62,805 nucleotides of DNA from an uncultured Gemmatimonas sp. (GTDB lineage: Bacteria > Gemmatimonadota > Gemmatimonadetes > Gemmatimonadales > GWC2-71-9). This document shows positions 1 to 62,805 of the stretch, one piece after another. The DNA lies in the NCBI GenBank assembly GCA_964535105.1, contig CAZHSO010000007.1:1-62805 (forward strand), in the 5' to 3' direction. The position numbers and the translations under genes are program-made. Position 1 is the stretch's first letter; each line of letters opens with the position of its first letter. The notes under the pieces were generated by a model that was given only the letters and a program-made list of their open reading frames with translations, did no database searches and had not been told where the DNA came from.

Positions 1-84
1 CGGGCATGCCCCACGGCCCCGGCGGGGGGGCCGGGGGGGGGGGGGGGTGGCTGGACCGCGTGCGGCGGGGTCGGGAGCCGCCAC

Positions 85-420
85 TCAGGGTGGGCGAGCG
101 CCGGTCGGCGGCGGGCGGGACCGCCGGAGGGGCGGGACACCGCCGCGGAGGCCCGGGGGGCTGCGCGGCCCGTGCGTGCGCACCGGGGTGGCGGCGCGCG
201 TCCGGAGGTGCGTGAGGAGGCGATCAATGACGGCCCGCGCCGTCATGAAGGTGATGAGGCGCATCAGGGCCCCGCATCGGGGGCACGCCAGGGGGTCCAC
301 CTCGAAGATCTGCCGCAACAGCTCGGCCCAGCGGCGACGGGCCTCGATGGTCGCGAGCGGTCGCGAGCGGTCGCGCGGGCACGACGAGGACGGGCGCGGT
401 CGGGTCGGCCCGCTCGGCTA
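85..420 (-). pseudogene. C-terminal remnant of an IS91-like (HUH/Y2) transposase
   Basis: Translation EARRRWAELLRQIFEVDPLACPRCGALMRLITFMTARAVIDRLLTHLR matches the W..LL..IFE.DPL.CP.CG..MR tail of IS91-like transposases. The catalytic N-terminal part is absent. A 10-bp tandem duplication at about 349-375 shifts the frame. Confidence 0.7.
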
Positions 421-426
421 GACAAC

Positions 427-488
427 AGGCAGGAGGCAGGAGTAATTCCCCTGCTGCCTCCCGCCTCCTGCCTCCACACTCCTGCCTC
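427..488. repeat. Inverted heptamer array (AGGCAGG / CTGCCTC)
   Basis: AGGCAGG x2, a short spacer, then CTGCCTC-like x5; lies just beyond the MOSC gene stop. Confidence 0.8.
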
Positions 489-489
489 T

Positions 490-1119
490 TCAGGCCTGCC
501 TCCGTAATATCTCCCTCCATTCCGACTGCAGCGCCGAGCACGCCGCGAGTAGTCGGGCTTCCTCGACCCGATCCGCCCGCATCCGCTTGACCTCCGCCGT
601 GCGCCGCACCGTCCACTGCGGATAGGGCCGGTCGGCGAGCACGACCTCCATGCCGGACTCGAGCCATCCTTCCTGCAGGACCCGGAGGTACCAGCCGGAC
701 CGGTGGTTCTGCACGATTGTCTTCACCAGCTCGGGAAGCCCGTGGCGCCGCGCCAGCGTGTTACAGGGGATTCGGGGGGACGAGACTTCCACCCGGACCT
801 CTCCGATTCGGAAGATGTCCCCGACGCAAACGCTGTCCTCGGTCAACCCGGCCACCGTGAGATTCTCCCCGAAGGCGCCCGGACCCACATCCGTCCGATC
901 CCACTCGGCACGCCAGCGGGGATAGTGTTCGGCCGAGTACATCAGCAGGGCCCGTTCGGGTCCGCCGTGGTCCCGGCGGTTGTACTGATGGTCGCCGGAA
1001 AGCCCTTCCCGCCCCGCCCAGACCTGGCCCTCGACAGGCTCCTTCTTGATGGCGCTGGTCCAGGGCCGGGGTCCATCGTAGGTGCGGGGATGACCGGTCT
1101 GGATGGAGGCGAGGAGCAT
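490..1119 (-). CDS. MOSC-domain protein with 3-alpha domain (YiiM-like)
   Basis: Motifs GL.GD...HGG.ERA, FGENLT, PRIPC and RSGWYLRVL.EG. Confidence 0.9.
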   Translation of the reverse strand: MLLASIQTGHPRTYDGPRPWTSAIKKEPVEGQVWAGREGLSGDHQYNRRDHGGPERALLMYSAEHYPRWRAEWDRTDVGPGAFGENLTVAGLTEDSVCVGDIFRIGEVRVEVSSPRIPCNTLARRHGLPELVKTIVQNHRSGWYLRVLQEGWLESGMEVVLADRPYPQWTVRRTAEVKRMRADRVEEARLLAACSALQSEWREILRRQA

Positions 1120-1129
1120 GTCCTCAAAA

Positions 1130-1199
1130 GTAAGCGGTGAGCGGCGAGCGGTAAGCGGGAAAAGCCCCTCCCGCTCACCGCCTACTGCTCACCTCTCAC
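1130..1199. repeat. Inverted heptamer array (GTGAGCG / CGCTCAC)
   Basis: GTAAGCG GTGAGCG GCGAGCG GTAAGCG, loop, CGCTCAC CGCCTAC TGCTCAC CTCTCAC. Confidence 0.85.
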
Positions 1200-1240
1200 T
1201 GGCATCAGGCCCCGCCCCCGGGCTAGATTTCCGGGTTCCC

Positions 1241-1298
1241 AATCCTCCTCCCGGTCACCCACACCAGGTGCCGGGCGCCTAGACCAAAGGAAGGTGTC
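1241..1298 (+). promoter_or_regulatory. Putative S6:S18 ribosomal protein leader upstream of rpsF
   Basis: TCCTCC-CCCGG...CCGGG-CGCCTAGACC-AAAGGAAGGTG: an anti-SD stem, an inner stem and an SD immediately before rpsF. It resembles the known rpsF-rpsR autoregulatory leader; no covariance model was run. Confidence 0.5.
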
Positions 1299-1643
1299 AT
1301 GGCCCGTCCGTACGAGGTGGTCTACATCTTCGATCCTGCCCTGGACGAAGAGACCATCAATCAGAAGCTCGCCCACTTCCAGAAAATGGTGGAAGTCCCC
1401 GGCGCCGAGCCGGCCCAGTTCAACCACTGGGGCAAGCGCACGCTCTCCTACGACATCCGGAAACGCGACACCGGGTATTACGTCGTCGCCACCTTCGTGG
1501 CGGAGGCGGTGGCGCTCCCGGAGTTCGAGCGCGCCGTGAAGCTCGATGACGGCGTCCTCCGTCATCTCATCGTCCTGAACGACGCGCCGGCTACCCCGGC
1601 CCAGGCCGCGCCGGCGCGTTCCGAATACGAGGAGGAAGAGTGA
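1299..1643 (+). CDS. rpsF: 30S ribosomal protein S6
   Basis: YEVVYIFDP...[16 protein letters not shown]...VLRHLIV. Confidence 0.97.
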
Positions 1644-1861
1644 GCCGCCAGAAGAAGGGCGATCCGATCGCCGAGCTCCGGATCCGGATAATCGATTACA
1701 AGGACGAGAAGCTCCTGTCCCGGTTCATCAGCGAGCGGGGCAAGATTCTCCCCCGCCGGCTCTCCGGCGTGTCGGCGCGGCACCAGCGGCAGCTGCAGGT
1801 CGCCATCAAGCGGGCCCGGTATCTCGCGCTGCTGCCCTACATCAAGGGTTACAAGGGCTGA
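1640..1861 (+). CDS. rpsR: 30S ribosomal protein S18 (Cys-free form)
   Basis: [28 protein letters not shown]...AIKRAR..ALLPY; GTGA overlap with rpsF. Confidence 0.97.
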
Positions 1862-2811
1862 TGACGGCTCCGGCGGTGCCCCCTTCGGGGCGCCGCGCGA
1901 GCCTCGGCGCAGCGGCGGTGCTGGCAGGATTTCTCCTGCTGGCGCCGCAGCTCTATCTGCTGGGCCCTTTCGCGCTCCTCACCCTCCTCGCGCGGCCGCG
2001 CACCACCCGGGAGTTCTTCTGGCTCGCCGTCGCCGCCGCCGGGGTCTCAGCCACCCTCGCGGGGGCCGCCCCGCTCGGCCACATGATGATCCGGGTCAGC
2101 GGAATCGCGCTCGCCGCGGCGTTCGCCCTCATCTCCCGCAGTACCCGAGGTCCTGTCTTCCCGAGAGCCCTCGCCGCGGTGGTCCTCGCCGCTGCCGCGC
2201 TCGGGATCTGGGTGGCCGTCCAGGGACTTGGATACGCCGACGTGGAGTCGGCATTCACCGAAATGCTCCGGGCCAGCTACCGCGCGCTGGGCGACGTGGG
2301 CGGCACCGACCCGAAGGCGCGGCAGGAGCTGGAGGAATTCATCCGCCCCCTCCTCGAGGCCGCGCCAGGCATCGGCCGGATGATGCCGGGGCTGCTGGCC
2401 CTCGAGGCACTCGCGGGCGTCATGCTCGCCTGGAGTTGGCATCACCGCCTTTCGGCCACTCCGCTGGGCCTTCCACCCGGCCGATTCCGTGATTTCCGCT
2501 TCAATGACCACCTCGTCTGGGGTGCTATCTTTACCCTTGGCCTGATACTGGTCCCTCTGCCGGAGCCGGGCCCGGCCATCGCCGCCAATCTCCTGGTTGT
2601 CTGGGTCGGTTTGTATGTGCTGCGCGGGCTCGCGATTCTTTCCGCGGTCCTGGCGCCGGCCCCGATGCCGCTCAAGCTGCTGGCGGTCGGACTCGCCTTG
2701 CTGTTGATCCCGGTTGCCCTGGGCGCCTGCCTTGCGCTCGGACTCGCCGACACGTGGTTGAACATCCGGGGGCGCCTGGTGCCCCCCGTACCCGGAGGAG
2801 TGTCGCAATGA
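1861..2811 (+). CDS. DUF2232/YybS-family membrane protein
   Basis: Polytopic hydrophobic protein between rpsR and rplI, with F..FR..D.L.W and GL.DTW.N.R motifs. Confidence 0.8.
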   Translation: MTAPAVPPSGRRASLGAAAVLAGFLLLAPQLYLLGPFALLTLLARPRTTREFFWLAVAAAGVSATLAGAAPLGHMMIRVSGIALAAAFALISRSTRGPVFPRALAAVVLAAAALGIWVAVQGLGYADVESAFTEMLRASYRALGDVGGTDPKARQELEEFIRPLLEAAPGIGRMMPGLLALEALAGVMLAWSWHHRLSATPLGLPPGRFRDFRFNDHLVWGAIFTLGLILVPLPEPGPAIAANLLVVWVGLYVLRGLAILSAVLAPAPMPLKLLAVGLALLLIPVALGACLALGLADTWLNIRGRLVPPVPGGVSQ

Positions 2812-3254
2812 TGGAAGTGATTCTGCGGGAGGACGTAAAGACCCTTGGTAAGGCCGGCGCGATGGTCCGAGTCAAGCCCGGGTATGCCCGGAATTTCCTC
2901 CTTCCGCACGGCTTGGCCTACGAGGCCACCGAGGGCAACAAGAAGCGCCTGGCCGCCGAGTCGAAGGCCCGCGAGGCCAAGGCAGCGACAGGCAAAAGTA
3001 CGGCCGTCGCGGAGGCGGCGAAACTGGCCGACGTCGCCATCACCATTCACGCCAAGGCAGGAGAGGGCGACCGTCTCTTCGGCTCGATCACGGCGCAGGA
3101 CATTGCCGACGAGCTGGCCAAGGCCGGCCATGAGATCGACAAGCGGAAGATCGAGCTCGACCACCCGATCAAGCTGCTTGGCGAGCACACCGTTCCTGTC
3201 CGGCTCCACTCGGAGGTTCACGCGGCGGTTCGGGTGATGGTCGTCCCGGCGTAG
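2811..3254 (+). CDS. rplI: 50S ribosomal protein L9
   Basis: MEVILREDVKTLGKAG..V.VKPGYARNFLLP and RLFGSIT; GGAGGAG RBS upstream. Start is 2808 or 2811. Confidence 0.97.
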   Translation: MEVILREDVKTLGKAGAMVRVKPGYARNFLLPHGLAYEATEGNKKRLAAESKAREAKAATGKSTAVAEAAKLADVAITIHAKAGEGDRLFGSITAQDIADELAKAGHEIDKRKIELDHPIKLLGEHTVPVRLHSEVHAAVRVMVVPA

Positions 3255-3261
3255 CGCCGGA

Positions 3262-5103
3262 ATGCCGATCGGCATCGCCTACATCGATGGCCCCCGCCTG
3301 GCCAGGTCGGTCTATGCCGCGGCCGACTGGGTCGCGGCCGGACGCGACGAAATCAATCGCCTGAACGTCTTCCCGGTCCCCGACGGGGATACCGGAACCA
3401 ATTTCACCCTGACCCTCCGCGCCGTCGCCGACGCCTGCCGGGCGCTCGGCGACGCGACGCTTGCGGAAACCGCCCGCACCGTAGCCCGGGGAGCGGTCCT
3501 CGGGGCGCGGGGCAACTCGGGGATGATGCTGGCGCACTTCCTCCTCGGGTTCTCCGAATCCATCGGCGACCGCAAGACCGCCACCGCGCCGGAGATCGCG
3601 GCCGCCATGCGCCGCGGGTCCGACACGCTGGACACCTCGCTCGACGAGCCCCGAGAGGGCACCATACTGACGGTGGCCCGGGAAGCCGCAGCCGCCGCGG
3701 AGCGCGCCGCCGCCGACTCCCCCGATATTTCCGAATTCATGCAGCGGATGCTGGCCGAGGGGGAGGTGGCGCTGGCCCACACCCCGGAGCTCCTGCCGGT
3801 CCTCAAGGAAGCGGGGGTCGTGGACGCCGGCGGGAAGGGCTTCATGCGCATGATCGAGGGAGTGGTCCGGTTCATCCAGGGCGACCCGATCCTCGCCGCC
3901 CCCCCCGCAGAGACAACCTCGTACACCTTCCCCGCCGCCGAAGTGTGGGTCGCTGCGGAGCGCGATTACCAGTTTTGCACCGAATTCATCGCCCGGGGGG
4001 AGCAGCTCCCGCCCGCGAACGAAGTCCGGGCCGCCATGCACCAGTTCGGCGGATCGGTCGTCGTGGCGGTGGTCACCGATATCCTGAAGGTCCATGTGCA
4101 TACCGACACCCCGGAAGCCGTCTTTACCTATGCCGGCCGATGGGGTACTCTGACGTCTACCAAGGCCGACGACATGCGGGCGCAACACAGGGCGCTCTCC
4201 CACCCCGAGCGCCGCCCCGTAGCCGTCGTCACCGATACCTCGGCCGATCTTCCCGATTCGGTGCTGGATCGCCACCACATAGCACTTGTGCCGCTCCAGA
4301 TCCTTTTTGGGGACGTCGTGTTCCAGGACCGGGTGGGGATTCGGCCCGAAGAGTTTTATCGCCGGCTGCGGACCGCCAAAGAGCTTCCCACGACCTCCCA
4401 GCCGACTCCGGGCGATTTCGTCAGGGTGTTCCGGTCGGCGCTGGAGGAGGCAGATGAGGTAGTTGCGGTCCTGCTCGGCGCCTCCCTGTCGGGGACCTAC
4501 CAGTCAGCGCAGGCGGCGGTGAAGGCCGCTGGGCTCGAGCGGGTGACGCTGGTGGACAGCAGGGCCGCGTCGCTCTGCCTGGGACTTCTGGCGCTCCGGG
4601 CGGCCGAGCTCGCGGAGTCGGGATGGCGCGCTCCCCAGATTGCGGCCGAGCTCGACCGGGTGCGCGGCCAGTCGGGTGTGCTGCTGACGGTGGAGACGTA
4701 CGACAATCTGATTCGATCGGGCCGGGTGTCGCGCGGAAAGGCCTGGCTGGCGGGAATGCTGGATGTGAAGCCAATTCTGAGTCTCGATCAGACGGGACGC
4801 ATCGTCCCGGTCGACCGGGTGCGAGGACGGGAAGCAGTCATCAACCGGATGCTGGCGCTGGTCGATAAGGCATTGACCCCGAGACCCAAAGTGGTCCGGT
4901 TCGGCGTGGTGCACGCCGAGGCGCCCGAGGTCGCGGAACGGGTTCGGACGGCGCTGGTGGCGGCCTACCGGCCGAGGGACTGTTTCGTCTCGCTGGCGAC
5001 CGGCGTGCTCGGAACCCATGTGGGGCACGGCGCATGGGCGCTCTGCTGGCAGGTGGAGGACGGCACGCCGACCGCGCCGACCGGCGGGGTCCAGACAGGG
5101 TGA
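3262..5103 (+). CDS. DAK2 (FakA-like) plus DegV (FakB-like) fusion, putative fatty acid kinase
   Basis: N-terminal INRLNVFPVPDGDTGTN, GARGNSG, EGTILTV and VVDAGG; middle CTEF/KVHVHT; C-terminal DegV motifs VTDTSADLP, PTTSQP, LSGTYQSA and LGTHVG. Confidence 0.9.
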   Translation: MPIGIAYIDGPRLARSVYAAADWVAAGRDEINRLNVFPVPDGDTGTNFTLTLRAVADACRALGDATLAETARTVARGAVLGARGNSGMMLAHFLLGFSESIGDRKTATAPEIAAAMRRGSDTLDTSLDEPREGTILTVAREAAAAAERAAADSPDISEFMQRMLAEGEVALAHTPELLPVLKEAGVVDAGGKGFMRMIEGVVRFIQGDPILAAPPAETTSYTFPAAEVWVAAERDYQFCTEFIARGEQLPPANEVRAAMHQFGGSVVVAVVTDILKVHVHTDTPEAVFTYAGRWGTLTSTKADDMRAQHRALSHPERRPVAVVTDTSADLPDSVLDRHHIALVPLQILFGDVVFQDRVGIRPEEFYRRLRTAKELPTTSQPTPGDFVRVFRSALEEADEVVAVLLGASLSGTYQSAQAAVKAAGLERVTLVDSRAASLCLGLLALRAAELAESGWRAPQIAAELDRVRGQSGVLLTVETYDNLIRSGRVSRGKAWLAGMLDVKPILSLDQTGRIVPVDRVRGREAVINRMLALVDKALTPRPKVVRFGVVHAEAPEVAERVRTALVAAYRPRDCFVSLATGVLGTHVGHGAWALCWQVEDGTPTAPTGGVQTG

Positions 5104-5492
5104 CGCGCCGGGTCGCGGGGAGCAGGAAGCGGGGGGCCTCGGAAGCGCTGGTCGATCTCGCGCTGCAGGCCGCAGACGATCTCAAGGCGCGGGACATGGT
5201 GGCGCTGGATCTTCGCGGACTGAATGACGCCACCGACTGGTTCGTCATCGCATCCGGGACCTCCGATGCTCACGTCCGGGGCATCGCGCAGTCGGTGCAG
5301 GACCGGCTGACCGAGGCGGGGTTCAAGGCCCACCACGTCGAGGGACTGAGGCAGGGCCGATGGGTATTGCTCGATTTCGTGGACATCGTCGTCCACCTGT
5401 TTCACCCCGAGGCGCGGGCCTTTTACCAGCTGGAGCGGCTCTGGAACGACGCTCCGAGGCTGCTGCCGGCGGCCGAAAGGAAGTCTCCATGA
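5100..5492 (+). CDS. rsfS: Ribosome silencing factor
   Basis: D.KA.D...LDL....TDWFVIASG.S..HV, WVLLDF.DIVVHLF...R.FY.LERLW; GTG start overlaps the upstream stop. Confidence 0.95.
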   Translation: MTRRVAGSRKRGASEALVDLALQAADDLKARDMVALDLRGLNDATDWFVIASGTSDAHVRGIAQSVQDRLTEAGFKAHHVEGLRQGRWVLLDFVDIVVHLFHPEARAFYQLERLWNDAPRLLPAAERKSP

Positions 5493-8400
5493 TACGTCGA
5501 ATCGCTGCGGCGGCCCTGCTACTCACCGCGATCCCACCGGTCCTCTCCGCCCAGTATTTCGGGCGTAACAAGGTCCAGTACGGCCGCTTCGACTTCAAGA
5601 TCATCCAGACCGAGCACTTCGACGTCTATTACTACGAGGCCGAACGCGCCGCGGCGCTGGATATCGCGCGCATGGCGGAACGGTCGTACGCGAAGCTCTC
5701 CAAGGCGCTCAATCACCAGTTCAACGAGCGGAAGCCGATCATTCCGTACGCGTCGCACTCCGAATTCCAGCAGACCAATACGTCGGGCGGAGAAATCGAC
5801 GAGAGCACCGGCGGTTTCACCGACTTTCTCCGGCATCGCAACATCTTCCCGCTGACCGGCTCGTACGAGGAAAACCAGCACGTTCTCCAGCACGAGATGG
5901 TGCACCAGTTCCAGTTCGACATCTGGTCGCGCGGGCGGGCCGGCGGCGTGCAGGGGATCATCGCGGCCAACGCGCCGCTCTGGTACGGCGAAGGCATGGC
6001 GGAGTACTACTCGCTCGGCCCGGAGGATCCGAACACCGCCATGTGGCTCCGCGATGCGGCGCTCGAGGGCAAGCTTCCGACCGCCGAGGATTTCTACCGC
6101 GTCTTCCCGTACCGCTTCGGCCAGGCGCTCATTGCCTACATCGGCCAGCGCTGGGGCGACGAGGCCATCGCCCAGATCACCAAGCTCGGCTCCGGCGGCG
6201 GGATCGAGCCGGCGCTGCAGCGGGTGCTCGGCCTCTCCTTTCCGCAGCTCGTGGCGCAGTGGCAAGACGCCGTGCAGAAACAGTACCTGCCGGAGATCGG
6301 GAACCGCACCAAGGGCCGCGCGGTGGCGAGCGAGCTGCTCACCCGGAAGCGCTCCGGCGGCGGGTGGCACCTCGCGCCGGCGTTGTCACCCGATGGAAGC
6401 AGGATCGCCTACCTCAGCGAGAAGGACTTCTACTTCGTGGATCTCTGGCTGGCCGACGGCAACACCGGCAAGCCGTTCCGCCGCCTGCTGAAATCGTCCG
6501 CCAGCGGCAATTACGAGACCTTCCGGTTCATCACCTCCTCGGCGAGCTGGGCGCCCGACGGGCAACGGCTGGCCATCGCGGCGCAGCGAAGCGGCAAGGA
6601 CGACATCGTCATCGTCGACGGGACGCGCAACAAGCAGCTCCAGGACATCCGGCTACCGATCGCCGGCGTGACGAACCCGACCTGGAGCCCCGACGGCACC
6701 CGCCTCGTCTTCAGCGGCCTCGATGGCGGCCTCTCCGATCTGTACACGGTCAACGTCGACGGCACCGATCTGCGCCGGCTGACCAATGACAAGGAAGCCG
6801 ATCTCCATCCGGTCTGGTCGCCCGACGGAAAGACGATCGCCTTCGTGACCGACCGCGGACCGGGCACCGACCTCAAGGCGCTCCGGTGGACCGATTTCCG
6901 CATCGCGCTCTACCATCTCGAGAACGGGACCATCACCTACCCGGCGGGGATGGACGTGGGTCGGAACGTGAGCCCGCAGTGGTCCCCCGACGGCGCATCC
7001 ATCGCCTTCGTCTCCGACCGGAACGGCGTCGCCAACATCTTCCTGCACGAGCTGGCCGACGGGCAGACCTATCAGCTCACCGACTTCTACACCGGCGTGC
7101 AGGGGATCACCGCGCTCTCGCCGGTGCTGTCGTGGGCCCGGCAGGCCGACCGCCTGGCTTTCGTATATTTCGAGCAGGGCCGCTACGACGTGTACTCGCT
7201 CAACGCGCCGCGCACCTTGAAGAAGCAGCCCTGGACCCAGCGGACCATCGCGCAGCGCCCGTTGGCGGCGATTGCGCCGTCGGGGGAGGCGGCCCGGCCG
7301 GCGGTTGCGCGTATCGCCCCGCCGTCCGGCCCGCAGATCCTTGGCGGCGGCACGGTCTACCGCACGCCGCGCGGGTTCCGCCGGGCGGATTCCCTGCCCG
7401 TCCTCGCGGACAGCACGCGCCCGGCGTACGAGCCGGTCTCGGTGGCGCGGATCCTCGATTCGTTGCCGTTCACCCCGCCCGATACCAGCGAGTTCACCTT
7501 CAAGCCGTACCGCGCGACGCTGGAGCCGGAGTACGTCACCCGGCCGACGATCGGATACACGCGCGACACCTTCGGCCAGGGGCTGACCGGCTCGACCGCC
7601 ATCGTGCTGGGCGACATGCTGGGAAATCACCAGCTCGGCTTTGCCGCGTCGCTCAATGGCAGGATCAACGAGACGTATTTCGCCGCGCAGTACGTCAACC
7701 TGAGCCGGCGGCTCAACTGGGCGGTCGGGCTCTCGCAGGAGCCGTACTTCTTCTACGAAGGCGCGTTCTACCAGGACGGCCCCGGCCCCAACGAGGTCTC
7801 CTACGTCGAGCAGATTCGCCGGCTGGTCCTGCGCAACGCCCAGATCCTCGGCGCCTACCCGTTCAGCCGGTTCCGCCGGCTGGAGCTCGGCGCCGGCGTC
7901 GTCAACGTCGAGGATGACGCGAAGCTGTATACCCAGCCTTTCGACCCCATCTCCGGCGGGGCGACCCAGAGTCCGTTCGTCGAAACGGTTTCGGGCCCCA
8001 ACGTGACGTTTGTGCAGCCGACCGCCGCGCTCGTCTTCGACAACTCACTCTACGGTCCGGTCGGTCCGATGTTGGGGCGGCGCTCGCGGCTGGAAGTGTC
8101 CCAGACCCTCGGACAGTGGCGCTTCACCTCGCTCAACTTCGATTATCGGCGCTACGACCAGATCAGCAACTTCCTCACCCTCGCGACGCGCCTGAACTAT
8201 TTCGGCCGGCACGGGCGCGACGAGGGCCAGTTCCGCTTCTTCGCCGGGCGGCCCGAATACATTCGCGGGTACACCTCGGGCTCGTTCGCCAAGAACGAGT
8301 GCGCGAACGTCGCCGACGAGAACACCGTCACCGGGTGCAGCCGGCTCGACGAGCTGGTGGGCACCAGGCTGATGGTGGCCACCGCCGAGCTGCGGGTGCC

Positions 8401-8680
8401 GATCTGGAGCATCCTGAGGTTCCTGCCGGCCGGCTTCCCGCTCATCGAGGGGGCGCTCTTCTTCGATGCCGGTGTGGCCTGGGAGAAAGGGATCGACGTC
8501 AAGCTGAAGCGTGAGGCCGGGGATACGCCCGCGCTGGTGCGGACGCCGCTCACCTCACTCGGAGCCAGCCTTCGCGCGAACATCCTGAACTTCCTGATTC
8601 TTCGCGCGGATTATTCGTTCCCGCAGCAGCGCCCCGGGGTCAAGGGATTCTGGACCATCAGCCTGGGACCCACATTCTGA
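5489..8680 (+). CDS. Exported metallopeptidase-like / PD40 (TolB-like propeller) / Omp85-type beta-barrel fusion
   Basis: Signal peptide, QYFGRNKVQY, HEMVH plus EGMAEY, multiple P.WSPDG repeats, and an amphipathic barrel ending ISLGPTF. Confidence 0.85.
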   Translation: MIRRIAAAALLLTAIPPVLSAQYFGRNKVQYGRFDFKIIQTEHFDVYYYEAERAAALDIARMAERSYAKLSKALNHQFNERKPIIPYASHSEFQQTNTSGGEIDESTGGFTDFLRHRNIFPLTGSYEENQHVLQHEMVHQFQFDIWSRGRAGGVQGIIAANAPLWYGEGMAEYYSLGPEDPNTAMWLRDAALEGKLPTAEDFYRVFPYRFGQALIAYIGQRWGDEAIAQITKLGSGGGIEPALQRVLGLSFPQLVAQWQDAVQKQYLPEIGNRTKGRAVASELLTRKRSGGGWHLAPALSPDGSRIAYLSEKDFYFVDLWLADGNTGKPFRRLLKSSASGNYETFRFITSSASWAPDGQRLAIAAQRSGKDDIVIVDGTRNKQLQDIRLPIAGVTNPTWSPDGTRLVFSGLDGGLSDLYTVNVDGTDLRRLTNDKEADLHPVWSPDGKTIAFVTDRGPGTDLKALRWTDFRIALYHLENGTITYPAGMDVGRNVSPQWSPDGASIAFVSDRNGVANIFLHELADGQTYQLTDFYTGVQGITALSPVLSWARQADRLAFVYFEQGRYDVYSLNAPRTLKKQPWTQRTIAQRPLAAIAPSGEAARPAVARIAPPSGPQILGGGTVYRTPRGFRRADSLPVLADSTRPAYEPVSVARILDSLPFTPPDTSEFTFKPYRATLEPEYVTRPTIGYTRDTFGQGLTGSTAIVLGDMLGNHQLGFAASLNGRINETYFAAQYVNLSRRLNWAVGLSQEPYFFYEGAFYQDGPGPNEVSYVEQIRRLVLRNAQILGAYPFSRFRRLELGAGVVNVEDDAKLYTQPFDPISGGATQSPFVETVSGPNVTFVQPTAALVFDNSLYGPVGPMLGRRSRLEVSQTLGQWRFTSLNFDYRRYDQISNFLTLATRLNYFGRHGRDEGQFRFFAGRPEYIRGYTSGSFAKNECANVADENTVTGCSRLDELVGTRLMVATAELRVPIWSILRFLPAGFPLIEGALFFDAGVAWEKGIDVKLKREAGDTPALVRTPLTSLGASLRANILNFLILRADYSFPQQRPGVKGFWTISLGPTF

Positions 8681-10116
8681 GCGCTCGACCGTTTCGAGCG
8701 CTCCCCCCAACCGCCGCCCGGATCCTCTGGGCGGCGGTCCTGCTAGCCGCGCCGGGATGCCGAACCGATCCCCAGGTGCCACCACCCGATCTCCCCGCCG
8801 TCGGCGGCCAGGTCTCGCTGCTCCGGTTTCCCAGCCAGGGCGGACCCGTTGAGGCGTATGACCCCGACAGTCTGGACCGGCCGACCTGGACCACTTCGAA
8901 GCCGGTGCCGCCGGTACGCAAGGTCCTCGGCGTGAACCTCGATGAGCGGCTCGCCTGGGCGGTGGATTTGAAGAACAATCTCATCGCCGTGGACCTCGAG
9001 TCTCGCGGGGTGCGCGAGCAGCTGAAGGGCGTCACCTTTGCCGCGATGGGGCCGGACGGATCGCTCTACCTCGCGGATGACGAGCACCGCGTGGTGCATT
9101 TCGTTCGCCGGAACCCGGTGTCGTTCCAGGACCCGCTCCCTGCGCCGCCGCGGGCATTCTTCGGCTCCCAAAACGACCAGCTCGTGGCGGTTACCGGGGG
9201 CAAGACGCCGCAGCTGATCACCGCCAATGCCGAGCAAAGTCTCCACGCGGTCGACGTCCCGGCGGGCGGTGTCTCCGCCACCTACTGGGGGGATCTGGTC
9301 GCCGTGGCGGCCGACACCGCGGTGCTCCTCTACGAAACGGGCGGCCGCCGCAACGTGACATCGATCCGGACGCGCCGGAACGCTCGTGAGGCTGCCTTCA
9401 GTCCCAGCGGCCACCGCCTCTACGTCGTCGAGGACGACCACGAGGTGGTGGTCTACGACCGTTTTTCCCTCTCGGAGCTCGCGCGGATCAAGCTCCCCGG
9501 CAGTCCGAGGGCAATCCGGCTCGACGCTTCGGGACGCTGGATGCTGGCCCGCGCCGCCGACGCCGACTCCGTCTGGATCGTCGATCTGGCCACCCACCGG
9601 CTGGCCGCGTCGGCGCCGGGGGGTTGGGCGGCAGATCTGCCGCTCGTGGCGGGCGCGTCCACGCTCGTGGTGCGGCTCGGGGACGACGTGGCGACGTACG
9701 ATTTGCGCCAGGCCCCTCCGGCGCCGCGGGGAGTTCTGGAGGGCGCCGGATCCGATCTATGGGCGACGGCAGCATGGGTATCGAGGGAGCGGCTTCCCGC
9801 CGCGGTGGCCGCTGCCGAGTCGGCGACAGTCGCCCAGGACAAGGCACTGGTACCCGATTCGATCATCGCCCCGGTGACCGACTCGACGGAGATCTACCTG
9901 CAGGTGAGTCTCTCCCAAAACCCGAGCTGGGCTGCCCAGCTCGCCGACACCCTCAAGGCCCACGGGTTTCCCGCCTCGGTCCTCAAGCCGGAGCAGGCGG
10001 AAGAGGGCTATCGCGTGGTCATCGGACCGTATTCAAGCCGCGATCAGGCCGAGGAGAGCGGCAAGAAGCTGGACCGTTCCTACTTCGTCATCCGCCGGCC
10101 GCCAAGCCGCCCCTGA
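8677..10116 (+). CDS. Lipoprotein with beta-propeller-like region and C-terminal SPOR domain
   Basis: C-terminal YLQVS...A..L...L...GF......YRVVIGPY.SR..A is SPOR-like. The frame is open upstream of GTG 8776 through a signal peptide ILWAAVLLAAPGC to CTG 8677. Confidence 0.75.
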   Translation: MSARPFRALPPTAARILWAAVLLAAPGCRTDPQVPPPDLPAVGGQVSLLRFPSQGGPVEAYDPDSLDRPTWTTSKPVPPVRKVLGVNLDERLAWAVDLKNNLIAVDLESRGVREQLKGVTFAAMGPDGSLYLADDEHRVVHFVRRNPVSFQDPLPAPPRAFFGSQNDQLVAVTGGKTPQLITANAEQSLHAVDVPAGGVSATYWGDLVAVAADTAVLLYETGGRRNVTSIRTRRNAREAAFSPSGHRLYVVEDDHEVVVYDRFSLSELARIKLPGSPRAIRLDASGRWMLARAADADSVWIVDLATHRLAASAPGGWAADLPLVAGASTLVVRLGDDVATYDLRQAPPAPRGVLEGAGSDLWATAAWVSRERLPAAVAAAESATVAQDKALVPDSIIAPVTDSTEIYLQVSLSQNPSWAAQLADTLKAHGFPASVLKPEQAEEGYRVVIGPYSSRDQAEESGKKLDRSYFVIRRPPSRP

Positions 10117-10204
10117 CCGGAGGACCCGAACCGCTTATTTTGTACTTCGTGCCGTCGGCGCTTCGCGCCGGCCCCGTGCCCACCTCCCGTCCCTGGCCTG
10201 ACGC

Positions 10205-13200
10205 ATGAGGCTCACCAAGCTGGAGCTCTCCGGCTTCAAGTCGTTTGCGGACACCGTCATCCTCGAGTTCGAGGATGGCGTCACCGCCATCGTCGGGCCT
10301 AACGGCTGCGGCAAGTCGAATGTGTCTGACGCGGTGCGCTGGGTCCTCGGCGAGCAGTCGGCGCGGCTGCTGCGCGGTGGCAAGATGGAAGATGTGATCT
10401 TCCAGGGCGCCGCGACCCGCCGCCCGGTCAACCTCACCGAAGTCTCTCTCTTCCTCGACAACACCGAGGGCGATCTCCCGATCGCCTACCAGGAAGTCGT
10501 GATCACCCGGCGGCTCTCCCGCTCCGGGCAGAGCGAGTATCTGCTCAACAACAGCCCCGCTCGGCTGCGCGACATCCAGGACCTCCTGCGCGGCACCGGG
10601 CTGGGGAGCGACGCGGGCGTCGTCATTGAAGCGAAGATGATCGACCTCCTCCTGTCCGACCGGGCCGAAGAGCGCCGATCGCTGTTCGAAGAGGCGGCAG
10701 GCATCGGGCTTTACCGCGACCGGAAGCACAGCACCGAGCGCCGGCTCGAGGAAACCGCGACCGATCTGCAGCGGCTCGAGGATCTCCTCGCCGAAGTGCA
10801 GTCGCAGATCCGCTCGCTGGCCCGGCAAAAGGGAAAGGCCGAGCGGCACGCCAAGCTCATGGAAGAGAAATTCGCCGTGACGCTGACCCTCGCCCGGCGG
10901 CAGCTCGACGAGCTGGCCGAGCGCGCCCTCGGGGTGCAGGAGCGCCACCGGACGCTCTCGGAGCGACTTCCCCAGCTTCGGGAAGCGCTCGCCGCCGCAT
11001 CGGCCACCCAGGAAGGAGCGGCGCGCGCCCGCCTCCGCGCCGAGGATCATCGCGCCGAGATCGCCCGCCAGCTCGCGATGGTTCAGGTGGCGCTCTCCCG
11101 GCTCGACGGCGACCTGGCCGTGGCGGGCGAGCGGCTGGCCCACGCGCAGCAGCGGCGCCGCCGTGACGAAGAGGAGCGGGCCCAGGCGGCCCGGCGCACC
11201 GAAGCGGCTGCCGGTGAGCGCACGTCCGCCCAGGCCGAGCTCGAAGCGGCGGAAGAGGAGCACACCGGCATCCGCGCCCGGCTCGAGGAGCGCGCCGCGG
11301 CCGAGGCGGACGTGCGGAGCCGCCTCACCGCGGAACGGGTCGCGCTGCGGGACGCGGAGGAAGCGGTCGCGGCGCGGGCGCAGGAGCTCCGGTCGCTGGA
11401 GGGAGAGCGCACCGCGCTGGAGCAGGAAATCGCTGGTCTCCGGGAGCGCGCGACCCAGGCGGAGACCCACGCCGCCCGGCAGAAAGAGGACCTCGCGCGC
11501 GCCGAAGCGGATGCGCGCGCGGCCGCCGAGGCCGCCGACCGCGGCGCGAGCGAGGCCCTCGCCGCCGCCGCGGAGATGGAGCGGAGCCGCCACGCGGTTG
11601 CCGAGGCACGGGAGCAGGAAACCACCGAGCGGAATCGCCGGCGGCTGGTTGAAGAGTCGCTGGCGCAGCTCACCACCCGCCGCGCCGCACTCGAGGAGCT
11701 GGAGCGCGACCGGGTCGGGCTCGCGCCTGGCGCCGCAACGTTGCTTGCGGCGCGCGAGCGATTCAACGGCGGAGTGCTCGGGCCGCTGAGCGATTACATC
11801 AACGCCGACCGTGATGCCGCCGAGCTGGCGGAGCGGCTGCTCGGGGAGTGGATGCACGCGATCCTGGTGCGCGACCAGGACGCGGTCGAGGCGATCCGGT
11901 ACTGGCACGCCGACGCCCAGCCCGGGGCGCTGGTCCTGCTCCCTGCGGACACCGGCCCCCGCACGCCCGCCGACGGCTTGAGTCCCCTGCAGGCGCATCT
12001 TCGCGCCGAGGGACCCGCCGCGCGCTGGGTGGATGCGCTGCTCGGAGGATCGGAGGCGCTCGATGGCCGCGGCCACGCGCTTCGGCTGGCCAGCGGCGCC
12101 ATTCTCCTCGCCGGCTCCTCGGGTGGAAGCGGACCGCTCCGGCGTCGCGCCGAGATCGGCGGGCTCGGCGGAGATATCGACCAGCAGGAAGCCGCGCTCA
12201 CAGCGGTCCGTGCGGCGCTGGCTGGGACCGAGGCGCGCCTGCTGGAGCTGGAGCGAGGCGCCGCCGCGTCGTCCACCAACACCGAGCATCTCCGGGAAGC
12301 GGGACGCATGGCCGCCGCGCGGCGCGAGGACACCGCCCGCGTGGTCCACAACCTCACCCGCGAGCTGGCCGAGGCCGACACCGGGCTCGCTCGCGTGCGG
12401 GAGCGTCTCAGCGCCGCGGATCGGCGGCACGGCGAGGTGGAGCGCCTGCGCGGGGAGGGCGCCCGTGCGCGGCTGGAGCAGGAGAGCGCCCTGGCGGGGC
12501 AGCGGACCCGGGTGACCGCGGTCGAGACCGAACAGGAAGCGGCGCGCGAAAACCGGGTGCACTGGCAGGTGCAGGAGGCGCACGTCGGCGCCCGGCTCCG
12601 CGCGACGCAGGAGCGGCTCGATCGCGCCAACCAGACGATCGCCACCGCGGAGGCCGCCGCGCACTCGTTGCTTGGCGAGATCGCCCAGCTCGACGAAGAG
12701 AGCGTCGCCCTGGCGGCCCAGCAGGAGGCCTGGCAGGAGCAGCGCCGCGAGCGGGCCGACGGGCTCGAAGGACTCGAGCGCGCCTCGGCGGAATCCGAGG
12801 CGACGCTCGCCGGAGCGGCGGCGGTGCTCGCCGACGCGGAGCGCTCCGTTCAGGCGCTGCGGGAAGACGTGGAACGCTCGAGCGAGGAGGACCATCGGCT
12901 CGAGGTGGAGCTGACCGAGGCGGGCGGACTGCGCCGCAGCATTGTTGAGCGGGTGGAGACCGAGTGGAAGCAGCCGTTCGAGCAGCTGCTGGCCTCGGCG
13001 TCCCCGCTCGATCTCGACCGGGACACGCTGGAGACCGAAGCCCTCCGGATCACCGAGTCGCTCGATGCCATCGGACCGGTGAATGCCCTCGCCGTCGAAG
13101 AGCACGCCGAGGAAACCAGGCGGCTCGAGTTCCTGTCCTCCCAGCGCGACGATCTCGTGGCCGCCCGGCAATCGCTGCTCCAGGCCATCAAGGAGATCGA

Positions 13201-13690
13201 CGGCACCGCCCGGCTCCTGTTCCAGGAAACCTTCGTCGCGGTCCAGGAGCACTTCCGTCACGTCTTCCAGACGCTGTTCGGCGGCGGCGAGTGCGAGCTC
13301 CGCCTTGCCAATCCGGAAGATCCGCTCGAGAGCGAGATCGACATTCACGCGGCGCCCCGAGGCAAGCGCACCCAGCGAATCCACCTGCTCTCCTCCGGCG
13401 AGCGGACTCTGGTCGCCGTGTCGCTCCTCTTCAGCATCTATCTCACGAAGCCGAGCCCCTTCTGCCTCATGGACGAGGTGGACGCCCCCCTCGACGACGC
13501 CAACGTGGGCCGGTTCACCATGCTGCTCGACGAGTTCAAAAAAGACACCCAGTTCCTGGTGATCACCCATAACCCGCGCACGATGCAGTCGGCCGATGCC
13601 GTGTACGGGGTCACGATGCAGGAGCCGGGCGTCTCCACCATCGTCGGGGTTCGTTTGAGCGAGAGACAGGGAGTCGCGAGTAGCGAGTAG
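10205..13690 (+). CDS. smc: Chromosome segregation protein SMC
   Basis: Walker [10 protein letters not shown], long coiled coils, hinge region, signature LSSGE and Walker B/D-loop [11 protein letters not shown]. Confidence 0.97.
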
Positions 13691-13733
13691 CGAGGAGGGG
13701 CCCCCTCTTCGCGCTTCGCTCCTCGCTCTTCGC
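13676..13733. repeat. Inverted heptamer array (GCGAGTA / TCTTCGC)
   Basis: GCGAGTA GCGAGTA GCGAGGA GGGGCCCCC TCTTCGC GCTTCGC TCCTCGC TCTTCGC; spans the smc stop to the aroF ATG. Confidence 0.8.
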
Positions 13734-14753
13734 ATGCTGGTTATTTTGCGCCCCGACGCCTCGCAGAGCGACCTCGACCGGGTGGTCACGCTGATCGAGT
13801 CACTTGGGCTTACCGCTCGCGTCATCGAGGGAACTCAGCGTGACGCCGTCGGGGTGATCGGAAACGACGGGCGGGTGGACGCCGCCCGCTTCACCGCTCT
13901 GCCGGGTGTGGACGAAGTCATCCAGATCACCCGGCCCTACCGGATGGTCTCCCTCGAGTGGCGCGCCGAGCCGACGGTGGTGTCCCTCCCCGGAGGCCGC
14001 ACGATCGGCGGACGAGACCTGCTCATCGTCGCCGGCCCCTGCTCGGTGGAAAACGAAGCCCAGATCTTCGGGACGGCGCGGGCAGTGCTCGCGGCGGGAG
14101 CGGGTGGGCTCCGGGCCGGCGCCTTCAAGCCGCGAACCTCTCCCTATGCGTTCCAGGGACTCGGCACCGCGGCACTCGGTCTTCTGGCGGCGGTCCGCCG
14201 GGAAACCGGCCTCCTGATCGTCACCGAGGCGATGGACGAAGAGGGCTTGAATCAGGTCGCGGACGTCGCCGACATCGTGCAGATCGGCGCCCGCAACATG
14301 CAGAACTACGCTCTGCTCAAGCGGGCCGGGCGCGCCGGAAAACCCGTGCTGCTCAAGCGGGGCATGTCCGCCAGTGTGACCGATTTGCTCCTGTCCGCCG
14401 AGTATGTGCTCTCCGAGGGAAATTCGGACGTCATTCTCTGCGAGCGCGGCATCCGAGGCGCTGATCCCTCCACCAGGAATCTTCTCGATTTGAGTGCGAT
14501 CCCGTCGGTGAAATCGCTCTCCCATCTCCCGATCATGGCGGACCCGAGCCATGGCACCGGCAAGCGGGCGCTGGTGCCCGCGATGGCGCGCGCGGCGGTC
14601 GCCGCCGGCGCCGATGGCCTGCTGATCGAGGTGCACGTGGACCCGAGCGAGGCGCTCTCCGATGGCGCGCAAAGTCTCTATCCCGAGCAGTTCGCGCTGT
14701 TGATGGAGGAGCTGCGTGGAATTGCGTCGGTGATCGGCCGGCGGATTCCATGA
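13734..14753 (+). CDS. aroF: 3-deoxy-7-phosphoheptulonate (DAHP) synthase, type I-beta with N-terminal regulatory domain
   Basis: [38 protein letters not shown] and SDGAQSL. Confidence 0.93.
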
Positions 14754-15430
14754 GGCGCAAAGGCGCAAAGGCGCAAAGGCGCAAGGTGTTTTTCTTACTT
14801 TGCGCCGTTGCTTCGTTGCGCCCTTCCACCTTGCTTCCCCAGGACCCCGTCGCCCTCGTCCGCCGCGCCAGCAGCGTCTATCGGGGTCTCGCGTCGTTGC
14901 AGGCGGAATTCGTGCAGGTCATCGAGGACGGAAGCCTGGGGGACACGCTGACCACAACGGGCCGGCTCTACCAGTCGGGACAGAACGCCTTCGCGATGCG
15001 ATTCAGCGATCCTCCGGAGGAAGCGATCGTCATCGATGGCCGCCATACCTGGATCTACACGCCGAGCACGTCGCCGGGCCAGGTGATCAGGATGTCGGTG
15101 GAAAGCGATCCGGTGTACGGGGTGAATCTGCTGGCCCGGCTGCTCGACCGCCCCGCCGACCGCTACGCGACGACGTGGCTTCGGACCGACCAGGTGAATG
15201 GACGGAAAGTGGAGGTGGTGGCGATCGTCCCCCGCTCCGCGAACGCCAATTTTTCCCGCGCGGTGCTCTGGCTCGATGCCGAGGATGCGCTGCCCCGGCG
15301 GATCGAGCTCGACGAGGCGCCGGGAGTTCACCGCATCCTGACCCTCTCCCGCCTCCGGCCGAACGCCACGATCCCCCGGGAGCTCTTCGAGTTCAAGGTG
15401 CCCCGCGGGGTGCGGGTCGTCGATCAATAA
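14750..15430 (+). CDS. lolA: Outer-membrane lipoprotein carrier protein LolA family
   Basis: Signal peptide; [18 protein letters not shown]...QVI; C-terminal F.FKVP.GV.VVDQ. Confidence 0.8.
14753..14823. repeat. Inverted octamer array (AGGCGCAA x4 / TTGCGCC-like x3) inside the lolA 5' end
   Basis: Read directly from the sequence; encodes [11 protein letters not shown]...CAVASLRP. Confidence 0.85.
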
Positions 15431-15433
15431 CTC

Positions 15434-15958
15434 CTAGAGTCCCGCCGCCCTGACGAGGACGAGTTTGTGCAGCCGGATCTCCCACCGTCCGGTGCTCTCG
15501 CACGCCATCGGCTGTCGTGCCCCCTCCGTCACGTTCACCGCGCCGCCCAGCAGCACGGTCCGGATCGTGGAGCGGTCCGCGCCCTTCGGCTCGATCGTCG
15601 TCGTCACGATCATGTAGACCCGGTAGCTGTCGGCATAAGGCCCGGTGATTCCGTCGCCGCACCCGAGGTAGGTCGAGATCTGCTTGCCGCCGAGATCGCC
15701 GCGGCGGTGAAAGACGTTTGTCTCCACCCTGCCTCCGGTGGAGTCGCGCACCTCGGCAGGAATCTTGAGCTCATTGAACGCGGCGAGCACGGCCGCATAC
15801 GTCTTGGCCGAGGGAAACGGCACGTCGTAGGCCGTGCCGGTCGTGTCGGTAATCACCTGGGTCATCTGCCCGGGGACCACAATGACTGTGCGGCTCTTCT
15901 GGGCAGCCAGGGGGGACGCGGCGATCGCGACGACAACGAGCAGTGGGAGGAGTCGCAT
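15434..15958 (-). CDS. Hypothetical exported protein (two Cys)
   Basis: Signal peptide and GAGGTG RBS; motifs STYLGCG and ACESTG.WE.RL. Confidence 0.75.
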   Translation of the reverse strand: MRLLPLLVVVAIAASPLAAQKSRTVIVVPGQMTQVITDTTGTAYDVPFPSAKTYAAVLAAFNELKIPAEVRDSTGGRVETNVFHRRGDLGGKQISTYLGCGDGITGPYADSYRVYMIVTTTIEPKGADRSTIRTVLLGGAVNVTEGARQPMACESTGRWEIRLHKLVLVRAAGL

Positions 15959-15984
15959 GTTCGCACCTCTTTGAGAAGCGTTTT

Positions 15985-16065
15985 GTGAGCGGTGAGCCGT
16001 GAGCGGTAGGGCGTTTCCCGCTCACCGCTTACCGCTTACCCATATCACTCACCGCTCCCCGCTCA
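15985..16065. repeat. Inverted heptamer array (GTGAGCG / CGCTCAC), same family as 1130-1199
   Basis: GTGAGCG GTGAGCC GTGAGCG, loop, CGCTCAC CGCTTAC CGCTTAC ... CGCTCA. Confidence 0.85.
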
Positions 16066-17322
16066 GGGGTCGGCTACCAGACCAACCACCGCGCGGGCGC
16101 TGCCAGCGCGCACCAGAAGCCGGCGCGCGGCGGCAAGCGCCTGGTCGGTGGGCCCGGTGTCGGTAACGGCACGATCGGGAACGATGCCACCTCCGCCCTG
16201 CAAGGGCCGGCCCCCGTCGCTCTTCAGCTTGGGTCGAGGCGTCGAATCGGCCCCGGCGCGCGGAGGACGCTGAATCTGGCGTCCGCTCGGCGTTATCCAG
16301 ACCGCGGTGGTGAGCCGAAGCGACGCGCCCTCGCCTAGTGGGAAGGTGCTCTGGGTGACGCCCCGCCCGAACGTTGTGGCTCCGAGCACGGCGGCGCGAT
16401 CGTGATCCTGGAGCGCGCCCGCCGCGACTTCGCCGGCACCGGCGGTCCCGCCGTCCACGAGAACTGCCATCGGGATCGAGTCGAACGGTGAGGCGCTCGA
16501 GTCGGTGAGTGTGACCGACGGTGCTCCCGGCCTCCCCCGGCTCACCGCCAGCGTGCTCTGCGGCCCGAGAAAGAGATCCGCCAGCGCGGCACCCTCTTCA
16601 AGTGCGCCGCCCACGGCGCCGCGAAGATCGAGCACGAGGAATCGCGCGCCCTGCCGGCGAAGCGCTTCGACGGCGGTGCGAATGCTGTCGGCGGCGGCCG
16701 CAGAGAATTTCCTGAGCTGCACCACTCCCACCTGGCCGGGAAGCAACGAGGTGACGATGGCGGGGACGTCCCGAGCCGGGCCGCGAATCACATCGAGCGA
16801 GATGATCCCTCGGGTGCCCCGACGCCGGACCCGCAAAGTGGCCCGGGTCCCGGGCTCCCCGTCGAGCAGATGCATCCCGCGCTCGAGGTGCGCCGCATCG
16901 ATCGGAATGGAATCCACGGCGAGGAGCACGTCGCCGTCCTGCACCCCGGCCGAGTCAGCGGCAGAGCCGGGGACGGTCGCCACCACGACAGCGGCGCCGT
17001 CCCGCCGGTCGAGATAGAGTCCCTGCGGACTGGCCGAATCGGGAGACGCAGTCTGCTGACCGGGGAGCAGGAGCACAGCGTACGGGTCATCGAGCTCCTC
17101 GATCACCCCGGCCGCGGCCAGGCGATAGAGCTCCTGCGCGTCGAGCGAGTCGACGGCAAAGGACTGCACGTGCGAGAAGACCCCCTCGAAGAGCCGGGTC
17201 CCGGCGACGACGGGCGGGTCGGCCGCCGGGGCGGCGGTCGTCCGTGGCGCCATAAGAAGGCGCGCGACGGCGACGAGGGCGCCGATCGAGATGCCGATGA
17301 TGAGGAACCAGCGCGCTCGCAT
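16063..17322 (-). CDS. S41/CtpA-family PDZ protease homolog with degenerate catalytic residues
   Basis: N-terminal membrane anchor, LDDPYA, PDZ domain, LVLDLR..GG, VLVDGGTAGAGE.AAGALQD, TFGRG.TQ, TPSGR.IQ and GIVPD. Confidence 0.85.
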   Translation of the reverse strand: MRARWFLIIGISIGALVAVARLLMAPRTTAAPAADPPVVAGTRLFEGVFSHVQSFAVDSLDAQELYRLAAAGVIEELDDPYAVLLLPGQQTASPDSASPQGLYLDRRDGAAVVVATVPGSAADSAGVQDGDVLLAVDSIPIDAAHLERGMHLLDGEPGTRATLRVRRRGTRGIISLDVIRGPARDVPAIVTSLLPGQVGVVQLRKFSAAAADSIRTAVEALRRQGARFLVLDLRGAVGGALEEGAALADLFLGPQSTLAVSRGRPGAPSVTLTDSSASPFDSIPMAVLVDGGTAGAGEVAAGALQDHDRAAVLGATTFGRGVTQSTFPLGEGASLRLTTAVWITPSGRQIQRPPRAGADSTPRPKLKSDGGRPLQGGGGIVPDRAVTDTGPTDQALAAARRLLVRAGSARAVVGLVADP

Positions 17323-17330
17323 GATCGCGT

Positions 17331-17969
17331 CTACCTGACCCCCGCCGGCGCGAGCGCGGGACGCGCGGCGAGCAGTACGGACCAGGCGCGGTCGGCGAGC
17401 TCGTGACTCGGGAGTGTGGCGTCGAGGTGCACCACGCCGGGGCCGGTCTCCGCGCGATACCGGGCGGCGACCCGCTGGTGGAAGTCGAGCGGCTCCCGGT
17501 CGAGGCGGTCCTGCGATTTCCCGGCCGCTACCTGCCGCGCCGAGCCGGTTTCCGGCGCGACGTCGAGAATCAGGGTGAGGTCGGGCCGGAGCCCGCCGGT
17601 CGCTGCGTCGTTGACCCAGGAAACCATCGGGAGCGGCAGCCCCCGGCCCGAGGCCTGGTACGCCATCGTGGAGAGATCGTACCGGTCGCTCAGGACGATC
17701 TTCCCGGCGGCGAGCGCCGGGCGGATCACCCGGCCCACCAGGTCGGCCCGCGCCGTGACGATGTACAGGAGCTCCTTCTCTGGTGTCCACTGCCGGTCGG
17801 CGTGCAGCAGCTCCTTCCGGAGCGCCTCCGCAGCGTCGGTACCACCGGGTTCCCGAACCATCACCGGCTTGTGCCCAAGAGCGCCAAGGCGAGACGCGAG
17901 CGCCACCGCGAGGGTGCTCTTCCCGGCGCCTTCGGGGCCTTCGAGGACCACGAAAAAGCCTTTGCTCAT
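17331..17969 (-). CDS. tmk: Thymidylate kinase
   Basis: EGPEGAGKST, REPGGT, SDRY..ST.AYQ and PDLTLILDV. Confidence 0.96.
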   Translation of the reverse strand: MSKGFFVVLEGPEGAGKSTLAVALASRLGALGHKPVMVREPGGTDAAEALRKELLHADRQWTPEKELLYIVTARADLVGRVIRPALAAGKIVLSDRYDLSTMAYQASGRGLPLPMVSWVNDAATGGLRPDLTLILDVAPETGSARQVAAGKSQDRLDREPLDFHQRVAARYRAETGPGVVHLDATLPSHELADRAWSVLLAARPALAPAGVR

Positions 17970-18319
17970 GCCAGCGTGATGATGCTGCTGTTGGATCCGC
18001 GCTCGATGCCCGCGCTCATCTGCTGATTCACCTTGGTCATCAGCTTTTCATAATTGGCCCGGGCGGTCACGTATGCCTGGCCCTGCGGACTCACTTCAAG
18101 GTCCCGCACAGCGGTCTCGTACGCCAGAACCGTCGGCTCCTCGGGCACCTTCCGCGCCGCGACCTGCTCGTCGATCTGCCGGGCGAGCTGATCGATCTTT
18201 TCCAGCCGCGCGCGGGTCTCCGCATCCTCCTGCAGGCGCTTTTCCGCCCGCCCGAGGGTCTGGTACTCGGTCGACTGGCCGATGAGCCGTCCCAGCTCCT
18301 GCGCCTTTTCCTCGATCAT
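17966..18319 (-). CDS. YlbF/YheA-family regulator-like helical protein
   Basis: EKAQELGRLI.QS.EY..L, all-helical, 117 aa; ATGA-coupled within the operon. Confidence 0.7.
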   Translation of the reverse strand: MIEEKAQELGRLIGQSTEYQTLGRAEKRLQEDAETRARLEKIDQLARQIDEQVAARKVPEEPTVLAYETAVRDLEVSPQGQAYVTARANYEKLMTKVNQQMSAGIERGSNSSIITLA

Positions 18320-19173
18320 TCCCCTTGCCCCCGGCGCGCGATCAGGTAGCGCGCGCGCCCGAAGAGATCATCCATCACGTTGATACTGCCGAGGCCCGCC
18401 GCCCGCGCCAGCTCGGCGACGGCAGTGCTGCGAGTGAAATCTAGCTCCATCACCATCCACCCTCCCGGGGCGAGGAGGACAGGCGCCTCGGCGAGAAGCC
18501 GCCGTGCCGGTGCCAACCCGTCGTCCCCCGCCGCGAGCGCGAGACGCGGCTCCCACGCCTTCACCGAACGATCCAGCGCTTCGTATTCCGCCTCGGTGAG
18601 GTACGGCGGGTTCGAGACCAGCAGATCGAATCGTTCCCCCCGCAGTCCGGCGCCAAGGTCACTGCGAACGAGCTGCACGGGGAGCCCGGTGGCACGAACA
18701 TTCTCCCGGGCCAGCGCAAGCGCCGGAGCGGAGATGTCACTGCCGGTGACGGAGGTGAACTCCCCTTCCTGCGCCAGCGAGAGCGCGAGGCACCCGCTGC
18801 CGGTGCAGACGTCGAGCGCGCGACCGGAGCGCACCAGGTGCAGGGCGTGATCCACCAGCAGCTCGGATTCGGGCCGGGGGATCAGCGCCCGCCGGTCCGC
18901 GCGCAACTCGAGATTACGAAAGCCCGTCGAGCCGAGCACATACGCCAGCGGCTCGCCGGCAATCCGTCGCGTGACTGCCGTCTCGAAGGCGAGCTGCGCT
19001 CGCGTGCCGGTGTCGCGGTCCCGGTCGAGCACCGCCTGTCCCGGGGTGATCCGGTTCTGCCAGGCCCAGAGGCGGTTGGCTTCGCGCCGGGGTTTGACGA
19101 TTCCCGCCGCGCGCAGCCGCTCGGCCGCCGCGTCGAGCAGGCCTCCGATCGCCGCGGGGCTGTCAGAGCTCAC
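18316..19173 (-). CDS. prmC: Release factor glutamine methyltransferase
   Basis: GEPLAY..G, LIPRPESE, D.CTGSGC.A and SNPPY; directly downstream of prfA. Confidence 0.95.
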   Translation of the reverse strand: MSSDSPAAIGGLLDAAAERLRAAGIVKPRREANRLWAWQNRITPGQAVLDRDRDTGTRAQLAFETAVTRRIAGEPLAYVLGSTGFRNLELRADRRALIPRPESELLVDHALHLVRSGRALDVCTGSGCLALSLAQEGEFTSVTGSDISAPALALARENVRATGLPVQLVRSDLGAGLRGERFDLLVSNPPYLTEAEYEALDRSVKAWEPRLALAAGDDGLAPARRLLAEAPVLLAPGGWMVMELDFTRSTAVAELARAAGLGSINVMDDLFGRARYLIARRGQGE

Positions 19174-20221
19174 GGGCTTCCTGCCGGCTCGCCATCCGCA
19201 GCGCTTTGACGATCTCCTCGAGATCGCCGTCCATGATCGCGGGAAGGTTGTGCACCGAGAGGCCGATGCGGTGATCGGTCACCCGGCTCTGCGGAAAGTT
19301 GTACGTGCGGATCTTGGCCGAACGGTCGCCGGTGCCGACCATCGCCTTCCGGTCGCGCGACCGCGCCGCTTCCTGGTCGGCGATCATCTTGTCGAGGATG
19401 CGCGAGCGGAGGACCGACATCGCCTTGATCTTGTTTTGCAGCTGGGACTTCTGGTCCTGCTGCTGCACGACGGTGTTGCTGGGCAGATGAGTGATCCGGA
19501 CCGCGCTGTCGGTGGTGTTCACGCTCTGGCCCCCGGGGCCGCCCGATCGGAAGACGTCGATGCGGAGATCGTTGGGCTCGATCTTCACATCCACCTCTTG
19601 CGCCTCGGGGAGCACCGCGACTGTCGCAGCGGAGGTATGGATTCTGCCCTGGGATTCGGTCTCGGGGACCCGTTGCACGCGGTGCACCCCCGATTCCCGG
19701 CGGAAAAGGCCGTACGCATCTTCTCCGCGGATCGCCATGATCGCTTCCTTGACCCCGCCGAGCGTCCCGTCGCTCACGGTGAGCGGCTCGACCTTGAGGC
19801 CCCGGCGCTCGGCAAAGCGGGTGTACATCCGGAGCAGATCTGCCGCGAAGAGGGCGGCTTCGTCTCCCCCTGTACCGGCGCGGATTTCCAGGATGGCGTC
19901 ACGATCTTCGAGGGGGTCTCGAGGAACCAGGAGGTCTTCGAGCTCCTTCTCCAGAGCGGCAATCTCAATGGGGAGCCGGTCCATGTCGGCCGTGACGAGT
20001 ACCGCCATCTCGGGATCGGCCTCCTCGGCCAGCTCCCGGGCTTGCTGCAGATCGCTTCTGAGACGGAGGAGCCGCTCGGCGGCGCGGACAATCGGAACGA
20101 GGCGGGAATGCTCGCGGCCGAGGACGGAGAGGCGCGCCGGATCCTTGGCGACCGCGGGGTCGGACAGCGCCGCGGAGACCTCCGCCGCCCGCGCGAGCGC
20201 CTGGCGGAGTCGGGCCTCCAC
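19163..20221 (-). CDS. prfA: Peptide chain release factor 1
   Basis: GGQ motif, the RF1-type PxT motif in QRVPETE, and IRTYNFPQ.R.TDHR. Confidence 0.97.
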   Translation of the reverse strand: MEARLRQALARAAEVSAALSDPAVAKDPARLSVLGREHSRLVPIVRAAERLLRLRSDLQQARELAEEADPEMAVLVTADMDRLPIEIAALEKELEDLLVPRDPLEDRDAILEIRAGTGGDEAALFAADLLRMYTRFAERRGLKVEPLTVSDGTLGGVKEAIMAIRGEDAYGLFRRESGVHRVQRVPETESQGRIHTSAATVAVLPEAQEVDVKIEPNDLRIDVFRSGGPGGQSVNTTDSAVRITHLPSNTVVQQQDQKSQLQNKIKAMSVLRSRILDKMIADQEAARSRDRKAMVGTGDRSAKIRTYNFPQSRVTDHRIGLSVHNLPAIMDGDLEEIVKALRMASRQEAREL

Positions 20222-20224
20222 GGG

Positions 20225-20449
20225 TTACAGCGCGGCGGTGGGGGCCGCCTGCTCCGAGCCGTACTTGCGACGGAACCGGTCCACACGACCCGCCGTATCC
20301 ATCAGCCGCTGCTTGCCGGTGAAATACGGATGGCAGGCATTGCAAACTTCGACGTGGATCGAGGCGGCGGTGGTCCGCGTCTCGAACTTGTTCCCGCACG
20401 CACACACCGCTTCGATGGTGCGGTACATGGGATGCATATTGGGCTTCAT
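20225..20449 (-). CDS. rpmE: 50S ribosomal protein L31 (Zn-binding form)
   Basis: CACG...CNACHPYFTG.Q...DTAGRVDRF. Confidence 0.97.
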   Translation of the reverse strand: MKPNMHPMYRTIEAVCACGNKFETRTTAASIHVEVCNACHPYFTGKQRLMDTAGRVDRFRRKYGSEQAAPTAAL

Positions 20450-20532
20450 GGGTCTTGCTCCGTAAGTCGTTGCGAGCCATGAAACTTATCGGCAGTGGCG
20501 GCGACAGGCAACCCTTCCCCTCAACCTCCGAT

Positions 20533-20562
20533 TTGACACTCCTTGGGGCGCAACCCTATGCT
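20533..20562 (+). promoter_or_regulatory. Putative sigma70 promoter of the CRP-family gene
   Basis: TTGACA-N18-TATGCT, followed by a GAGGA RBS and ATG 20590. Confidence 0.55.
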
Positions 20563-20589
20563 CCGGTCATTCCCATAGAATGAGGACAC

Positions 20590-21279
20590 ATGGCCCTCGA
20601 TCCGCTGGACGTGCTCCGCGCCGTTCCGCTCTTCCACCAGGTTCCCGAGGCCGATCTCCGCGCGATGGCCGACTTGGTGCGCGAGCGCCGCCAGCCCAAG
20701 GGGAGCCTCATCCTCACCCAGGGCGATGAAGGGGAGGCCCTTTTTCTGATTCGCATCGGCCAGGTCAAGGTCATGGTCGTGGCGGAGGACGGTCGGCAGG
20801 TCATTCTCTCGGTGCTGGGCGCCGGCAGCTTCTTCGGCGAGATGGCGCTCCTCGACGACGAGCCGCGCTCGGCGCACGTCATCGCGATGGAGGAGTGCGT
20901 GCTGCTCGGGCTTCGCCGCGAAGACTTCCGGGCGCAGCTCGCCCGCTCACCGGCGCTCGGCATCGCCCTCCTGCGCGAGCTCTCCCGGCGGCTCCGCCGG
21001 GCCGACGATACCATCGCGAGCCTCATGCTCCTCGATGTCAACGGCCGCGTGGCGCACCTGCTCCTCGAGCTCGCGCGGGAGGAGGCGGGCGACACAGGCA
21101 TCACCATCACCCGCCGGCTGACCCACGCCTCGATCGGGCAAAGGGTGGGCGCGAGCCGGGAGACCGTCTCTCGCACGATGCGAAATCTGGTGCTCCGGAA
21201 TGTGATCGCCGTCACGCGGAAAGGAATCACGCTGCTGGATTTGCCGGCGCTCCGACTCGCCGCCCAGCAGGCTGCGTGA
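20590..21279 (+). CDS. Crp/Fnr-family transcriptional regulator (cNMP-binding)
   Basis: Phosphate-binding cassette FGEMALLD..PRSA and HTH motif GASRETVSR. Confidence 0.93.
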   Translation: MALDPLDVLRAVPLFHQVPEADLRAMADLVRERRQPKGSLILTQGDEGEALFLIRIGQVKVMVVAEDGRQVILSVLGAGSFFGEMALLDDEPRSAHVIAMEECVLLGLRREDFRAQLARSPALGIALLRELSRRLRRADDTIASLMLLDVNGRVAHLLLELAREEAGDTGITITRRLTHASIGQRVGASRETVSRTMRNLVLRNVIAVTRKGITLLDLPALRLAAQQAA

Positions 21280-22121
21280 GGATCACCTTCTGGGGAGCGC
21301 GCGGCTCGATTGCCGTTCCCGGACTCGAAACCGCCCGCTACGGCGGCAACACGCCCTGCGTGAGCATCGAGGACGGCCCCGGTCTTCTCGTGCTCGATGC
21401 GGGAACCGGCATCCGGCGCCTCGGTGAAGCGCTGGCGGCGCGCCGACACACCGGCGCGGTCGACGTGCTCCTATCGCACACCCACCTCGATCACATCCAG
21501 GGGCTCCCATTCTTCGCTCCGATCCACGATGCGGATGCGAAGGTCCGCATCTTCGGTCCCGCTCCGGGGCCGATTTCACTGCATGAGACCTTGGGCCGTC
21601 TCATGACGCCGCCACTCTGGCCGGCGCATTACGCTTCGACCGCGGAGCGGCTCAAGGTGATCGAGATCACGGCGCGCGAGTTCCTCACCGACTATTTCCA
21701 GGTCAGGACAATCGCACTTCGTCATCCCGGTAGGACGCTGGGATACGCGATCTCACCGCTCGCCGGCGGGTCATCGGTCAATTATATGACCGACAATGAG
21801 TTAGGCCCGTGGACAGGGGTGCCTGACTGGCAGGTCGAGTTGGTAGGCTTCTTGCGAAACGGAGAAGTTCTGATTCACGACGCGACGTACGATGAGCACG
21901 AAATCCGGGATCGAGCCGGATGGGGCCATTCGAGCGCAAATCAGGCGGTGGATCTCGCCGTCGCGGCGGGGGTGCGGAAGCTGATACTCTTCCACCACGC
22001 CCCGGAACACCGGGATGACGAGATCGACCGGATTCTTGCGGAGGCGCGGCGCCGGGTGGCGAGCGCCGGGGACAAGCTGGACGTTGAGGCGGCCGCCGAA
22101 GGGCTGGCCCTCGACATCTGA
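21276..22121 (+). CDS. MBL-fold metallohydrolase (RNase Z / cNMP phosphodiesterase-like)
   Basis: FWGARGS..PG...YGGNT.CV, DAGTG, SHTHLDHIQG, GWGHS and LFHH.P; GTGA overlap with the CRP gene. Confidence 0.88.
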   Translation: MRITFWGARGSIAVPGLETARYGGNTPCVSIEDGPGLLVLDAGTGIRRLGEALAARRHTGAVDVLLSHTHLDHIQGLPFFAPIHDADAKVRIFGPAPGPISLHETLGRLMTPPLWPAHYASTAERLKVIEITAREFLTDYFQVRTIALRHPGRTLGYAISPLAGGSSVNYMTDNELGPWTGVPDWQVELVGFLRNGEVLIHDATYDEHEIRDRAGWGHSSANQAVDLAVAAGVRKLILFHHAPEHRDDEIDRILAEARRRVASAGDKLDVEAAAEGLALDI

Positions 22122-22131
22122 GGAGGAAGAA

Positions 22132-22833
22132 ATGAAAACGGGTACTCGGAAGATTTCTCTGCTGAGCGTGACCGCACTCGCCATGCTCGCGCTGCCTCTC
22201 GCCGGCCAGGATTCCCGCCCGGGGATCGCGGTGCTGCCGTTCGAAAACGGCGGCAGCTACGGCAAGGACAAGGAGGACTTCGATGCCCTGCGGAAGGGGA
22301 TCGCCGCCACGCTCATTTTCGAGCTGGCGCGGAATCCTGCCGTGCGCCTGGTCGACCGCGAACAGACCCAGCGCCTGCTCGACGAGCAGGGGCTCGGCGT
22401 CGCCGAGCGCGTCGATGCCGCCACCGCCGCCAAGGTCGGCAAGCTGGTCGGCGCGCGCTACATGATCACCGGATCGTTCATCGATCTCTACGGAGACTTC
22501 CGGGTGGACGCCCGGATCATCAATGTCGAAACCGGCGAGATCATGAAGGTGGTGCGCAGCGATCCCAAGCTGCACGACCGCCGGGACATGTTCCGGATGA
22601 TCGAGTCAGTCGCCCAACGGATCCTGGCCGACGCGAATCTGCCTCCGCTGCCGGTCGGCACGGCACAGCGCACGGCGATCCCGACGGAGGCTCTGGCACA
22701 CTTCAGCCGGGCGCTGCTCTACGAGGACCGCGGCGACAAGGCGAAAGCGGTGGAGTATTACCAGAAGGCGCTGGCGGTCTTTCCGAATTACACCGAGGCG
22801 AGCGAGGGGCTCAGGAAGGCTCGCGGGTCCTGA
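22132..22833 (+). CDS. Exported CsgG/FlgO/TolB-N-like domain protein with C-terminal TPR
   Basis: AGGAGG RBS and signal peptide; IAVLPFEN, A.KVGKL.GA.Y.ITGS, ARIINVETGEI; TPR motif A..YYQKAL...PNY..A. Confidence 0.8.
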   Translation: MKTGTRKISLLSVTALAMLALPLAGQDSRPGIAVLPFENGGSYGKDKEDFDALRKGIAATLIFELARNPAVRLVDREQTQRLLDEQGLGVAERVDAATAAKVGKLVGARYMITGSFIDLYGDFRVDARIINVETGEIMKVVRSDPKLHDRRDMFRMIESVAQRILADANLPPLPVGTAQRTAIPTEALAHFSRALLYEDRGDKAKAVEYYQKALAVFPNYTEASEGLRKARGS

Positions 22834-24031
22834 GGCCCGCCCAGACACCGGCGTGGATCGGTAAGGCGAGCGCGATCAGCTCGAGGTTGTTCTGATCGAA
22901 CGCGGGCAGAACCTTGAGCAGGAGACCCAACGCCGCCAGTGTCGCCACCACGAGCGCGAGGCGGCGCGCGGTTTTTATCGCCCCACCGCCGCTCCGGACG
23001 GCCGAGGCCAGCACCACGGCGAGTGCGAGGGCAAGCAGGTTGAAGAGGAAGAGGTTTTCGTTCTGGTACGCGGCCCGGTGGGCGCTCAGCAATGAAAGCC
23101 AGGTGATGACGAGGCCGGCAATGCCCGCGAGGAACGCCCAAAGCGTCGCGAGGGCGAGGAAGAGCCTGCGGCCCCCGGTGACACCCCCGAGCAGCGCGAG
23201 CAGTCCACCGACACAAACTCCTGCCAGCAGATACCGCCACATCCAGTTCGAAGGGCGCGCCGGCACCGGCCAGCGCCCCCCCTCCGCGATCACCTGATTC
23301 GACTTGACCACCGGCCGGAGCACACCGTCGGGGCCTGCGATCTGAACGCTGTCGAGATGCTCGGAGAGCCGTCCCGGAAGGAACATCTGCTCCCACCGGG
23401 ACATTTCCCGGTCCACCGGCTGTCCCAGCGCGAGCATCAGCCCGGTGTAGAGGAAGGCGTTGTGCTGGTTGAGCCGGCTGGTCTCGTCGCGCCAGGTAAA
23501 ACCCGACGGCCGCCCGGCATAGCTGCGAATGGCGCCGCCGAGCACCCGGTCGAGGGCGTCCCGAATCCGGGTGGAGCAGTTGTCGAGGTAGTAGTCATAG
23601 GCGTAGCCGGCATTCTCGGGCCGGATGTTCGTCTCCAGGAAATCCCGCAGCTCCCGCCGCTGGGCGGAGGTGAGATCGAGCTCCTGCGCCCGGATCTTCC
23701 GGCCCTCGGAGGCGTAGAAGCCGATGTACTTGTCCGGGAGAGAATCCTCTCCCATCGAATACGTCATCTTCCCCTGCGCAAACCGAGCAACAAACCGGAT
23801 CTGCTCGAGGCCGGGCCGACCGAAGTCGAAGCGCCCATAGTCATAGTGCCGGTCGGAGCCGGAGGCGGCGTTATGAATCCAGATGGCGTTGTGGCCGAAG
23901 CGCTCGTAGACCAGCCCGCCCGTCTCGTACGTGAGCAGGGTGACGGTCAGCTCGGAGCCGGGCTCGGTCTGAGCGAATAGCGAGGAGCGAAGAGGGAGGA
24001 GGGAAAGCCCCACAATGAGCAGCAGCCTCAC
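22811..24031 (-). CDS. DUF4105 (Lnb-like) protein with C-terminal membrane domain
   Basis: FGHNAIWI, YDYGRFDF, YDYYLDNCSTRIRD and MFLP, followed by about five transmembrane segments; GTGA overlap with the upstream gene. Confidence 0.8.
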   Translation of the reverse strand: MRLLLIVGLSLLPLRSSLFAQTEPGSELTVTLLTYETGGLVYERFGHNAIWIHNAASGSDRHYDYGRFDFGRPGLEQIRFVARFAQGKMTYSMGEDSLPDKYIGFYASEGRKIRAQELDLTSAQRRELRDFLETNIRPENAGYAYDYYLDNCSTRIRDALDRVLGGAIRSYAGRPSGFTWRDETSRLNQHNAFLYTGLMLALGQPVDREMSRWEQMFLPGRLSEHLDSVQIAGPDGVLRPVVKSNQVIAEGGRWPVPARPSNWMWRYLLAGVCVGGLLALLGGVTGGRRLFLALATLWAFLAGIAGLVITWLSLLSAHRAAYQNENLFLFNLLALALAVVLASAVRSGGGAIKTARRLALVVATLAALGLLLKVLPAFDQNNLELIALALPIHAGVWAGLRTREPS

Positions 24032-25038
24032 AGCGCCACGTCTTTTCCGTCCGCGTCCGATTTGTAGATCGCCTCCAGCACCTTGAGCAGGGTGATGTGC
24101 TCGGTCAGCGGCGGGACCTCCGCCTCGGAGGCGATGGCAGCGAGGAAATGCGCCCACTGGGCCCGGAACGACGCCGAGAACGCGTTCTCCCGCGAGAGAC
24201 TCCCGGTGGGGGAGACATCCTGAGGAATGCCGTTGAGCTCCTTCCAGACATGCAGCGGATTGATGCCCGCGGTCCCTTTCGCCCCCCGGAGTCCGACGCC
24301 GAAGCGTTCCCCTTCCCCGATGTGCCTCCAGGTGACGTCCACGAAGATCGAGGCCCCGTCTTTGCACACGACGTACGCGCTCCCCGACTGCTCGACGGCT
24401 CGTTCTCCCTTGGGACGCACCAGCGCGGAGCTGACCCGCGCCGGGGCCGGATTTCCCGCGAGCCAGAAGCAGAGGTCGAGCATGGTGAGACCCAGGTCCA
24501 GCATCGCCCCGCCGCCCGCTTCGTCCTTGCGCTGCCGCCATCCCAGCGCGGTGCGGGCCGGGCGGGCGACATGCCAGCTCGAGCGGATGCTGTCGATCTC
24601 ACCCAGCTCCCCGCTCTGAACGAAACTGCGCACCGCCTGGGCATCGGGACGATAGCGGTGGGTCATCCCGACCATGACCACCCGGTCCCGCTTTTCCGCC
24701 GCCTTCGCGATCTTCTGTGCCGCCGCGGCGGTCAGCGCGAGCGGCTTCTCCACGAGAACGTGGCACCCGGCGGCGAGCCCCGCCAGGATATGGGACTCGT
24801 GGAGGTGGTTCGGCGTAGCGATCAGAAGGGCATCCACCCGCTGGTGGCCAAGCAGGTCTTCGATATCGTCGAAGACGTCCGGAATCCCGAATCGCGTGGC
24901 CAGGGCCCGCGCCTTGGGAAGATCAGTGTCGCAGATGGCGGCGAGCTCGACGCTTTTGAGCTTCTTGAGGACCGGCATGTGCGCCACCTGTACCACGGCG
25001 CCGGCGCCGATGAGCCCGATGCGGACGGGATCGCTCAT
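24028..25038 (-). CDS. Gfo/Idh/MocA-family oxidoreductase
   Basis: GLIGAG, ATPNHLH, HVLVEKP and GGGAMLDLG. Confidence 0.92.
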   Translation of the reverse strand: MSDPVRIGLIGAGAVVQVAHMPVLKKLKSVELAAICDTDLPKARALATRFGIPDVFDDIEDLLGHQRVDALLIATPNHLHESHILAGLAAGCHVLVEKPLALTAAAAQKIAKAAEKRDRVVMVGMTHRYRPDAQAVRSFVQSGELGEIDSIRSSWHVARPARTALGWRQRKDEAGGGAMLDLGLTMLDLCFWLAGNPAPARVSSALVRPKGERAVEQSGSAYVVCKDGASIFVDVTWRHIGEGERFGVGLRGAKGTAGINPLHVWKELNGIPQDVSPTGSLSRENAFSASFRAQWAHFLAAIASEAEVPPLTEHITLLKVLEAIYKSDADGKDVAL

Positions 25039-25053
25039 GGGTGGTTCCTCTGA

Positions 25054-26283
25054 CTAATAGGTGCGGATCAGCTGCGTCCCCGGAAAATAAGCCGAGAGGA
25101 TGTCCTCGAACGAGAACCCTGCCCGGGAGCGCCCCAGCGCGCCCCACTGACACATCCCTACCCCATGACCGGCGCCGGAGCCGGAGATCGTGAGCTCGAC
25201 GATCCGGGGTCCTTCCCGAGTCACCTGGACGGTGAAATTCGCGCTCCGGAGCGAGCTCCCGTCCCGGGTACGCAGCAGCAGTCGCGCGGCCGGACCTGAC
25301 AGCGCAAGCGCACCGTCCCCTCCCTGAATCTCCAATCTCGCCACTCGTCCAGTAGCGGTCCGATCGAGGATCCGGATGTCGCGAAGATCATCCGCCAGGG
25401 CGGGATTCCCTCCCGCCGCCGGCAGCGTCGAGCGGAGCGCCCGCGCCAGCGCCTCGCCGGACCAGGTCTCCCGCCACTGGTAGCGGGGGGAAATGGCGCA
25501 CCAGGCCCTGCCGTTTTCGTCGACGTCGCGAATCGAGCGCAGGTACGGACGCGTCGCGTAGCTGAAGACCTCGGGACCCGGGGCGGTCAGCCCGCCGCAG
25601 GTCGAATGGAAAAAGATGTCGATCAGCCCGCCTTCGGAGGCGAGGACCCTTCCCGCCGTTTCCGCCACCGCCTGGTCAGAGGCCGGACTCTCGAAACCAA
25701 CTCCGGCGTAGGCCTGGTCCGCCACGGTGGCCATGAGGTCATAGCCGCGGGTTCGCCATCTCCCGAGGTTCCGGAGCGCCAGCGTGCGGGAGACCACCGC
25801 CTGCGCTCGGAGCGCCGCCAGATCCTGCTCGGTGCGGCGCCCCATCTCCGCACCCACCACGCCCCGCAAGTATTCCTCCACGCGGAGGATATTGAGCGCC
25901 GTGACACCGGCGGCGGTTGGCGAAAGCACCACGTCGCCTCGGTATTCCCGGCCATTGAATCGGACCGGCGTCCCCGAATCGGCTGGTGTGACCGTCAGGG
26001 ACGCGACCCCACGGGCGCCGGCGTTTGACAGGCGCAGGCCGTCAGACGTGGAGGTGACGGTGGTGGTGGCACCGGCGGGAATGGCGAAGGCACTCTCCCC
26101 ATCGGGAGTGGCGACGAGGAGCGCGGCGCCCCCTCCGAGCGTTACCGACGCCGCGTCGACGGGCAGCGCGATGCGGATGGTCGGCGGCGTGACTTGGGGA
26201 ATGACGGGGCCGGTGTCGGGACGGGCGCAGGCGGTGGCGAGAAGCGCGGTGGCAAACCACCGGACCCTCGCGCTGCTACCCAC
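25054..26283 (-). CDS. SpoIID/LytB-domain lipoprotein (putative peptidoglycan lytic transglycosylase)
   Basis: Lipobox LATAC; EEYLRGVV.AEM, ALRAQAVVSRT, FHSTCGG and G.GHGVGMCQWGA. Confidence 0.9.
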   Translation of the reverse strand: MGSSARVRWFATALLATACARPDTGPVIPQVTPPTIRIALPVDAASVTLGGGAALLVATPDGESAFAIPAGATTTVTSTSDGLRLSNAGARGVASLTVTPADSGTPVRFNGREYRGDVVLSPTAAGVTALNILRVEEYLRGVVGAEMGRRTEQDLAALRAQAVVSRTLALRNLGRWRTRGYDLMATVADQAYAGVGFESPASDQAVAETAGRVLASEGGLIDIFFHSTCGGLTAPGPEVFSYATRPYLRSIRDVDENGRAWCAISPRYQWRETWSGEALARALRSTLPAAGGNPALADDLRDIRILDRTATGRVARLEIQGGDGALALSGPAARLLLRTRDGSSLRSANFTVQVTREGPRIVELTISGSGAGHGVGMCQWGALGRSRAGFSFEDILSAYFPGTQLIRTY

Positions 26284-26779
26284 GATAATTGCCGAACTTG
26301 AGCTCCAGCTCGAACTCCTGCGCCTTGAGGAACGCGATGACCGTCTGCAGCTGATCCTTCGAGGGACTGGTCACCCGGAGCTCATCGCCCTGAATGGAGG
26401 CCTGCACCTTCTTGAAGCCCGCTTCCTTGATCGCCTTCTGAATCTTTTTGGCGGTCTCCTGCGGGATACCCTGGGTGAGCGCGATCTCGCAGCGCACCGA
26501 GGTCCCGGCGCCGGGGATGAATTCGCCGGTCTTGAGGTTCTTGAGAGGAACGCCCCGTTTGGCGCACTTGGCCTGAACCACATCGAGCACCTGCTTCATC
26601 CGGAACTCGTCGTCGGCCGCGAGCTTGATGACGCCGCTGGCCCGGTCGAATTCGATGGTGACGTGGGTGCCCTTGAAGTCGTAACGCTGGGCGATCTCCT
26701 TAACCGCCTGATTCACCGCGTTGTCGACTTCCTGGAGGTCCGCGCCGGTCGAAACGTCAAAAGATGAGGTGCCAGCCAT
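26276..26779 (-). CDS. yajQ: YajQ-family nucleotide/c-di-GMP-binding protein
   Basis: SFDVS...D.QEVDNAVNQ..KEI..RYDFKG, VQASIQGD.LRV and FGNYR. Confidence 0.95.
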   Translation of the reverse strand: MAGTSSFDVSTGADLQEVDNAVNQAVKEIAQRYDFKGTHVTIEFDRASGVIKLAADDEFRMKQVLDVVQAKCAKRGVPLKNLKTGEFIPGAGTSVRCEIALTQGIPQETAKKIQKAIKEAGFKKVQASIQGDELRVTSPSKDQLQTVIAFLKAQEFELELKFGNYRG

Positions 26780-26781
26780 GC

Positions 26782-27657
26782 TCAGGAGAGGAAGGATTCG
26801 AGGGCCTTGGAGCGGCTCACGTGGCGGAGCCGGGAGAGCGCTTTTTCCTTGATTTGGCGGACCCGCTCCCGGGTGATGCCGAGAAGGGCGCCGATTTCTT
26901 CGAGTGTCATCGGCTCCGGGCTGTCGAGCCCGAAGTAGAGCCGGAGGATCTTGGCCTCGCGCTCCTTGAGCCCCTTGAGCACTTCCTCGATGCACTGGTT
27001 GAGCGCGTGCTCGAAGGTCTCGGCGTCGGGACCGGGGTTCTGGTTGTCGGGAAGGTAGTCGAGCAGGCGGTTGTCTTCCCCCGGGCTCATTGGCGCGTCG
27101 AGGGAGAGGTGGTTCTGCGAAATGGAGAGGGTCTTCTGCACCTCCTCCATGTCAATATCCATGCCCTCGGCGATCTCCGCAGGGGTCGGCTCCCGCCCCA
27201 GCTCCTGCAGAAGCGCCGACGAGCGGCGGGTGATCCGGTGCAGCGCGCCGGCCCGGTTGAGTGGCACCCGGACGATCCGGCTCTGTTCCGCGAGCGCCTG
27301 CAGAATCGCCTGGCGAATCCACCAGACCGCATAAGAGATGAATTTGATCCCCTTGGTTTCGTCAAATTTGTGGGCGGCGCGAATCAGGCCGAGGTTCCCC
27401 TCGTTGATGAGATCGGAGAGGGAAACGCCCTGGTTCTGGTATTTCTTGGCCACCGAAACAACGAAGCGAAGGTTGCTGCGGACCAGCTTGTCGAGCGCCT
27501 CCTCTTCCCCGAGGCGAATGCGCTGGGCGAGGCGGACCTCTTCCTCCTGGGGGATCAGCGGGTACTTGCTGATTTCCCGCAGGTACTGATCCAGCGAACC
27601 CTCGTCCGACGACGTGGAGCCGCTCTTCGAGGAAGACCCGACCTGCAATGGTTTCAT
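26782..27657 (-). CDS. RpoD/SigA-family sigma70 factor, short form lacking region 1.1
   Basis: LDQYLREI, NLRFVVSVAKKY, EGNLGLIRAA.KFD..KG.KFISYAVWWIRQ and TRERVRQI. Confidence 0.93.
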   Translation of the reverse strand: MKPLQVGSSSKSGSTSSDEGSLDQYLREISKYPLIPQEEEVRLAQRIRLGEEEALDKLVRSNLRFVVSVAKKYQNQGVSLSDLINEGNLGLIRAAHKFDETKGIKFISYAVWWIRQAILQALAEQSRIVRVPLNRAGALHRITRRSSALLQELGREPTPAEIAEGMDIDMEEVQKTLSISQNHLSLDAPMSPGEDNRLLDYLPDNQNPGPDAETFEHALNQCIEEVLKGLKEREAKILRLYFGLDSPEPMTLEEIGALLGITRERVRQIKEKALSRLRHVSRSKALESFLS

Positions 27658-27682
27658 TTCGGGAGAGGAGCCTCGTTGATGC

Positions 27683-27795
27683 GGGGGTTGGGGAATGGGG
27701 GTTGGGTGTTGGGGGTTGGGGCTACGCGCTCACGCTGTTCCCTAATCCCCGATCCCCAATCCCTAATCCCTATGCCCTAACCAATAACCCCGATT
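27683..27795. repeat. Inverted heptamer array (GGGGGTT / CCCCAAT), an empty copy of the family flanking the four-helix-bundle gene
   Basis: GGGGGTT GGGGAAT GGGGGTT GGGTGTT GGGGGTT GGGG, an 18-nt loop, then CCCTAAT CCCCGAT CCCCAAT CCCTAAT CCCTATG CCCTAAC... Confidence 0.9.
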
Positions 27796-27804
27796 ACCAC
27801 AGAG

Positions 27805-29292
27805 TCAATCATAGTTGTCGATCTGGGCCCGTTGCAGCGTGCCGCTGTAGTCAACGTAGCACACTTTGGTCTCAGAGTAGAACTCGTAGACTTCCCAGCC
27901 GCCTTCCCGATGGCCGTTGCCGGTCTGCTTCACACCGCCGAACGGGAGATGCGCTTCGGCGCCGATAGTGGGCGCATTGATGTAGGTGATCCCGTTGTCG
28001 AGATCCTGCATCGCGCGGAAGGCGAGGTTGGTGTCGCGGGTGTACACCGAACTCGAGAGGCCGTACAGCACTCCATTATTCACTCGCACTGCTTCGTCGA
28101 AGCTGCTCACCCGGATGACGGTGAGAACAGGCCCGAAGATTTCTTCCTGCGCGAGGCGGCTCCTGGGCCGGGCGCCGGCAAAAATCGTCGGACGGTAGAA
28201 CCATCCATTCCGGAGCCGCGGGCTCCGCGGCCGCCGACCGCCGGTGATGAGCTCCAGTCCCTCATTCCGCCCGATCTCCACGTACCGCTCCACCTTGTCC
28301 CGCGCCGCTTCGTGGATCAGCGGGCCGACGTCGGTAGCATCCTTGCGGCCGTCGCCCAGGTCGAGACGGTCGACCGCCTCTTCCAGGCGCCGGAGGAAGC
28401 GATCGTGAATCCGGCGGTGCAGAATGAGCCTGCTGGTGGCGGTGCACCGCTGGCCGGTGGTGCCGAAGGCCCCCCAGAGCACGCCGTCGAGCGCCAGATC
28501 GAGGTCGGCGTCATCCATGACGATCATGGCGTTCTTCCCGCCCATCTCGAGCGAGAGCCGCTTGTGGGTCCGTCCGCAGGCCTCGCCGATCGCGGAGCCG
28601 GTCGCGGTCGAGCCGGTGAAGGAAATCACCGGCACGCCGGGGTGCTCGACCAGCGCGCGGCCGGTGTCGCCGGCACCGTGCACCAGCTGAATCACCTCTG
28701 GGGGAAGTCCCGCCTCGAGGAGAATCTCGACCAGCAGATGGACCGTGTGCGGCACATCCTCGGACGGTTTGATCACCACGCTGTTCCCGCACACCAGCGC
28801 GGGAAACATTTTCCAGGTGGGAATGGCGAGCGGAAAATTGAACGGGGTGATGAGGCCCGCGACGCCGATCGGGCGGCGGTAGCTCATGGCCCACTTGCTG
28901 CGCAGCTCGCTCGGCACGGTATGGCCGAAGAGCCGGCGGCCCTCCGAGGCGGCGTAGTACGCGGTATCGATTCCCTCCTGCACGTCCCCGCGGGTTTCGG
29001 CGAGCACCTTTCCCATTTCGCGTGTCATCGCCCGCGCGATCGCTTCCTTGCGTTCGGTGAGGAGGTCGCCGACGCGCTTCAGCACGTCGCCGCGCGCGGG
29101 CGCGGGCACCCGGGACCACTTCCGGAATCCTTCGGTGGCCGACTGCACCGCCGCGTTGACGTCCTCGGGCCCCGAGTCGGGAAACCGTCCGATCAGGTCG
29201 CGAATGTTGGCGGGGTTGCGATTCTCGAAGTAGCGGCCGGTGGCGGGACGGACCCAGCGGCCGGCGATGAAATTTCTGAACGTAGTCGGCAT
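27805..29292 (-). CDS. Aldehyde dehydrogenase family protein
   Basis: ITPFNFP, FTGST, LEMGGKN, GQRCTA, EEIFGP and PFGGVK. Confidence 0.95.
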
Positions 29293-29305
29293 CGATCTCT
29301 TGGTT

Positions 29306-29370
29306 TGCTGAATGCTGGGTGCTGGATGCTGGAAACTCCCTGTACTTGAACTCACCCGTCACAGGTCACC
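29306..29370. repeat. Heptamer array TGCTGGA x4 followed by an unrelated TCACCCG-like arm
   Basis: TGCTGAA TGCTGGG TGCTGGA TGCTGGA, then TCACCCG TCACAGG TCACC. Confidence 0.75.
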
Positions 29371-29830
29371 CACAACTCCACGTCGTGGGCTGTTTGGCGT
29401 ATTCGGTGCGCTCGAGGATGGCCTTGCCGAGGAGCGCCGCGCCCCACAGGGCAACCAGGAGCGACACGATGTGGGCAAGACCCATGCGCCGACTCCAGCT
29501 GGTCACCGCGCCCCAGAGGCCCGCGAGCGCGACGCCGCCGGTCGCGGCTAGATACCCGTAGAGTGGCAGCCCGCAGGCGTGCGCGTACGGCCAGGCGAGT
29601 CCGACCCCGACCGCCACCGTCACCCCGAGGAGTACCCGGACCCAGGTGGCGAGGGCATCGCGGCCGGTGCGGGTGGGCGCCACCGATGCCGCCCGCTGAG
29701 GAGCAGCGAGCGCGGCCGGGCCACCCCTGACCTCCGACCCCTTACCCCTGACCCCTGTCCCTGGCTGCTTGGCGATGATCTTGTCGATCTCCGCCATTTC
29801 CTTGTCCCAGTCCCGCGGTGGGCCGGTCAC
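29366..29830 (-). CDS. Hypothetical membrane protein
   Basis: RDWDKEMAEIDK N-terminus, about three transmembrane segments, WPY...CG and terminal WSCG; GTGA-coupled to the upstream regulator. Confidence 0.75.
   Translation of the reverse strand: MTGPPRDWDKEMAEIDKIIAKQPGTGVRGKGSEVRGGPAALAAPQRAASVAPTRTGRDALATWVRVLLGVTVAVGVGLAWPYAHACGLPLYGYLAATGGVALAGLWGAVTSWSRRMGLAHIVSLLVALWGAALLGKAILERTEYAKQPTTWSCG
29723..29764. repeat. Intragenic heptamer array (ACCCCTG x5-6)
   Basis: ACCCCTG ACCTCCG ACCCCTT ACCCCTG ACCCCTG TCCCTGG; encodes PGTGVRGKGSEVRG on the minus strand. Confidence 0.75.
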
Positions 29831-31200
29831 GTGTCCTCTCGGGTGATCTGATATTTCTCGATCTTCTTGTACAGGTTGGATCGCGGCATGTCCAGGGCGC
29901 GCGCGGTCTCGGCCACGTTCCAGCCATGCTCCCGGAGCTTGGAGAGCAGGAAGGCGCGCTCCGCGTCCTGCTTGAAATGCTCGAAGGTCGGTGCCCGTCC
30001 CGCTTCGGGAGCGGCGCCCGCGGCGGCGCCCGCGTCCCCTGCGGGGAGCAGGCGCTCGATGTCCGCGGCGGTGATCTGCTTTCCTGCGGCGAGGATCAGG
30101 AGCCGCTCGATGGCGTTCCGGAGCTCGCGGACGTTTCCGGGCCAGCTCCGCCGCTGCAACGCCTTGACCCCGTCCGGGGTCACCGCACGGGGCGCAACAC
30201 CCGCGCCCCCCGAGAGCGTCGCCACGAAGTGCTCGACGAGGGCGGGAATGTCCTCGAGCCGCTCGCGGAGCGGCGGCACGTTGATCGGCACCACGTTGAG
30301 CCGGTAGAAGAGATCTTCGCGGAACCGGCCCTCGCCGATCTCTTCTTCGAGATCCTTGTTGGTGGCGGCGACGACACGCACGTCGGCCTGCACCGACTTG
30401 GCGGCCCCGATCCGGGTCACCATCCCCTCCTGCAGCACCCGGAGCACCTTGGCCTGCGCGGAGAGCGACATGTCGCCGACTTCATCCAGGAAGAGGGTGC
30501 CGCCGTCCGCCAGCTCGAACTTTCCGGCACGGTCGGAGAAGGCGCCGGTGAAACTCCCTTTCATGTGCCCGAAGAGCTCGCTCTCGATCAGCTCGGAGGG
30601 AATGGCGGCGCAGTTCACCTCGATGAAGGCGCGATCCCGCCGCGGCGAGGCCTCGTGGACGGCGCGCGCCACCAGCTCCTTGCCGCTTCCATTTTCGCCG
30701 GTGATCAGCACCCGCGCGTGGGTCGGGCCGACCCGGTCGATCAGGGCGCGCACCTCTTCCAGCGCAGGGCTGGTGCCGACCATCGGGTAGCGGGTATCCA
30801 GCGCGCGCTTGAGCTCGCGGTTCTCGCCGGCGAGCGCCGACTGCTGCAGCGAATTGCGCAACGTCACCAGCAGCCGGTCGGTGTCGAGCGGCTTCTCCAG
30901 GAAGTCGAACGCGCCGCGCTGGGTCGCCGCCACGGCGGTCGCGATGGTGCCGTGCCCCGAGATCATGACCACCGTCGCGGGAGGATCCAGATCGCGCAGC
31001 CGGGTGAGCGTTTCCAGCCCGTCGAGACCGGCCATTTTCACGTCGAGCAGCACGACGTGGGGAAGGAACTCGTTGCAAATGGTGATGCCCTCTCCCCCCG
31101 ACGCAGCGGTGCGCACCTGCCAGCCCTCGTACTCGAGCACTTGGCGAAGCGCATCCCGAATGCCGCCTTCGTCGTCGATGACCAGAATCCGGTTGCTCAT
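29827..31200 (-). CDS. Sigma54-dependent response regulator (NtrC/NtrX family)
   Basis: Receiver domain (IDDE, LLDVKM, FLEKP), AAA+ domain (GENGSGKE, ESELFGH.KGSFTGA, FLDEVG) and Fis-type HTH. Confidence 0.95.
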   Translation of the reverse strand: MSNRILVIDDEGGIRDALRQVLEYEGWQVRTAASGGEGITICNEFLPHVVLLDVKMAGLDGLETLTRLRDLDPPATVVMISGHGTIATAVAATQRGAFDFLEKPLDTDRLLVTLRNSLQQSALAGENRELKRALDTRYPMVGTSPALEEVRALIDRVGPTHARVLITGENGSGKELVARAVHEASPRRDRAFIEVNCAAIPSELIESELFGHMKGSFTGAFSDRAGKFELADGGTLFLDEVGDMSLSAQAKVLRVLQEGMVTRIGAAKSVQADVRVVAATNKDLEEEIGEGRFREDLFYRLNVVPINVPPLRERLEDIPALVEHFVATLSGGAGVAPRAVTPDGVKALQRRSWPGNVRELRNAIERLLILAAGKQITAADIERLLPAGDAGAAAGAAPEAGRAPTFEHFKQDAERAFLLSKLREHGWNVAETARALDMPRSNLYKKIEKYQITREDT

Positions 31201-31838
31201 CGCGCCGCACCCGAACCGTAGAGGGTGACACCCAACGGCGAGACGCGAAGCCCGCTCACCGTGCGCGGAAGGCTGAGACCGATGACGTTGCTCTCCTCCG
31301 AGCCGGCAAAGCGGCGGATGAGCCGCTGCACCACTTCGGCGGGGAGCGGAACGCCGCGCACCCGCACTCGCTCGAGCTGCCACTCTGCCCGCCCTGCCTG
31401 CCGGAACACGATCCGGCCGCCCGCCTCCACGAACTCGTGATCGCGCACGACGCTCCCGATCGCTCCCAACGAGACGGGCACGGCGCGGGTATCCACGCGG
31501 GCGCGCACCCCCAGGTCGTCCTGATCGAGGGTGACTTCGACCGAATCGACCGCCCCTGGGGCAACGACCGATGCGAGAGAGTCGAACAGGCTCGCGACAT
31601 CGGCGGCGGACAGAACTACCGAGTCGGCCAGTGAACCGAGCAGCCCGTCGATGCGGCGCGCGGCGGGAGCGGCCCCTCCCCGGACCGCCATCCCCTTGCC
31701 GCGCGCGGGGGAGCCGTCCGCGGTCCACTCGTGGACCTTCCGGCGAATCTCGTCCCGGTAGGACCATGCCACGTAGCCGAGCAGCACCAGAAGCACCAGC
31801 ACCGCGAGCCGGAAGGGAAGGGAGAGACATCCCCTCAT
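31197..31838 (-). CDS. Hypothetical membrane-anchored protein
   Basis: N-terminal transmembrane segment MRGCLSLPFRLAVLVLLVLLGYVAW; ATGA overlaps on both sides. Confidence 0.7.
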   Translation of the reverse strand: MRGCLSLPFRLAVLVLLVLLGYVAWSYRDEIRRKVHEWTADGSPARGKGMAVRGGAAPAARRIDGLLGSLADSVVLSAADVASLFDSLASVVAPGAVDSVEVTLDQDDLGVRARVDTRAVPVSLGAIGSVVRDHEFVEAGGRIVFRQAGRAEWQLERVRVRGVPLPAEVVQRLIRRFAGSEESNVIGLSLPRTVSGLRVSPLGVTLYGSGAAR

Positions 31839-32389
31839 GGCGTGAGCAGCTTCTCGAGGCGCACGCTGTACGTCGGCCCCGCCTTCGTGAGCCGGCTCTC
31901 GAAGAGGACGATCCGGTCGGCGAGAAAGGAAGTTCCATGCGGCAAAGCTTCCAGCTGATCCATGGCGCCGGGGGGAAGGTGGTGACCCTCGCGCACGCGG
32001 CCCAGGGTGAGATGGGGGCGGAACGGCCGGCCTTCCGGTGGAAAGCCGATCGCTTCCCCTCCCCGCTCGATGCGGTCCTGCAGCAGCTCGAGGTCGGGTC
32101 CAGCCTCCACTTCGAGCCGGAGGACCCGGGGATGCCGCCGTGACGGGAATCCGCCTCCCCCGAGGAGCGTCAGCGGCATCGGATGAAGCCCCTCGGTGGC
32201 GAACTGGACCATTTCCTCGATCGCGTCGACGCGGTCGGAGGTGACTTCCCCGAAGAATTTCAGCGTGAGGTGGAGCGCATCGTCCCGCACCCAGCGAACC
32301 GGCCATTCGAGCTGCTGGAGCTCGCGCAAGAGACCGCTCGCATGCTCGAGCGCAGGCGACGGAATCGGGACGCCAATGAAGAGCCGCAT
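31835..32389 (-). CDS. thpR: RNA 2',3'-cyclic phosphodiesterase (2H family)
   Basis: MRLFIG, two HLTL motifs, and LFES.L...GPTY. Confidence 0.93.
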   Translation of the reverse strand: MRLFIGVPIPSPALEHASGLLRELQQLEWPVRWVRDDALHLTLKFFGEVTSDRVDAIEEMVQFATEGLHPMPLTLLGGGGFPSRRHPRVLRLEVEAGPDLELLQDRIERGGEAIGFPPEGRPFRPHLTLGRVREGHHLPPGAMDQLEALPHGTSFLADRIVLFESRLTKAGPTYSVRLEKLLTP

Positions 32390-33183
32390 CAGGCAATCAC
32401 CAGCAGACTGCCCCGGCGGTATCCGCGCGCATCGCGCTCCACATCCTCGAATCCCAGGCTCCGGAGCCGGGCGACGACCCCGTCCCAGTGCCCATCCACC
32501 AGCTCGAACTCCCGGGGTGCGACTTCGATCCGGGCCCGGTTTCCGAGATGGCGCACTCGCAGATCCCCCGTCACACCCAGCCCCCTGAGAAACTGCTCGG
32601 CGGATTCCACCTGCCGAAGTCGGTCCGCGGTGATGGCAAGACCGTACTGCACCCGGCTCGAAAGACAGGGCGACGCAGGCGCATCCCAGATGGGAATGCC
32701 GAGACGCTTTGCCGCCTCGCGAATACCGGCCTTGGTCATCCCGAGCTCGGCGAGAGGAGAGCGGACGCCAAGCTCGACCCCCGCGGCCCGGCCCGGACGG
32801 TGATCGCCCAGATCGTCGGCGTGGGTGCCGTCGATCACGGTGTCGAAGCCGAGATCCCGCGCCAGCAGCGTCACCCGGGTCCAGAGCTCCGCCTTGCAGT
32901 AGTAGCAGCGGTTGACGGGATTCTCGAGATACTTCGGATCTTCCAGCTCACGGGTGTCGAGCTCCCGGAAGGGAACTCCGAATCGCTCCGCCAGCTCGAG
33001 CGCGGCGCTGTATTGCACCTCCGGATAGGAGGCGCTCCGTCCGATCACGGCGAGGAATCGTCCGGCCGGGAGCGCACCGGTCGCGGCCACCGCGAGCAGC
33101 GCGGAGTCCACGCCCCCGGAGTATCCCAATGCCACGCGGCCAAGGGTCCGAAGATGGTTGTGCAGGCGGGCGACTTCGTCCAT
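32389..33183 (-). CDS. larE: LarE-family ATP-dependent sulfur transferase (PP-loop)
   Basis: SGGVDS, NRCYYCK, DGT..DD..D.RPG..A, SPL.E.G..K and PCLSSR. Confidence 0.9.
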   Translation of the reverse strand: MDEVARLHNHLRTLGRVALGYSGGVDSALLAVAATGALPAGRFLAVIGRSASYPEVQYSAALELAERFGVPFRELDTRELEDPKYLENPVNRCYYCKAELWTRVTLLARDLGFDTVIDGTHADDLGDHRPGRAAGVELGVRSPLAELGMTKAGIREAAKRLGIPIWDAPASPCLSSRVQYGLAITADRLRQVESAEQFLRGLGVTGDLRVRHLGNRARIEVAPREFELVDGHWDGVVARLRSLGFEDVERDARGYRRGSLLVIA

Positions 33184-33234
33184 GCCCAAACGTAACGCCG
33201 TCGCGGGGCAACGGAAGCGGAATTAGTTTGGAGG

Positions 33235-33672
33235 ATGGCGGATGATCCCTGGATGTTAGCCGGAAGCAATCTTCGGATCCCGAGAGCGGAAGTGAGCTTT
33301 CGTGCCACTCGCGCCGGGGGACCCGGCGGCCAGCACGTCAATACCTCCTCCACCCGCGTCGAGCTCTGGTGGAATCTGGAGGAAAGCAGTGCTCCGAACG
33401 GTGCGCAACGAGCGCTCCTCCGGGAGCGACTGGTGACGCGGCTCGATGGCGAGGGATGGCTTCGGCTGGTCGAGGCGGGGAGCCGGAGCCAGCTGCGCAA
33501 TCGCGAAGCGGCAGAGGAGCGGTTTCTCGCGCTGCTCAGGCAGGCCCTCAAGCCGAAGAAGAAGCGCATGCCGACCAGGGTGCCCCGGAGCGAGAAGGCT
33601 CGACGCCTCGAGGGCAAGCGACTCCGCTCGGGCATCAAGCGCCTCCGAGGGAAGGTAGCGGGGGATGAGTAA
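33235..33672 (+). CDS. arfB: Alternative ribosome rescue peptidyl-tRNA hydrolase ArfB
   Basis: GGPGGQHVN, RSQ..NR..A and a basic tail PKKKR.PTR......RRL..KR.RS..K.LR. Confidence 0.94.
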   Translation: MADDPWMLAGSNLRIPRAEVSFRATRAGGPGGQHVNTSSTRVELWWNLEESSAPNGAQRALLRERLVTRLDGEGWLRLVEAGSRSQLRNREAAEERFLALLRQALKPKKKRMPTRVPRSEKARRLEGKRLRSGIKRLRGKVAGDE

Positions 33673-34300
33673 GTGGCTCGAAGATGCGGGTGAGCGTCTC
33701 AGCTTCTATCACGCGGCAGTCTGGGTTTTCCTCGCCTGCACGGTCTTCGGAATCATGGTGGCGTACTACCTGTTGACCATGGACCGGATCGGCCTCCTCG
33801 GCGCGGCCGGCATACTGCTCACCGCATGGGTCCTCGCCGCGGCGATCACCGCCGGCATCTGGACGATGAGTGGGATTGTGAGCCGAGGGATAGTGCAGAC
33901 CATGACCGGCGCGGGAAATCTCCCCCCCGCTCCGGGCTTTTCCTTCCAGGAATCCCTGGTGGCGCGCGGGAAATACCAGGAGGCCGCGGAGGCGTACGGC
34001 GAGCACCTGGAGCGCTCTCCCGACGACATCCACGCCAGGCTGGCTCTGGCCGCGCTGTGGCGCGACCACCTCGGCGATCCCGCCATGTCGGAACGGCTGT
34101 ATCTGGATACGAGGAGCCGCCGTCCCCCGCCCAACGTCGAGTTCGCCATCGGGAACTCCCTCATCGACCTCTATCACCGCACCGGCCAGCCCGGGCGGGA
34201 GCTTGCCGAGCTGGCCCGGTTCGCCGAGCGGTTCCGGGGTACGCCGGAGGGAGCCCGCGCGCGCGCGGCGATTGCGCGGATCAAGGCGGGCGACGGATGA
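33665..34300 (+). CDS. Membrane protein with TPR-like C-terminal domain
   Basis: Two N-terminal transmembrane segments, then helical repeats (G.YQEAAEAY..HL...PDD..ARL.LA). Confidence 0.7.
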   Translation: MSKWLEDAGERLSFYHAAVWVFLACTVFGIMVAYYLLTMDRIGLLGAAGILLTAWVLAAAITAGIWTMSGIVSRGIVQTMTGAGNLPPAPGFSFQESLVARGKYQEAAEAYGEHLERSPDDIHARLALAALWRDHLGDPAMSERLYLDTRSRRPPPNVEFAIGNSLIDLYHRTGQPGRELAELARFAERFRGTPEGARARAAIARIKAGDG

Positions 34301-34581
34301 GCGCGTGGAAATACTTCGGGACCAGACAGGTCCGTGAGGCTCGCGCTTGGGCCGCCGAGGGGGGCATCGCGGTGCATGAGAACATCTGGAAATCACGGGG
34401 GCGGCGCACCTGCCACCTGCTGGCAGGGGGCGAAGCGCAGCTGCTGATGGCGGCACGGACAGTCGGGTGCGCCAACGCATGGATTCAGCGCACCCGGACC
34501 GTGCATTTCGACCTGGTGGAGAGCTACCTCGAGCGGGCGCTCGTCCGTTGCGGCAAGAACCCCTCGCTCACCGCACGGTAA
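34297..34581 (+). CDS. DUF4031-like small protein
   Basis: CHLLA....L...A..VG....WIQ.....HFDL......RA motif pattern; ATGA-coupled. Confidence 0.65.
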   Translation: MSAWKYFGTRQVREARAWAAEGGIAVHENIWKSRGRRTCHLLAGGEAQLLMAARTVGCANAWIQRTRTVHFDLVESYLERALVRCGKNPSLTAR

Positions 34582-35728
34582 ACGGCAGGATCCACCGGGT
34601 CCGGTCCCAGTCGAAGCGGATCTCGCCGCCATTCCCGACCGGCAGCACGGTGATCGTGAAGCGCTCGACCGGCTGCGCCAGCGATTCCGAGCGCATGGCA
34701 AGCCGAATGAGATCCTGCGACGGATCGTATTCGGTTCCCCACTGCCCGGTCTGCTTGTTCACGATCAGGCTCACGCCGTTCGGCGTCGGCAGCGTCCAGA
34801 GGGTGTACTTCCCGGCGGGGATGATTGCATCACCGACCCGGAGGTCCACCGGCGTGCCGAGCTGCGTCGCCCCGTTGGCCCCGGTGCGCCAGACCTGATT
34901 CCAGGGGACGATGTTCCCCAGAATCTGCCGCCCGCGCACCATCGGGCGCCCGTAGTCGACCCAGATCGTGGGCGGAGGAAGCTGGAGCACCGCGCGCGCG
35001 GTATCGCGCGGCGACATCGCGCCCGCCACCTGTCCCCCGCGCTCTCGATCCACGAACGATTGGACCAGCAGTTCGAGGTCGAGCGTGTTGACCCGGTCGA
35101 TGATGAATTTCTGGGTCGTGCGCATCCCGTTGACGCCGAGGACCCGCCCTCGGTTATCGACCCGGAGATAGAACGGAGTGCCGAAATAGTCGATGGCAAC
35201 GGAGTCTACCCCCCGCCGCGCGACGTAGTTCGGCGTCGGTTGCCGCTGGCCGGCCACAACCAGGTCCATCGGCACGCTGTCCGAACGCTCGCGGCGCGAC
35301 TGCATCACCATCTGTTCCAGCAGGCCGGCGGAGAGGCTCAGGAACGGCGCAGCCCCCGGCCGCACCCGCATCCGGCTCGTGTCGGGCTTGGTAGTGCCGC
35401 GGGTGACGATCACGGTCGCCATGGTGTCGCGCATCTCCTGGACGATCAGGAGTCCCGGCTCCGCCGGCGTGTCGAGCGAAGCCGTCCGGGTGATTTCGAT
35501 GCGCGCGATGCGTCCGAACCGGTCGAGGTTGGCGACGTAGCGGTACCGGCGGGCCCGCGGATTCACGGTAAAGAGCTCGCCCACGAGACGGTTGCCGGTG
35601 CGGGTGACGCGCTCGAGTGCCACGGTGTCGCGGCCGAGCCGGGCGATGAAATTGGACGTGTTGCCGCGCTGGGCGGCGAGAGGCGCGGCGAGGAGAGCAA
35701 AGGAGGTGAAGACGAGCAGAGGTCGCAT
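34568..35728 (-). CDS. Exported DUF2911-domain protein
   Basis: Signal peptide; C-terminal SPRDT, VDYGRP..RGR.I.G..VP..QVWRTGAN.AT, GKYTLWT.P and WGTEY. Confidence 0.88.
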   Translation of the reverse strand: MRPLLVFTSFALLAAPLAAQRGNTSNFIARLGRDTVALERVTRTGNRLVGELFTVNPRARRYRYVANLDRFGRIARIEITRTASLDTPAEPGLLIVQEMRDTMATVIVTRGTTKPDTSRMRVRPGAAPFLSLSAGLLEQMVMQSRRERSDSVPMDLVVAGQRQPTPNYVARRGVDSVAIDYFGTPFYLRVDNRGRVLGVNGMRTTQKFIIDRVNTLDLELLVQSFVDRERGGQVAGAMSPRDTARAVLQLPPPTIWVDYGRPMVRGRQILGNIVPWNQVWRTGANGATQLGTPVDLRVGDAIIPAGKYTLWTLPTPNGVSLIVNKQTGQWGTEYDPSQDLIRLAMRSESLAQPVERFTITVLPVGNGGEIRFDWDRTRWILPFTVR

Positions 35729-35744
35729 GAGCAAAGCTCCTGGT

Positions 35745-35807
35745 ACGGTCAACGGTCAACGGGAAAAACGCCAGCACCCAGCATCCAGCACCCAGCCTCC
35801 AGCATCC
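35745..35807. repeat. Mismatched heptamer arms: ACGGTCA x2.5 and CCAGCAY x5
   Basis: ACGGTCA ACGGTCA ACGG, spacer, then CCAGCAC CCAGCAT CCAGCAC CCAGCCT CCAGCAT. Confidence 0.8.
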
Positions 35808-36418
35808 TATTTTCTGCGCCCCACGGGAATAACCAGCTTCTCCGCGGTATGGGTCTCTGAGAATTTCGCCACCTTGGTGGCCACTAGACCCGCGGTTCTC
35901 GCCGCCGCAAAGATGGTGGTGTCCTTCACACCATCCTTGCCCTTGGGGTGAATCACCCAGATCGCGCCGTTCTCGCGGAGTGAAGGAACCGCCTTCGCGA
36001 TCCGCGCCACATCGCTGTCCCGCTCGACACCGAGGAAGACGAGGTCGGAGTTCCGCCGGAGGCGGCCCCACGAGGGCGACGCACCGGCGGCGGTGAGCTG
36101 GGTACGGAGGTGGACGTCGCTCACGCCCAGGATAGACACCACGATCCCCGGTTTGACCCCGAGCTTCTCGAGGCGCGACTTGGGGTGGAGAATCCGTTGC
36201 GCCCATCGGGCGGCCTCCGGACCAATGTGAAGCACCGTGCGGGTGTCCTCGTGCGAGACGATGAGGCGGCGCCCATCGACAAGTGCGCCGGTCACGGTGG
36301 CGAGCGGGATTCTGGTGCCGAGCGGGCCACGAATGACGATCTCATCGGTTTCGAGGAGCACACGCGCCTCCCCGGCTCCGCCCTCCGTCTCAACCCGGCA
36401 GGTCGCCTCAATTCCCAT
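35807..36418 (-). CDS. DUF3052-like hypothetical protein
   Basis: LEKLGVKPG, GAIWVI.PKG and GLV.TKV..FS.TH.A.KLV. Confidence 0.65.
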   Translation of the reverse strand: MGIEATCRVETEGGAGEARVLLETDEIVIRGPLGTRIPLATVTGALVDGRRLIVSHEDTRTVLHIGPEAARWAQRILHPKSRLEKLGVKPGIVVSILGVSDVHLRTQLTAAGASPSWGRLRRNSDLVFLGVERDSDVARIAKAVPSLRENGAIWVIHPKGKDGVKDTTIFAAARTAGLVATKVAKFSETHTAEKLVIPVGRRK

Positions 36419-36989
36419 CGCGCGCCACTCCGTCGGCGGCCATCTGGCGCCGATTCACGTTCAGGCGGTATCCGAGGTCGCGCAGGAGACGGGCTGCAGG
36501 GGACGCCCGTAGACCCAACCGGACGAGGACCCGTTCGATCGGGTTTCCCGTTTCCTCCCGCGCCGTCACCGTCACCGCTGTCCCGTGACCGGTCGCGACC
36601 AGTTGGAAGGTCAGCTCGGGAAGCGCCCGCCGCCCGTCCCGCCGCTGCTGCGTCACCAGCCGGCGGGGCGGTTCCGACTCGGCCAACTCGACAATCACGT
36701 CGCCCCCCCGCCCAACCTCCCGCCAGGTCGTCCTGCCTTCGGCAGCGGGGAGCCGCTCCACCCTGCTGAGATCGGAACGCCACATCGGCATTCCATCCAG
36801 ATCGGTGAGAACTCGCCAGACCGCCTCCGGCGGACGATCGAAGCTGCCCCACGCCGTGGTGCGGTGCTCCACGGGAAGCGCGATGCCGACCGCCAACATC
36901 ACCGCGCAGAGCCCCATCAAGGCCAGGAGCGCCCGCGCCATTTGCTTCCGGCGGGTGGTCCGCTTCCGCTGCTCCATCCAGCTCATCAC
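36408..36989 (-). CDS. SRPBCC (START-like) family protein with N-terminal anchor
   Basis: PPEAVW.VLTD.....WR and E.EPPRRLV. Confidence 0.8.
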   Translation of the reverse strand: MMSWMEQRKRTTRRKQMARALLALMGLCAVMLAVGIALPVEHRTTAWGSFDRPPEAVWRVLTDLDGMPMWRSDLSRVERLPAAEGRTTWREVGRGGDVIVELAESEPPRRLVTQQRRDGRRALPELTFQLVATGHGTAVTVTAREETGNPIERVLVRLGLRASPAARLLRDLGYRLNVNRRQMAADGVARDGN

Positions 36990-37483
36990 TCCGGTGTCCT
37001 CCTGGATCGTCGTGAGGTTGATCGGCGAGGGGTCGTGCTTTCGGGAACCGCTCGGGCCGCGCCGGCGAGGGCACGGAGGCCGGACACCGCGGCATCACGC
37101 TCCTGCCCGTCCAGCAGCGCCAGCGCCGCCCGGACCCGGTCGGGATCGATCAGCGACCGCTGGCTCCGGATGCGTATCCCCGCCTCGGTGAGGCGGAGGA
37201 GGACCCGTCGGCCATCGGCGCTGTCCTTCTCCCGCATGACCAGGCGAAGCCGGACGAGGCGGGTGAGCTGAATCGAGATGGTGGCCGGGGTGACCCCGAG
37301 TCGGCGGGCGAGATCTCCCGTCGCGACGGGGGTCGTTGGATCGAGGTGCTCCAGGATGCCGGCCTGGTGGTTCGACAGGCGGCGGCCGGTGGCCCGGTCC
37401 CGGATACTCCGGCGCCGCCAGGCTCTATGGAGCGTCGGGTAGGCCGCCAGCACGGCCTCCACCTGGGCGTCGAGCACGCGCAC
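36986..37483 (-). CDS. MarR-family transcriptional regulator
   Basis: LA..LGVTPATIS..L.RL....LV.R.....DGRR..L.LT.AG. Confidence 0.9.
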   Translation of the reverse strand: MRVLDAQVEAVLAAYPTLHRAWRRRSIRDRATGRRLSNHQAGILEHLDPTTPVATGDLARRLGVTPATISIQLTRLVRLRLVMREKDSADGRRVLLRLTEAGIRIRSQRSLIDPDRVRAALALLDGQERDAAVSGLRALAGAARAVPESTTPRRSTSRRSRRTPE

Positions 37484-37494
37484 ACATTACGGCA

Positions 37495-37527
37495 TTTACT
37501 TTGATTTGTCAAACCAAACTATCTACT
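37495..37527. promoter_or_regulatory. AT-rich divergent promoter region with putative MarR operator
   Basis: TTTGA-TTTG-TCAAA inverted repeat (37500-37513) just upstream of the marR start. Confidence 0.45.
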
Positions 37528-37608
37528 GAAACCTCGCCGCCCTTGCCGGCGTCGGGAAGTCCAGACAGTCTTCATTCACGGCCGGTCCCGCACCGGGATG
37601 GTATCCCC

Positions 37609-38307
37609 ATGATTCGCCTCTTCGCGCCACCCACGCACGACGAAGTCTTCCACCGCGACCCGGTCACGGCGGCGAACCTCCTGCTGCACATTGCGGCGCT
37701 GGTCGTACTGTTCATCCCCTTTGGCGGGGAGGAAAAGGCGAGCCTGATCGACCGGCTGATCGTATACCTCGTGCCCACCCCCGAGCCGGGCAATCGCGAA
37801 GTGGGCGCAGCCCTAACCGCGGAGACCGACGCGGGCGAGGAGACCGGGCTCCCGGCCAAGGGGGAAGACGAGTCGGGCGTCACCGAGCGGATCACCGCGG
37901 GGCCGCTGGCGCTCACCCTCGAGTCCGCCGACCTCAAGGTCGCCGAGCAGGCGCAGCAGGGGGACAATGCCTACTCGGTGCTCGAGGTCGACAGCGCCGT
38001 CGTCTACGATCCGACCAGCGCCGCGCCGGAGTACCCGTTGCATCTCATGAACCAGGGCATCGAGGGATTGGCTTCGGTGCGCTACGTGGTGGATTCCACC
38101 GGCCTGGTGGACACCATCACGTACCGCGTCCTCACCACAACCCATGGGGATTTTGCGGTCGCGGTCCGGCGGGCGCTGCCGAACATGCATTTCCGCCCCG
38201 CGCTGCAGAGCGGGGTGAAGGTACGCCAGCTGGTCGAGCAAACCTTCCGGTTTCGCATGGCTCGCGACACCACCAGCCGCAGGCCGGAGCCCAAGCCTCC
38301 CGCGTGA
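37609..38307 (+). CDS. TonB C-terminal domain protein (energy transducer TonB-like)
   Basis: Transmembrane segment with His; P.YP......GIEG.....YVVD.TG and F.PA...G.KVRQLV.Q.F.F. Confidence 0.85.
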   Translation: MIRLFAPPTHDEVFHRDPVTAANLLLHIAALVVLFIPFGGEEKASLIDRLIVYLVPTPEPGNREVGAALTAETDAGEETGLPAKGEDESGVTERITAGPLALTLESADLKVAEQAQQGDNAYSVLEVDSAVVYDPTSAAPEYPLHLMNQGIEGLASVRYVVDSTGLVDTITYRVLTTTHGDFAVAVRRALPNMHFRPALQSGVKVRQLVEQTFRFRMARDTTSRRPEPKPPA

Positions 38308-39065
38308 GCGTCGTCGACCTCAACGCCGACATTGGGGAGAGCTTCGGCCGTTACGAGCTCCCCGGCGAAGACGATCTCCTTTCCCTCATCACCTCGGCCA
38401 ACGTCGCCTGCGGATTCCACGCGGGGGACCCGATGGTCATGCAACGCACCGTGTCGGCCGCGGCGGGACGTGGGGTGACGGTGGGCGCGCATCCGGGATA
38501 TCGCGACCTGATCGGCTTTGGACGCCGGGAGCTCGCGGCGAGCGCGGCGGAGATCGCGGCCGATGTGGTCTATCAGGTTGGCGCGCTGGACGGATTCTGC
38601 CGGACCGCCGGGACCCGGGTGCGTTATGTCAAACTCCACGGCGCGCTCTACCACCGCGCTTCGGAGGACAAGGAGGTGGCCAAGGCGGTGGCATTTGCGC
38701 TCCGCCAGCTTGACCAGGAGCTCGTCGTCCTCGGCCCGGAGGGAAGTGCGATGCTCCAGGCCGCGAACGCCACCGGGCTCGATGTGGCGCGGGAGGCGTT
38801 TGTGGACCGCGCCTATCAGCCCGACGGCCGGCTGGTGCCGCGCCGGATGCCGGGCGCCGTGCTCGATGACGCGGACGCGATCGCGGAGCGCGCGCTCCGG
38901 ATGGTGCAGGACCGCTACGTGGTGGCGATCGACGGGACCCGGTGCATCATCCGGGCGGATTCGCTCTGCGTGCACGGCGACGGTCCCAAGGCCGTCGCGG
39001 TCGTCCGCGCGCTGCGGCAGCGGTTCGATCAGGAGGGGATTTCCCTCGCCGCGTTCGTGAAGTGA
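38304..39065 (+). CDS. pxpA: 5-oxoprolinase subunit A (LamB/YcsF)
   Basis: DLNADIGESFG, SANVACGFHAGDP, GAHPGY.D..GFGRR, VK.HGALY and CVHGD. Confidence 0.95.
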   Translation: MSVVDLNADIGESFGRYELPGEDDLLSLITSANVACGFHAGDPMVMQRTVSAAAGRGVTVGAHPGYRDLIGFGRRELAASAAEIAADVVYQVGALDGFCRTAGTRVRYVKLHGALYHRASEDKEVAKAVAFALRQLDQELVVLGPEGSAMLQAANATGLDVAREAFVDRAYQPDGRLVPRRMPGAVLDDADAIAERALRMVQDRYVVAIDGTRCIIRADSLCVHGDGPKAVAVVRALRQRFDQEGISLAAFVK

Positions 39066-39733
39066 GGGTGACCGGAGTGTCCATCGTCCCGCTCGGCGAG
39101 AGCGCCTGGACGGTGGTGCTGGGAGACAAGGTGAGCCGCGCACTCCATCAGCGGGTGACGGGGCTGGCGTCGCGGATCTCGGCGGCGCGACTGCCTGGAC
39201 TTGTCGAGATCGTGCCAGCGTACGCGACGGTTACGGTGTTCTTCGAGGGCGATGCCCGAGAGATGCGGCGGCGGCTTATGGCGCTGTGTCACCCCGAGCG
39301 CAACGAAGGGGCGGAAGGTTTTTACCTTGAGCGCAGCGAAGGGGCGGGACCCCGCTTGCACACCATCCCGGTCCGTTATGACGGATCCGATCTGCAGCAT
39401 GTGGCCGAACAGACCGGCCTTTCCCCTTCCGAAGTGATCCGTCGACACGCCGAGTCGGAGTACCTGGTCTATCTGCTGGGCTTCGCGCCCGGGTTCGCCT
39501 ACCTGGGCGACCTCCACCCTTCCCTGGTCCTTCCCCGCCGCTCGTCACCGAGAACCCGCGTTCCGGCGGGATCGATCGCGATCGCCGGCGCGCAGACGGC
39601 GGTGTATCCCCTGACGACGCCGGGTGGCTGGCATCTTCTGGGGAGCACTTCACTCAAGATGTTCGATCCCGCGCGCGATCCCGCCGCCTTGCTCAAGGCG
39701 GGCGATCGCGTGCGCTTCGAGCCTGTCGCATGA
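39062..39733 (+). CDS. pxpB: 5-oxoprolinase subunit B (KipI-like)
   Basis: EIVPAY, IPV.Y.G.DL, GFAPGFAYL, PR..VPAGS and YP..TPGGW. Confidence 0.93.
   Translation: MRVTGVSIVPLGESAWTVVLGDKVSRALHQRVTGLASRISAARLPGLVEIVPAYATVTVFFEGDAREMRRRLMALCHPERNEGAEGFYLERSEGAGPRLHTIPVRYDGSDLQHVAEQTGLSPSEVIRRHAESEYLVYLLGFAPGFAYLGDLHPSLVLPRRSSPRTRVPAGSIAIAGAQTAVYPLTTPGGWHLLGSTSLKMFDPARDPAALLKAGDRVRFEPVA
39287..39344 (+). repeat. Two REP-like palindromic units inserted in frame in pxpB
   Basis: TGTCACCCCGAGCGCAACGAAGGGG and TTTACCTTGAGCGCAGCGAAGGGG; translated as CHPERNEG...YLERSEG. Confidence 0.7.
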
Positions 39734-40614
39734 TCGAGATAGAGAAGGCGCCGTCCTTCGCGACGGTCCAAGATCTCGGCTGGCGGACCGGCCGGGCGAT
39801 AGGACTGCCACAGTCGGGGGCGATGGACCCGGTGATGCTTGGACTCGCGAATTCGCTGGTAGGAAATCCGGCTGGGGCGGCGGGGATCGAGTGGGCGCTC
39901 GGTGCGGGGACGATCCTCGCGCGTGAGCAATGCGAGCTTGTCATCCTGGGCGCCGGCGAGATTCTCGTGGATGATATGCCCGCCGACACTGCGCATCCCG
40001 TCGTGAGAGCAATGGCCGGAACGCGCATAGAGATCCGGCCGCGATCCGACCACCGCTTTTTGTACATCGCCGTGCGGGGAGGCATCGACGTACCGGCGGT
40101 GATGGGGAGCCGCTCGACCTATTTGCCCGGGGGATTCGGGGGATTCGAAGGGCGACGGCTCAGATCGGGAGACCAGTTACCCATGGGGCCGGCGGTGCAC
40201 TCGGCGCTGGGAAGCAGCGTGCATCCGAGAATCAGCCCCGAGTCTGTGAACGACGATGTGAGGATCCGGGTGACACCCGGCCCGCAGTGGGAGCGCTTCG
40301 ATGAGCGTGCGCGAGAGACGTTGCTCGAGGGCCGCTTTGCCGTATCGGCAGCATCCGACCGGATGGGCTACCGGCTCGACGGACCGACGATTACTCCGAG
40401 CGTCTCCGCAACCTTGCCGTCAGAAGCGGCGTGTCCCGGTGCGATCCAGATTCCCGATGGGGGTCAGCCGATCGTGATCATGCCCGACGGCCCGACGGTC
40501 GGAGGTTATCCCAAGATCGCGGTGGTCATCACGGCCGACCTGCGGAAGCTCGCGCAGTGTATGCCGGGGAGAGGGGTGCGGTTTCGCGAGGTGGGCCAGA
40601 CGAGCAAGCGGTAG
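39730..40614 (+). CDS. pxpC: 5-oxoprolinase subunit C (KipA-like)
   Basis: TVQDLG, GAMD, AN.LVGN, GSRST, SDRMGYRL and PTVGGYPKIA. Confidence 0.93.
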   Translation: MIEIEKAPSFATVQDLGWRTGRAIGLPQSGAMDPVMLGLANSLVGNPAGAAGIEWALGAGTILAREQCELVILGAGEILVDDMPADTAHPVVRAMAGTRIEIRPRSDHRFLYIAVRGGIDVPAVMGSRSTYLPGGFGGFEGRRLRSGDQLPMGPAVHSALGSSVHPRISPESVNDDVRIRVTPGPQWERFDERARETLLEGRFAVSAASDRMGYRLDGPTITPSVSATLPSEAACPGAIQIPDGGQPIVIMPDGPTVGGYPKIAVVITADLRKLAQCMPGRGVRFREVGQTSKR

Positions 40615-40699
40615 TTTCCGGCCTCAGCGAACGCCAGAGGAAAGCTCCTCGTAGGGCCGCACAGCTAGTCCGAAGGGGACTGGAGAAGGGTGGGACGGG

Positions 40700-41476
40700 T
40701 CATCTGTTCCATCGGGTCCACACTGCGACTACCGCACAGCCATCCCAGTGGAACACGCCCGGGATTTCGCTTGCGCCCCGGAACACCTCGATCATCTCGA
40801 TTTCCGATGGATGGATACGTGATAGCGTTGCTACTTCTGGGGACTCCTCAAAGCCGGCGCGGGCTACTTGCCTGAACCCGTCAATGTAGACGGTGACGCC
40901 GCCGGGCTCCGGACAACGGGCGAACCGCAGCCGCTTCGGCGGGCCGTCGAAATAATGGACGCCGGGAATTCCCTCCATGAGCTGGGCCGTCGAGACGCCA
41001 AACCGGAGGGTGATCGCCTCCCTCGTAAGGAGAGTGCCAAGGCCCACTTTCTGCCGGAGAAAAACATCGTCGTATTTCGTCGTACCTGCATAGCGGAGCG
41101 GCTTGCTGGGCGGGGCCGAGACTATCAACTCTGGTAGCTCGACTTGACTGGTGAGCAACTGGACGAGAATTGTGTCACCAGCGGGTGGAAGCGGATGGAG
41201 GACGAGAAGCATCGGACGATATCCGATCCGTCGAAACCCGATCGTGCTGTCGAGGGGAGCCAGCGGCAGCGAGAACAACCCTGCGCCGTTGGTTACCGCC
41301 CGCACCTCCTTTCGGTTGAGGATGACCTCGACTCCCGCGATGGGTCGGCGCGCTTCGTCATACACCCGGCCGGTCAGGAGGGTTTGGTGTCCGCCTTTCG
41401 GCTGCGGCCACGCCCGGAGCGGCAAGCTTACAGCGGCAATGACGGCCACAACCACCCACTGCGCTCGAACCAACAT
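40700..41476 (-). CDS. Exported carboxypeptidase-regulatory-like plus TonB-plug-like domain protein
   Basis: GRVYD...RPI.GV.V, TN..G.F, RRIGYRP; C-terminal EIE.IEVFRG....P......CAVVAVWTR with no barrel. Confidence 0.75.
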   Translation of the reverse strand: MLVRAQWVVVAVIAAVSLPLRAWPQPKGGHQTLLTGRVYDEARRPIAGVEVILNRKEVRAVTNGAGLFSLPLAPLDSTIGFRRIGYRPMLLVLHPLPPAGDTILVQLLTSQVELPELIVSAPPSKPLRYAGTTKYDDVFLRQKVGLGTLLTREAITLRFGVSTAQLMEGIPGVHYFDGPPKRLRFARCPEPGGVTVYIDGFRQVARAGFEESPEVATLSRIHPSEIEMIEVFRGASEIPGVFHWDGCAVVAVWTRWNR

Positions 41477-41766
41477 CCGTTCCTCTCAACTGCCTCCGGC
41501 GAGGCCTCAAGGTATTTTAGCTGAATCACTCACGGAAGAGAAGCAACCTCAAGCGTCTTGGGGCCGCCACTTCGCGGCGTCGCACGCTCAACGAGTCAGC
41601 GAAGTTCAGCCGGATTGTCTGGACCGTCGGGCCGGTGCCGGCGGAGCTAGCGGGCCGACCTGGGCCGGCTGGCGCAGTGCCAGCCGGGACGGATGGTGAG
41701 CTTTCGAGAGGTGTTGCTGGAGCAAGCGCGCGCGGCGCGCCCGCTCCGGGCGGCGCCGTAGTCTGC

Positions 41767-42849
41767 TCAGGGCTGAGCCAGCCCGTAGATGACGAAGGCC
41801 AGCGGCTTCGGGATTGGTTTCCAGACCTTGAGCGAATCCGCCGGCAGCCATTGTTGGGCGTCGTCCTGGATGGTCTGAGCGATGGTGAAGTAGTCGTAGG
41901 TAAAGAGCCCGTGCACGCTGAGACGCAGCTCCGCCAGGTCATCGGGGTTGGCATGAAGGGCCGCGATGGAATCGCCGACGGCGGTGCCCTTGTAGGCGTA
42001 CACCTTGATCGGGAAGGGGCCGCTCTCTCCGACCCACGCCTGTGCCAGAGCGGCGTAGTCGCCCCCGTTGGTCATCTCGCGCAGGTAGTCCTTCCCGATG
42101 TGCGCGTCGATGACGGCAAAGTTCCCGCAGCTCCCGCCCGAGCCCTTGGCCCCTTCCTCGGCGAACTCGTAGCGGATTTGCTCGCCACTGCCGCGCTGCC
42201 GCACCTTAAGCGTGCGATCTTCCAGACAGGCCCGCGCCGAGTTGGGCTGGATCTTTCGCATGCCGGCAAAGATCCGGACCAGCGGGATGAAATCGAGGGT
42301 GTCGGTGCCGCACCTGAGCTCGGTGACGGGGTGCACCTCGACGACATGGTCAGGATTCGATCCGCTGCCGCCTCCGCCGGCAGCGTGCTCGGTGAAGATC
42401 CTCGGGAAGCCGACGACGGTGCAGGTCTTATCCTTGACGCTCGCGTCGAAGTAGGCGGTCCAGGCGGAGCCGACGGTACCGGCCTGACTGATTTGTGGGA
42501 CACGGCGGCGGCAGACGTTCGGCGGCTCGACGACGAGGCCACGCGGAGCAGCGATCAGGCGATTGTTGGGAAGCCGAGCGGCGACGTGAAGCTCGCAGTC
42601 GGCATCCAACGTATGAACATTGGACCGTTCGCCCATTCTCATTTCGGCGGCCCACCGGACCCCCACCGTGCGTCCGCTCGGGCCACCGGTCAGCAGATCC
42701 TCGAGCCAGGAACGCCGGATGGCAAAGCTCACGTCGGAGGGCAGCGGGTCCTGCGCCGAAAGGACCGGCGCCAATGCACCAAGGGTGAGTGATGCAACCA
42801 CGGCCAGCCGGAGGGGAGCGGGCAGCACAACAGGAGGGAGGTTTGGCAT
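41767..42849 (-). CDS. Hypothetical exported protein with D.DCELH / HVVEVHPV motifs
   Basis: Signal peptide and GAGG RBS before ATG 42849; long ORF with six Cys. Confidence 0.75.
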   Translation of the reverse strand: MPNLPPVVLPAPLRLAVVASLTLGALAPVLSAQDPLPSDVSFAIRRSWLEDLLTGGPSGRTVGVRWAAEMRMGERSNVHTLDADCELHVAARLPNNRLIAAPRGLVVEPPNVCRRRVPQISQAGTVGSAWTAYFDASVKDKTCTVVGFPRIFTEHAAGGGGSGSNPDHVVEVHPVTELRCGTDTLDFIPLVRIFAGMRKIQPNSARACLEDRTLKVRQRGSGEQIRYEFAEEGAKGSGGSCGNFAVIDAHIGKDYLREMTNGGDYAALAQAWVGESGPFPIKVYAYKGTAVGDSIAALHANPDDLAELRLSVHGLFTYDYFTIAQTIQDDAQQWLPADSLKVWKPIPKPLAFVIYGLAQP

Positions 42850-42954
42850 GAAGCCTCGCGGGGAGGGGTGAATGACGAGGATACCGCCTAACTCGCCAGG
42901 GTGACAACTATAAGATCTCATAGTCCCCGGTGGATGTCGCCCCGCCCGCTGCCC

Positions 42955-44499
42955 TCACGCGGATGGGCAGAGCGCCCTCCGATCCAGCGCCCGATACTGA
43001 ATCGCTTCCCGCACATGCACTGGCTCGATCCCCTCCACGCCCGCCAGGTCGGCAATCGTCCGCGCCAGCTTGAGCACCCGGTGGCAGCCGCGCGCCGATA
43101 ATCCCAGTCGCTCCACTGCAGTTCGCAGGATCTCCGCCACTTCAGGGCTCTGCCGGCAATACCGTCGCACCTCCCGCGATCCCATGTGCGCGTTGGCGTG
43201 CATACCCGTTTGAGACCGGAAGCGCTCGCGCTGACGTACTCGTGCCGATTCCACCCGGGCTCGGATCGCGGCGCTCGGTTCTCCCGGGGCGTCCCGGCCG
43301 AGTTCGGCATAAGGCACCGCCGGCACCCGCAAATGGATATCGATCCGGTCGAGCAGCGGCCCCGAGATCCGCGCATGATAGCGCTCGATCAGGTGCGGCC
43401 CGCACGAGCACGAATGCACCGGACTTCCGAGATGGCCGCAGGGACAGGGATTCATCGCCGCGATGAGGGTGAAGCGGGCCGGAAAGGTGAGCCGCGCCGC
43501 CGCGCGGGAAAGCGTGACCACGCCGTCTTCCAGCGGCTGCCGAAGGACCTCCAGCACATGACGATGGAACTCCGGCAGCTCGTCCAGAAAGAGCACTCCC
43601 CCGTGCGCCAGGCTCACCTCGCCAGGCCTCGGCGCGGAGCCGCCTCCCACGAGCCCGGCATCGCTGATGGTATGGTGCGGCGCGCGAAAGGGCCGGTTCC
43701 GGATCAGGGCGGATCCTGGCGGCAACAACCCCGCCACACTATGCACCCTCGTGATTTCGAGCGCCTCGTCGAGCGGTGCCGCGGGGAGAATCGACGGCAG
43801 ACGCCGCGCGAGCATCGTTTTCCCTGCGCCGGGCGGTCCGATCAACAACACATTGTGCGCCCCCGCCGCGGCCACCTCGAGCGCCCGCTTGGCCGCGAGC
43901 TGGCCGCGCACCTCTGCGAAGTCCACTCCATCGCGCTGCCACAGATCCAGAGAGGCCAGGGTCCTGGGCACCGAGGGCGCGATCATGTGCTGGCCACTGA
44001 GATGCCGGGTCACCGCAAGCAGCGAGTCCGCCCCCGTCACGACGAGTCCCTCCACCACTGCCGCCTCGGCGACATTCACCCCAGGCAGGATGACCTCGCG
44101 GGCGCCGCCTGCCTGCGCGGCCATCGCCATTGACAGCGCGCCCCGCACCGGGCGAAGATCTCCCTGCAGGCCGAGCTCCCCCAGGACGACCAGACCCTCG
44201 AGGTCGGAAGCCTTGATCTGCTCGCTCGCGGCGAGAATCCCGAGCGCAATGGCGAGATCAAAGCCGGAGCCCTCCTTCCTCACATCAGCCGGGGCGAGAT
44301 TCACCGTGATGCGGCGAAGGGGATACTCGAAACCCGAGTTGACCAGCGCGGCGGTGACGCGCTCCTTTCCCTCCTTGACCGCGCCCTGCGGCAACCCCAC
44401 GGTGGTGAAGAAGGGCAAGCCGTTGCTGAGATCGGTCTCCACATCGACCAGGTAGGCGTCGATGCCGAGGACGGCGGCGGACTTGAGTCTGGCGAGCAT
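42955..44499 (-). CDS. comM: YifB/ComM Mg-chelatase-like AAA+ ATPase
   Basis: ITVNLAPAD..KEGS.FDL, GPPGAGKT, PFRAPHHT, LFLDELPEF, AMNPCPCG and SGPLLDRID. Confidence 0.95.
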   Translation of the reverse strand: MLARLKSAAVLGIDAYLVDVETDLSNGLPFFTTVGLPQGAVKEGKERVTAALVNSGFEYPLRRITVNLAPADVRKEGSGFDLAIALGILAASEQIKASDLEGLVVLGELGLQGDLRPVRGALSMAMAAQAGGAREVILPGVNVAEAAVVEGLVVTGADSLLAVTRHLSGQHMIAPSVPRTLASLDLWQRDGVDFAEVRGQLAAKRALEVAAAGAHNVLLIGPPGAGKTMLARRLPSILPAAPLDEALEITRVHSVAGLLPPGSALIRNRPFRAPHHTISDAGLVGGGSAPRPGEVSLAHGGVLFLDELPEFHRHVLEVLRQPLEDGVVTLSRAAARLTFPARFTLIAAMNPCPCGHLGSPVHSCSCGPHLIERYHARISGPLLDRIDIHLRVPAVPYAELGRDAPGEPSAAIRARVESARVRQRERFRSQTGMHANAHMGSREVRRYCRQSPEVAEILRTAVERLGLSARGCHRVLKLARTIADLAGVEGIEPVHVREAIQYRALDRRALCPSA

Positions 44500-44569
44500 C
44501 GAGGAGGGTATTGCGGGGAGTGGCCGGGGATGGGATCATCCCGGTGCGTTCATAGCCCGGAAACCCGCA

Positions 44570-44863
44570 ATGTCCCGTGCCTTCGTCAATGAGGATGATG
44601 CAGCCCCCGAGCCGAGGCACCGGTTTCCGCTCCCGCCCCCGGACGACCCCGGATTTCCGGAGGCTGCCGCGCGGGCGCTCCTCCAGGGGGCGAACGAGGG
44701 CGATTCATCCACCGCCGAAGCCGCCACCGGCTATCTCTTCGGAGACCCTCGCCTGGTCCTGGAGGTGAGGCGCATTCTGAAGCTGGCGCGAGAGGACGGC
44801 AACGACCGCATGGAGCAGCTCGCCGAGCGATTTCTCCAGGGCGCCGGGGAGAAACCCGAATGA
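44570..44863 (+). CDS. Small hypothetical protein beginning MSRAFVNED
   Basis: 97-aa ORF, ATGA-coupled to the creatininase gene. Confidence 0.65.
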   Translation: MSRAFVNEDDAAPEPRHRFPLPPPDDPGFPEAAARALLQGANEGDSSTAEAATGYLFGDPRLVLEVRRILKLAREDGNDRMEQLAERFLQGAGEKPE

Positions 44864-45627
44864 ACAGCGCAGAGTCCCCGCTTCTGGCGGAATCCAGCTG
44901 GAAGACGGTCCGAGATGCGCACTACGACGTCGCGGTGTTGCCATGGGGCGCCACGGAAGCGCACAACCACCACCTCCCTTATGCCACTGACACGATTCAG
45001 ACCGAGGCGGTGGCGGCGGAGTCGGCGCGCGTCGCGGGAGCGGCGGGAGCGCGGGTGATCGTCCTGCCGGCGGTGCCGTTCGGTGTGAGCACCGGCCAGC
45101 TCGATATCCCGCTCTGTCTCAACATGAATCCGACCACCCAGATGATGGTGCTCCAGGACATAGCCGAGAGCGTGTCGCGCGCGGGGGTTAGCAAGCTCGT
45201 CATCCTCAACGGACACGGCGGGAACGACTTCCGCCAGATGATTCGCGAGCTCACGCCCGACGCCGGCCCTTTTCTCTGCACCGTCAACTGGTACTCCTGC
45301 GTGAATCCGGCGCCGTTCTTCGCCGAACCCGGCGATCACGCCGGCGAGCTGGAGACGAGTGTGATGATGCACCTGGCCGCGGAGCTGGTGCGCCCGCTCA
45401 GCGAAGCGGGTCCCGGCCACGCCCGGCGCTTCAAGGTCAAAGGACTGCGGGAAGGCTGGGCGTGGGCGCCGCGCGAATGGACCAGGGTGACGGATGACAC
45501 CGGGGTCGGCAATCCCGCGCAGGCCACAGCCGAGAAGGGGGCGCGATTCTTCGAGGCGGTGACGCAGCAGATCGGTGGATTCCTCGTGGAGCTGGCCAGT
45601 GCCGATACCGAGGATCTCTATGAGTAA
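44860..45627 (+). CDS. Creatininase-family amidohydrolase
   Basis: LPWGATEAH..HLP..TD, NGHGGN, DHAGE.ETS and G.GNP..ATAEKG. Confidence 0.92.
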   Translation: MNSAESPLLAESSWKTVRDAHYDVAVLPWGATEAHNHHLPYATDTIQTEAVAAESARVAGAAGARVIVLPAVPFGVSTGQLDIPLCLNMNPTTQMMVLQDIAESVSRAGVSKLVILNGHGGNDFRQMIRELTPDAGPFLCTVNWYSCVNPAPFFAEPGDHAGELETSVMMHLAAELVRPLSEAGPGHARRFKVKGLREGWAWAPREWTRVTDDTGVGNPAQATAEKGARFFEAVTQQIGGFLVELASADTEDLYE

Positions 45628-46341
45628 GCGACTGGCTCTCTGTCTTGTCTCCCTCACCGCACTTCCGGTGGCGCTCTTCGCGCAGGGGGGAGCGCCCCTC
45701 GCCGATCCGAGAGCCGCCGACGCGGCAACGCGGCAGATGTCGCACCACGCGCACGACTCCGAGGTAAATCCTCATCTCCGGCTCAGCACCGCTCGTCCCC
45801 GCACCCCGCAGGATTCGGCGCGGGGGCAGGCTCTCGTCGCCACGATCCGCCGGGAGCTCGCGAAGTACCACGACGTGAACGTGGCGATCGCCGACGGGTA
45901 CGAGCAATTCCTCCCTAACGTGGTACTCCCGGTCTATCACTTCACCAACAAGCGCTACGGCCTCGAGGCGGCGTTCTCGTTCGACGCGTCGAAGCCCACT
46001 TCCCTGCTCTACCGAAAGAACAGCGACGGGACATTCGCCTTGACCGGGGTGATGTATACGGCGCCCGCACTCCTCGGCGAAGAACGGCTCGACCGCCGGA
46101 TTCCCCTGGGACTCGCGCGCTGGCACCAGCACATCAACTGGTGCCTCCCGAAGCAGGGGGAGGAGTCCCGCTGGCGGGAGACCCGCGCCGGCAAGCCACT
46201 CTTCGGGCCGGAGAGTCCGATCGCCTCGGCCGAGGAATGCGCCGCGGTGCCTGGCCGCTTCATCCCCCGGCTGTTTGGGTGGATGGTACACGTCAACGCC
46301 TTGAGTCCGATGATCCCGCCGTTATCTGGAGCCATCAATGA
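45620..46341 (+). pseudogene. Exported His-rich hypothetical protein with a 1-nt deletion near the 3' end
   Basis: Signal peptide; YHFTN, KPTSLLY, GVMY, WHQH.N.C and FGWMVHVN. Adding one T at about 46301 gives AFESDDPAVIWSHQ*, with the stop overlapping the next ATG. Confidence 0.65.
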
Positions 46342-47820
46342 TTCGTGTCCTGGCGCTGCTCGCCACCCAGCAGCCGGCCCTCCCCGCCGAGCTCGACAGC
46401 TATGTGGCGCAGGTGATGAAGGCGTTCGAGGTGCCCGGGCTGTCGCTCGCTGTGGTGAAGGACGGCAAGGTGCTGCTGGCCAAGGGATATGGCGTTCGGC
46501 GCATGGGCGATCCCGCTCCGGTGGACGGGAAGACCCGATTCGGGATCGCCTCCAATATCAAGGTTTTTACCGCGACCGGTCATCCGCTACCTCCCCGCCT
46601 TCGCGATGTACGACCCGTTCGTCACCCGCGAGCTCACGATCCGCGACCTCCTGGTCCATCGGAGCGGGTTAGGCCTCGGCGCGGGCGATCTGCTCTGGTG
46701 GCCTCCCTCCACCTATGACCGGATAGCGATTGCGCACCGGCTTCGCTACATCAAACCGGCCACGTAGTTCCGGAGCGCCTACGCCTACCACAACGTGCTC
46801 TACGCTGTGGCGGGAGAGGTGATCGAGGCGGTGAGCGGCCAGAGCTGGGAAGATTTCGTCGCGACCCGTATCCTGGCCAAAATCGGCATGGCGGCGAGCG
46901 ACGTCCGGCACTCCGCGGCGGGAGAGGGGGGCAACGTCGCGGGGACCCACGCGCGAATCGAAGGCGCCGTGCGCCCCATCGCGCCCTTTCTCAGCGACAA
47001 CACCAATCCCGCCGGCGGGATCATGTAGGGGGCGGAAGACATGGCCAAGTGGGTGATGGTGCAGCTCGATTCAGGCCGCACCGCGGACAGCGCTCGGCTC
47101 TTCTCCACCCGCACGACCCGCGAGCTCTGGACGATCGTCACCCCGATTCCGATCGGCGAGCCCGCCCCGGAGCTTCGCGACCTGCGCTCCCACTTCAACG
47201 GCTACGCGCTCGGACTCGGCGTGCGGGACTTCCGGGGGCGAAAGATGCTCACCCATACCGGCGGGCTCCCGGGGTGCCTCTCACGGGTAACGATGCTCCC
47301 CGAGCTGCGACTCGGCGTGGTGGTGCTGACCAACCAGGAATCCGGAGCGGCCTTCAACCTGCTCACCAACCGGATTCTCGACCATTTCGTGGGCGCCCCG
47401 ACTCCCGACTATCTCGGCATTGCCGCGCGGGCCGAAGCAGCGGAAGCAGCGCGTCCCGCGGCGGCGGCCAGCAGGCGAGCGACCAGCCGTGACTCCACCT
47501 CCGGCCCCTCGCTCCCGCCGGCCCGGTATTCCGGGACCTATCGCGACGACTGGTACGGCGACATCACGATCGCGCTCGAGGGAAACCGACTGGTGATGCG
47601 GTTCAGCCGATCGCCCAGCCTGGTGGGCGACCTCTCGCACCGGCAGCACGACACCTTCGTCGCGCGGTGGAGGGACCGGGAGCTCCGAGCCGACGCCTTC
47701 GTCACCTTCGCGCTCAATCCCGACGGCAGCATCGAGCGGGCCCGGATGACGGCCGTGTCGGACGAGACCGACTTCAGCTTCGACTTTCAGGACCTGGAGC
47801 TCAAGCCGGTCAGGCCCTAA
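46338..47820 (+). pseudogene. Disrupted serine hydrolase (beta-lactamase class C-like plus DUF3471-like C-terminus)
   Basis: SxxK (IASNIK), LLVHRSG, YAYHN and HTGG motifs are split by a deletion/frameshift at about 46575 and by in-frame TAG stops at 46765-46767 and 47026-47028. Confidence 0.88.
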
Positions 47821-48179
47821 ACGGGTTCCACCACCACCGCCGTCCCGTAACACAGCACCTCCGTCACCCCATTCATGACCTCGTTCGCATCGTACCGGAT
47901 CCCGATGACGGCGTTGCCCCCCGTCTGCTCGGCGTGCTGCAGCATCAGCTCGAAGGCTTCCTGGCGGGCCTTTTCGCAGAGGGTGACGAAGTTGCCGATC
48001 CGGCCGCCCATGATGGTCTGGAGCCCGGCCCCGATGAAGCCGATCAGCGAGCGGGAGCGGACGGTGATGCCCATGACGACACCCAGCGTCTGGACTACGT
48101 GGTATCCCTCGAGCACGAATGTCGTGGTCGTCAGGTGGTGGAGGATTTTGGGGCCGTCGTGCAGGACAGGTGTTGGCAC
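47817..48179 (-). CDS. YbjQ/UPF0145 heavy-metal-binding family protein
   Basis: TTT..LEGY.V...LG.V.G, AR.EAF..M...A...G.NAVIG.RYD and YGTAV; AGGAG RBS before GTG 48179. Confidence 0.9.
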   Translation of the reverse strand: MPTPVLHDGPKILHHLTTTTFVLEGYHVVQTLGVVMGITVRSRSLIGFIGAGLQTIMGGRIGNFVTLCEKARQEAFELMLQHAEQTGGNAVIGIRYDANEVMNGVTEVLCYGTAVVVEPV

Positions 48180-48193
48180 TGGCAGACTCCTGC

Positions 48194-48288
48194 GGGGAAG
48201 GGGGAGGCCGGAAAGGGGAAGGGTTTCGTTCCAAAAGATATCCCGTCCCCGCCTTTCCATCCTCACCCTTCCCCCTTCCCCTCTCCCC
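48194..48288. repeat. Inverted heptamer array (GGGGAAG / CTTCCCC)
   Basis: GGGGAAG GGGGAGG CCGGAAA GGGGAAG, loop, ...CCTTCCC CCTTCCC CTCTCCC. Confidence 0.75.
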
Positions 48289-48289
48289 G

Positions 48290-50983
48290 CTAATCTGCCC
48301 GAAGCGCCGCTGTCGGGTCGGCCCGCGCGGCCCGCCAGGCGGGGATCACACTCGCGATGCCGGCCACCGCCAGGAGCACCGTCGCCACCACCACGAAGGT
48401 GCCGGGATCGTGCGCGGTCACGCCGAAGAGGAGCGCCGCGAGGAATCTTCCGGCCGCGAGGGACGCCGCGGCACCCAGCACGATACCGATCACCGTGATC
48501 CGCATTCCCTCGCCGACGACGAGCCGAAGCAGGTCTCCCCTCTTGGCGCCCAGCGCGGCCCGTACGCCCATCTCGTGAGTGCGCTGGGCGACGCTGTAGG
48601 CGATGACACCGTAGAGCCCGATAGACGCCACCACCAGCGCCAGCGCGCCGAAGAGCGTGAACATCGTGGCACCAAGGCGCCAGGGCCGGAGCAGGTGATC
48701 GAGCGTGGCGCTGACGGAGCCGACACTCACGTACGCCGCTCCGGGTATCAGGCGCTGGAGCTCTCGCCGAAGCGGCTCGCTCAACCGCTCGGGGTCGCCG
48801 GCGGTCCGGATGAACAGCCACCCCGAGCCGTCGAGACTCATCGGCTCGTAGATCTGCATCCGGTCCTCGTCCCCCAGGCTGCCCCAGCGCACATCCTTGG
48901 CGATCCCGACGACTGCCGTGCAGGGCATGGTGTCGGCGTTGACCTTGATACACTGGCCGATCGCGTCGGCACCGGGCCAGACCTTGTTCGCCAGCATCTC
49001 ACTCACCACCGCGACCCGTGCCGGTCCCGACCGATCGGAGAGAGTGAGCGGCCGGCCGCGCAGGATCACGGTACCGGTCGCCTCGAAGTAGTCGTCCGCG
49101 ACGACGTTCTGGTAAAACGCGCCGAGGCTGTTCAGGGAATCGCGTCCGGGCACGAACAGGTCGGTGGTCTTGCTCCGCCAGAAGGGAACCCCGAAGGTCA
49201 GCGTGGCCTTCTCGACGCCGGCCATTCCGCGAGCCCGGTCGAGAAGCCGCTGGGTCAGCACGGCGCGCTCCGCGGGCGTGAGCCGCTCGCCGCGCATGTT
49301 GGGTCGCACCACGATCAGGCGCGACGGCTCATAGCCCAGATCGACCGAGTGGACGTTGCGAAGGCTTCGGACGAAGAGCCCCGCGCCGACCAGGAGCATG
49401 ACTGAGAGCGCGGCCTGGGCCACCAGGAGCCCCGACTGCAGGCGGGCGCGGGACCGGCTCCCCTCCCGTCCGCCGGCCTTGAGCGACACGTTGAGATCGG
49501 TGCGGCCCGCATGCCACGCGGGGATGAGCCCGGTCAAGAGCCCGGTGAGCACTGCCATGCCGGTCGCGAAGAGCAGCATGCGAGGGTCGAGCAGCGGCAC
49601 AGCCGACCAATCGACACCGGGAAGCAGCGAGCGCCGAAGGATCCCGCCGCCAAAATGCGCGATGAAGAGACCGACCGCTCCACCCATGAGGGCGAGCAGC
49701 GAGCTCTCGGTGAGGAGCTGCCGCAGCATCCGGCGGCGTCCGGCGCCGAGCGCGAGGCGCACCGCGATCTCCCGGCGGCGGCGGAGCGCGCGCCCGAGGA
49801 GGAGGTTGGCGACGTTGGCGCAGGCGATCAGCAGCACGATAACGGCAACCCCGGCCAGCCAAGTCGCGACTTTCGCGTCATCGCTTCGCTTCGGCCCCCG
49901 CTGGTACAGCGCGGAAGCGAGCTCAGCCCTGGACCGCGCGATGGCTTCAGGGTGGTTCTCGGGTAGTGTCGAGAGCTCCTGCTGGAAGGCAAGCGTCAAG
50001 TCGGCATCGGCGGTTTCCGCCGTCACCCCGGGTTCGCGTCGAGCCAGCATCTCGAGCCAGGACATATTATGGGTCGCGAAGTAGCGGTCGCCGAAACCGT
50101 CGAATGCGCCGGCGGTAATCGGGATAAATGCCCCGACCCGCCGGGCTGACATGCCGGTGAAACCCCTGGGCGCGACGCCGATCACGGTGTACGATCGCGG
50201 GCCCACCAGGAGCTGCTTGCCGATGACCGAGGGGTCGCCGCCGTATTCAGACTGCCAAAAACCGTAGCCCAGCACTACCACAGGAGAGCCGCCCGGGGTG
50301 CGGTCCTCCTCTTCCCCGAAAAAGCGCCCGATGGCGGGCACGATATCGAACATCGACCAGAAGCTCGCGCTGACCAGCGAAACATCGAGCTGGCGCGCGT
50401 TCTCGCCGGCGCCAACCACATATTCCTGGTCGTCGTAGAACGCGGCCGATGCTTCGAGGCTTCTGGACGCGGCGAGATCGAGATAGCGCCGATAGCTGAT
50501 GTTGTTGTCGATCCGCTCGGCCCCGTCAGTCCGGGGACGGCGGATATAGACCCGACCGGAGCGGTCCGGGTCCTTGAGGAAGGGGGGTGGCCGCAGGAGC
50601 AGGCGATCCACGACGCCGAACATCGTGGCATTGGCCCCGATGCCGAGTCCCAGAGTGAGCACGACCAGCGCGGCGAATCCCGGCTGGCGGCGAAAACCCC
50701 GTAACGCGTACCCCACGTCCTGCACCAGATCCTGGAACCGGCTGGCTCGTCGTTCATGCATTCGTCGCTCCCGGTCGATGCGCGCGAGGGCCGCGCGGGT
50801 GTCCGCGATGCTGCCGAAGCGCTGGCGGGCTTCCTTTTCGGCGACGTCCGGAGAGTAGCCCCGCGCGACCAGCGCGCGGATCTCCTCGTCGAGATGGAAG
50901 CCGATTTCCTGCTCGATTTCCTCTTCGACCGAGGGCGGCCGTCCGACCAGGCGAAAAAGGCGCCGCAATGCCGGGAGGGCCAC
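48290..50983 (-). CDS. ADOP-family duplicated MacB/FtsX permease with N-terminal prefix domain
   Basis: EEIEQEI.FHL...I..L...G....A...AR.RFG prefix; LGLGIGAN, LLIACANVANLLL, RRREIA.R.ALGA and RT.EMG.R.ALGA. Confidence 0.92.
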   Translation of the reverse strand: MALPALRRLFRLVGRPPSVEEEIEQEIGFHLDEEIRALVARGYSPDVAEKEARQRFGSIADTRAALARIDRERRMHERRASRFQDLVQDVGYALRGFRRQPGFAALVVLTLGLGIGANATMFGVVDRLLLRPPPFLKDPDRSGRVYIRRPRTDGAERIDNNISYRRYLDLAASRSLEASAAFYDDQEYVVGAGENARQLDVSLVSASFWSMFDIVPAIGRFFGEEEDRTPGGSPVVVLGYGFWQSEYGGDPSVIGKQLLVGPRSYTVIGVAPRGFTGMSARRVGAFIPITAGAFDGFGDRYFATHNMSWLEMLARREPGVTAETADADLTLAFQQELSTLPENHPEAIARSRAELASALYQRGPKRSDDAKVATWLAGVAVIVLLIACANVANLLLGRALRRRREIAVRLALGAGRRRMLRQLLTESSLLALMGGAVGLFIAHFGGGILRRSLLPGVDWSAVPLLDPRMLLFATGMAVLTGLLTGLIPAWHAGRTDLNVSLKAGGREGSRSRARLQSGLLVAQAALSVMLLVGAGLFVRSLRNVHSVDLGYEPSRLIVVRPNMRGERLTPAERAVLTQRLLDRARGMAGVEKATLTFGVPFWRSKTTDLFVPGRDSLNSLGAFYQNVVADDYFEATGTVILRGRPLTLSDRSGPARVAVVSEMLANKVWPGADAIGQCIKVNADTMPCTAVVGIAKDVRWGSLGDEDRMQIYEPMSLDGSGWLFIRTAGDPERLSEPLRRELQRLIPGAAYVSVGSVSATLDHLLRPWRLGATMFTLFGALALVVASIGLYGVIAYSVAQRTHEMGVRAALGAKRGDLLRLVVGEGMRITVIGIVLGAAASLAAGRFLAALLFGVTAHDPGTFVVVATVLLAVAGIASVIPAWRAARADPTAALRAD

Positions 50984-50985
50984 GG

Positions 50986-51336
50986 TTACCTGGCCGCCGC
51001 CACGCTGGTGGAGCGAAGCACCTTGAACACCGCCCCGGCGTACCGCGACCAGAGGTCCGCCTCCCGGCGCAGCTCCCGTCGCCCGCCGTCGGTCAGCTCG
51101 TAGTACTTGGCTTTGCGGTTGTTGTCGGAGAGGCCCCACTCCGCTTCGGTGAGTCCCCGCTTCTCGAGGCGATGCAGCGCGGTATAGAGCGCCCCGTCCT
51201 CAATGTTGAGATCATCCTCGGTGGTGGCGCGGATCCAGCTGGCGACAGCGTGGCCGTGCCGGGGGCCCCACGAGAGAGCCTTGAGCACGAGCACGTCGAG
51301 GGTGCCCTGCAGGAGGTCGAGCTCGGCGCGTGGCAT
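50986..51336 (-). CDS. PadR-family regulator (acidobacterial ADOP-associated type)
   Basis: LLQGTLD.L.LK.L, G.LY.ALHRLE and WG.S.NNR.AKYY.LT..GR..L. Confidence 0.93.
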   Translation of the reverse strand: MPRAELDLLQGTLDVLVLKALSWGPRHGHAVASWIRATTEDDLNIEDGALYTALHRLEKRGLTEAEWGLSDNNRKAKYYELTDGGRRELRREADLWSRYAGAVFKVLRSTSVAAAR

Positions 51337-51343
51337 TTGTTCC

Positions 51344-51358
51344 CCTGAAGTGTTCAGG
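51344..51358. promoter_or_regulatory. Putative PadR operator
   Basis: Perfect inverted repeat CCTGAA-GTG-TTCAGG, 8 nt upstream of the padR ATG. Confidence 0.6.
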
Positions 51359-51397
51359 AGAGATATTGAGGGGGAGGGGCGCAGATGTCAAGCGGAA

Positions 51398-51947
51398 GGG
51401 AGTTGGGGGTTGGGAGTTGGGGATTGGGGGAGAAGCCCAGTCGGCGGGGATTCGGGCCTTCCGGCGGCGGAACGATGCTCTTACAGGTCGCGAAGCACCC
51501 AAGATTGTATCATGCCGGTAAATCGAAGTGCGACGATTCGCTCACATCGAGATCTGGAGGTGTGGCAGACGGCATTAGCGCTCGCATTCGAGACGTACCG
51601 CCTCACCGAGCAGTTCCCCAAAAGAGAAATTTACGGTCTCGCATCTCAAATGCCTCGTGCAGCTGCTTCAATCCCGTCGAACATCGCGGAGGGCCATGGC
51701 CGGGAGACGACTCGTGATTACCTCAGATTTCTCACCATTGCAGCCGGGTCGCTGCGAGAACTCGACACTTACTTCGTCTTGAGCCTCAAATTGGGATTCG
51801 TTCCTGACCAGCAGGTCGAGAAGCTGGGAAATGTGGCGGAGAGCATCGGCAAGATGCTTACTAGTCTGCGAGCGGCTCTACGCCGCAGACTCGGCGCCAA
51901 GTCCCCCGGCCCTTGACCCCAACCCCCAACTCCCAACTCCCAATCCC
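51398..51947 (+). mobile_element. Candidate element: four-helix-bundle gene bracketed by inverted heptamer arrays
   Basis: Left arm GGGAGTT GGGGGTT GGGAGTT GGGGATT GGGG (51398-51429); right arm CCCC AACCCCC AACTCCC AACTCCC AATCCC (51917-51947). It lies antisense within an otherwise all-minus gene block. Confidence 0.55.
51512..51916 (+). CDS. Four-helix-bundle protein (23S rRNA IVP / Avd-like family)
   Basis: SHRDLEVWQ, FPKRE.YGL.SQM.RAA.SIPSNIAEG.GR and FL.IA.GSL.EL.T. Confidence 0.92.
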   Translation: MPVNRSATIRSHRDLEVWQTALALAFETYRLTEQFPKREIYGLASQMPRAAASIPSNIAEGHGRETTRDYLRFLTIAAGSLRELDTYFVLSLKLGFVPDQQVEKLGNVAESIGKMLTSLRAALRRRLGAKSPGP

Positions 51948-51955
51948 TGCTTTCC

Positions 51956-54694
51956 TCACTCTGCTCTTAGCGCAACAATCGGATCGACTCGCGAAGCGCG
52001 CCGCGCCGGCAGCCAGCTTGCCACCAGCGCCACCACGCCCAGGCCGAGGGCCACCGCGCCAAGTGTCGCCGGGTCGTTGGGGTGGACGCCGTAGAGGAGC
52101 GAAGACAGCAGTCGCGACACGCCAATGGCCCCCGCCACCCCGACCGCCAGTCCCGCGGCAACCAACCGCGCACCCTGGCCCAGCACCAACCCGCGGACGG
52201 TCTGCCGGTCGGCGCCGAGCGCCATCCGGATACCGATTTCCCGGGTGCGCTGCGCGACGGTGTAACTCAGTACCCCGTGTACTCCCACCATCGCGAGCAG
52301 CAGCGCGACGGCGGCAAAGACTCCGAGCAGGAGCATCGTGAAACGGCGCTGCCCGGTCGAGTGCGATAGCGTTTCGACCAGCGGCTCGATTCCGTAGAGC
52401 GGTACCGTTGGATCCAGCTCGCGCACGACGCCGCGGAGCGTTCGCGCAAACGTCGCAGGATCTCCGTTCACCCGAACCAGGACACTCCCGTTGGGAACCG
52501 GCGCCTGGCTGGTCGGCAAATACACTGCCGGAGTCGCCGCCTCGGCCAGTCCGTGGAACCGCTCGTCGGCGAACACGGCCACGATGGTCCGCTCGCTCCC
52601 CCAGAGCCGGATGCGATGTCCCAGCGGGTTCTGATCTCCGAAGAACCGTCTGCGCGCCGCCTCGTTGATCCCGAGCACCGGAGCCGCGTCGGCGTCGTCA
52701 CTCAGCGCTCGGCCGGCTGCGAGAGGCACCCGCATCGTTGCCTGATATCCCGAATCCACCAACCGGATCGACGGCTCGGGCCAGTCGGCGGCCTCCGCTT
52801 CCTTGCCCACGACCACGATCGAGCTGGTGTACCCGGCTTCGAGCGGATGTGCCCCTGCGATCGTAACCCCCTGGACCCCGGGAAGTCCCGCCACGCGACG
52901 ACGAAGCTCCTCATTGAATCGCCGGATTTCCTGCCATCGCGGCCACTCGGACATGCGCTGAGGGTAACTGGCCGGCAGCTGGAATTCCGCCTTGAGCACG
53001 CCTTCAGCATGAAACCCTGGATCCACCTGGTACAGTCGCCACAAGCTCTTGATCAGCAGGCCGGCTCCGACCATCAGGATCACCGCGAGCGCCAGCTCGG
53101 CCACCACGAGCGCCGAGCGGAAGCGTCGGTGCTCCTTCCCTGAGGAGGCGCCCCGCGACGCGTCCGCCTGCAGACCAAGATTGGACCCGCGGCGCCGAGC
53201 CTGAGTTGCCGGCACGAGCCCGAAGGTCACTCCGACGATGGCGGTCAGCGCGAGCGTGACGGCCAGCACTCTGGCATCGATCCCCACAGCGCTCACCCTC
53301 GGAATGCTCGCCGGCGCGAGGGCGAGGAGCACCTGCAGTCCAGCGAGTGCCAGGACTACGCCCACCAGCGCTCCTGCCCCGGTGAGCACGGCGCTCTCCA
53401 CCAGGAACTGCCGCGTCAACCGCCCCACGCTGGCGCCGAGCGCTGCGCGGACCGTCACCTCCCGCTCCCGCGCGGCCCCGCGGGCCAGCAGCAGGTTCGC
53501 CACATTGGCACAGGCAATCAGCAGCACCAGAGCCACGGCGCCGACGAGCACGAAGAGCGCGGGTTTCACCCCTCCGAACACCACGTCGGAGAGCGGTTCC
53601 ACATTCGCGCCCCGGCCATCGTTCGCCTCGGGGTACAGTCGCTCGAGATCCGCGGCGATGGCCCCCATCTCCTCGTGTGCCTGATTCATTGTCGCGCCTG
53701 GCGTGAGCCGTCCCATCACGAAAATCGGATGATTCCCCCGATCCGCCGCCGTCCGATTGGCCTGGAGGGGAAGCCACACATCCACTCGGACGAGCACACC
53801 GCGATCGGCGAAGCCTCTCCGGTAGGCGGCGACCCCGAGAATCTGCAGCGTGCCGAAGTCGGCTGACGCCGGGAGGACGCCCACGATGGTGTACGGAGCA
53901 TCGTTGATGCGGACCACCCTGCCGACGGCCGAGGGATCGCGTCCGAAGCGCTCGCTCCACAGCTCCTCGCCGATCATCGCCACCGGGGGAGCCCCGTCCC
54001 GGTCCTGGTCCGCGCTGAACGTGGCGCCGAGCAGCGGCCGGATCCCCACCATCGGCAAAAATTCGTGACTGACCCAGAGGGCCGCGAGGCGCACGGGGTC
54101 GCCCCCATCCGGCGCCACGGTCGCGGTGATGGGAGAAAAGGCGGCCATGCGTTCGTACTGCGTGCTCCGCTCCTGAAAATCGAAATAGTCGGGGATCGAG
54201 GCTGGCTCCCGTAGGGTACCGCTCTTGCGATCGGTCTCCCAGATCATGGTCAGCCGGTCGATCGCGGCGAAGGGAGCGGGTCTGAGGAGGACGCCGTCGA
54301 CCACGCTGAAGATCGCGGTGTTCGCCCCGATGCCGAGAGCGAGGGTGAGCACGACCGCGAGCGCAAAGCCGGGCGTGCGGGCGAGTGAGCGGACCGCCTG
54401 CTGGAATTCCGTGATGAGGTCGCGCATGGTCAACCGGGAGATGGTGGGTGAGTTCGAGTGAGGTGGACTGGCCGTACGATGTCCGAATCGGTTCAGGCGC
54501 TCCGCCGTCGCGCCGCGAAGGAGATCGAAGAGGAGTCCGAGCCTTGCCGCGGCGGCTCCGGGCCCCGACCCGGCACTGCGCCAGGCGTCGCGAAAGATCA
54601 GCAGCAGATCGTCGCCGAATTGCTCGCGGAAACCGCGAGGGTAGAGCCGGAGAAGCAACCGGCCCAGGCCACGAACCTTCTCGCTGCCCGTCAT
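51956..54694 (-). CDS. ADOP-family duplicated permease with LLRLYP..FR..FG N-terminal domain
   Basis: LALGIGANTAIFSVV, LLIACANVANLLLAR, RTREIGIRMALGA and PARRA..VDP..ALR.E. Confidence 0.93.
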   Translation of the reverse strand: MTGSEKVRGLGRLLLRLYPRGFREQFGDDLLLIFRDAWRSAGSGPGAAAARLGLLFDLLRGATAERLNRFGHRTASPPHSNSPTISRLTMRDLITEFQQAVRSLARTPGFALAVVLTLALGIGANTAIFSVVDGVLLRPAPFAAIDRLTMIWETDRKSGTLREPASIPDYFDFQERSTQYERMAAFSPITATVAPDGGDPVRLAALWVSHEFLPMVGIRPLLGATFSADQDRDGAPPVAMIGEELWSERFGRDPSAVGRVVRINDAPYTIVGVLPASADFGTLQILGVAAYRRGFADRGVLVRVDVWLPLQANRTAADRGNHPIFVMGRLTPGATMNQAHEEMGAIAADLERLYPEANDGRGANVEPLSDVVFGGVKPALFVLVGAVALVLLIACANVANLLLARGAAREREVTVRAALGASVGRLTRQFLVESAVLTGAGALVGVVLALAGLQVLLALAPASIPRVSAVGIDARVLAVTLALTAIVGVTFGLVPATQARRRGSNLGLQADASRGASSGKEHRRFRSALVVAELALAVILMVGAGLLIKSLWRLYQVDPGFHAEGVLKAEFQLPASYPQRMSEWPRWQEIRRFNEELRRRVAGLPGVQGVTIAGAHPLEAGYTSSIVVVGKEAEAADWPEPSIRLVDSGYQATMRVPLAAGRALSDDADAAPVLGINEAARRRFFGDQNPLGHRIRLWGSERTIVAVFADERFHGLAEAATPAVYLPTSQAPVPNGSVLVRVNGDPATFARTLRGVVRELDPTVPLYGIEPLVETLSHSTGQRRFTMLLLGVFAAVALLLAMVGVHGVLSYTVAQRTREIGIRMALGADRQTVRGLVLGQGARLVAAGLAVGVAGAIGVSRLLSSLLYGVHPNDPATLGAVALGLGVVALVASWLPARRASRVDPIVALRAE

Positions 54695-55065
54695 GCGGTT
54701 CGCGGCTTGGAAAGGACCCGCTTGGCGCGAGCCAACTCGACCAGACGGAGATGGCGCGCGGCCTCCGCACTGAGGGCCCGGCGTCCCATCGGGGTGAGAT
54801 GGTAGTAGCGGCGGCGCTCGTCATCGAGCAGCGGGTCGGGGCGCCGCCCGCTCTCCACGACAAGACCGATTTCCAGAAGTCGCTTGAGCGCGCCGTACAG
54901 CGTACCGGGTCCGAGCCGCACCCTTCCGCCACTCTCCTCCGCGACATCTTGCATCAGCGCATACCCGTGCCGCTCTCCCTCCATCAGGGCAAGCAGGAGG
55001 TGATACCATGCAGGAGGCAGTGGCAGCAGGCGTTCGATCTCGGACATGGCACTCTCCGAAGTCAT
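54691..55065 (-). CDS. PadR-family regulator
   Basis: HLLLAL..GERHGY, LGPGTLYG...RL and DERRRYY.LT..GR. Start is 55065 or 55047; ATGA-coupled to the permease. Confidence 0.92.
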   Translation of the reverse strand: MTSESAMSEIERLLPLPPAWYHLLLALMEGERHGYALMQDVAEESGGRVRLGPGTLYGALKRLLEIGLVVESGRRPDPLLDDERRRYYHLTPMGRRALSAEAARHLRLVELARAKRVLSKPRTA

Positions 55066-55079
55066 AGCTCGGCGGACAG

Positions 55080-55098
55080 TATATCGTTCGTCGATATA
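55080..55098. promoter_or_regulatory. Putative PadR operator
   Basis: Perfect inverted repeat TATATCG-TTCGT-CGATATA just upstream of the second padR. Confidence 0.65.
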
Positions 55099-55113
55099 AT
55101 AGCGACACATGAG

Positions 55114-55179
55114 GCTAACGGCCATCGGCCAATTGCTAACCGCTCGGTTAGCGGCTAGCGGTTGGCGGTTAGCCGTTTG
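55114..55179. repeat. Inverted heptamer array (GCTAACC / CGGTTAG)
   Basis: GCTAACG GCCATCG GCCAATT GCTAACCG, short loop, CGGTTAG CGGCTAG CGGTTGG CGGTTAG CCGTTTG. Confidence 0.8.
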
Positions 55180-55181
55180 CG

Positions 55182-57599
55182 CTACTCGGACCTCAACGCA
55201 ACCATTGGATCCACCCGTGTCGCCCGGCGCGCCGGGATCAGCGTGGCGAACAGCGCCACCACGACGAGCCCGGCCGACACACCGAGGAAGACCGTCGGAT
55301 CGGCGGCCTTGGTCTGGAAGAGCTGGGTGGCGAGAACCTTTCCGAGCGCCAGGGCGCCCCCCACGCCGAGGGCGATGCCGATCCCCGCGAGGACGAGCCC
55401 CTTGTTGAGCACGAGGCGGAGCACACTCGACGACTCTGCGCCGAGCGCCATCCGAATGCCGAGCTCGCGGGTCTGCTGGGCCACGGTGTAGGACATCACT
55501 CCGTAGATCCCCACCGCGGCAAGTGTGGCCGCCACCGCTGCGAAGAGCCCGAGCAGAAGCGAGAGGAAGCGCGGCTGCGACGATGAGCCGGACACCCGCT
55601 CGTCCATCGCGCGGACATCGTAGATCGGCTGCTGGGGATCGATGGCCAGCACCAGCTTGCGCACCGCGGGCTCGATGGCGCGCGGGTCGCCCCGGGTCCG
55701 GATGGCAAAGCCGAGCTGGGTCTGCGCCTGCTGAGAGAATGGCCGGTAGAGCTGGGTGTGCTCGTCGTCCTTCGGGCTGTTCTGCATCACATGGCCGACG
55801 ACGCCGATCACATCCCACCACTCAGGGTTTTCCTGCGTCCCGCCGCGCCCGAGGTGCTTGCCAATCGGGTCCTGGCCCGGCCAGTACTTGGCCGCGAGCA
55901 CCTCATCGACGATCGCCACCTTCCGCCCCTGCGTCACGTCGGTCTCGTCGAACTCCCGTCCCTTCTTGACGGGGATACCCATCGTGGTGAAGTACCCCGG
56001 GGTCACGATGCGGAAATCCCCCCACGGACCGTTGGCGTTGGGCGCTGGCTGAAATCCCTCGACCCGGAAGCTGCCGGTCCAGTTGTTGTTGCTCATCGGG
56101 AGCGCCACGTTGCCGCCCACGGTCTCGACACCGGGCAGCCCCGCGATGCCGTGGCGGAGCTGATCGAAGAAGGCCACCCGCTGCTCCGGGCTCGGATACT
56201 TGACCCCCGGAAGCGAGACACTCAGCGTGAGCACCCGCGCCGGATTGAACCCCGGGTCCACCGCCACCCAGCGACGGAAGCTCTTGAGCATGAGCCCGGC
56301 GCCGATCAGGAGCACGATTGCCAGCGCGACTTCGGAAACCACCAGCGTGGCGCGCAATCCGGAGCCGCGATGCGAGCTGCGCACCCCGTCCTTGAGCATG
56401 CCGTGCAGCGCGGGCCGCGCAGCCTGGATGGCCGGCGCCAGCCCGAAGAGGAGACCGAGCACGACGGTGATCCCGCCGGTAAAGAGGAGCACCGATCCGT
56501 CGAGAGCCACCGCGTCCATGCGGGGAAGGTTGACGGGATTACTCGCGACGAGTCCCCGCACCGCGCCGTACGCCAGCACCAGTCCGGCGCTGCCGCCGAG
56601 TACGGAGAGCAGCACGCTCTCGGTCAGCAGCTGGCGGGCCAGCCTGCCCCGGCCGGCGCCCATCGCCGTCCGAATCGCGATCTCCCGCTGCCGGCCGGCG
56701 GCGCGCGCCAGGAGGAGATTGGCGAGGTTGGCGCAGGCGATCAGCAGCACGAATCCCACCGCACCCATGAGAACGTAAAGCGCCCCTTTGACGTTCCCGA
56801 CCACCGCCTCGGTGATGGGACGCGAATACAGTCCCCAGTCGGCGTCCCTGTTGGAGGCCTGGTTTTCCCGCACCACCTTGGCCATCCGCTCGAGATCCGT
56901 CGTGGCCGCTTCCCGGGTGACTCCCGGCTTGAGGCGGGCGACCATGCCCATCCATTCGCAGCCCCAGCAATTGGGATCGACGTCCTGCGGCGTGAAGGCG
57001 AGGGGCTTCCAGATGGCGATGGGGTCGGTGCCAAACTGAAATCCGTTCGACACCACGCCCACGACGACATGGTTTTCGCCGTTGACGACGAGCGATTTGC
57101 CGATGATGCCGCGGTCCCGGGCAAAATCGCGGGTCCAGAGCCCTTCACTCAGCACGACGACCTTGTCCGCCCCGGGGACTTCCTCGTCGGCGCTAAATCC
57201 CCGGCCCAGGAGCGGGGTCACCCCGAGGGCCGCGAAGTATTCCGCCGTGGCGCGCTGGCCCACCAGACGGACCGGCTCGCCGTTGTTGGCGAGGTTCGCT
57301 TCCCAGCCGGTGAACGCCGCGCTTCGCTCGAACACGCGATTCTGCTGCTGGTAGAAGCGGAAACCGGCCCCGGAGACACCGGCGTCGAGATTGAGCTGCT
57401 TGTAGCGGTGCCCGACGAGCTCGATCCGCTCCGGCTCGCCCAGCGGCAGGGGCCGGAGCAGCACGCCATTGACCACGCTGAAGATGGCGGTGTTGGCGCC
57501 GATGCCGAGCGCAATGGTGACGAGAGCGGTCAGCGTGAACCCGGGAGACTTGCGGAAGCTGCGGAGCGCGAAACGAATGTCCTGCCAGAGCGTCGTCAT
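55182..57599 (-). CDS. ADOP-family duplicated permease (no prefix domain)
   Basis: QDIRFALRS.RK.PGF, ALGIGANTAIFSVV, LLIACANLANLLLAR and TRELGIRMALGA. Confidence 0.93.
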   Translation of the reverse strand: MTTLWQDIRFALRSFRKSPGFTLTALVTIALGIGANTAIFSVVNGVLLRPLPLGEPERIELVGHRYKQLNLDAGVSGAGFRFYQQQNRVFERSAAFTGWEANLANNGEPVRLVGQRATAEYFAALGVTPLLGRGFSADEEVPGADKVVVLSEGLWTRDFARDRGIIGKSLVVNGENHVVVGVVSNGFQFGTDPIAIWKPLAFTPQDVDPNCWGCEWMGMVARLKPGVTREAATTDLERMAKVVRENQASNRDADWGLYSRPITEAVVGNVKGALYVLMGAVGFVLLIACANLANLLLARAAGRQREIAIRTAMGAGRGRLARQLLTESVLLSVLGGSAGLVLAYGAVRGLVASNPVNLPRMDAVALDGSVLLFTGGITVVLGLLFGLAPAIQAARPALHGMLKDGVRSSHRGSGLRATLVVSEVALAIVLLIGAGLMLKSFRRWVAVDPGFNPARVLTLSVSLPGVKYPSPEQRVAFFDQLRHGIAGLPGVETVGGNVALPMSNNNWTGSFRVEGFQPAPNANGPWGDFRIVTPGYFTTMGIPVKKGREFDETDVTQGRKVAIVDEVLAAKYWPGQDPIGKHLGRGGTQENPEWWDVIGVVGHVMQNSPKDDEHTQLYRPFSQQAQTQLGFAIRTRGDPRAIEPAVRKLVLAIDPQQPIYDVRAMDERVSGSSSQPRFLSLLLGLFAAVAATLAAVGIYGVMSYTVAQQTRELGIRMALGAESSSVLRLVLNKGLVLAGIGIALGVGGALALGKVLATQLFQTKAADPTVFLGVSAGLVVVALFATLIPARRATRVDPMVALRSE

Positions 57600-57606
57600 C
57601 GGGGCC

Positions 57607-58473
57607 TCAGCGGGGGCCGGTCGTGATCCTGATGTCGCCGGAAAGTGATTCCACGTCGAGCTTGGCGGAGCCGGATCCCCAGGTGGCGCTGTGGCGCCTC
57701 CGGTGGCGTCCGGATTGCTGCGTAGTTTGAAGGTCAGACGAGAAACGCCCCGAAAAGGTTGCCGCCGAGAGTGTCGCGTTCGGCCGGTCGCGGAGCCCGA
57801 GGGTGATGTCGCCGCTGGTGGTGGTGAACTCGTAGGACCCGTCGTCCAGGATGGGGCCCCGGAACGTCACCTCGCCGCTCACCGTGTTGCCCGTGACGTC
57901 GCGCGCCCGCACGTCGAGCAGGTCGACGTCGCCGCTCACCGTTTCGAGTTCGATCCGCTGGCCCCGGCCGCCGTCGAGGCGCACGTCGCCCGAGACGCTG
58001 CTGAGCTCGAGCTCGCCCTCGAGATTGCTGGCCGCGAGGTCGCCGCTCACGGTCCCGATCTTGAGGATCAACCCGGCGGGAACCCGGATTGTGAAGTTGA
58101 GCTCGGTGTCGTTGCGATCGTGGCTGCCGTTCCAGCTGTTCCAGCTGCAGGGGCTCTTTTCCCCATCCTCGCTTCCCCCGTCCCGGCGTCTTCCCTGTCC
58201 CGGGTAGCGCACGCAAAGCGCGACTCCGTTGTCGAGCTCAATTGTCTCTACCGTCACATCCTCGATCTCACCGTATCGGCCGGCCTTTTTGACCGCCGTA
58301 ACCTCGACCGTGCGCCCGCTGCCGCCGGTCACCTGGATGTTACCCATGATGTTCTGCACGACCAGCCGCTTGCCGGAGGCGAGCTCCCGGCGGAATTCGA
58401 AGTCGGGCCGCCCCTGCGCGGCGAGGGTTGTGGCCGCGCCCAGTGCCGCGACGGCGAGGATCGAAGTGCGCAT
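57607..58473 (-). CDS. Exported DUF4097 beta-strand-repeat protein
   Basis: Signal peptide and repeated (T/S)VSGD motifs. Confidence 0.88.
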   Translation of the reverse strand: MRTSILAVAALGAATTLAAQGRPDFEFRRELASGKRLVVQNIMGNIQVTGGSGRTVEVTAVKKAGRYGEIEDVTVETIELDNGVALCVRYPGQGRRRDGGSEDGEKSPCSWNSWNGSHDRNDTELNFTIRVPAGLILKIGTVSGDLAASNLEGELELSSVSGDVRLDGGRGQRIELETVSGDVDLLDVRARDVTGNTVSGEVTFRGPILDDGSYEFTTTSGDITLGLRDRPNATLSAATFSGRFSSDLQTTQQSGRHRRRHSATWGSGSAKLDVESLSGDIRITTGPR

Positions 58474-58476
58474 GGC

Positions 58477-59436
58477 TCAGCTCCTGTCCTGGTCGATAGA
58501 GTCGCGATCGTGCTCCGGCTTCTGCTTCTGCTTTTGCTTTACGCGTTCCTCGCGCGACTGAATCATCCGCTCGAGACGCGACTCCATTTCGGCAGGCCGA
58601 AAGAGGCGGATGCTCCCACTGAAGGATTCGAGCTCCACGGTGGCGCTGCCGTTGCCCAGCCGAAAGGTCTGCCGGCGGCGGCTGGGGCGCTCGGACGCGG
58701 GGAGCGGGAAGGTCGCCCGCACGTCACCCGATCCGGTGGCGGTGGCGATCGTCGCGTTGGCCCCTTCCGGGACGGTGACCATCAGCTCCCCGCTATGGGT
58801 CAGGAGGGCATACCGCCCGCCATCCAGGATGCGGCCGTCGAGGATGATCTCACCGCTCACCGTCTCGGCCTCGACGACTTTGGAGTCGATCCGGCGGAGC
58901 ACGATGTTCCCGCTCACCGATTCGGCGAGGAGGTCTCCCTGGATGTCGAACGCCTCGATCGATTCGGAGACCGTATTGAGGGTCGTGGAGCCGCGAATGC
59001 CCTGCACGACGATCCGGCCCTGGACCGATTCCAGCTTCACGCTCTCGGCCGGTCCCTTGATGGTGATGTCACCTTCGAGCGTCTCGGCGGTGATCGCGCC
59101 ACGCACGCCGGTCACCTCGATCACGCTGTACATCCCCTCGAGGCCGAGCGACATCCAGGCCGGGACGGTGATCGTGTAGTCCACCATATTGGCGGGACCC
59201 CGGTCGGCTTCAGCCTCCAGCTGCACGACCGCGCCGGTGATCTGGATGTCGATGTGGGTGCGGCGCGAGTGGGTGGCTTGCACCCGCACCTGATTTCTGT
59301 CCCAGGCGCGGATTATGATGTCACCACCCTGCGTCTCCACGTGGAGGCGGGTACCCTGCGGCACGGTGAAGGTGGTGTCGGTCTGGAAGCCCTGGGCCTG
59401 CGTCGCGGCCAGCAGCGCCATCATCGAAAGCAACAT
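58477..59436 (-). CDS. Exported DUF4097 beta-strand-repeat protein
   Basis: Signal peptide, GAGGAG RBS and repeated E(S/T)VSG-type motifs. Confidence 0.88.
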   Translation of the reverse strand: MLLSMMALLAATQAQGFQTDTTFTVPQGTRLHVETQGGDIIIRAWDRNQVRVQATHSRRTHIDIQITGAVVQLEAEADRGPANMVDYTITVPAWMSLGLEGMYSVIEVTGVRGAITAETLEGDITIKGPAESVKLESVQGRIVVQGIRGSTTLNTVSESIEAFDIQGDLLAESVSGNIVLRRIDSKVVEAETVSGEIILDGRILDGGRYALLTHSGELMVTVPEGANATIATATGSGDVRATFPLPASERPSRRRQTFRLGNGSATVELESFSGSIRLFRPAEMESRLERMIQSREERVKQKQKQKPEHDRDSIDQDRS

Positions 59437-59449
59437 GCGGAACTCCTCG

Positions 59450-60133
59450 TCAGGTTCGCGCGGCGATCGCCTGAGTAGCGACGCGCAGCAGGTTGAGCTT
59501 GCGCCGCATGTTCGCGGCGATCTGACGGCTTAGATACGAGCTGGACGGATCCCGTTGGATCGCGGCGCGCGCTTCCGCGATCGCCGCGTCGATGCGAACG
59601 ATACTCTGCTCGATGGTGCGCACCGTGGCGGAGTCGAGCCGGTCTCGACCCGCCGCGAGCAGCTGCTCGAGATCGCGCACCGCCGAGTCGTACTGCTGCT
59701 CGGCGAATCCGACGGCGCTCCCCGCGGCATTGGAGTCCGGCGCCGGCGACGGCGCGATCGCAATTTCCTCCTCGGTCCCGCCGCGGGAGACGGCGAACCA
59801 GACCGATCCTCCTCCGACCGCCGCCATCACGATGGAGGCGGCGATGAGCTCGCGCCAGCTAAAACGGCGGCGGGAGGGCGGGAAGGCGGGACGGCTGGCG
59901 TCGATCGGAACGACTTCCGCTTCCTCCAGCCGCTGCTCGATGTCCTTCCAGAGATCGCGCGCGGGCTCGCGGCCCACGTACCCCGGAGCCGCGGCGACGA
60001 TCGCGCGCAGCTCGGCCAGCGTCCGGGTGCAGTCGAGGCACTCCGCCAGATGGCTCTCCAGGCGGACGCGCGACAGGTCGTCGAGCTCGCCATCGAGATA
60101 GGGCGAGAGCTGCTCGGTAAAATGATCGGACAT
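59450..60133 (-). CDS. Zinc-finger (zf-HC2) membrane anti-sigma factor
   Basis: LS.YLDGEL.......ESHL.EC.DC, one transmembrane segment and a helical C-terminus. Confidence 0.92.
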   Translation of the reverse strand: MSDHFTEQLSPYLDGELDDLSRVRLESHLAECLDCTRTLAELRAIVAAAPGYVGREPARDLWKDIEQRLEEAEVVPIDASRPAFPPSRRRFSWRELIAASIVMAAVGGGSVWFAVSRGGTEEEIAIAPSPAPDSNAAGSAVGFAEQQYDSAVRDLEQLLAAGRDRLDSATVRTIEQSIVRIDAAIAEARAAIQRDPSSSYLSRQIAANMRRKLNLLRVATQAIAART

Positions 60134-60147
60134 ATTCCAACTCCTGC

Positions 60148-60675
60148 TCAGGTGGCGAGCTGCTGCCGGAGCAGCAGCCTCGCCCGGTGAAGCTGCGATC
60201 GCGAGGTGCCGGGATCCACTTCCAGCATCTCCGCGATCTCGTCGTGCTTGTACCCCTCCATATCGTGGAGGACGAACACTTCTCTCGCGCCGGCCGGCAA
60301 CCGGTCAACCGCGCGCTCGATCGCGACGCGGAGGTCGGGGCGCTCCGTTGTGGCCGGAGCGGCCAGCACCAGGATCTCGTCATTCACCTGCCGGCGCCGG
60401 CTGATCCCCAGCGACTGCCGGCGGCGAAGGAGGAGGTTGACCGCCACGCGGTGCAGCCAGGTCCCGAACGCCGACTGGCCGGCGAAGGTATGGAGCTTCT
60501 GCCAGACCCGGATGAAGACCTCCTGCACCGCGTCGTCCGCTTCGCCGGCGTCGAGGAGCCATCGGGCCAGACTGGTCACCCGCGCGACATGGCGCCGGTA
60601 GAGGCGCTCGAACGCGTCGTGATCGCCCGCGGCGGCGAGCTGCACATCATCCCGGTCGAGGTCGGCCGGTGTCAC
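60148..60675 (-). CDS. ECF sigma factor
   Basis: AFERLYRRH, D.VQEVF..VW, F.TWL.R.AVN, LP...R.VFVL and S.SQLHRAR. Confidence 0.94.
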   Translation of the reverse strand: MTPADLDRDDVQLAAAGDHDAFERLYRRHVARVTSLARWLLDAGEADDAVQEVFIRVWQKLHTFAGQSAFGTWLHRVAVNLLLRRRQSLGISRRRQVNDEILVLAAPATTERPDLRVAIERAVDRLPAGAREVFVLHDMEGYKHDEIAEMLEVDPGTSRSQLHRARLLLRQQLAT

Positions 60676-60741
60676 GGCGCGTTGAGCCTGCAGTGGAAGA
60701 CCCCCGGTGGCGATGCGCGCATTCCTTCTCCCGCGACATTG

Positions 60742-60768
60742 GATACGGGTCCACCTGCCGGCGTTGGA
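60742..60768 (-). promoter_or_regulatory. Putative ECF autoregulatory promoter
   Basis: Minus strand TCCAAC-N15-CGTATC (AAC/CGT-type ECF motif) upstream of the sigma gene. Confidence 0.4.
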
Positions 60769-60794
60769 AGCTGAAGATCCAGAAAATGAGGCAC

Positions 60795-60833
60795 TTGACG
60801 AATTTCTATCACAATGATATCATATCAATATCA
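60795..60833 (+). promoter_or_regulatory. Sigma70 promoter with overlapping palindromic operator
   Basis: TTGACG-N17-TATCAT with extended TG; TGATAT-N7-ATATCA palindrome at 60815-60833. Confidence 0.65.
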
Positions 60834-60852
60834 CACCAGCGGAGCGAAGAAA

Positions 60853-61722
60853 ATGATCAGCGAGAAGGTGATTCGACCGGTCCCCGGCCTGCCCATGGCT
60901 CTGTTCCTCGTCGCGGCGACGGGGTTCGCGGGCTGGCTGGTCTACCAGGCAGCGCAGACGGAATCGGGACGAGCCGCCGTCATCGCGATCGGTTTGTTCG
61001 TCCTGATCGTGATGGCCCTCCCCGGCTTGCTGATGAATCAGCCCAATGAGGCCAAGGTGCTGACCCTCTTCGGCCGGTACGCCGGCACGGTCAAGGAGGC
61101 GGGCTTCTGGTGGGTGAACCCGTTCACCGCGAAGAAGCGCATCTCGCTTCGCACCCGGAACTTCGAGACCGCCAAGCTCAAGGTGAACGACGCCAACGGC
61201 AACCCCATCGAGATCGGGGCCATCGTCGTCTGGCGGGTGATGGATACCGCCGAGGCGATGTTCGAGGTGGACGATTACGAGAACTACACCCGGGTGCAGA
61301 GCGAGTCGGCGGTGCGGACCCTCGCGTCGAGTTATCCCTACGATTCGCACGCGGACGGCACCATCGCGCTCGCCAGCCACACCACCGAGGTCGCCGCCAA
61401 TCTGATGGAGCAGCTGCTCCAGCGGCTCGCCAAGGCGGGAGTGGAGGTCAAGGAAGCCCGGATCTCCCACCTGGCCTATTCGCCGGAGATCGCACAGGCG
61501 ATGCTGCAGCGGCAGCAGGCGAGCGCGATCATCGCCGCGCGGTACAAGATTGTCGAAGGCGCGGTCGGGATGGTGGAAAACGCTCTCGAGCTTCTGGCTC
61601 AGAAGAACATCCTCCATCTGGATGACGAGCGGAAGGCCGCGATGGTGTCGAATCTGCTGGTGGTGCTCTGCGGCGAGCGCGGCACCCAGCCGATCGTGAA
61701 TGCCGGGACTCTTTACACCTGA
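60853..61722 (+). CDS. SPFH/Band 7 domain membrane protein
   Basis: Two transmembrane segments; LFG.Y.GT, KVND..GNPIEI, HLAY.PEIA.AML.RQQA and [10 protein letters not shown]. Confidence 0.92.
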
Positions 61723-61740
61723 CCGGCCGATTCGCCACAG

Positions 61741-61923
61741 ATGACCGAGCGCAAGGCGTTTCTCCTCCGCCTCGACCCGGCGCTGCACGATGCCCTGCAG
61801 CGGTGGGCCGGGGCGGAGCTGCGCTCGCTCAATTCCCAGATCGAGTTTTTGTTGAGGCGGTCGTTGCGGGAGGCGGGGCGGCTGGATGACGGGGAAGAGG
61901 GAAAGGGGAAGGGGGAAGGGTAG
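61741..61923 (+). CDS. Arc/ribbon-helix-helix DNA-binding protein
   Basis: RKAFLLRLDP....AL..WA..ELRSLN.QIEFLL. Confidence 0.85.
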   Translation: MTERKAFLLRLDPALHDALQRWAGAELRSLNSQIEFLLRRSLREAGRLDDGEEGKGKGEG

Positions 61924-61958
61924 AGCACGCTTCCCCCTTCCCCTTTCCCCCTTCCCCG
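61891..61958. repeat. Inverted heptamer array (GGGGAAG / CTTCCCC) between convergent genes
   Basis: GGGGAAG AGGGAAA GGGGAAG GGGGAAG, loop, CTTCCCC CTTCCCC TTTCCCC CTTCCCC. Confidence 0.88.
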
Positions 61959-61963
61959 CTGCC

Positions 61964-62805
61964 TCATCTCTTCTTCATCGAATCGTAGACAATTCCCAGG
62001 AACACGTCCGGCTTCATGAAACCGGTGCCCCAGGTCGCATCCCACTCCGCGGTGGGCTTGGCGGCGATCACCTGCTCCTTGGTTTTCCCCGCCTTGATGA
62101 GCGCCGCGACCCGGTCGCGGATCTTGGTCAGCACGTCCCGGTAGGCGATCAGCTCGACCTTCCCGCCGAGCGCACCGTGCCCGGGAATGATCTTCGTGCT
62201 GTCGTTGGCGTACTGCAGACCGGCGTCCACCGCCCGAATGACGCCCTCGAACGAGCCCCCGCTCGAAAGGTCGACAAACGGATACCGCCCGTTGAAAAAG
62301 ATATCGCCCATGTGAAGCGTATTGGCGCGGGTAAAGTGGACGATCGCATCGCCATCGGTGTGCGCAGGGGGGACGTGCACCACGTGAATGGTTTCGTTGC
62401 CCAGATGGAACGCCACGCCCTCGGCGAAGGTCACGACGGGGAGTGCACCCCGGGGAGCAGCCGGCACCTGCGACTTGAGCGCCTCGATGAACTGGTCGGT
62501 GCTCATCCGGGTCCGCACGTTGTCATGCGCCACGATGATGACACCCGCCTTCGCCATGTTCTCGTTGCCGCCGGCGTGATCCCCGTGCCAGTGGGTGTTC
62601 ACCAGAAATCGGACCGGCTTGTCGGTCGTGACCCGGATGGCGGCGAGGATTTTCGCGCTGAGCGGCGCAAACTGGTCATCGACGAGGAAGGCAAAATCCT
62701 CACCCACGGCCAGCGCGATGTTTCCGCCCGAGCCGACCAGCATGTGGACCCCCTGCCCCGCCGGGATCGTCCGAATGCTGACCGAATCGAAGTTGGCCTG
62801 CGCTG
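61964..62805 (-). CDS. MBL-fold metallohydrolase (cyclase-like), 5' end outside the window
   Basis: G.GGNI, VDDQFAPL, NTHWHGDH.GGN, AHTDGD, HMGD and IPGHG; the frame is open to the window edge. Confidence 0.9.
   Translation of the reverse strand, partial: AQANFDSVSIRTIPAGQGVHMLVGSGGNIALAVGEDFAFLVDDQFAPLSAKILAAIRVTTDKPVRFLVNTHWHGDHAGGNENMAKAGVIIVAHDNVRTRMSTDQFIEALKSQVPAAPRGALPVVTFAEGVAFHLGNETIHVVHVPPAHTDGDAIVHFTRANTLHMGDIFFNGRYPFVDLSSGGSFEGVIRAVDAGLQYANDSTKIIPGHGALGGKVELIAYRDVLTKIRDRVAALIKAGKTKEQVIAAKPTAEWDATWGTGFMKPDVFLGIVYDSMKKR

Follow-up and report, generated by a model that had tools for sequence, protein, structure and literature searches.

The DNA between a padR gene and an ADOP permease gene in the window (the whole 62,805-nt stretch analysed here) contains a 550-bp unit that belongs to a large class of cassettes spread across many phyla. 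In this class, a gene for a basic, Avd-like four-helix-bundle (4HB) protein lies between two inverted arrays, each with about 4–5 tandem units of 7 nt (in some cases 8 nt), and the 3′ array abuts the stop codon. On balance, the unit is probably an intervening-sequence-type cassette that resides outside rRNA, with the arms as part of the element and with pairing, binding and copying as its inferred mechanism. Within the genus, the cassette is a discrete accessory module: at fixed positions between genes it has undergone loss, truncation or replacement by alleles of deep divergence, and this turnover is much faster than the divergence of the flanking genes. Tandem heptamer arrays have been a puzzle of bacterial genomes for decades, and the PF05635 proteins encoded by the 4HB genes make up a very large orphan family whose structures have been solved and whose function is not known. 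The occurrence of the two as one package in many phyla provides a testable context for each of them.

The cassette between padR and ADOP

The 4HB gene (51512..51916, plus strand) runs from an ATG at 51512 to a TGA at 51914–51916 and encodes a protein of 134 residues with a pI of 10.1, the median being 10.0 for 56 4HB genes from relatives. The product matched the PF05635 profile over positions 1–106 of 106 (E=1.3e-35, 122.3 bits, cut-off 33.8) and the TIGR02436 profile with 115.8 bits (cut-off 24), and by these profiles it can be assigned to the family as a full-length member. The core residues L15, W18, N57, G61, E83 and L119, invariant among 25 aligned Gemmatimonadales members including the source protein, are present in it, and Q46, R49, S53, E60 and S80 are at least 90% conserved in the same alignment. 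Residues 4–127 matched the PDB entry 2GSC (XCC0516; E=2.7e-28), which has five chains, and the solved structure 2RLD was also matched; by similarity to these two structures, the protein is predicted to adopt a four-helix-bundle fold and to form a homo-oligomer. It has no known catalytic motif. The 4HB gene is the single ORF of the cassette, which has no transposase ORF, and a PADLOC run reported 0 families.

The GC content of the 4HB gene is 57%, compared with 68% for the window, and its GC3 is 0.61, compared with 0.80–0.88 for padR and two ADOP genes, in agreement with an earlier note made from the sequence, which had pointed to more A/T-ending codons than in the neighbours. Among 110 4HB ORFs, the GC content was 5–9 points lower than that of the flanks in every host GC class, and it tracked the host GC with a slope of 0.89 (r 0.91). 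The gene had also been described as the only plus-strand one in a 13-kb minus-strand block; all ORFs with a GC3 of at least 0.80 at 42955–58473 do lie on the minus strand, a partial confirmation that covers the genes on either side of 44.7–48.2 kb.

The G-rich 5′ arm (51398..51430) consists of 4.7 tandem heptamers (GGGAGTT, GGGGGTT and GGGGATT), and the 3′ arm (51917..51947), its reverse complement, consists of 4.4 (CCCCAAC and TCCCAAC); TRF assigned a period of 7 to both. The first base of the 3′ arm, 51917, is the base right after the stop codon, and the spacing between the arms of the cassette is 486–503 nt. The segments 51403–51429 and 51917–51943 are 93% complementary over 27 nt, with a 17-nt perfect core. 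Folding of 51385–51960 as RNA paired the arms in both the minimum free energy (MFE) and the centroid structures (z = −4.0), and 0 of 100 shuffled sequences were equally stable. The sequence, TRF and the profiles confirm the arrangement as originally noted, a 134-residue 4HB gene within inverted heptamer arrays with the 3′ array directly after the stop codon.

No Shine-Dalgarno sequence was recognised in the leader, the 81 nt that separate the start codon from the 5′ arm (51431..51511, plus strand), and a scan of 51150–52150 for sigma-70 promoters and intrinsic terminators returned 0 and 0. If a promoter lies inside the leader, the 5′ arm will be absent from the 4HB gene's own mRNA. A motif search of 47 4HB leaders found only a modest k-mer excess (AAAGG, GATTG and ATTGG; z 3–5) and did not bear out a two-box pattern that had been noticed by eye. 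On the other side of the 5′ arm, the padR upstream region with a palindrome (51337..51397) is 95% identical to that of G011, the closest genome compared, and remains conserved among congeners as far as the outer end of the arm, which marks the left boundary of the cassette. A motif ending in GTCAAG, just outside the arm, was also present in 7 relatives for which that flank was compared.

The left neighbour, encoding a PadR-family regulator (TIGR03433; 50986..51336, minus strand), is divergent from the 4HB gene, and the right neighbour, encoding an ADOP-family permease (TIGR03434; 51956..54694, minus strand), is convergent with it, the permease stop codon being 8 nt away from the 3′ arm. The 4HB gene is antisense to both. 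Rfam detected no rRNA in the locus; among the 7 loci scanned, a sub-threshold match to mir-181 at one (L004) was taken as spurious.

Heptamer arms are a property of the 4HB gene family

The window is contig C7 of the source genome, G000, a 3.55-Mb assembly of 204 contigs (88% complete, 67% GC); C-numbers hereafter denote its contigs and the cassette sites on them. G000 has 8 PF05635 genes. Six of them are enclosed by inverted tandem arrays lying 427–504 nt apart, with a different unit in each case (GGGAGTT, CAGCCTT, AGCGAAG, the 8-mer GACGCGAR, GTGAACG and GGGGAAG), and the other two, on C11 and C49, lack such an enclosure. The six enclosed loci had inverted-repeat scores of 17–30, with 21 for the padR-ADOP locus, and none of 1500 random G000 positions reached a score of 16 (Fisher test, 6/8 vs 0/1500, p = 2e-15).

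As a further control, we scored 2480 GC3-rich ORFs of 90–220 aa, among which three, at two loci (C44 and C57), reached 16. Neither locus was accepted as a split hairpin: C44 is an ordinary CMD-family gene that has a solitary array at one end and, at the other, a tight hairpin that is complete in itself and built from one unit family, and at C57 (RlmH) both halves of a tight hairpin are already present within the string reported as an arm. The long-gap array pairs at C12:50205, C61:1421, C49:11469, C56, C34 and C25 contained no 4HB remnant detectable by tblastn or HMM searches, and C12:50205 and C61:1421 were read as lone arrays or complete hairpins next to ordinary genes. Thus, the only genes seen in the loop of a genuine split hairpin in G000 were 4HB genes, and the enclosure of these genes by inverted heptamer arrays is not due to chance. 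A dispersed repeat of 125–150 nt, also considered as an armed element, was dismissed, as only 3 of its 29 copies were enclosed by arms.

The G000 paralogs that could be aligned with the padR-ADOP 4HB protein (5 of 7) were only 23–43% identical to it, making a copy-and-paste spread of the gene, at least a recent one within the genome, unlikely. An IS- or MITE-type element was rejected for the same lack of near-identical copies and for the absence of a transposase ORF.

The family is carried by 37 of 41 Gemmatimonadales genomes, G000 included. When the best locus of each genome was considered, 26 of 30 (again with G000) had a flanking inverted repeat with a score of at least 14, and 23 of these 26 were period-7 or period-8 arrays by eye. 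Oriented by their ORFs, 48 of 56 4HB genes in the Gemmatimonadales relatives scored at least 14. (The counts 26/30, 48/56 and 84/117 include one G010 locus; without it they become 25/29, 47/55 and 83/116.) The 3′ arm lay within about 20 nt of the stop codon or overlapped it in most of the 56 oriented genes, whose leaders were typically 35–140 nt long. With respect to the neighbouring genes, the 4HB gene was convergent with the downstream one, the 3′ arm facing that gene's 3′ end, in 38 of 49 relatives; it was antisense to both neighbours in 22 and co-oriented in 10 of the 49.

We extended the scan to other phyla, using a query alignment of 7 sequences and one genome per species. The 80 loci returned came from Alpha-, Beta-, Gamma- and Deltaproteobacteria, Planctomycetes, Bacteroidetes, Acidobacteria, Cyanobacteria, Chloroflexi, Clostridia, candidate-phyla-radiation groups and others. 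Two with short flanks were dropped. Of the 78 scored, 54 reached 14 and 44 reached 16, compared with 1 of 142 controls shifted by 800 nt; the arms were clearly tandem in 43 of the 54 armed loci, mostly with period 7. Period-7/8 arrays occurred at 257 per 100 kb within 300 nt of a 4HB gene and at 17 per 100 kb beyond that distance, a 15-fold difference. Homologs are therefore strongly enriched for flanking period-7 inverted arrays (6/8, 48/56 and 54/78, against 0/1500 and 1/142 in the controls), as the earlier note had anticipated. The arms are a property of the 4HB gene family and not of the padR-ADOP site.

Arrays of the same kind also form hairpins that hold no gene. One of them, at 27683..27780 of the window, is of the same unit family as the padR-ADOP cassette and consists of a GGGGGTT-type arm, a loop of 17–25 nt and a CCCTAAT-type arm (arrays at 27683–27721 and 27739–27780). 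It had been taken for an empty copy of the cassette repeat; the arrays are indeed present, but their complementarity as DNA is only 75% over 36 nt, and the segment folds well only as plus-strand RNA, by means of G-U pairs (−67.2 kcal/mol, z −5.3; minus strand, z −0.7). Among tandem arrays with at least 3 copies in G000, 658 had period 7, 138 period 6 and 82 period 9. The loops of 110 of 160 inverted array pairs were at most 78 nt long, and depending on the criterion the genome has 110–149 tight gene-less hairpins as against 6 cassettes. The G-rich arm came first in 93 of 100 gene-less hairpins, and these were found in all configurations of neighbouring genes.

In the genus, array density correlated with the number of 4HB genes (rho 0.74, p 0.006, n=12, a value uncorrected for kinship and including four samples of only 17–41 kb). 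Five sampled genomes with 0–2 4HB genes had 0–5 arrays per 100 kb, and seven with 6–11 genes had 10–35. Array density did not follow the 4HB number in two sister families (rho −0.61, n=7), and G031 had 8 4HB genes but 1 array per 100 kb. With a loose criterion of one mismatch, 57% of the G000 arrays agreed with a resident cassette unit, compared with 23–38% for the units of other genomes; in this cognate-unit test, the diagonal was highest or tied in each row. Beyond one mismatch of any resident cassette arm unit were 384 of 901 G000 arrays (43%). The data are suggestive of an array load that may depend on the 4HB gene in a RAYT/REPIN-like manner.

We also looked for signs of the nucleic acid in which the arms act. 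Arm mismatches on the sense strand comprised 56 G-U and 47 A-C (p 0.43), with no G-U excess. The stems of 84 cassettes, folded as mini-hairpins, were more stable in the sense orientation in 36 cases and in the antisense orientation in 37. For 95 gene-less hairpins, the better-folding strand showed no relation to gene direction (10 vs 11 between plus-strand genes and 9 vs 9 between minus-strand genes). Two candidates from sequencing runs were discarded. Contigs that join 51429/51430 to 51909–51917, as excision would, had 20–28 matching letters per side and represent arm-only matches from other loci or organisms; a 201-nt contig covering 51483–51680 was too weak as a transcript, since its run is labelled metatranscriptomic but flagged 'probably DNA'.

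Turnover at fixed sites

At the padR-ADOP site, G000 and G011 are 88–95% identical in the flanking genes and the padR upstream region, whereas the ORF is 62% identical and the leaders, with 32% identity, are unalignable; the break occurs at the arms. The two 4HB proteins are 56.7% identical, and their synonymous divergence is saturated (pS 0.73), compared with a dS of 0.23–0.39 for the PadR and ADOP genes. The dN/dS of the allele pair is 0.11. By these values, the alleles are old and functional and occupy a young site. In other congeners, the junction has cassettes with other units (G011 and also G003, whose ORF is damaged) or gaps of 7–92 nt (G004, G015, G008, G017 and G007, one of them with a mini-hairpin), and the copy in G013 is ambiguous. 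Since padR-ADOP modules are paralogous, the orthology of the distant 'empty' junctions, with flanks 67–81% identical, is uncertain. The 4HB genes at padR-ADOP type sites form one clade (support 93/95).

Other sites gave similar pictures. At the C38 site, the flanks of G000 and G011 are 88–92% identical, and the cassettes are unalignable and have different arms; the 4HB proteins belong to different, well-supported clades, the more distant G003 having a member of the G000 clade. G011 has only degraded or half 4HB genes at the C24, C29 and C49 sites and is empty at the C13 site, with 19 nt between the flanks; conversely, the C26 site has a cassette in G011 and 17 nt in G000. None of the 6 resolvable G000 cassette sites, a tally that leaves out the C11 and C109 sites, had a simple ortholog in G011: 2 were deeply diverged or of a different clade, 3 degraded and 1 empty. 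With empty, truncated and swapped alleles at orthologous sites, the 4HB gene is not syntenically fixed. The proposal of a selfish or mobile cassette in the earlier note holds in so far as the arm enrichment of homologs and these alleles support a discrete cassette that is gained and lost; copy-and-paste of the gene does not fit the 23–43% identity of the paralogs. The genus thus lends itself to further study, as it offers close genomes with occupied, truncated, swapped and empty sites and with array loads differing about 3- to 10-fold or more.

Whether the arms go with the gene or with the site was examined by comparing units across clades and sites. Like units recur within protein clades at different sites: those of the GTGAAC clade at the C13 and C53 sites, those of the 8-mer group at the C46 and C53 sites, and those of a GCTAT-unit group of 4HB proteins at three sites. 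The arm unit sequence thus tends to go with the protein clade and not with the site. There is also evidence of the other kind. At 8 sites that have a cassette in relatives, G000 has a gene-less hairpin of a different unit in 3 and array remnants in 3 more, and the C13 cassette arms share an inner GGGAAC..GTTCCC motif with gene-less hairpins of the same unit family. Both lines of evidence can be true together if a cassette, complete with its arms, may take the place of a hairpin or cassette already resident at a site.

Readings of the cassette and comparison with known systems

In the intervening-sequence-type reading that we prefer, the two arrays would pair in single-stranded nucleic acid and form a stem of about 30 bp that defines where the element begins and ends. 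The 4HB protein, being basic and oligomeric, would bind the repeated units and bring in host enzymes, which would be RNase III if the substrate is RNA, as in the Coxiella intervening sequence (IVS), or replication or recombination enzymes if it is DNA. This would lead to copying or exchange of the cassettes, and also of the gene-less hairpins that belong to their unit families, in a RAYT/REPIN-like manner without a recognisable transposase.

Alternatively, the hairpins may have come first, as host structures for termination, mRNA ends or DNA structure, with 4HB genes of unrelated function landing or persisting in their loops as safe sites. Such an origin would account for the gene-less hairpins of another unit in G000 at 3 of 8 sites occupied by cassettes in relatives (with remnants at 3 more), for the inner GGGAAC..GTTCCC motif of the C13 arms, for the excess of tight gene-less hairpins (110–149) over cassettes (6), and for the sister families that have 4HB genes but few arrays. 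We regard it as rather unlikely, considering that arms flank the 4HB gene in many phyla with the array density falling 15-fold beyond 300 nt, that units follow the protein clade across sites, that the array density does not exceed 5 per 100 kb in genus members with 0–2 4HB genes, and that the Coxiella heptamers, in the excerpts of PMC4990558, are inside an rRNA helix and not in a host terminator. A less probable alternative is an RNA-processing module akin to the rRNA IVS, in which the arms pair in the transcript and are cut by RNase III, controlling the 4HB mRNA or the mRNA ends of the neighbours rather than DNA mobility. The absence of sense/antisense asymmetry among the 84 cassettes and the better-folding strand's independence of gene direction in the 95 gene-less hairpins speak against it, and it leaves presence/absence and allele swaps unexplained; the pairing of the arms in the MFE structure (z −4.0), the convergent host gene whose 3′ end the 3′ arm faces in 38 of 49 relatives and the excision of the Coxiella IVS by RNase III at a 28-bp terminal stem (PMC4990558, in excerpt) are what it would explain.

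An ordinary, fast-evolving and vertically inherited small gene, with the arrays as by-products of replication slippage, would be compatible with the single clade of padR-ADOP type genes (93/95), with purifying selection (dN/dS 0.11) and with a GC content that tracks the host (slope 0.89, r 0.91). We count this explanation, which is very improbable, as already contradicted by the saturated pS of 0.73 next to a flank dS of 0.23–0.39, by the different clades at one site in the closest genome pair, by the empty and truncated alleles, and by the paired arrays themselves, as slippage does not account for a pair of complementary arrays that are separated by about 490 nt and recur in many phyla. Hardly credible at all is a role of the protein as the accessory variability determinant (Avd) of a diversity-generating retroelement (DGR): the family resembles Avd, according to the part of PMC10053308 consulted, but the match to the Avd model NF033474 is a weak one of 23.6 bits, far below the cut-off of 80, and no reverse transcriptase (RVT_1) was found in the 88%-complete G000 assembly or beside the 4HB gene.

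Going beyond the intervening-sequence-type reading, we propose tentatively, as a possible though doubtful extension, that PF05635 proteins and tandem-heptamer hairpins constitute a two-part replicator of a new kind, in which the gene would occupy one of the hairpins and its product, a non-HUH oligomer, would read 7-nt-periodic single strands by unit family and drive the copying or exchange of cassettes and gene-less hairpins. If true, this would explain the heptamer repeats of cyanobacteria, Xanthomonas, Bacteroidetes and others as well as the origin of ORF-bearing rRNA IVS, and alleles that differ to saturation at synonymous positions while sharing one fixed site would be long-lived, exchangeable specificity alleles.

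The cassette can be compared with several known systems. Integron gene cassettes are promoter-poor single genes swapped at fixed sites, their attC site being recognised by its folded single-strand structure rather than by its sequence. They depend on an integrase and an attI site and have one attC hairpin behind the gene; the 4HB cassette has none of these and has two arms enclosing the gene. Avd and XCC0516 (2GSC) are small, basic four-helix-bundle proteins like the 134-residue protein, and a DGR differs from the cassette by its reverse transcriptase, template repeat and variable repeat, which are absent from the padR-ADOP locus.

RAYT/REPIN systems, as described in excerpts of PMC3337134, PMC3116915, PMC5581495 and bioRxiv 10.1101/2021.07.10.451892, likewise have a low-copy gene flanked by an inverted short repeat, and at the padR-ADOP locus too the gene is flanked by inverted copies of a dispersed repeat type. 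In these systems as in ours, the repeat is also dispersed as many gene-less hairpins, and recent duplication of the gene is not seen; repeat abundance tracks the gene in RAYT/REPIN systems and may do so within the genus studied here. The difference is that RAYTs are HUH/Y1 transposases working with one palindrome, whereas the cassettes have many unit families of tandem heptamers and several paralogs per genome with fast turnover; the RAYT model (PF01797) had 0 matches in the 88%-complete G000 assembly.

Intergenic heptamer arrays have been described in Xanthomonas (GGGAATC) and Nostoc (GGGGA(C/T)T) (PMC4692102), and TAACTGA heptamer repeats in Beggiatoaceae, cyanobacteria and Bacteroidetes (PMC4679880). 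In the excerpts of these two papers, the arrays resemble those of G000 in being tandem 7-nt repeats, mostly intergenic, G-rich and often in convergent inverted pairs, and the units and copy numbers shift between close relatives, as they do here. The G000 arrays bracket a 4HB gene, whereas the terms four-helix-bundle, S23 and IVS have 0 occurrences in either paper.

The closest counterpart is the IVS of Coxiella burnetii, an insert in 23S rRNA that contains an S23p ORF of the PF05635 family; according to excerpts of PMC4990558, its 28-bp terminal stem is cut by RNase III, resulting in excision, and three tandem heptamers, whose copy number varies among strains, precede the S23p start codon. ORF-bearing 23S rRNA IVS are also reported there for Leptospira, Brucella and Xanthomonas-type S23p (PMC4990558, in excerpt). 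Among the publications searched, which included few subscription journals and no supplements, the family-wide association of 4HB genes with heptamer arms was not found, and the Coxiella IVS alone comes close; it appears to be the only case already in print of a 4HB-type ORF with heptamers and a terminal stem (PMC4990558). What the padR-ADOP window adds is the turnover within a genus, the saturated and bounded allele pair, the units that tend to follow the protein clade, and the correlation between 4HB number and array load. The rRNA IVS and the padR-ADOP cassette share the protein family and terminal inverted repeats that form a stem of about 28–30 bp around the ORF. The Coxiella IVS, as excerpted in PMC4990558, has its variable-copy heptamers at the 5′ end, has a decaying ORF in some lineages and is regarded as selfish. 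The rRNA IVS sits in a helix of 23S rRNA, whereas the padR-ADOP cassette is intergenic and both its arms are wholly heptamer arrays. With an S23p ORF, a 28-bp terminal stem and tandem heptamers on the Coxiella side (PMC4990558), the two thus have the same design in different locations, and the package of 4HB gene and arms, which shares the rRNA-IVS design, shows the turnover of an accessory element, its alleles having sharp boundaries and an ancient divergence.

Base composition of the four-helix-bundle gene

Base composition was compared across 110 loci of the four-helix-bundle gene (PF05635/TIGR02436), taken from Gemmatimonadales genomes and from a one-genome-per-species scan across phyla. 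In all host GC classes, from 25% to 75%, the GC content of the ORF lay 5–9 points below that of its own flanks. Over the same loci, the GC content of the ORF tracked that of the host, with a slope of 0.89 and an r of 0.91. In the window, a single 201-nt contig matched 51483–51680 at 100% identity, from the last part of the leader into the beginning of the ORF; its source run is labelled metatranscriptomic and flagged 'probably DNA'.

Gene-less hairpins and other repeats

The window contains six further inverted pairs of period-7 arrays without a gene inside, located at 427–475 (unit AGGCAGG), 1130–1201 (GTAAGCG), 13671–13733 (GAGTAGC), 15985–16065 (GTGAGCG), 35745–35804 (CCAGCAC) and 61891–61957 (GGGGAAG). 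They are part of a set of 110–149 tight hairpins in the whole genome (G000). In 93 of 100 tight hairpins examined genome-wide, the G-rich arm was the 5′ arm, a strong polarity that held on both strands. One speculative explanation is extension of a strand and then snap-back copying, which would produce such a polarity.

The same genome carries a dispersed non-coding repeat of 125–150 nt, found at locus L003 (positions 277–426, corresponding to 1926–2075 of contig C34) and in at least 28 other places; its 29 long copies are 83–93% identical. Heptamer arrays sometimes adjoin this repeat, and arms enclose just 3 of the 29 copies. A search of Rfam with the repeat returned no match.

In two relatives from one sister family, a long non-tandem inverted repeat flanks the four-helix-bundle gene in place of the heptamer arrays (L039, on contig C11 of G031, and L036, on contig C2 of G035). 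At L039 this repeat is 75 nt long, and arrays are nearly absent from the G031 genome (1 per 100 kb).

Arrays that run into coding sequence

In several relatives (L027, L022, L015, L028, L039 and others), the final stretch of the four-helix-bundle ORF overlaps with the 3′ arm, as seen from negative 3′ spacers, so that the C-terminal tail is translated from heptamer repeats. Separately, at L004 (positions 150–600; contig C44 of G000), a GTGAACG heptamer array supplies the start codon and opening residues of a CMD-family gene, and after the stop codon of that gene comes a complete hairpin built from this unit family.

Possible overlap with a CRISPR survey

A figure legend in a large CRISPR survey (PMC10910872) names '23S rRNA IVP' among the proteins associated with CRISPR arrays. 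The CRISPR-array finders might have detected heptamer arrays flanking these genes.
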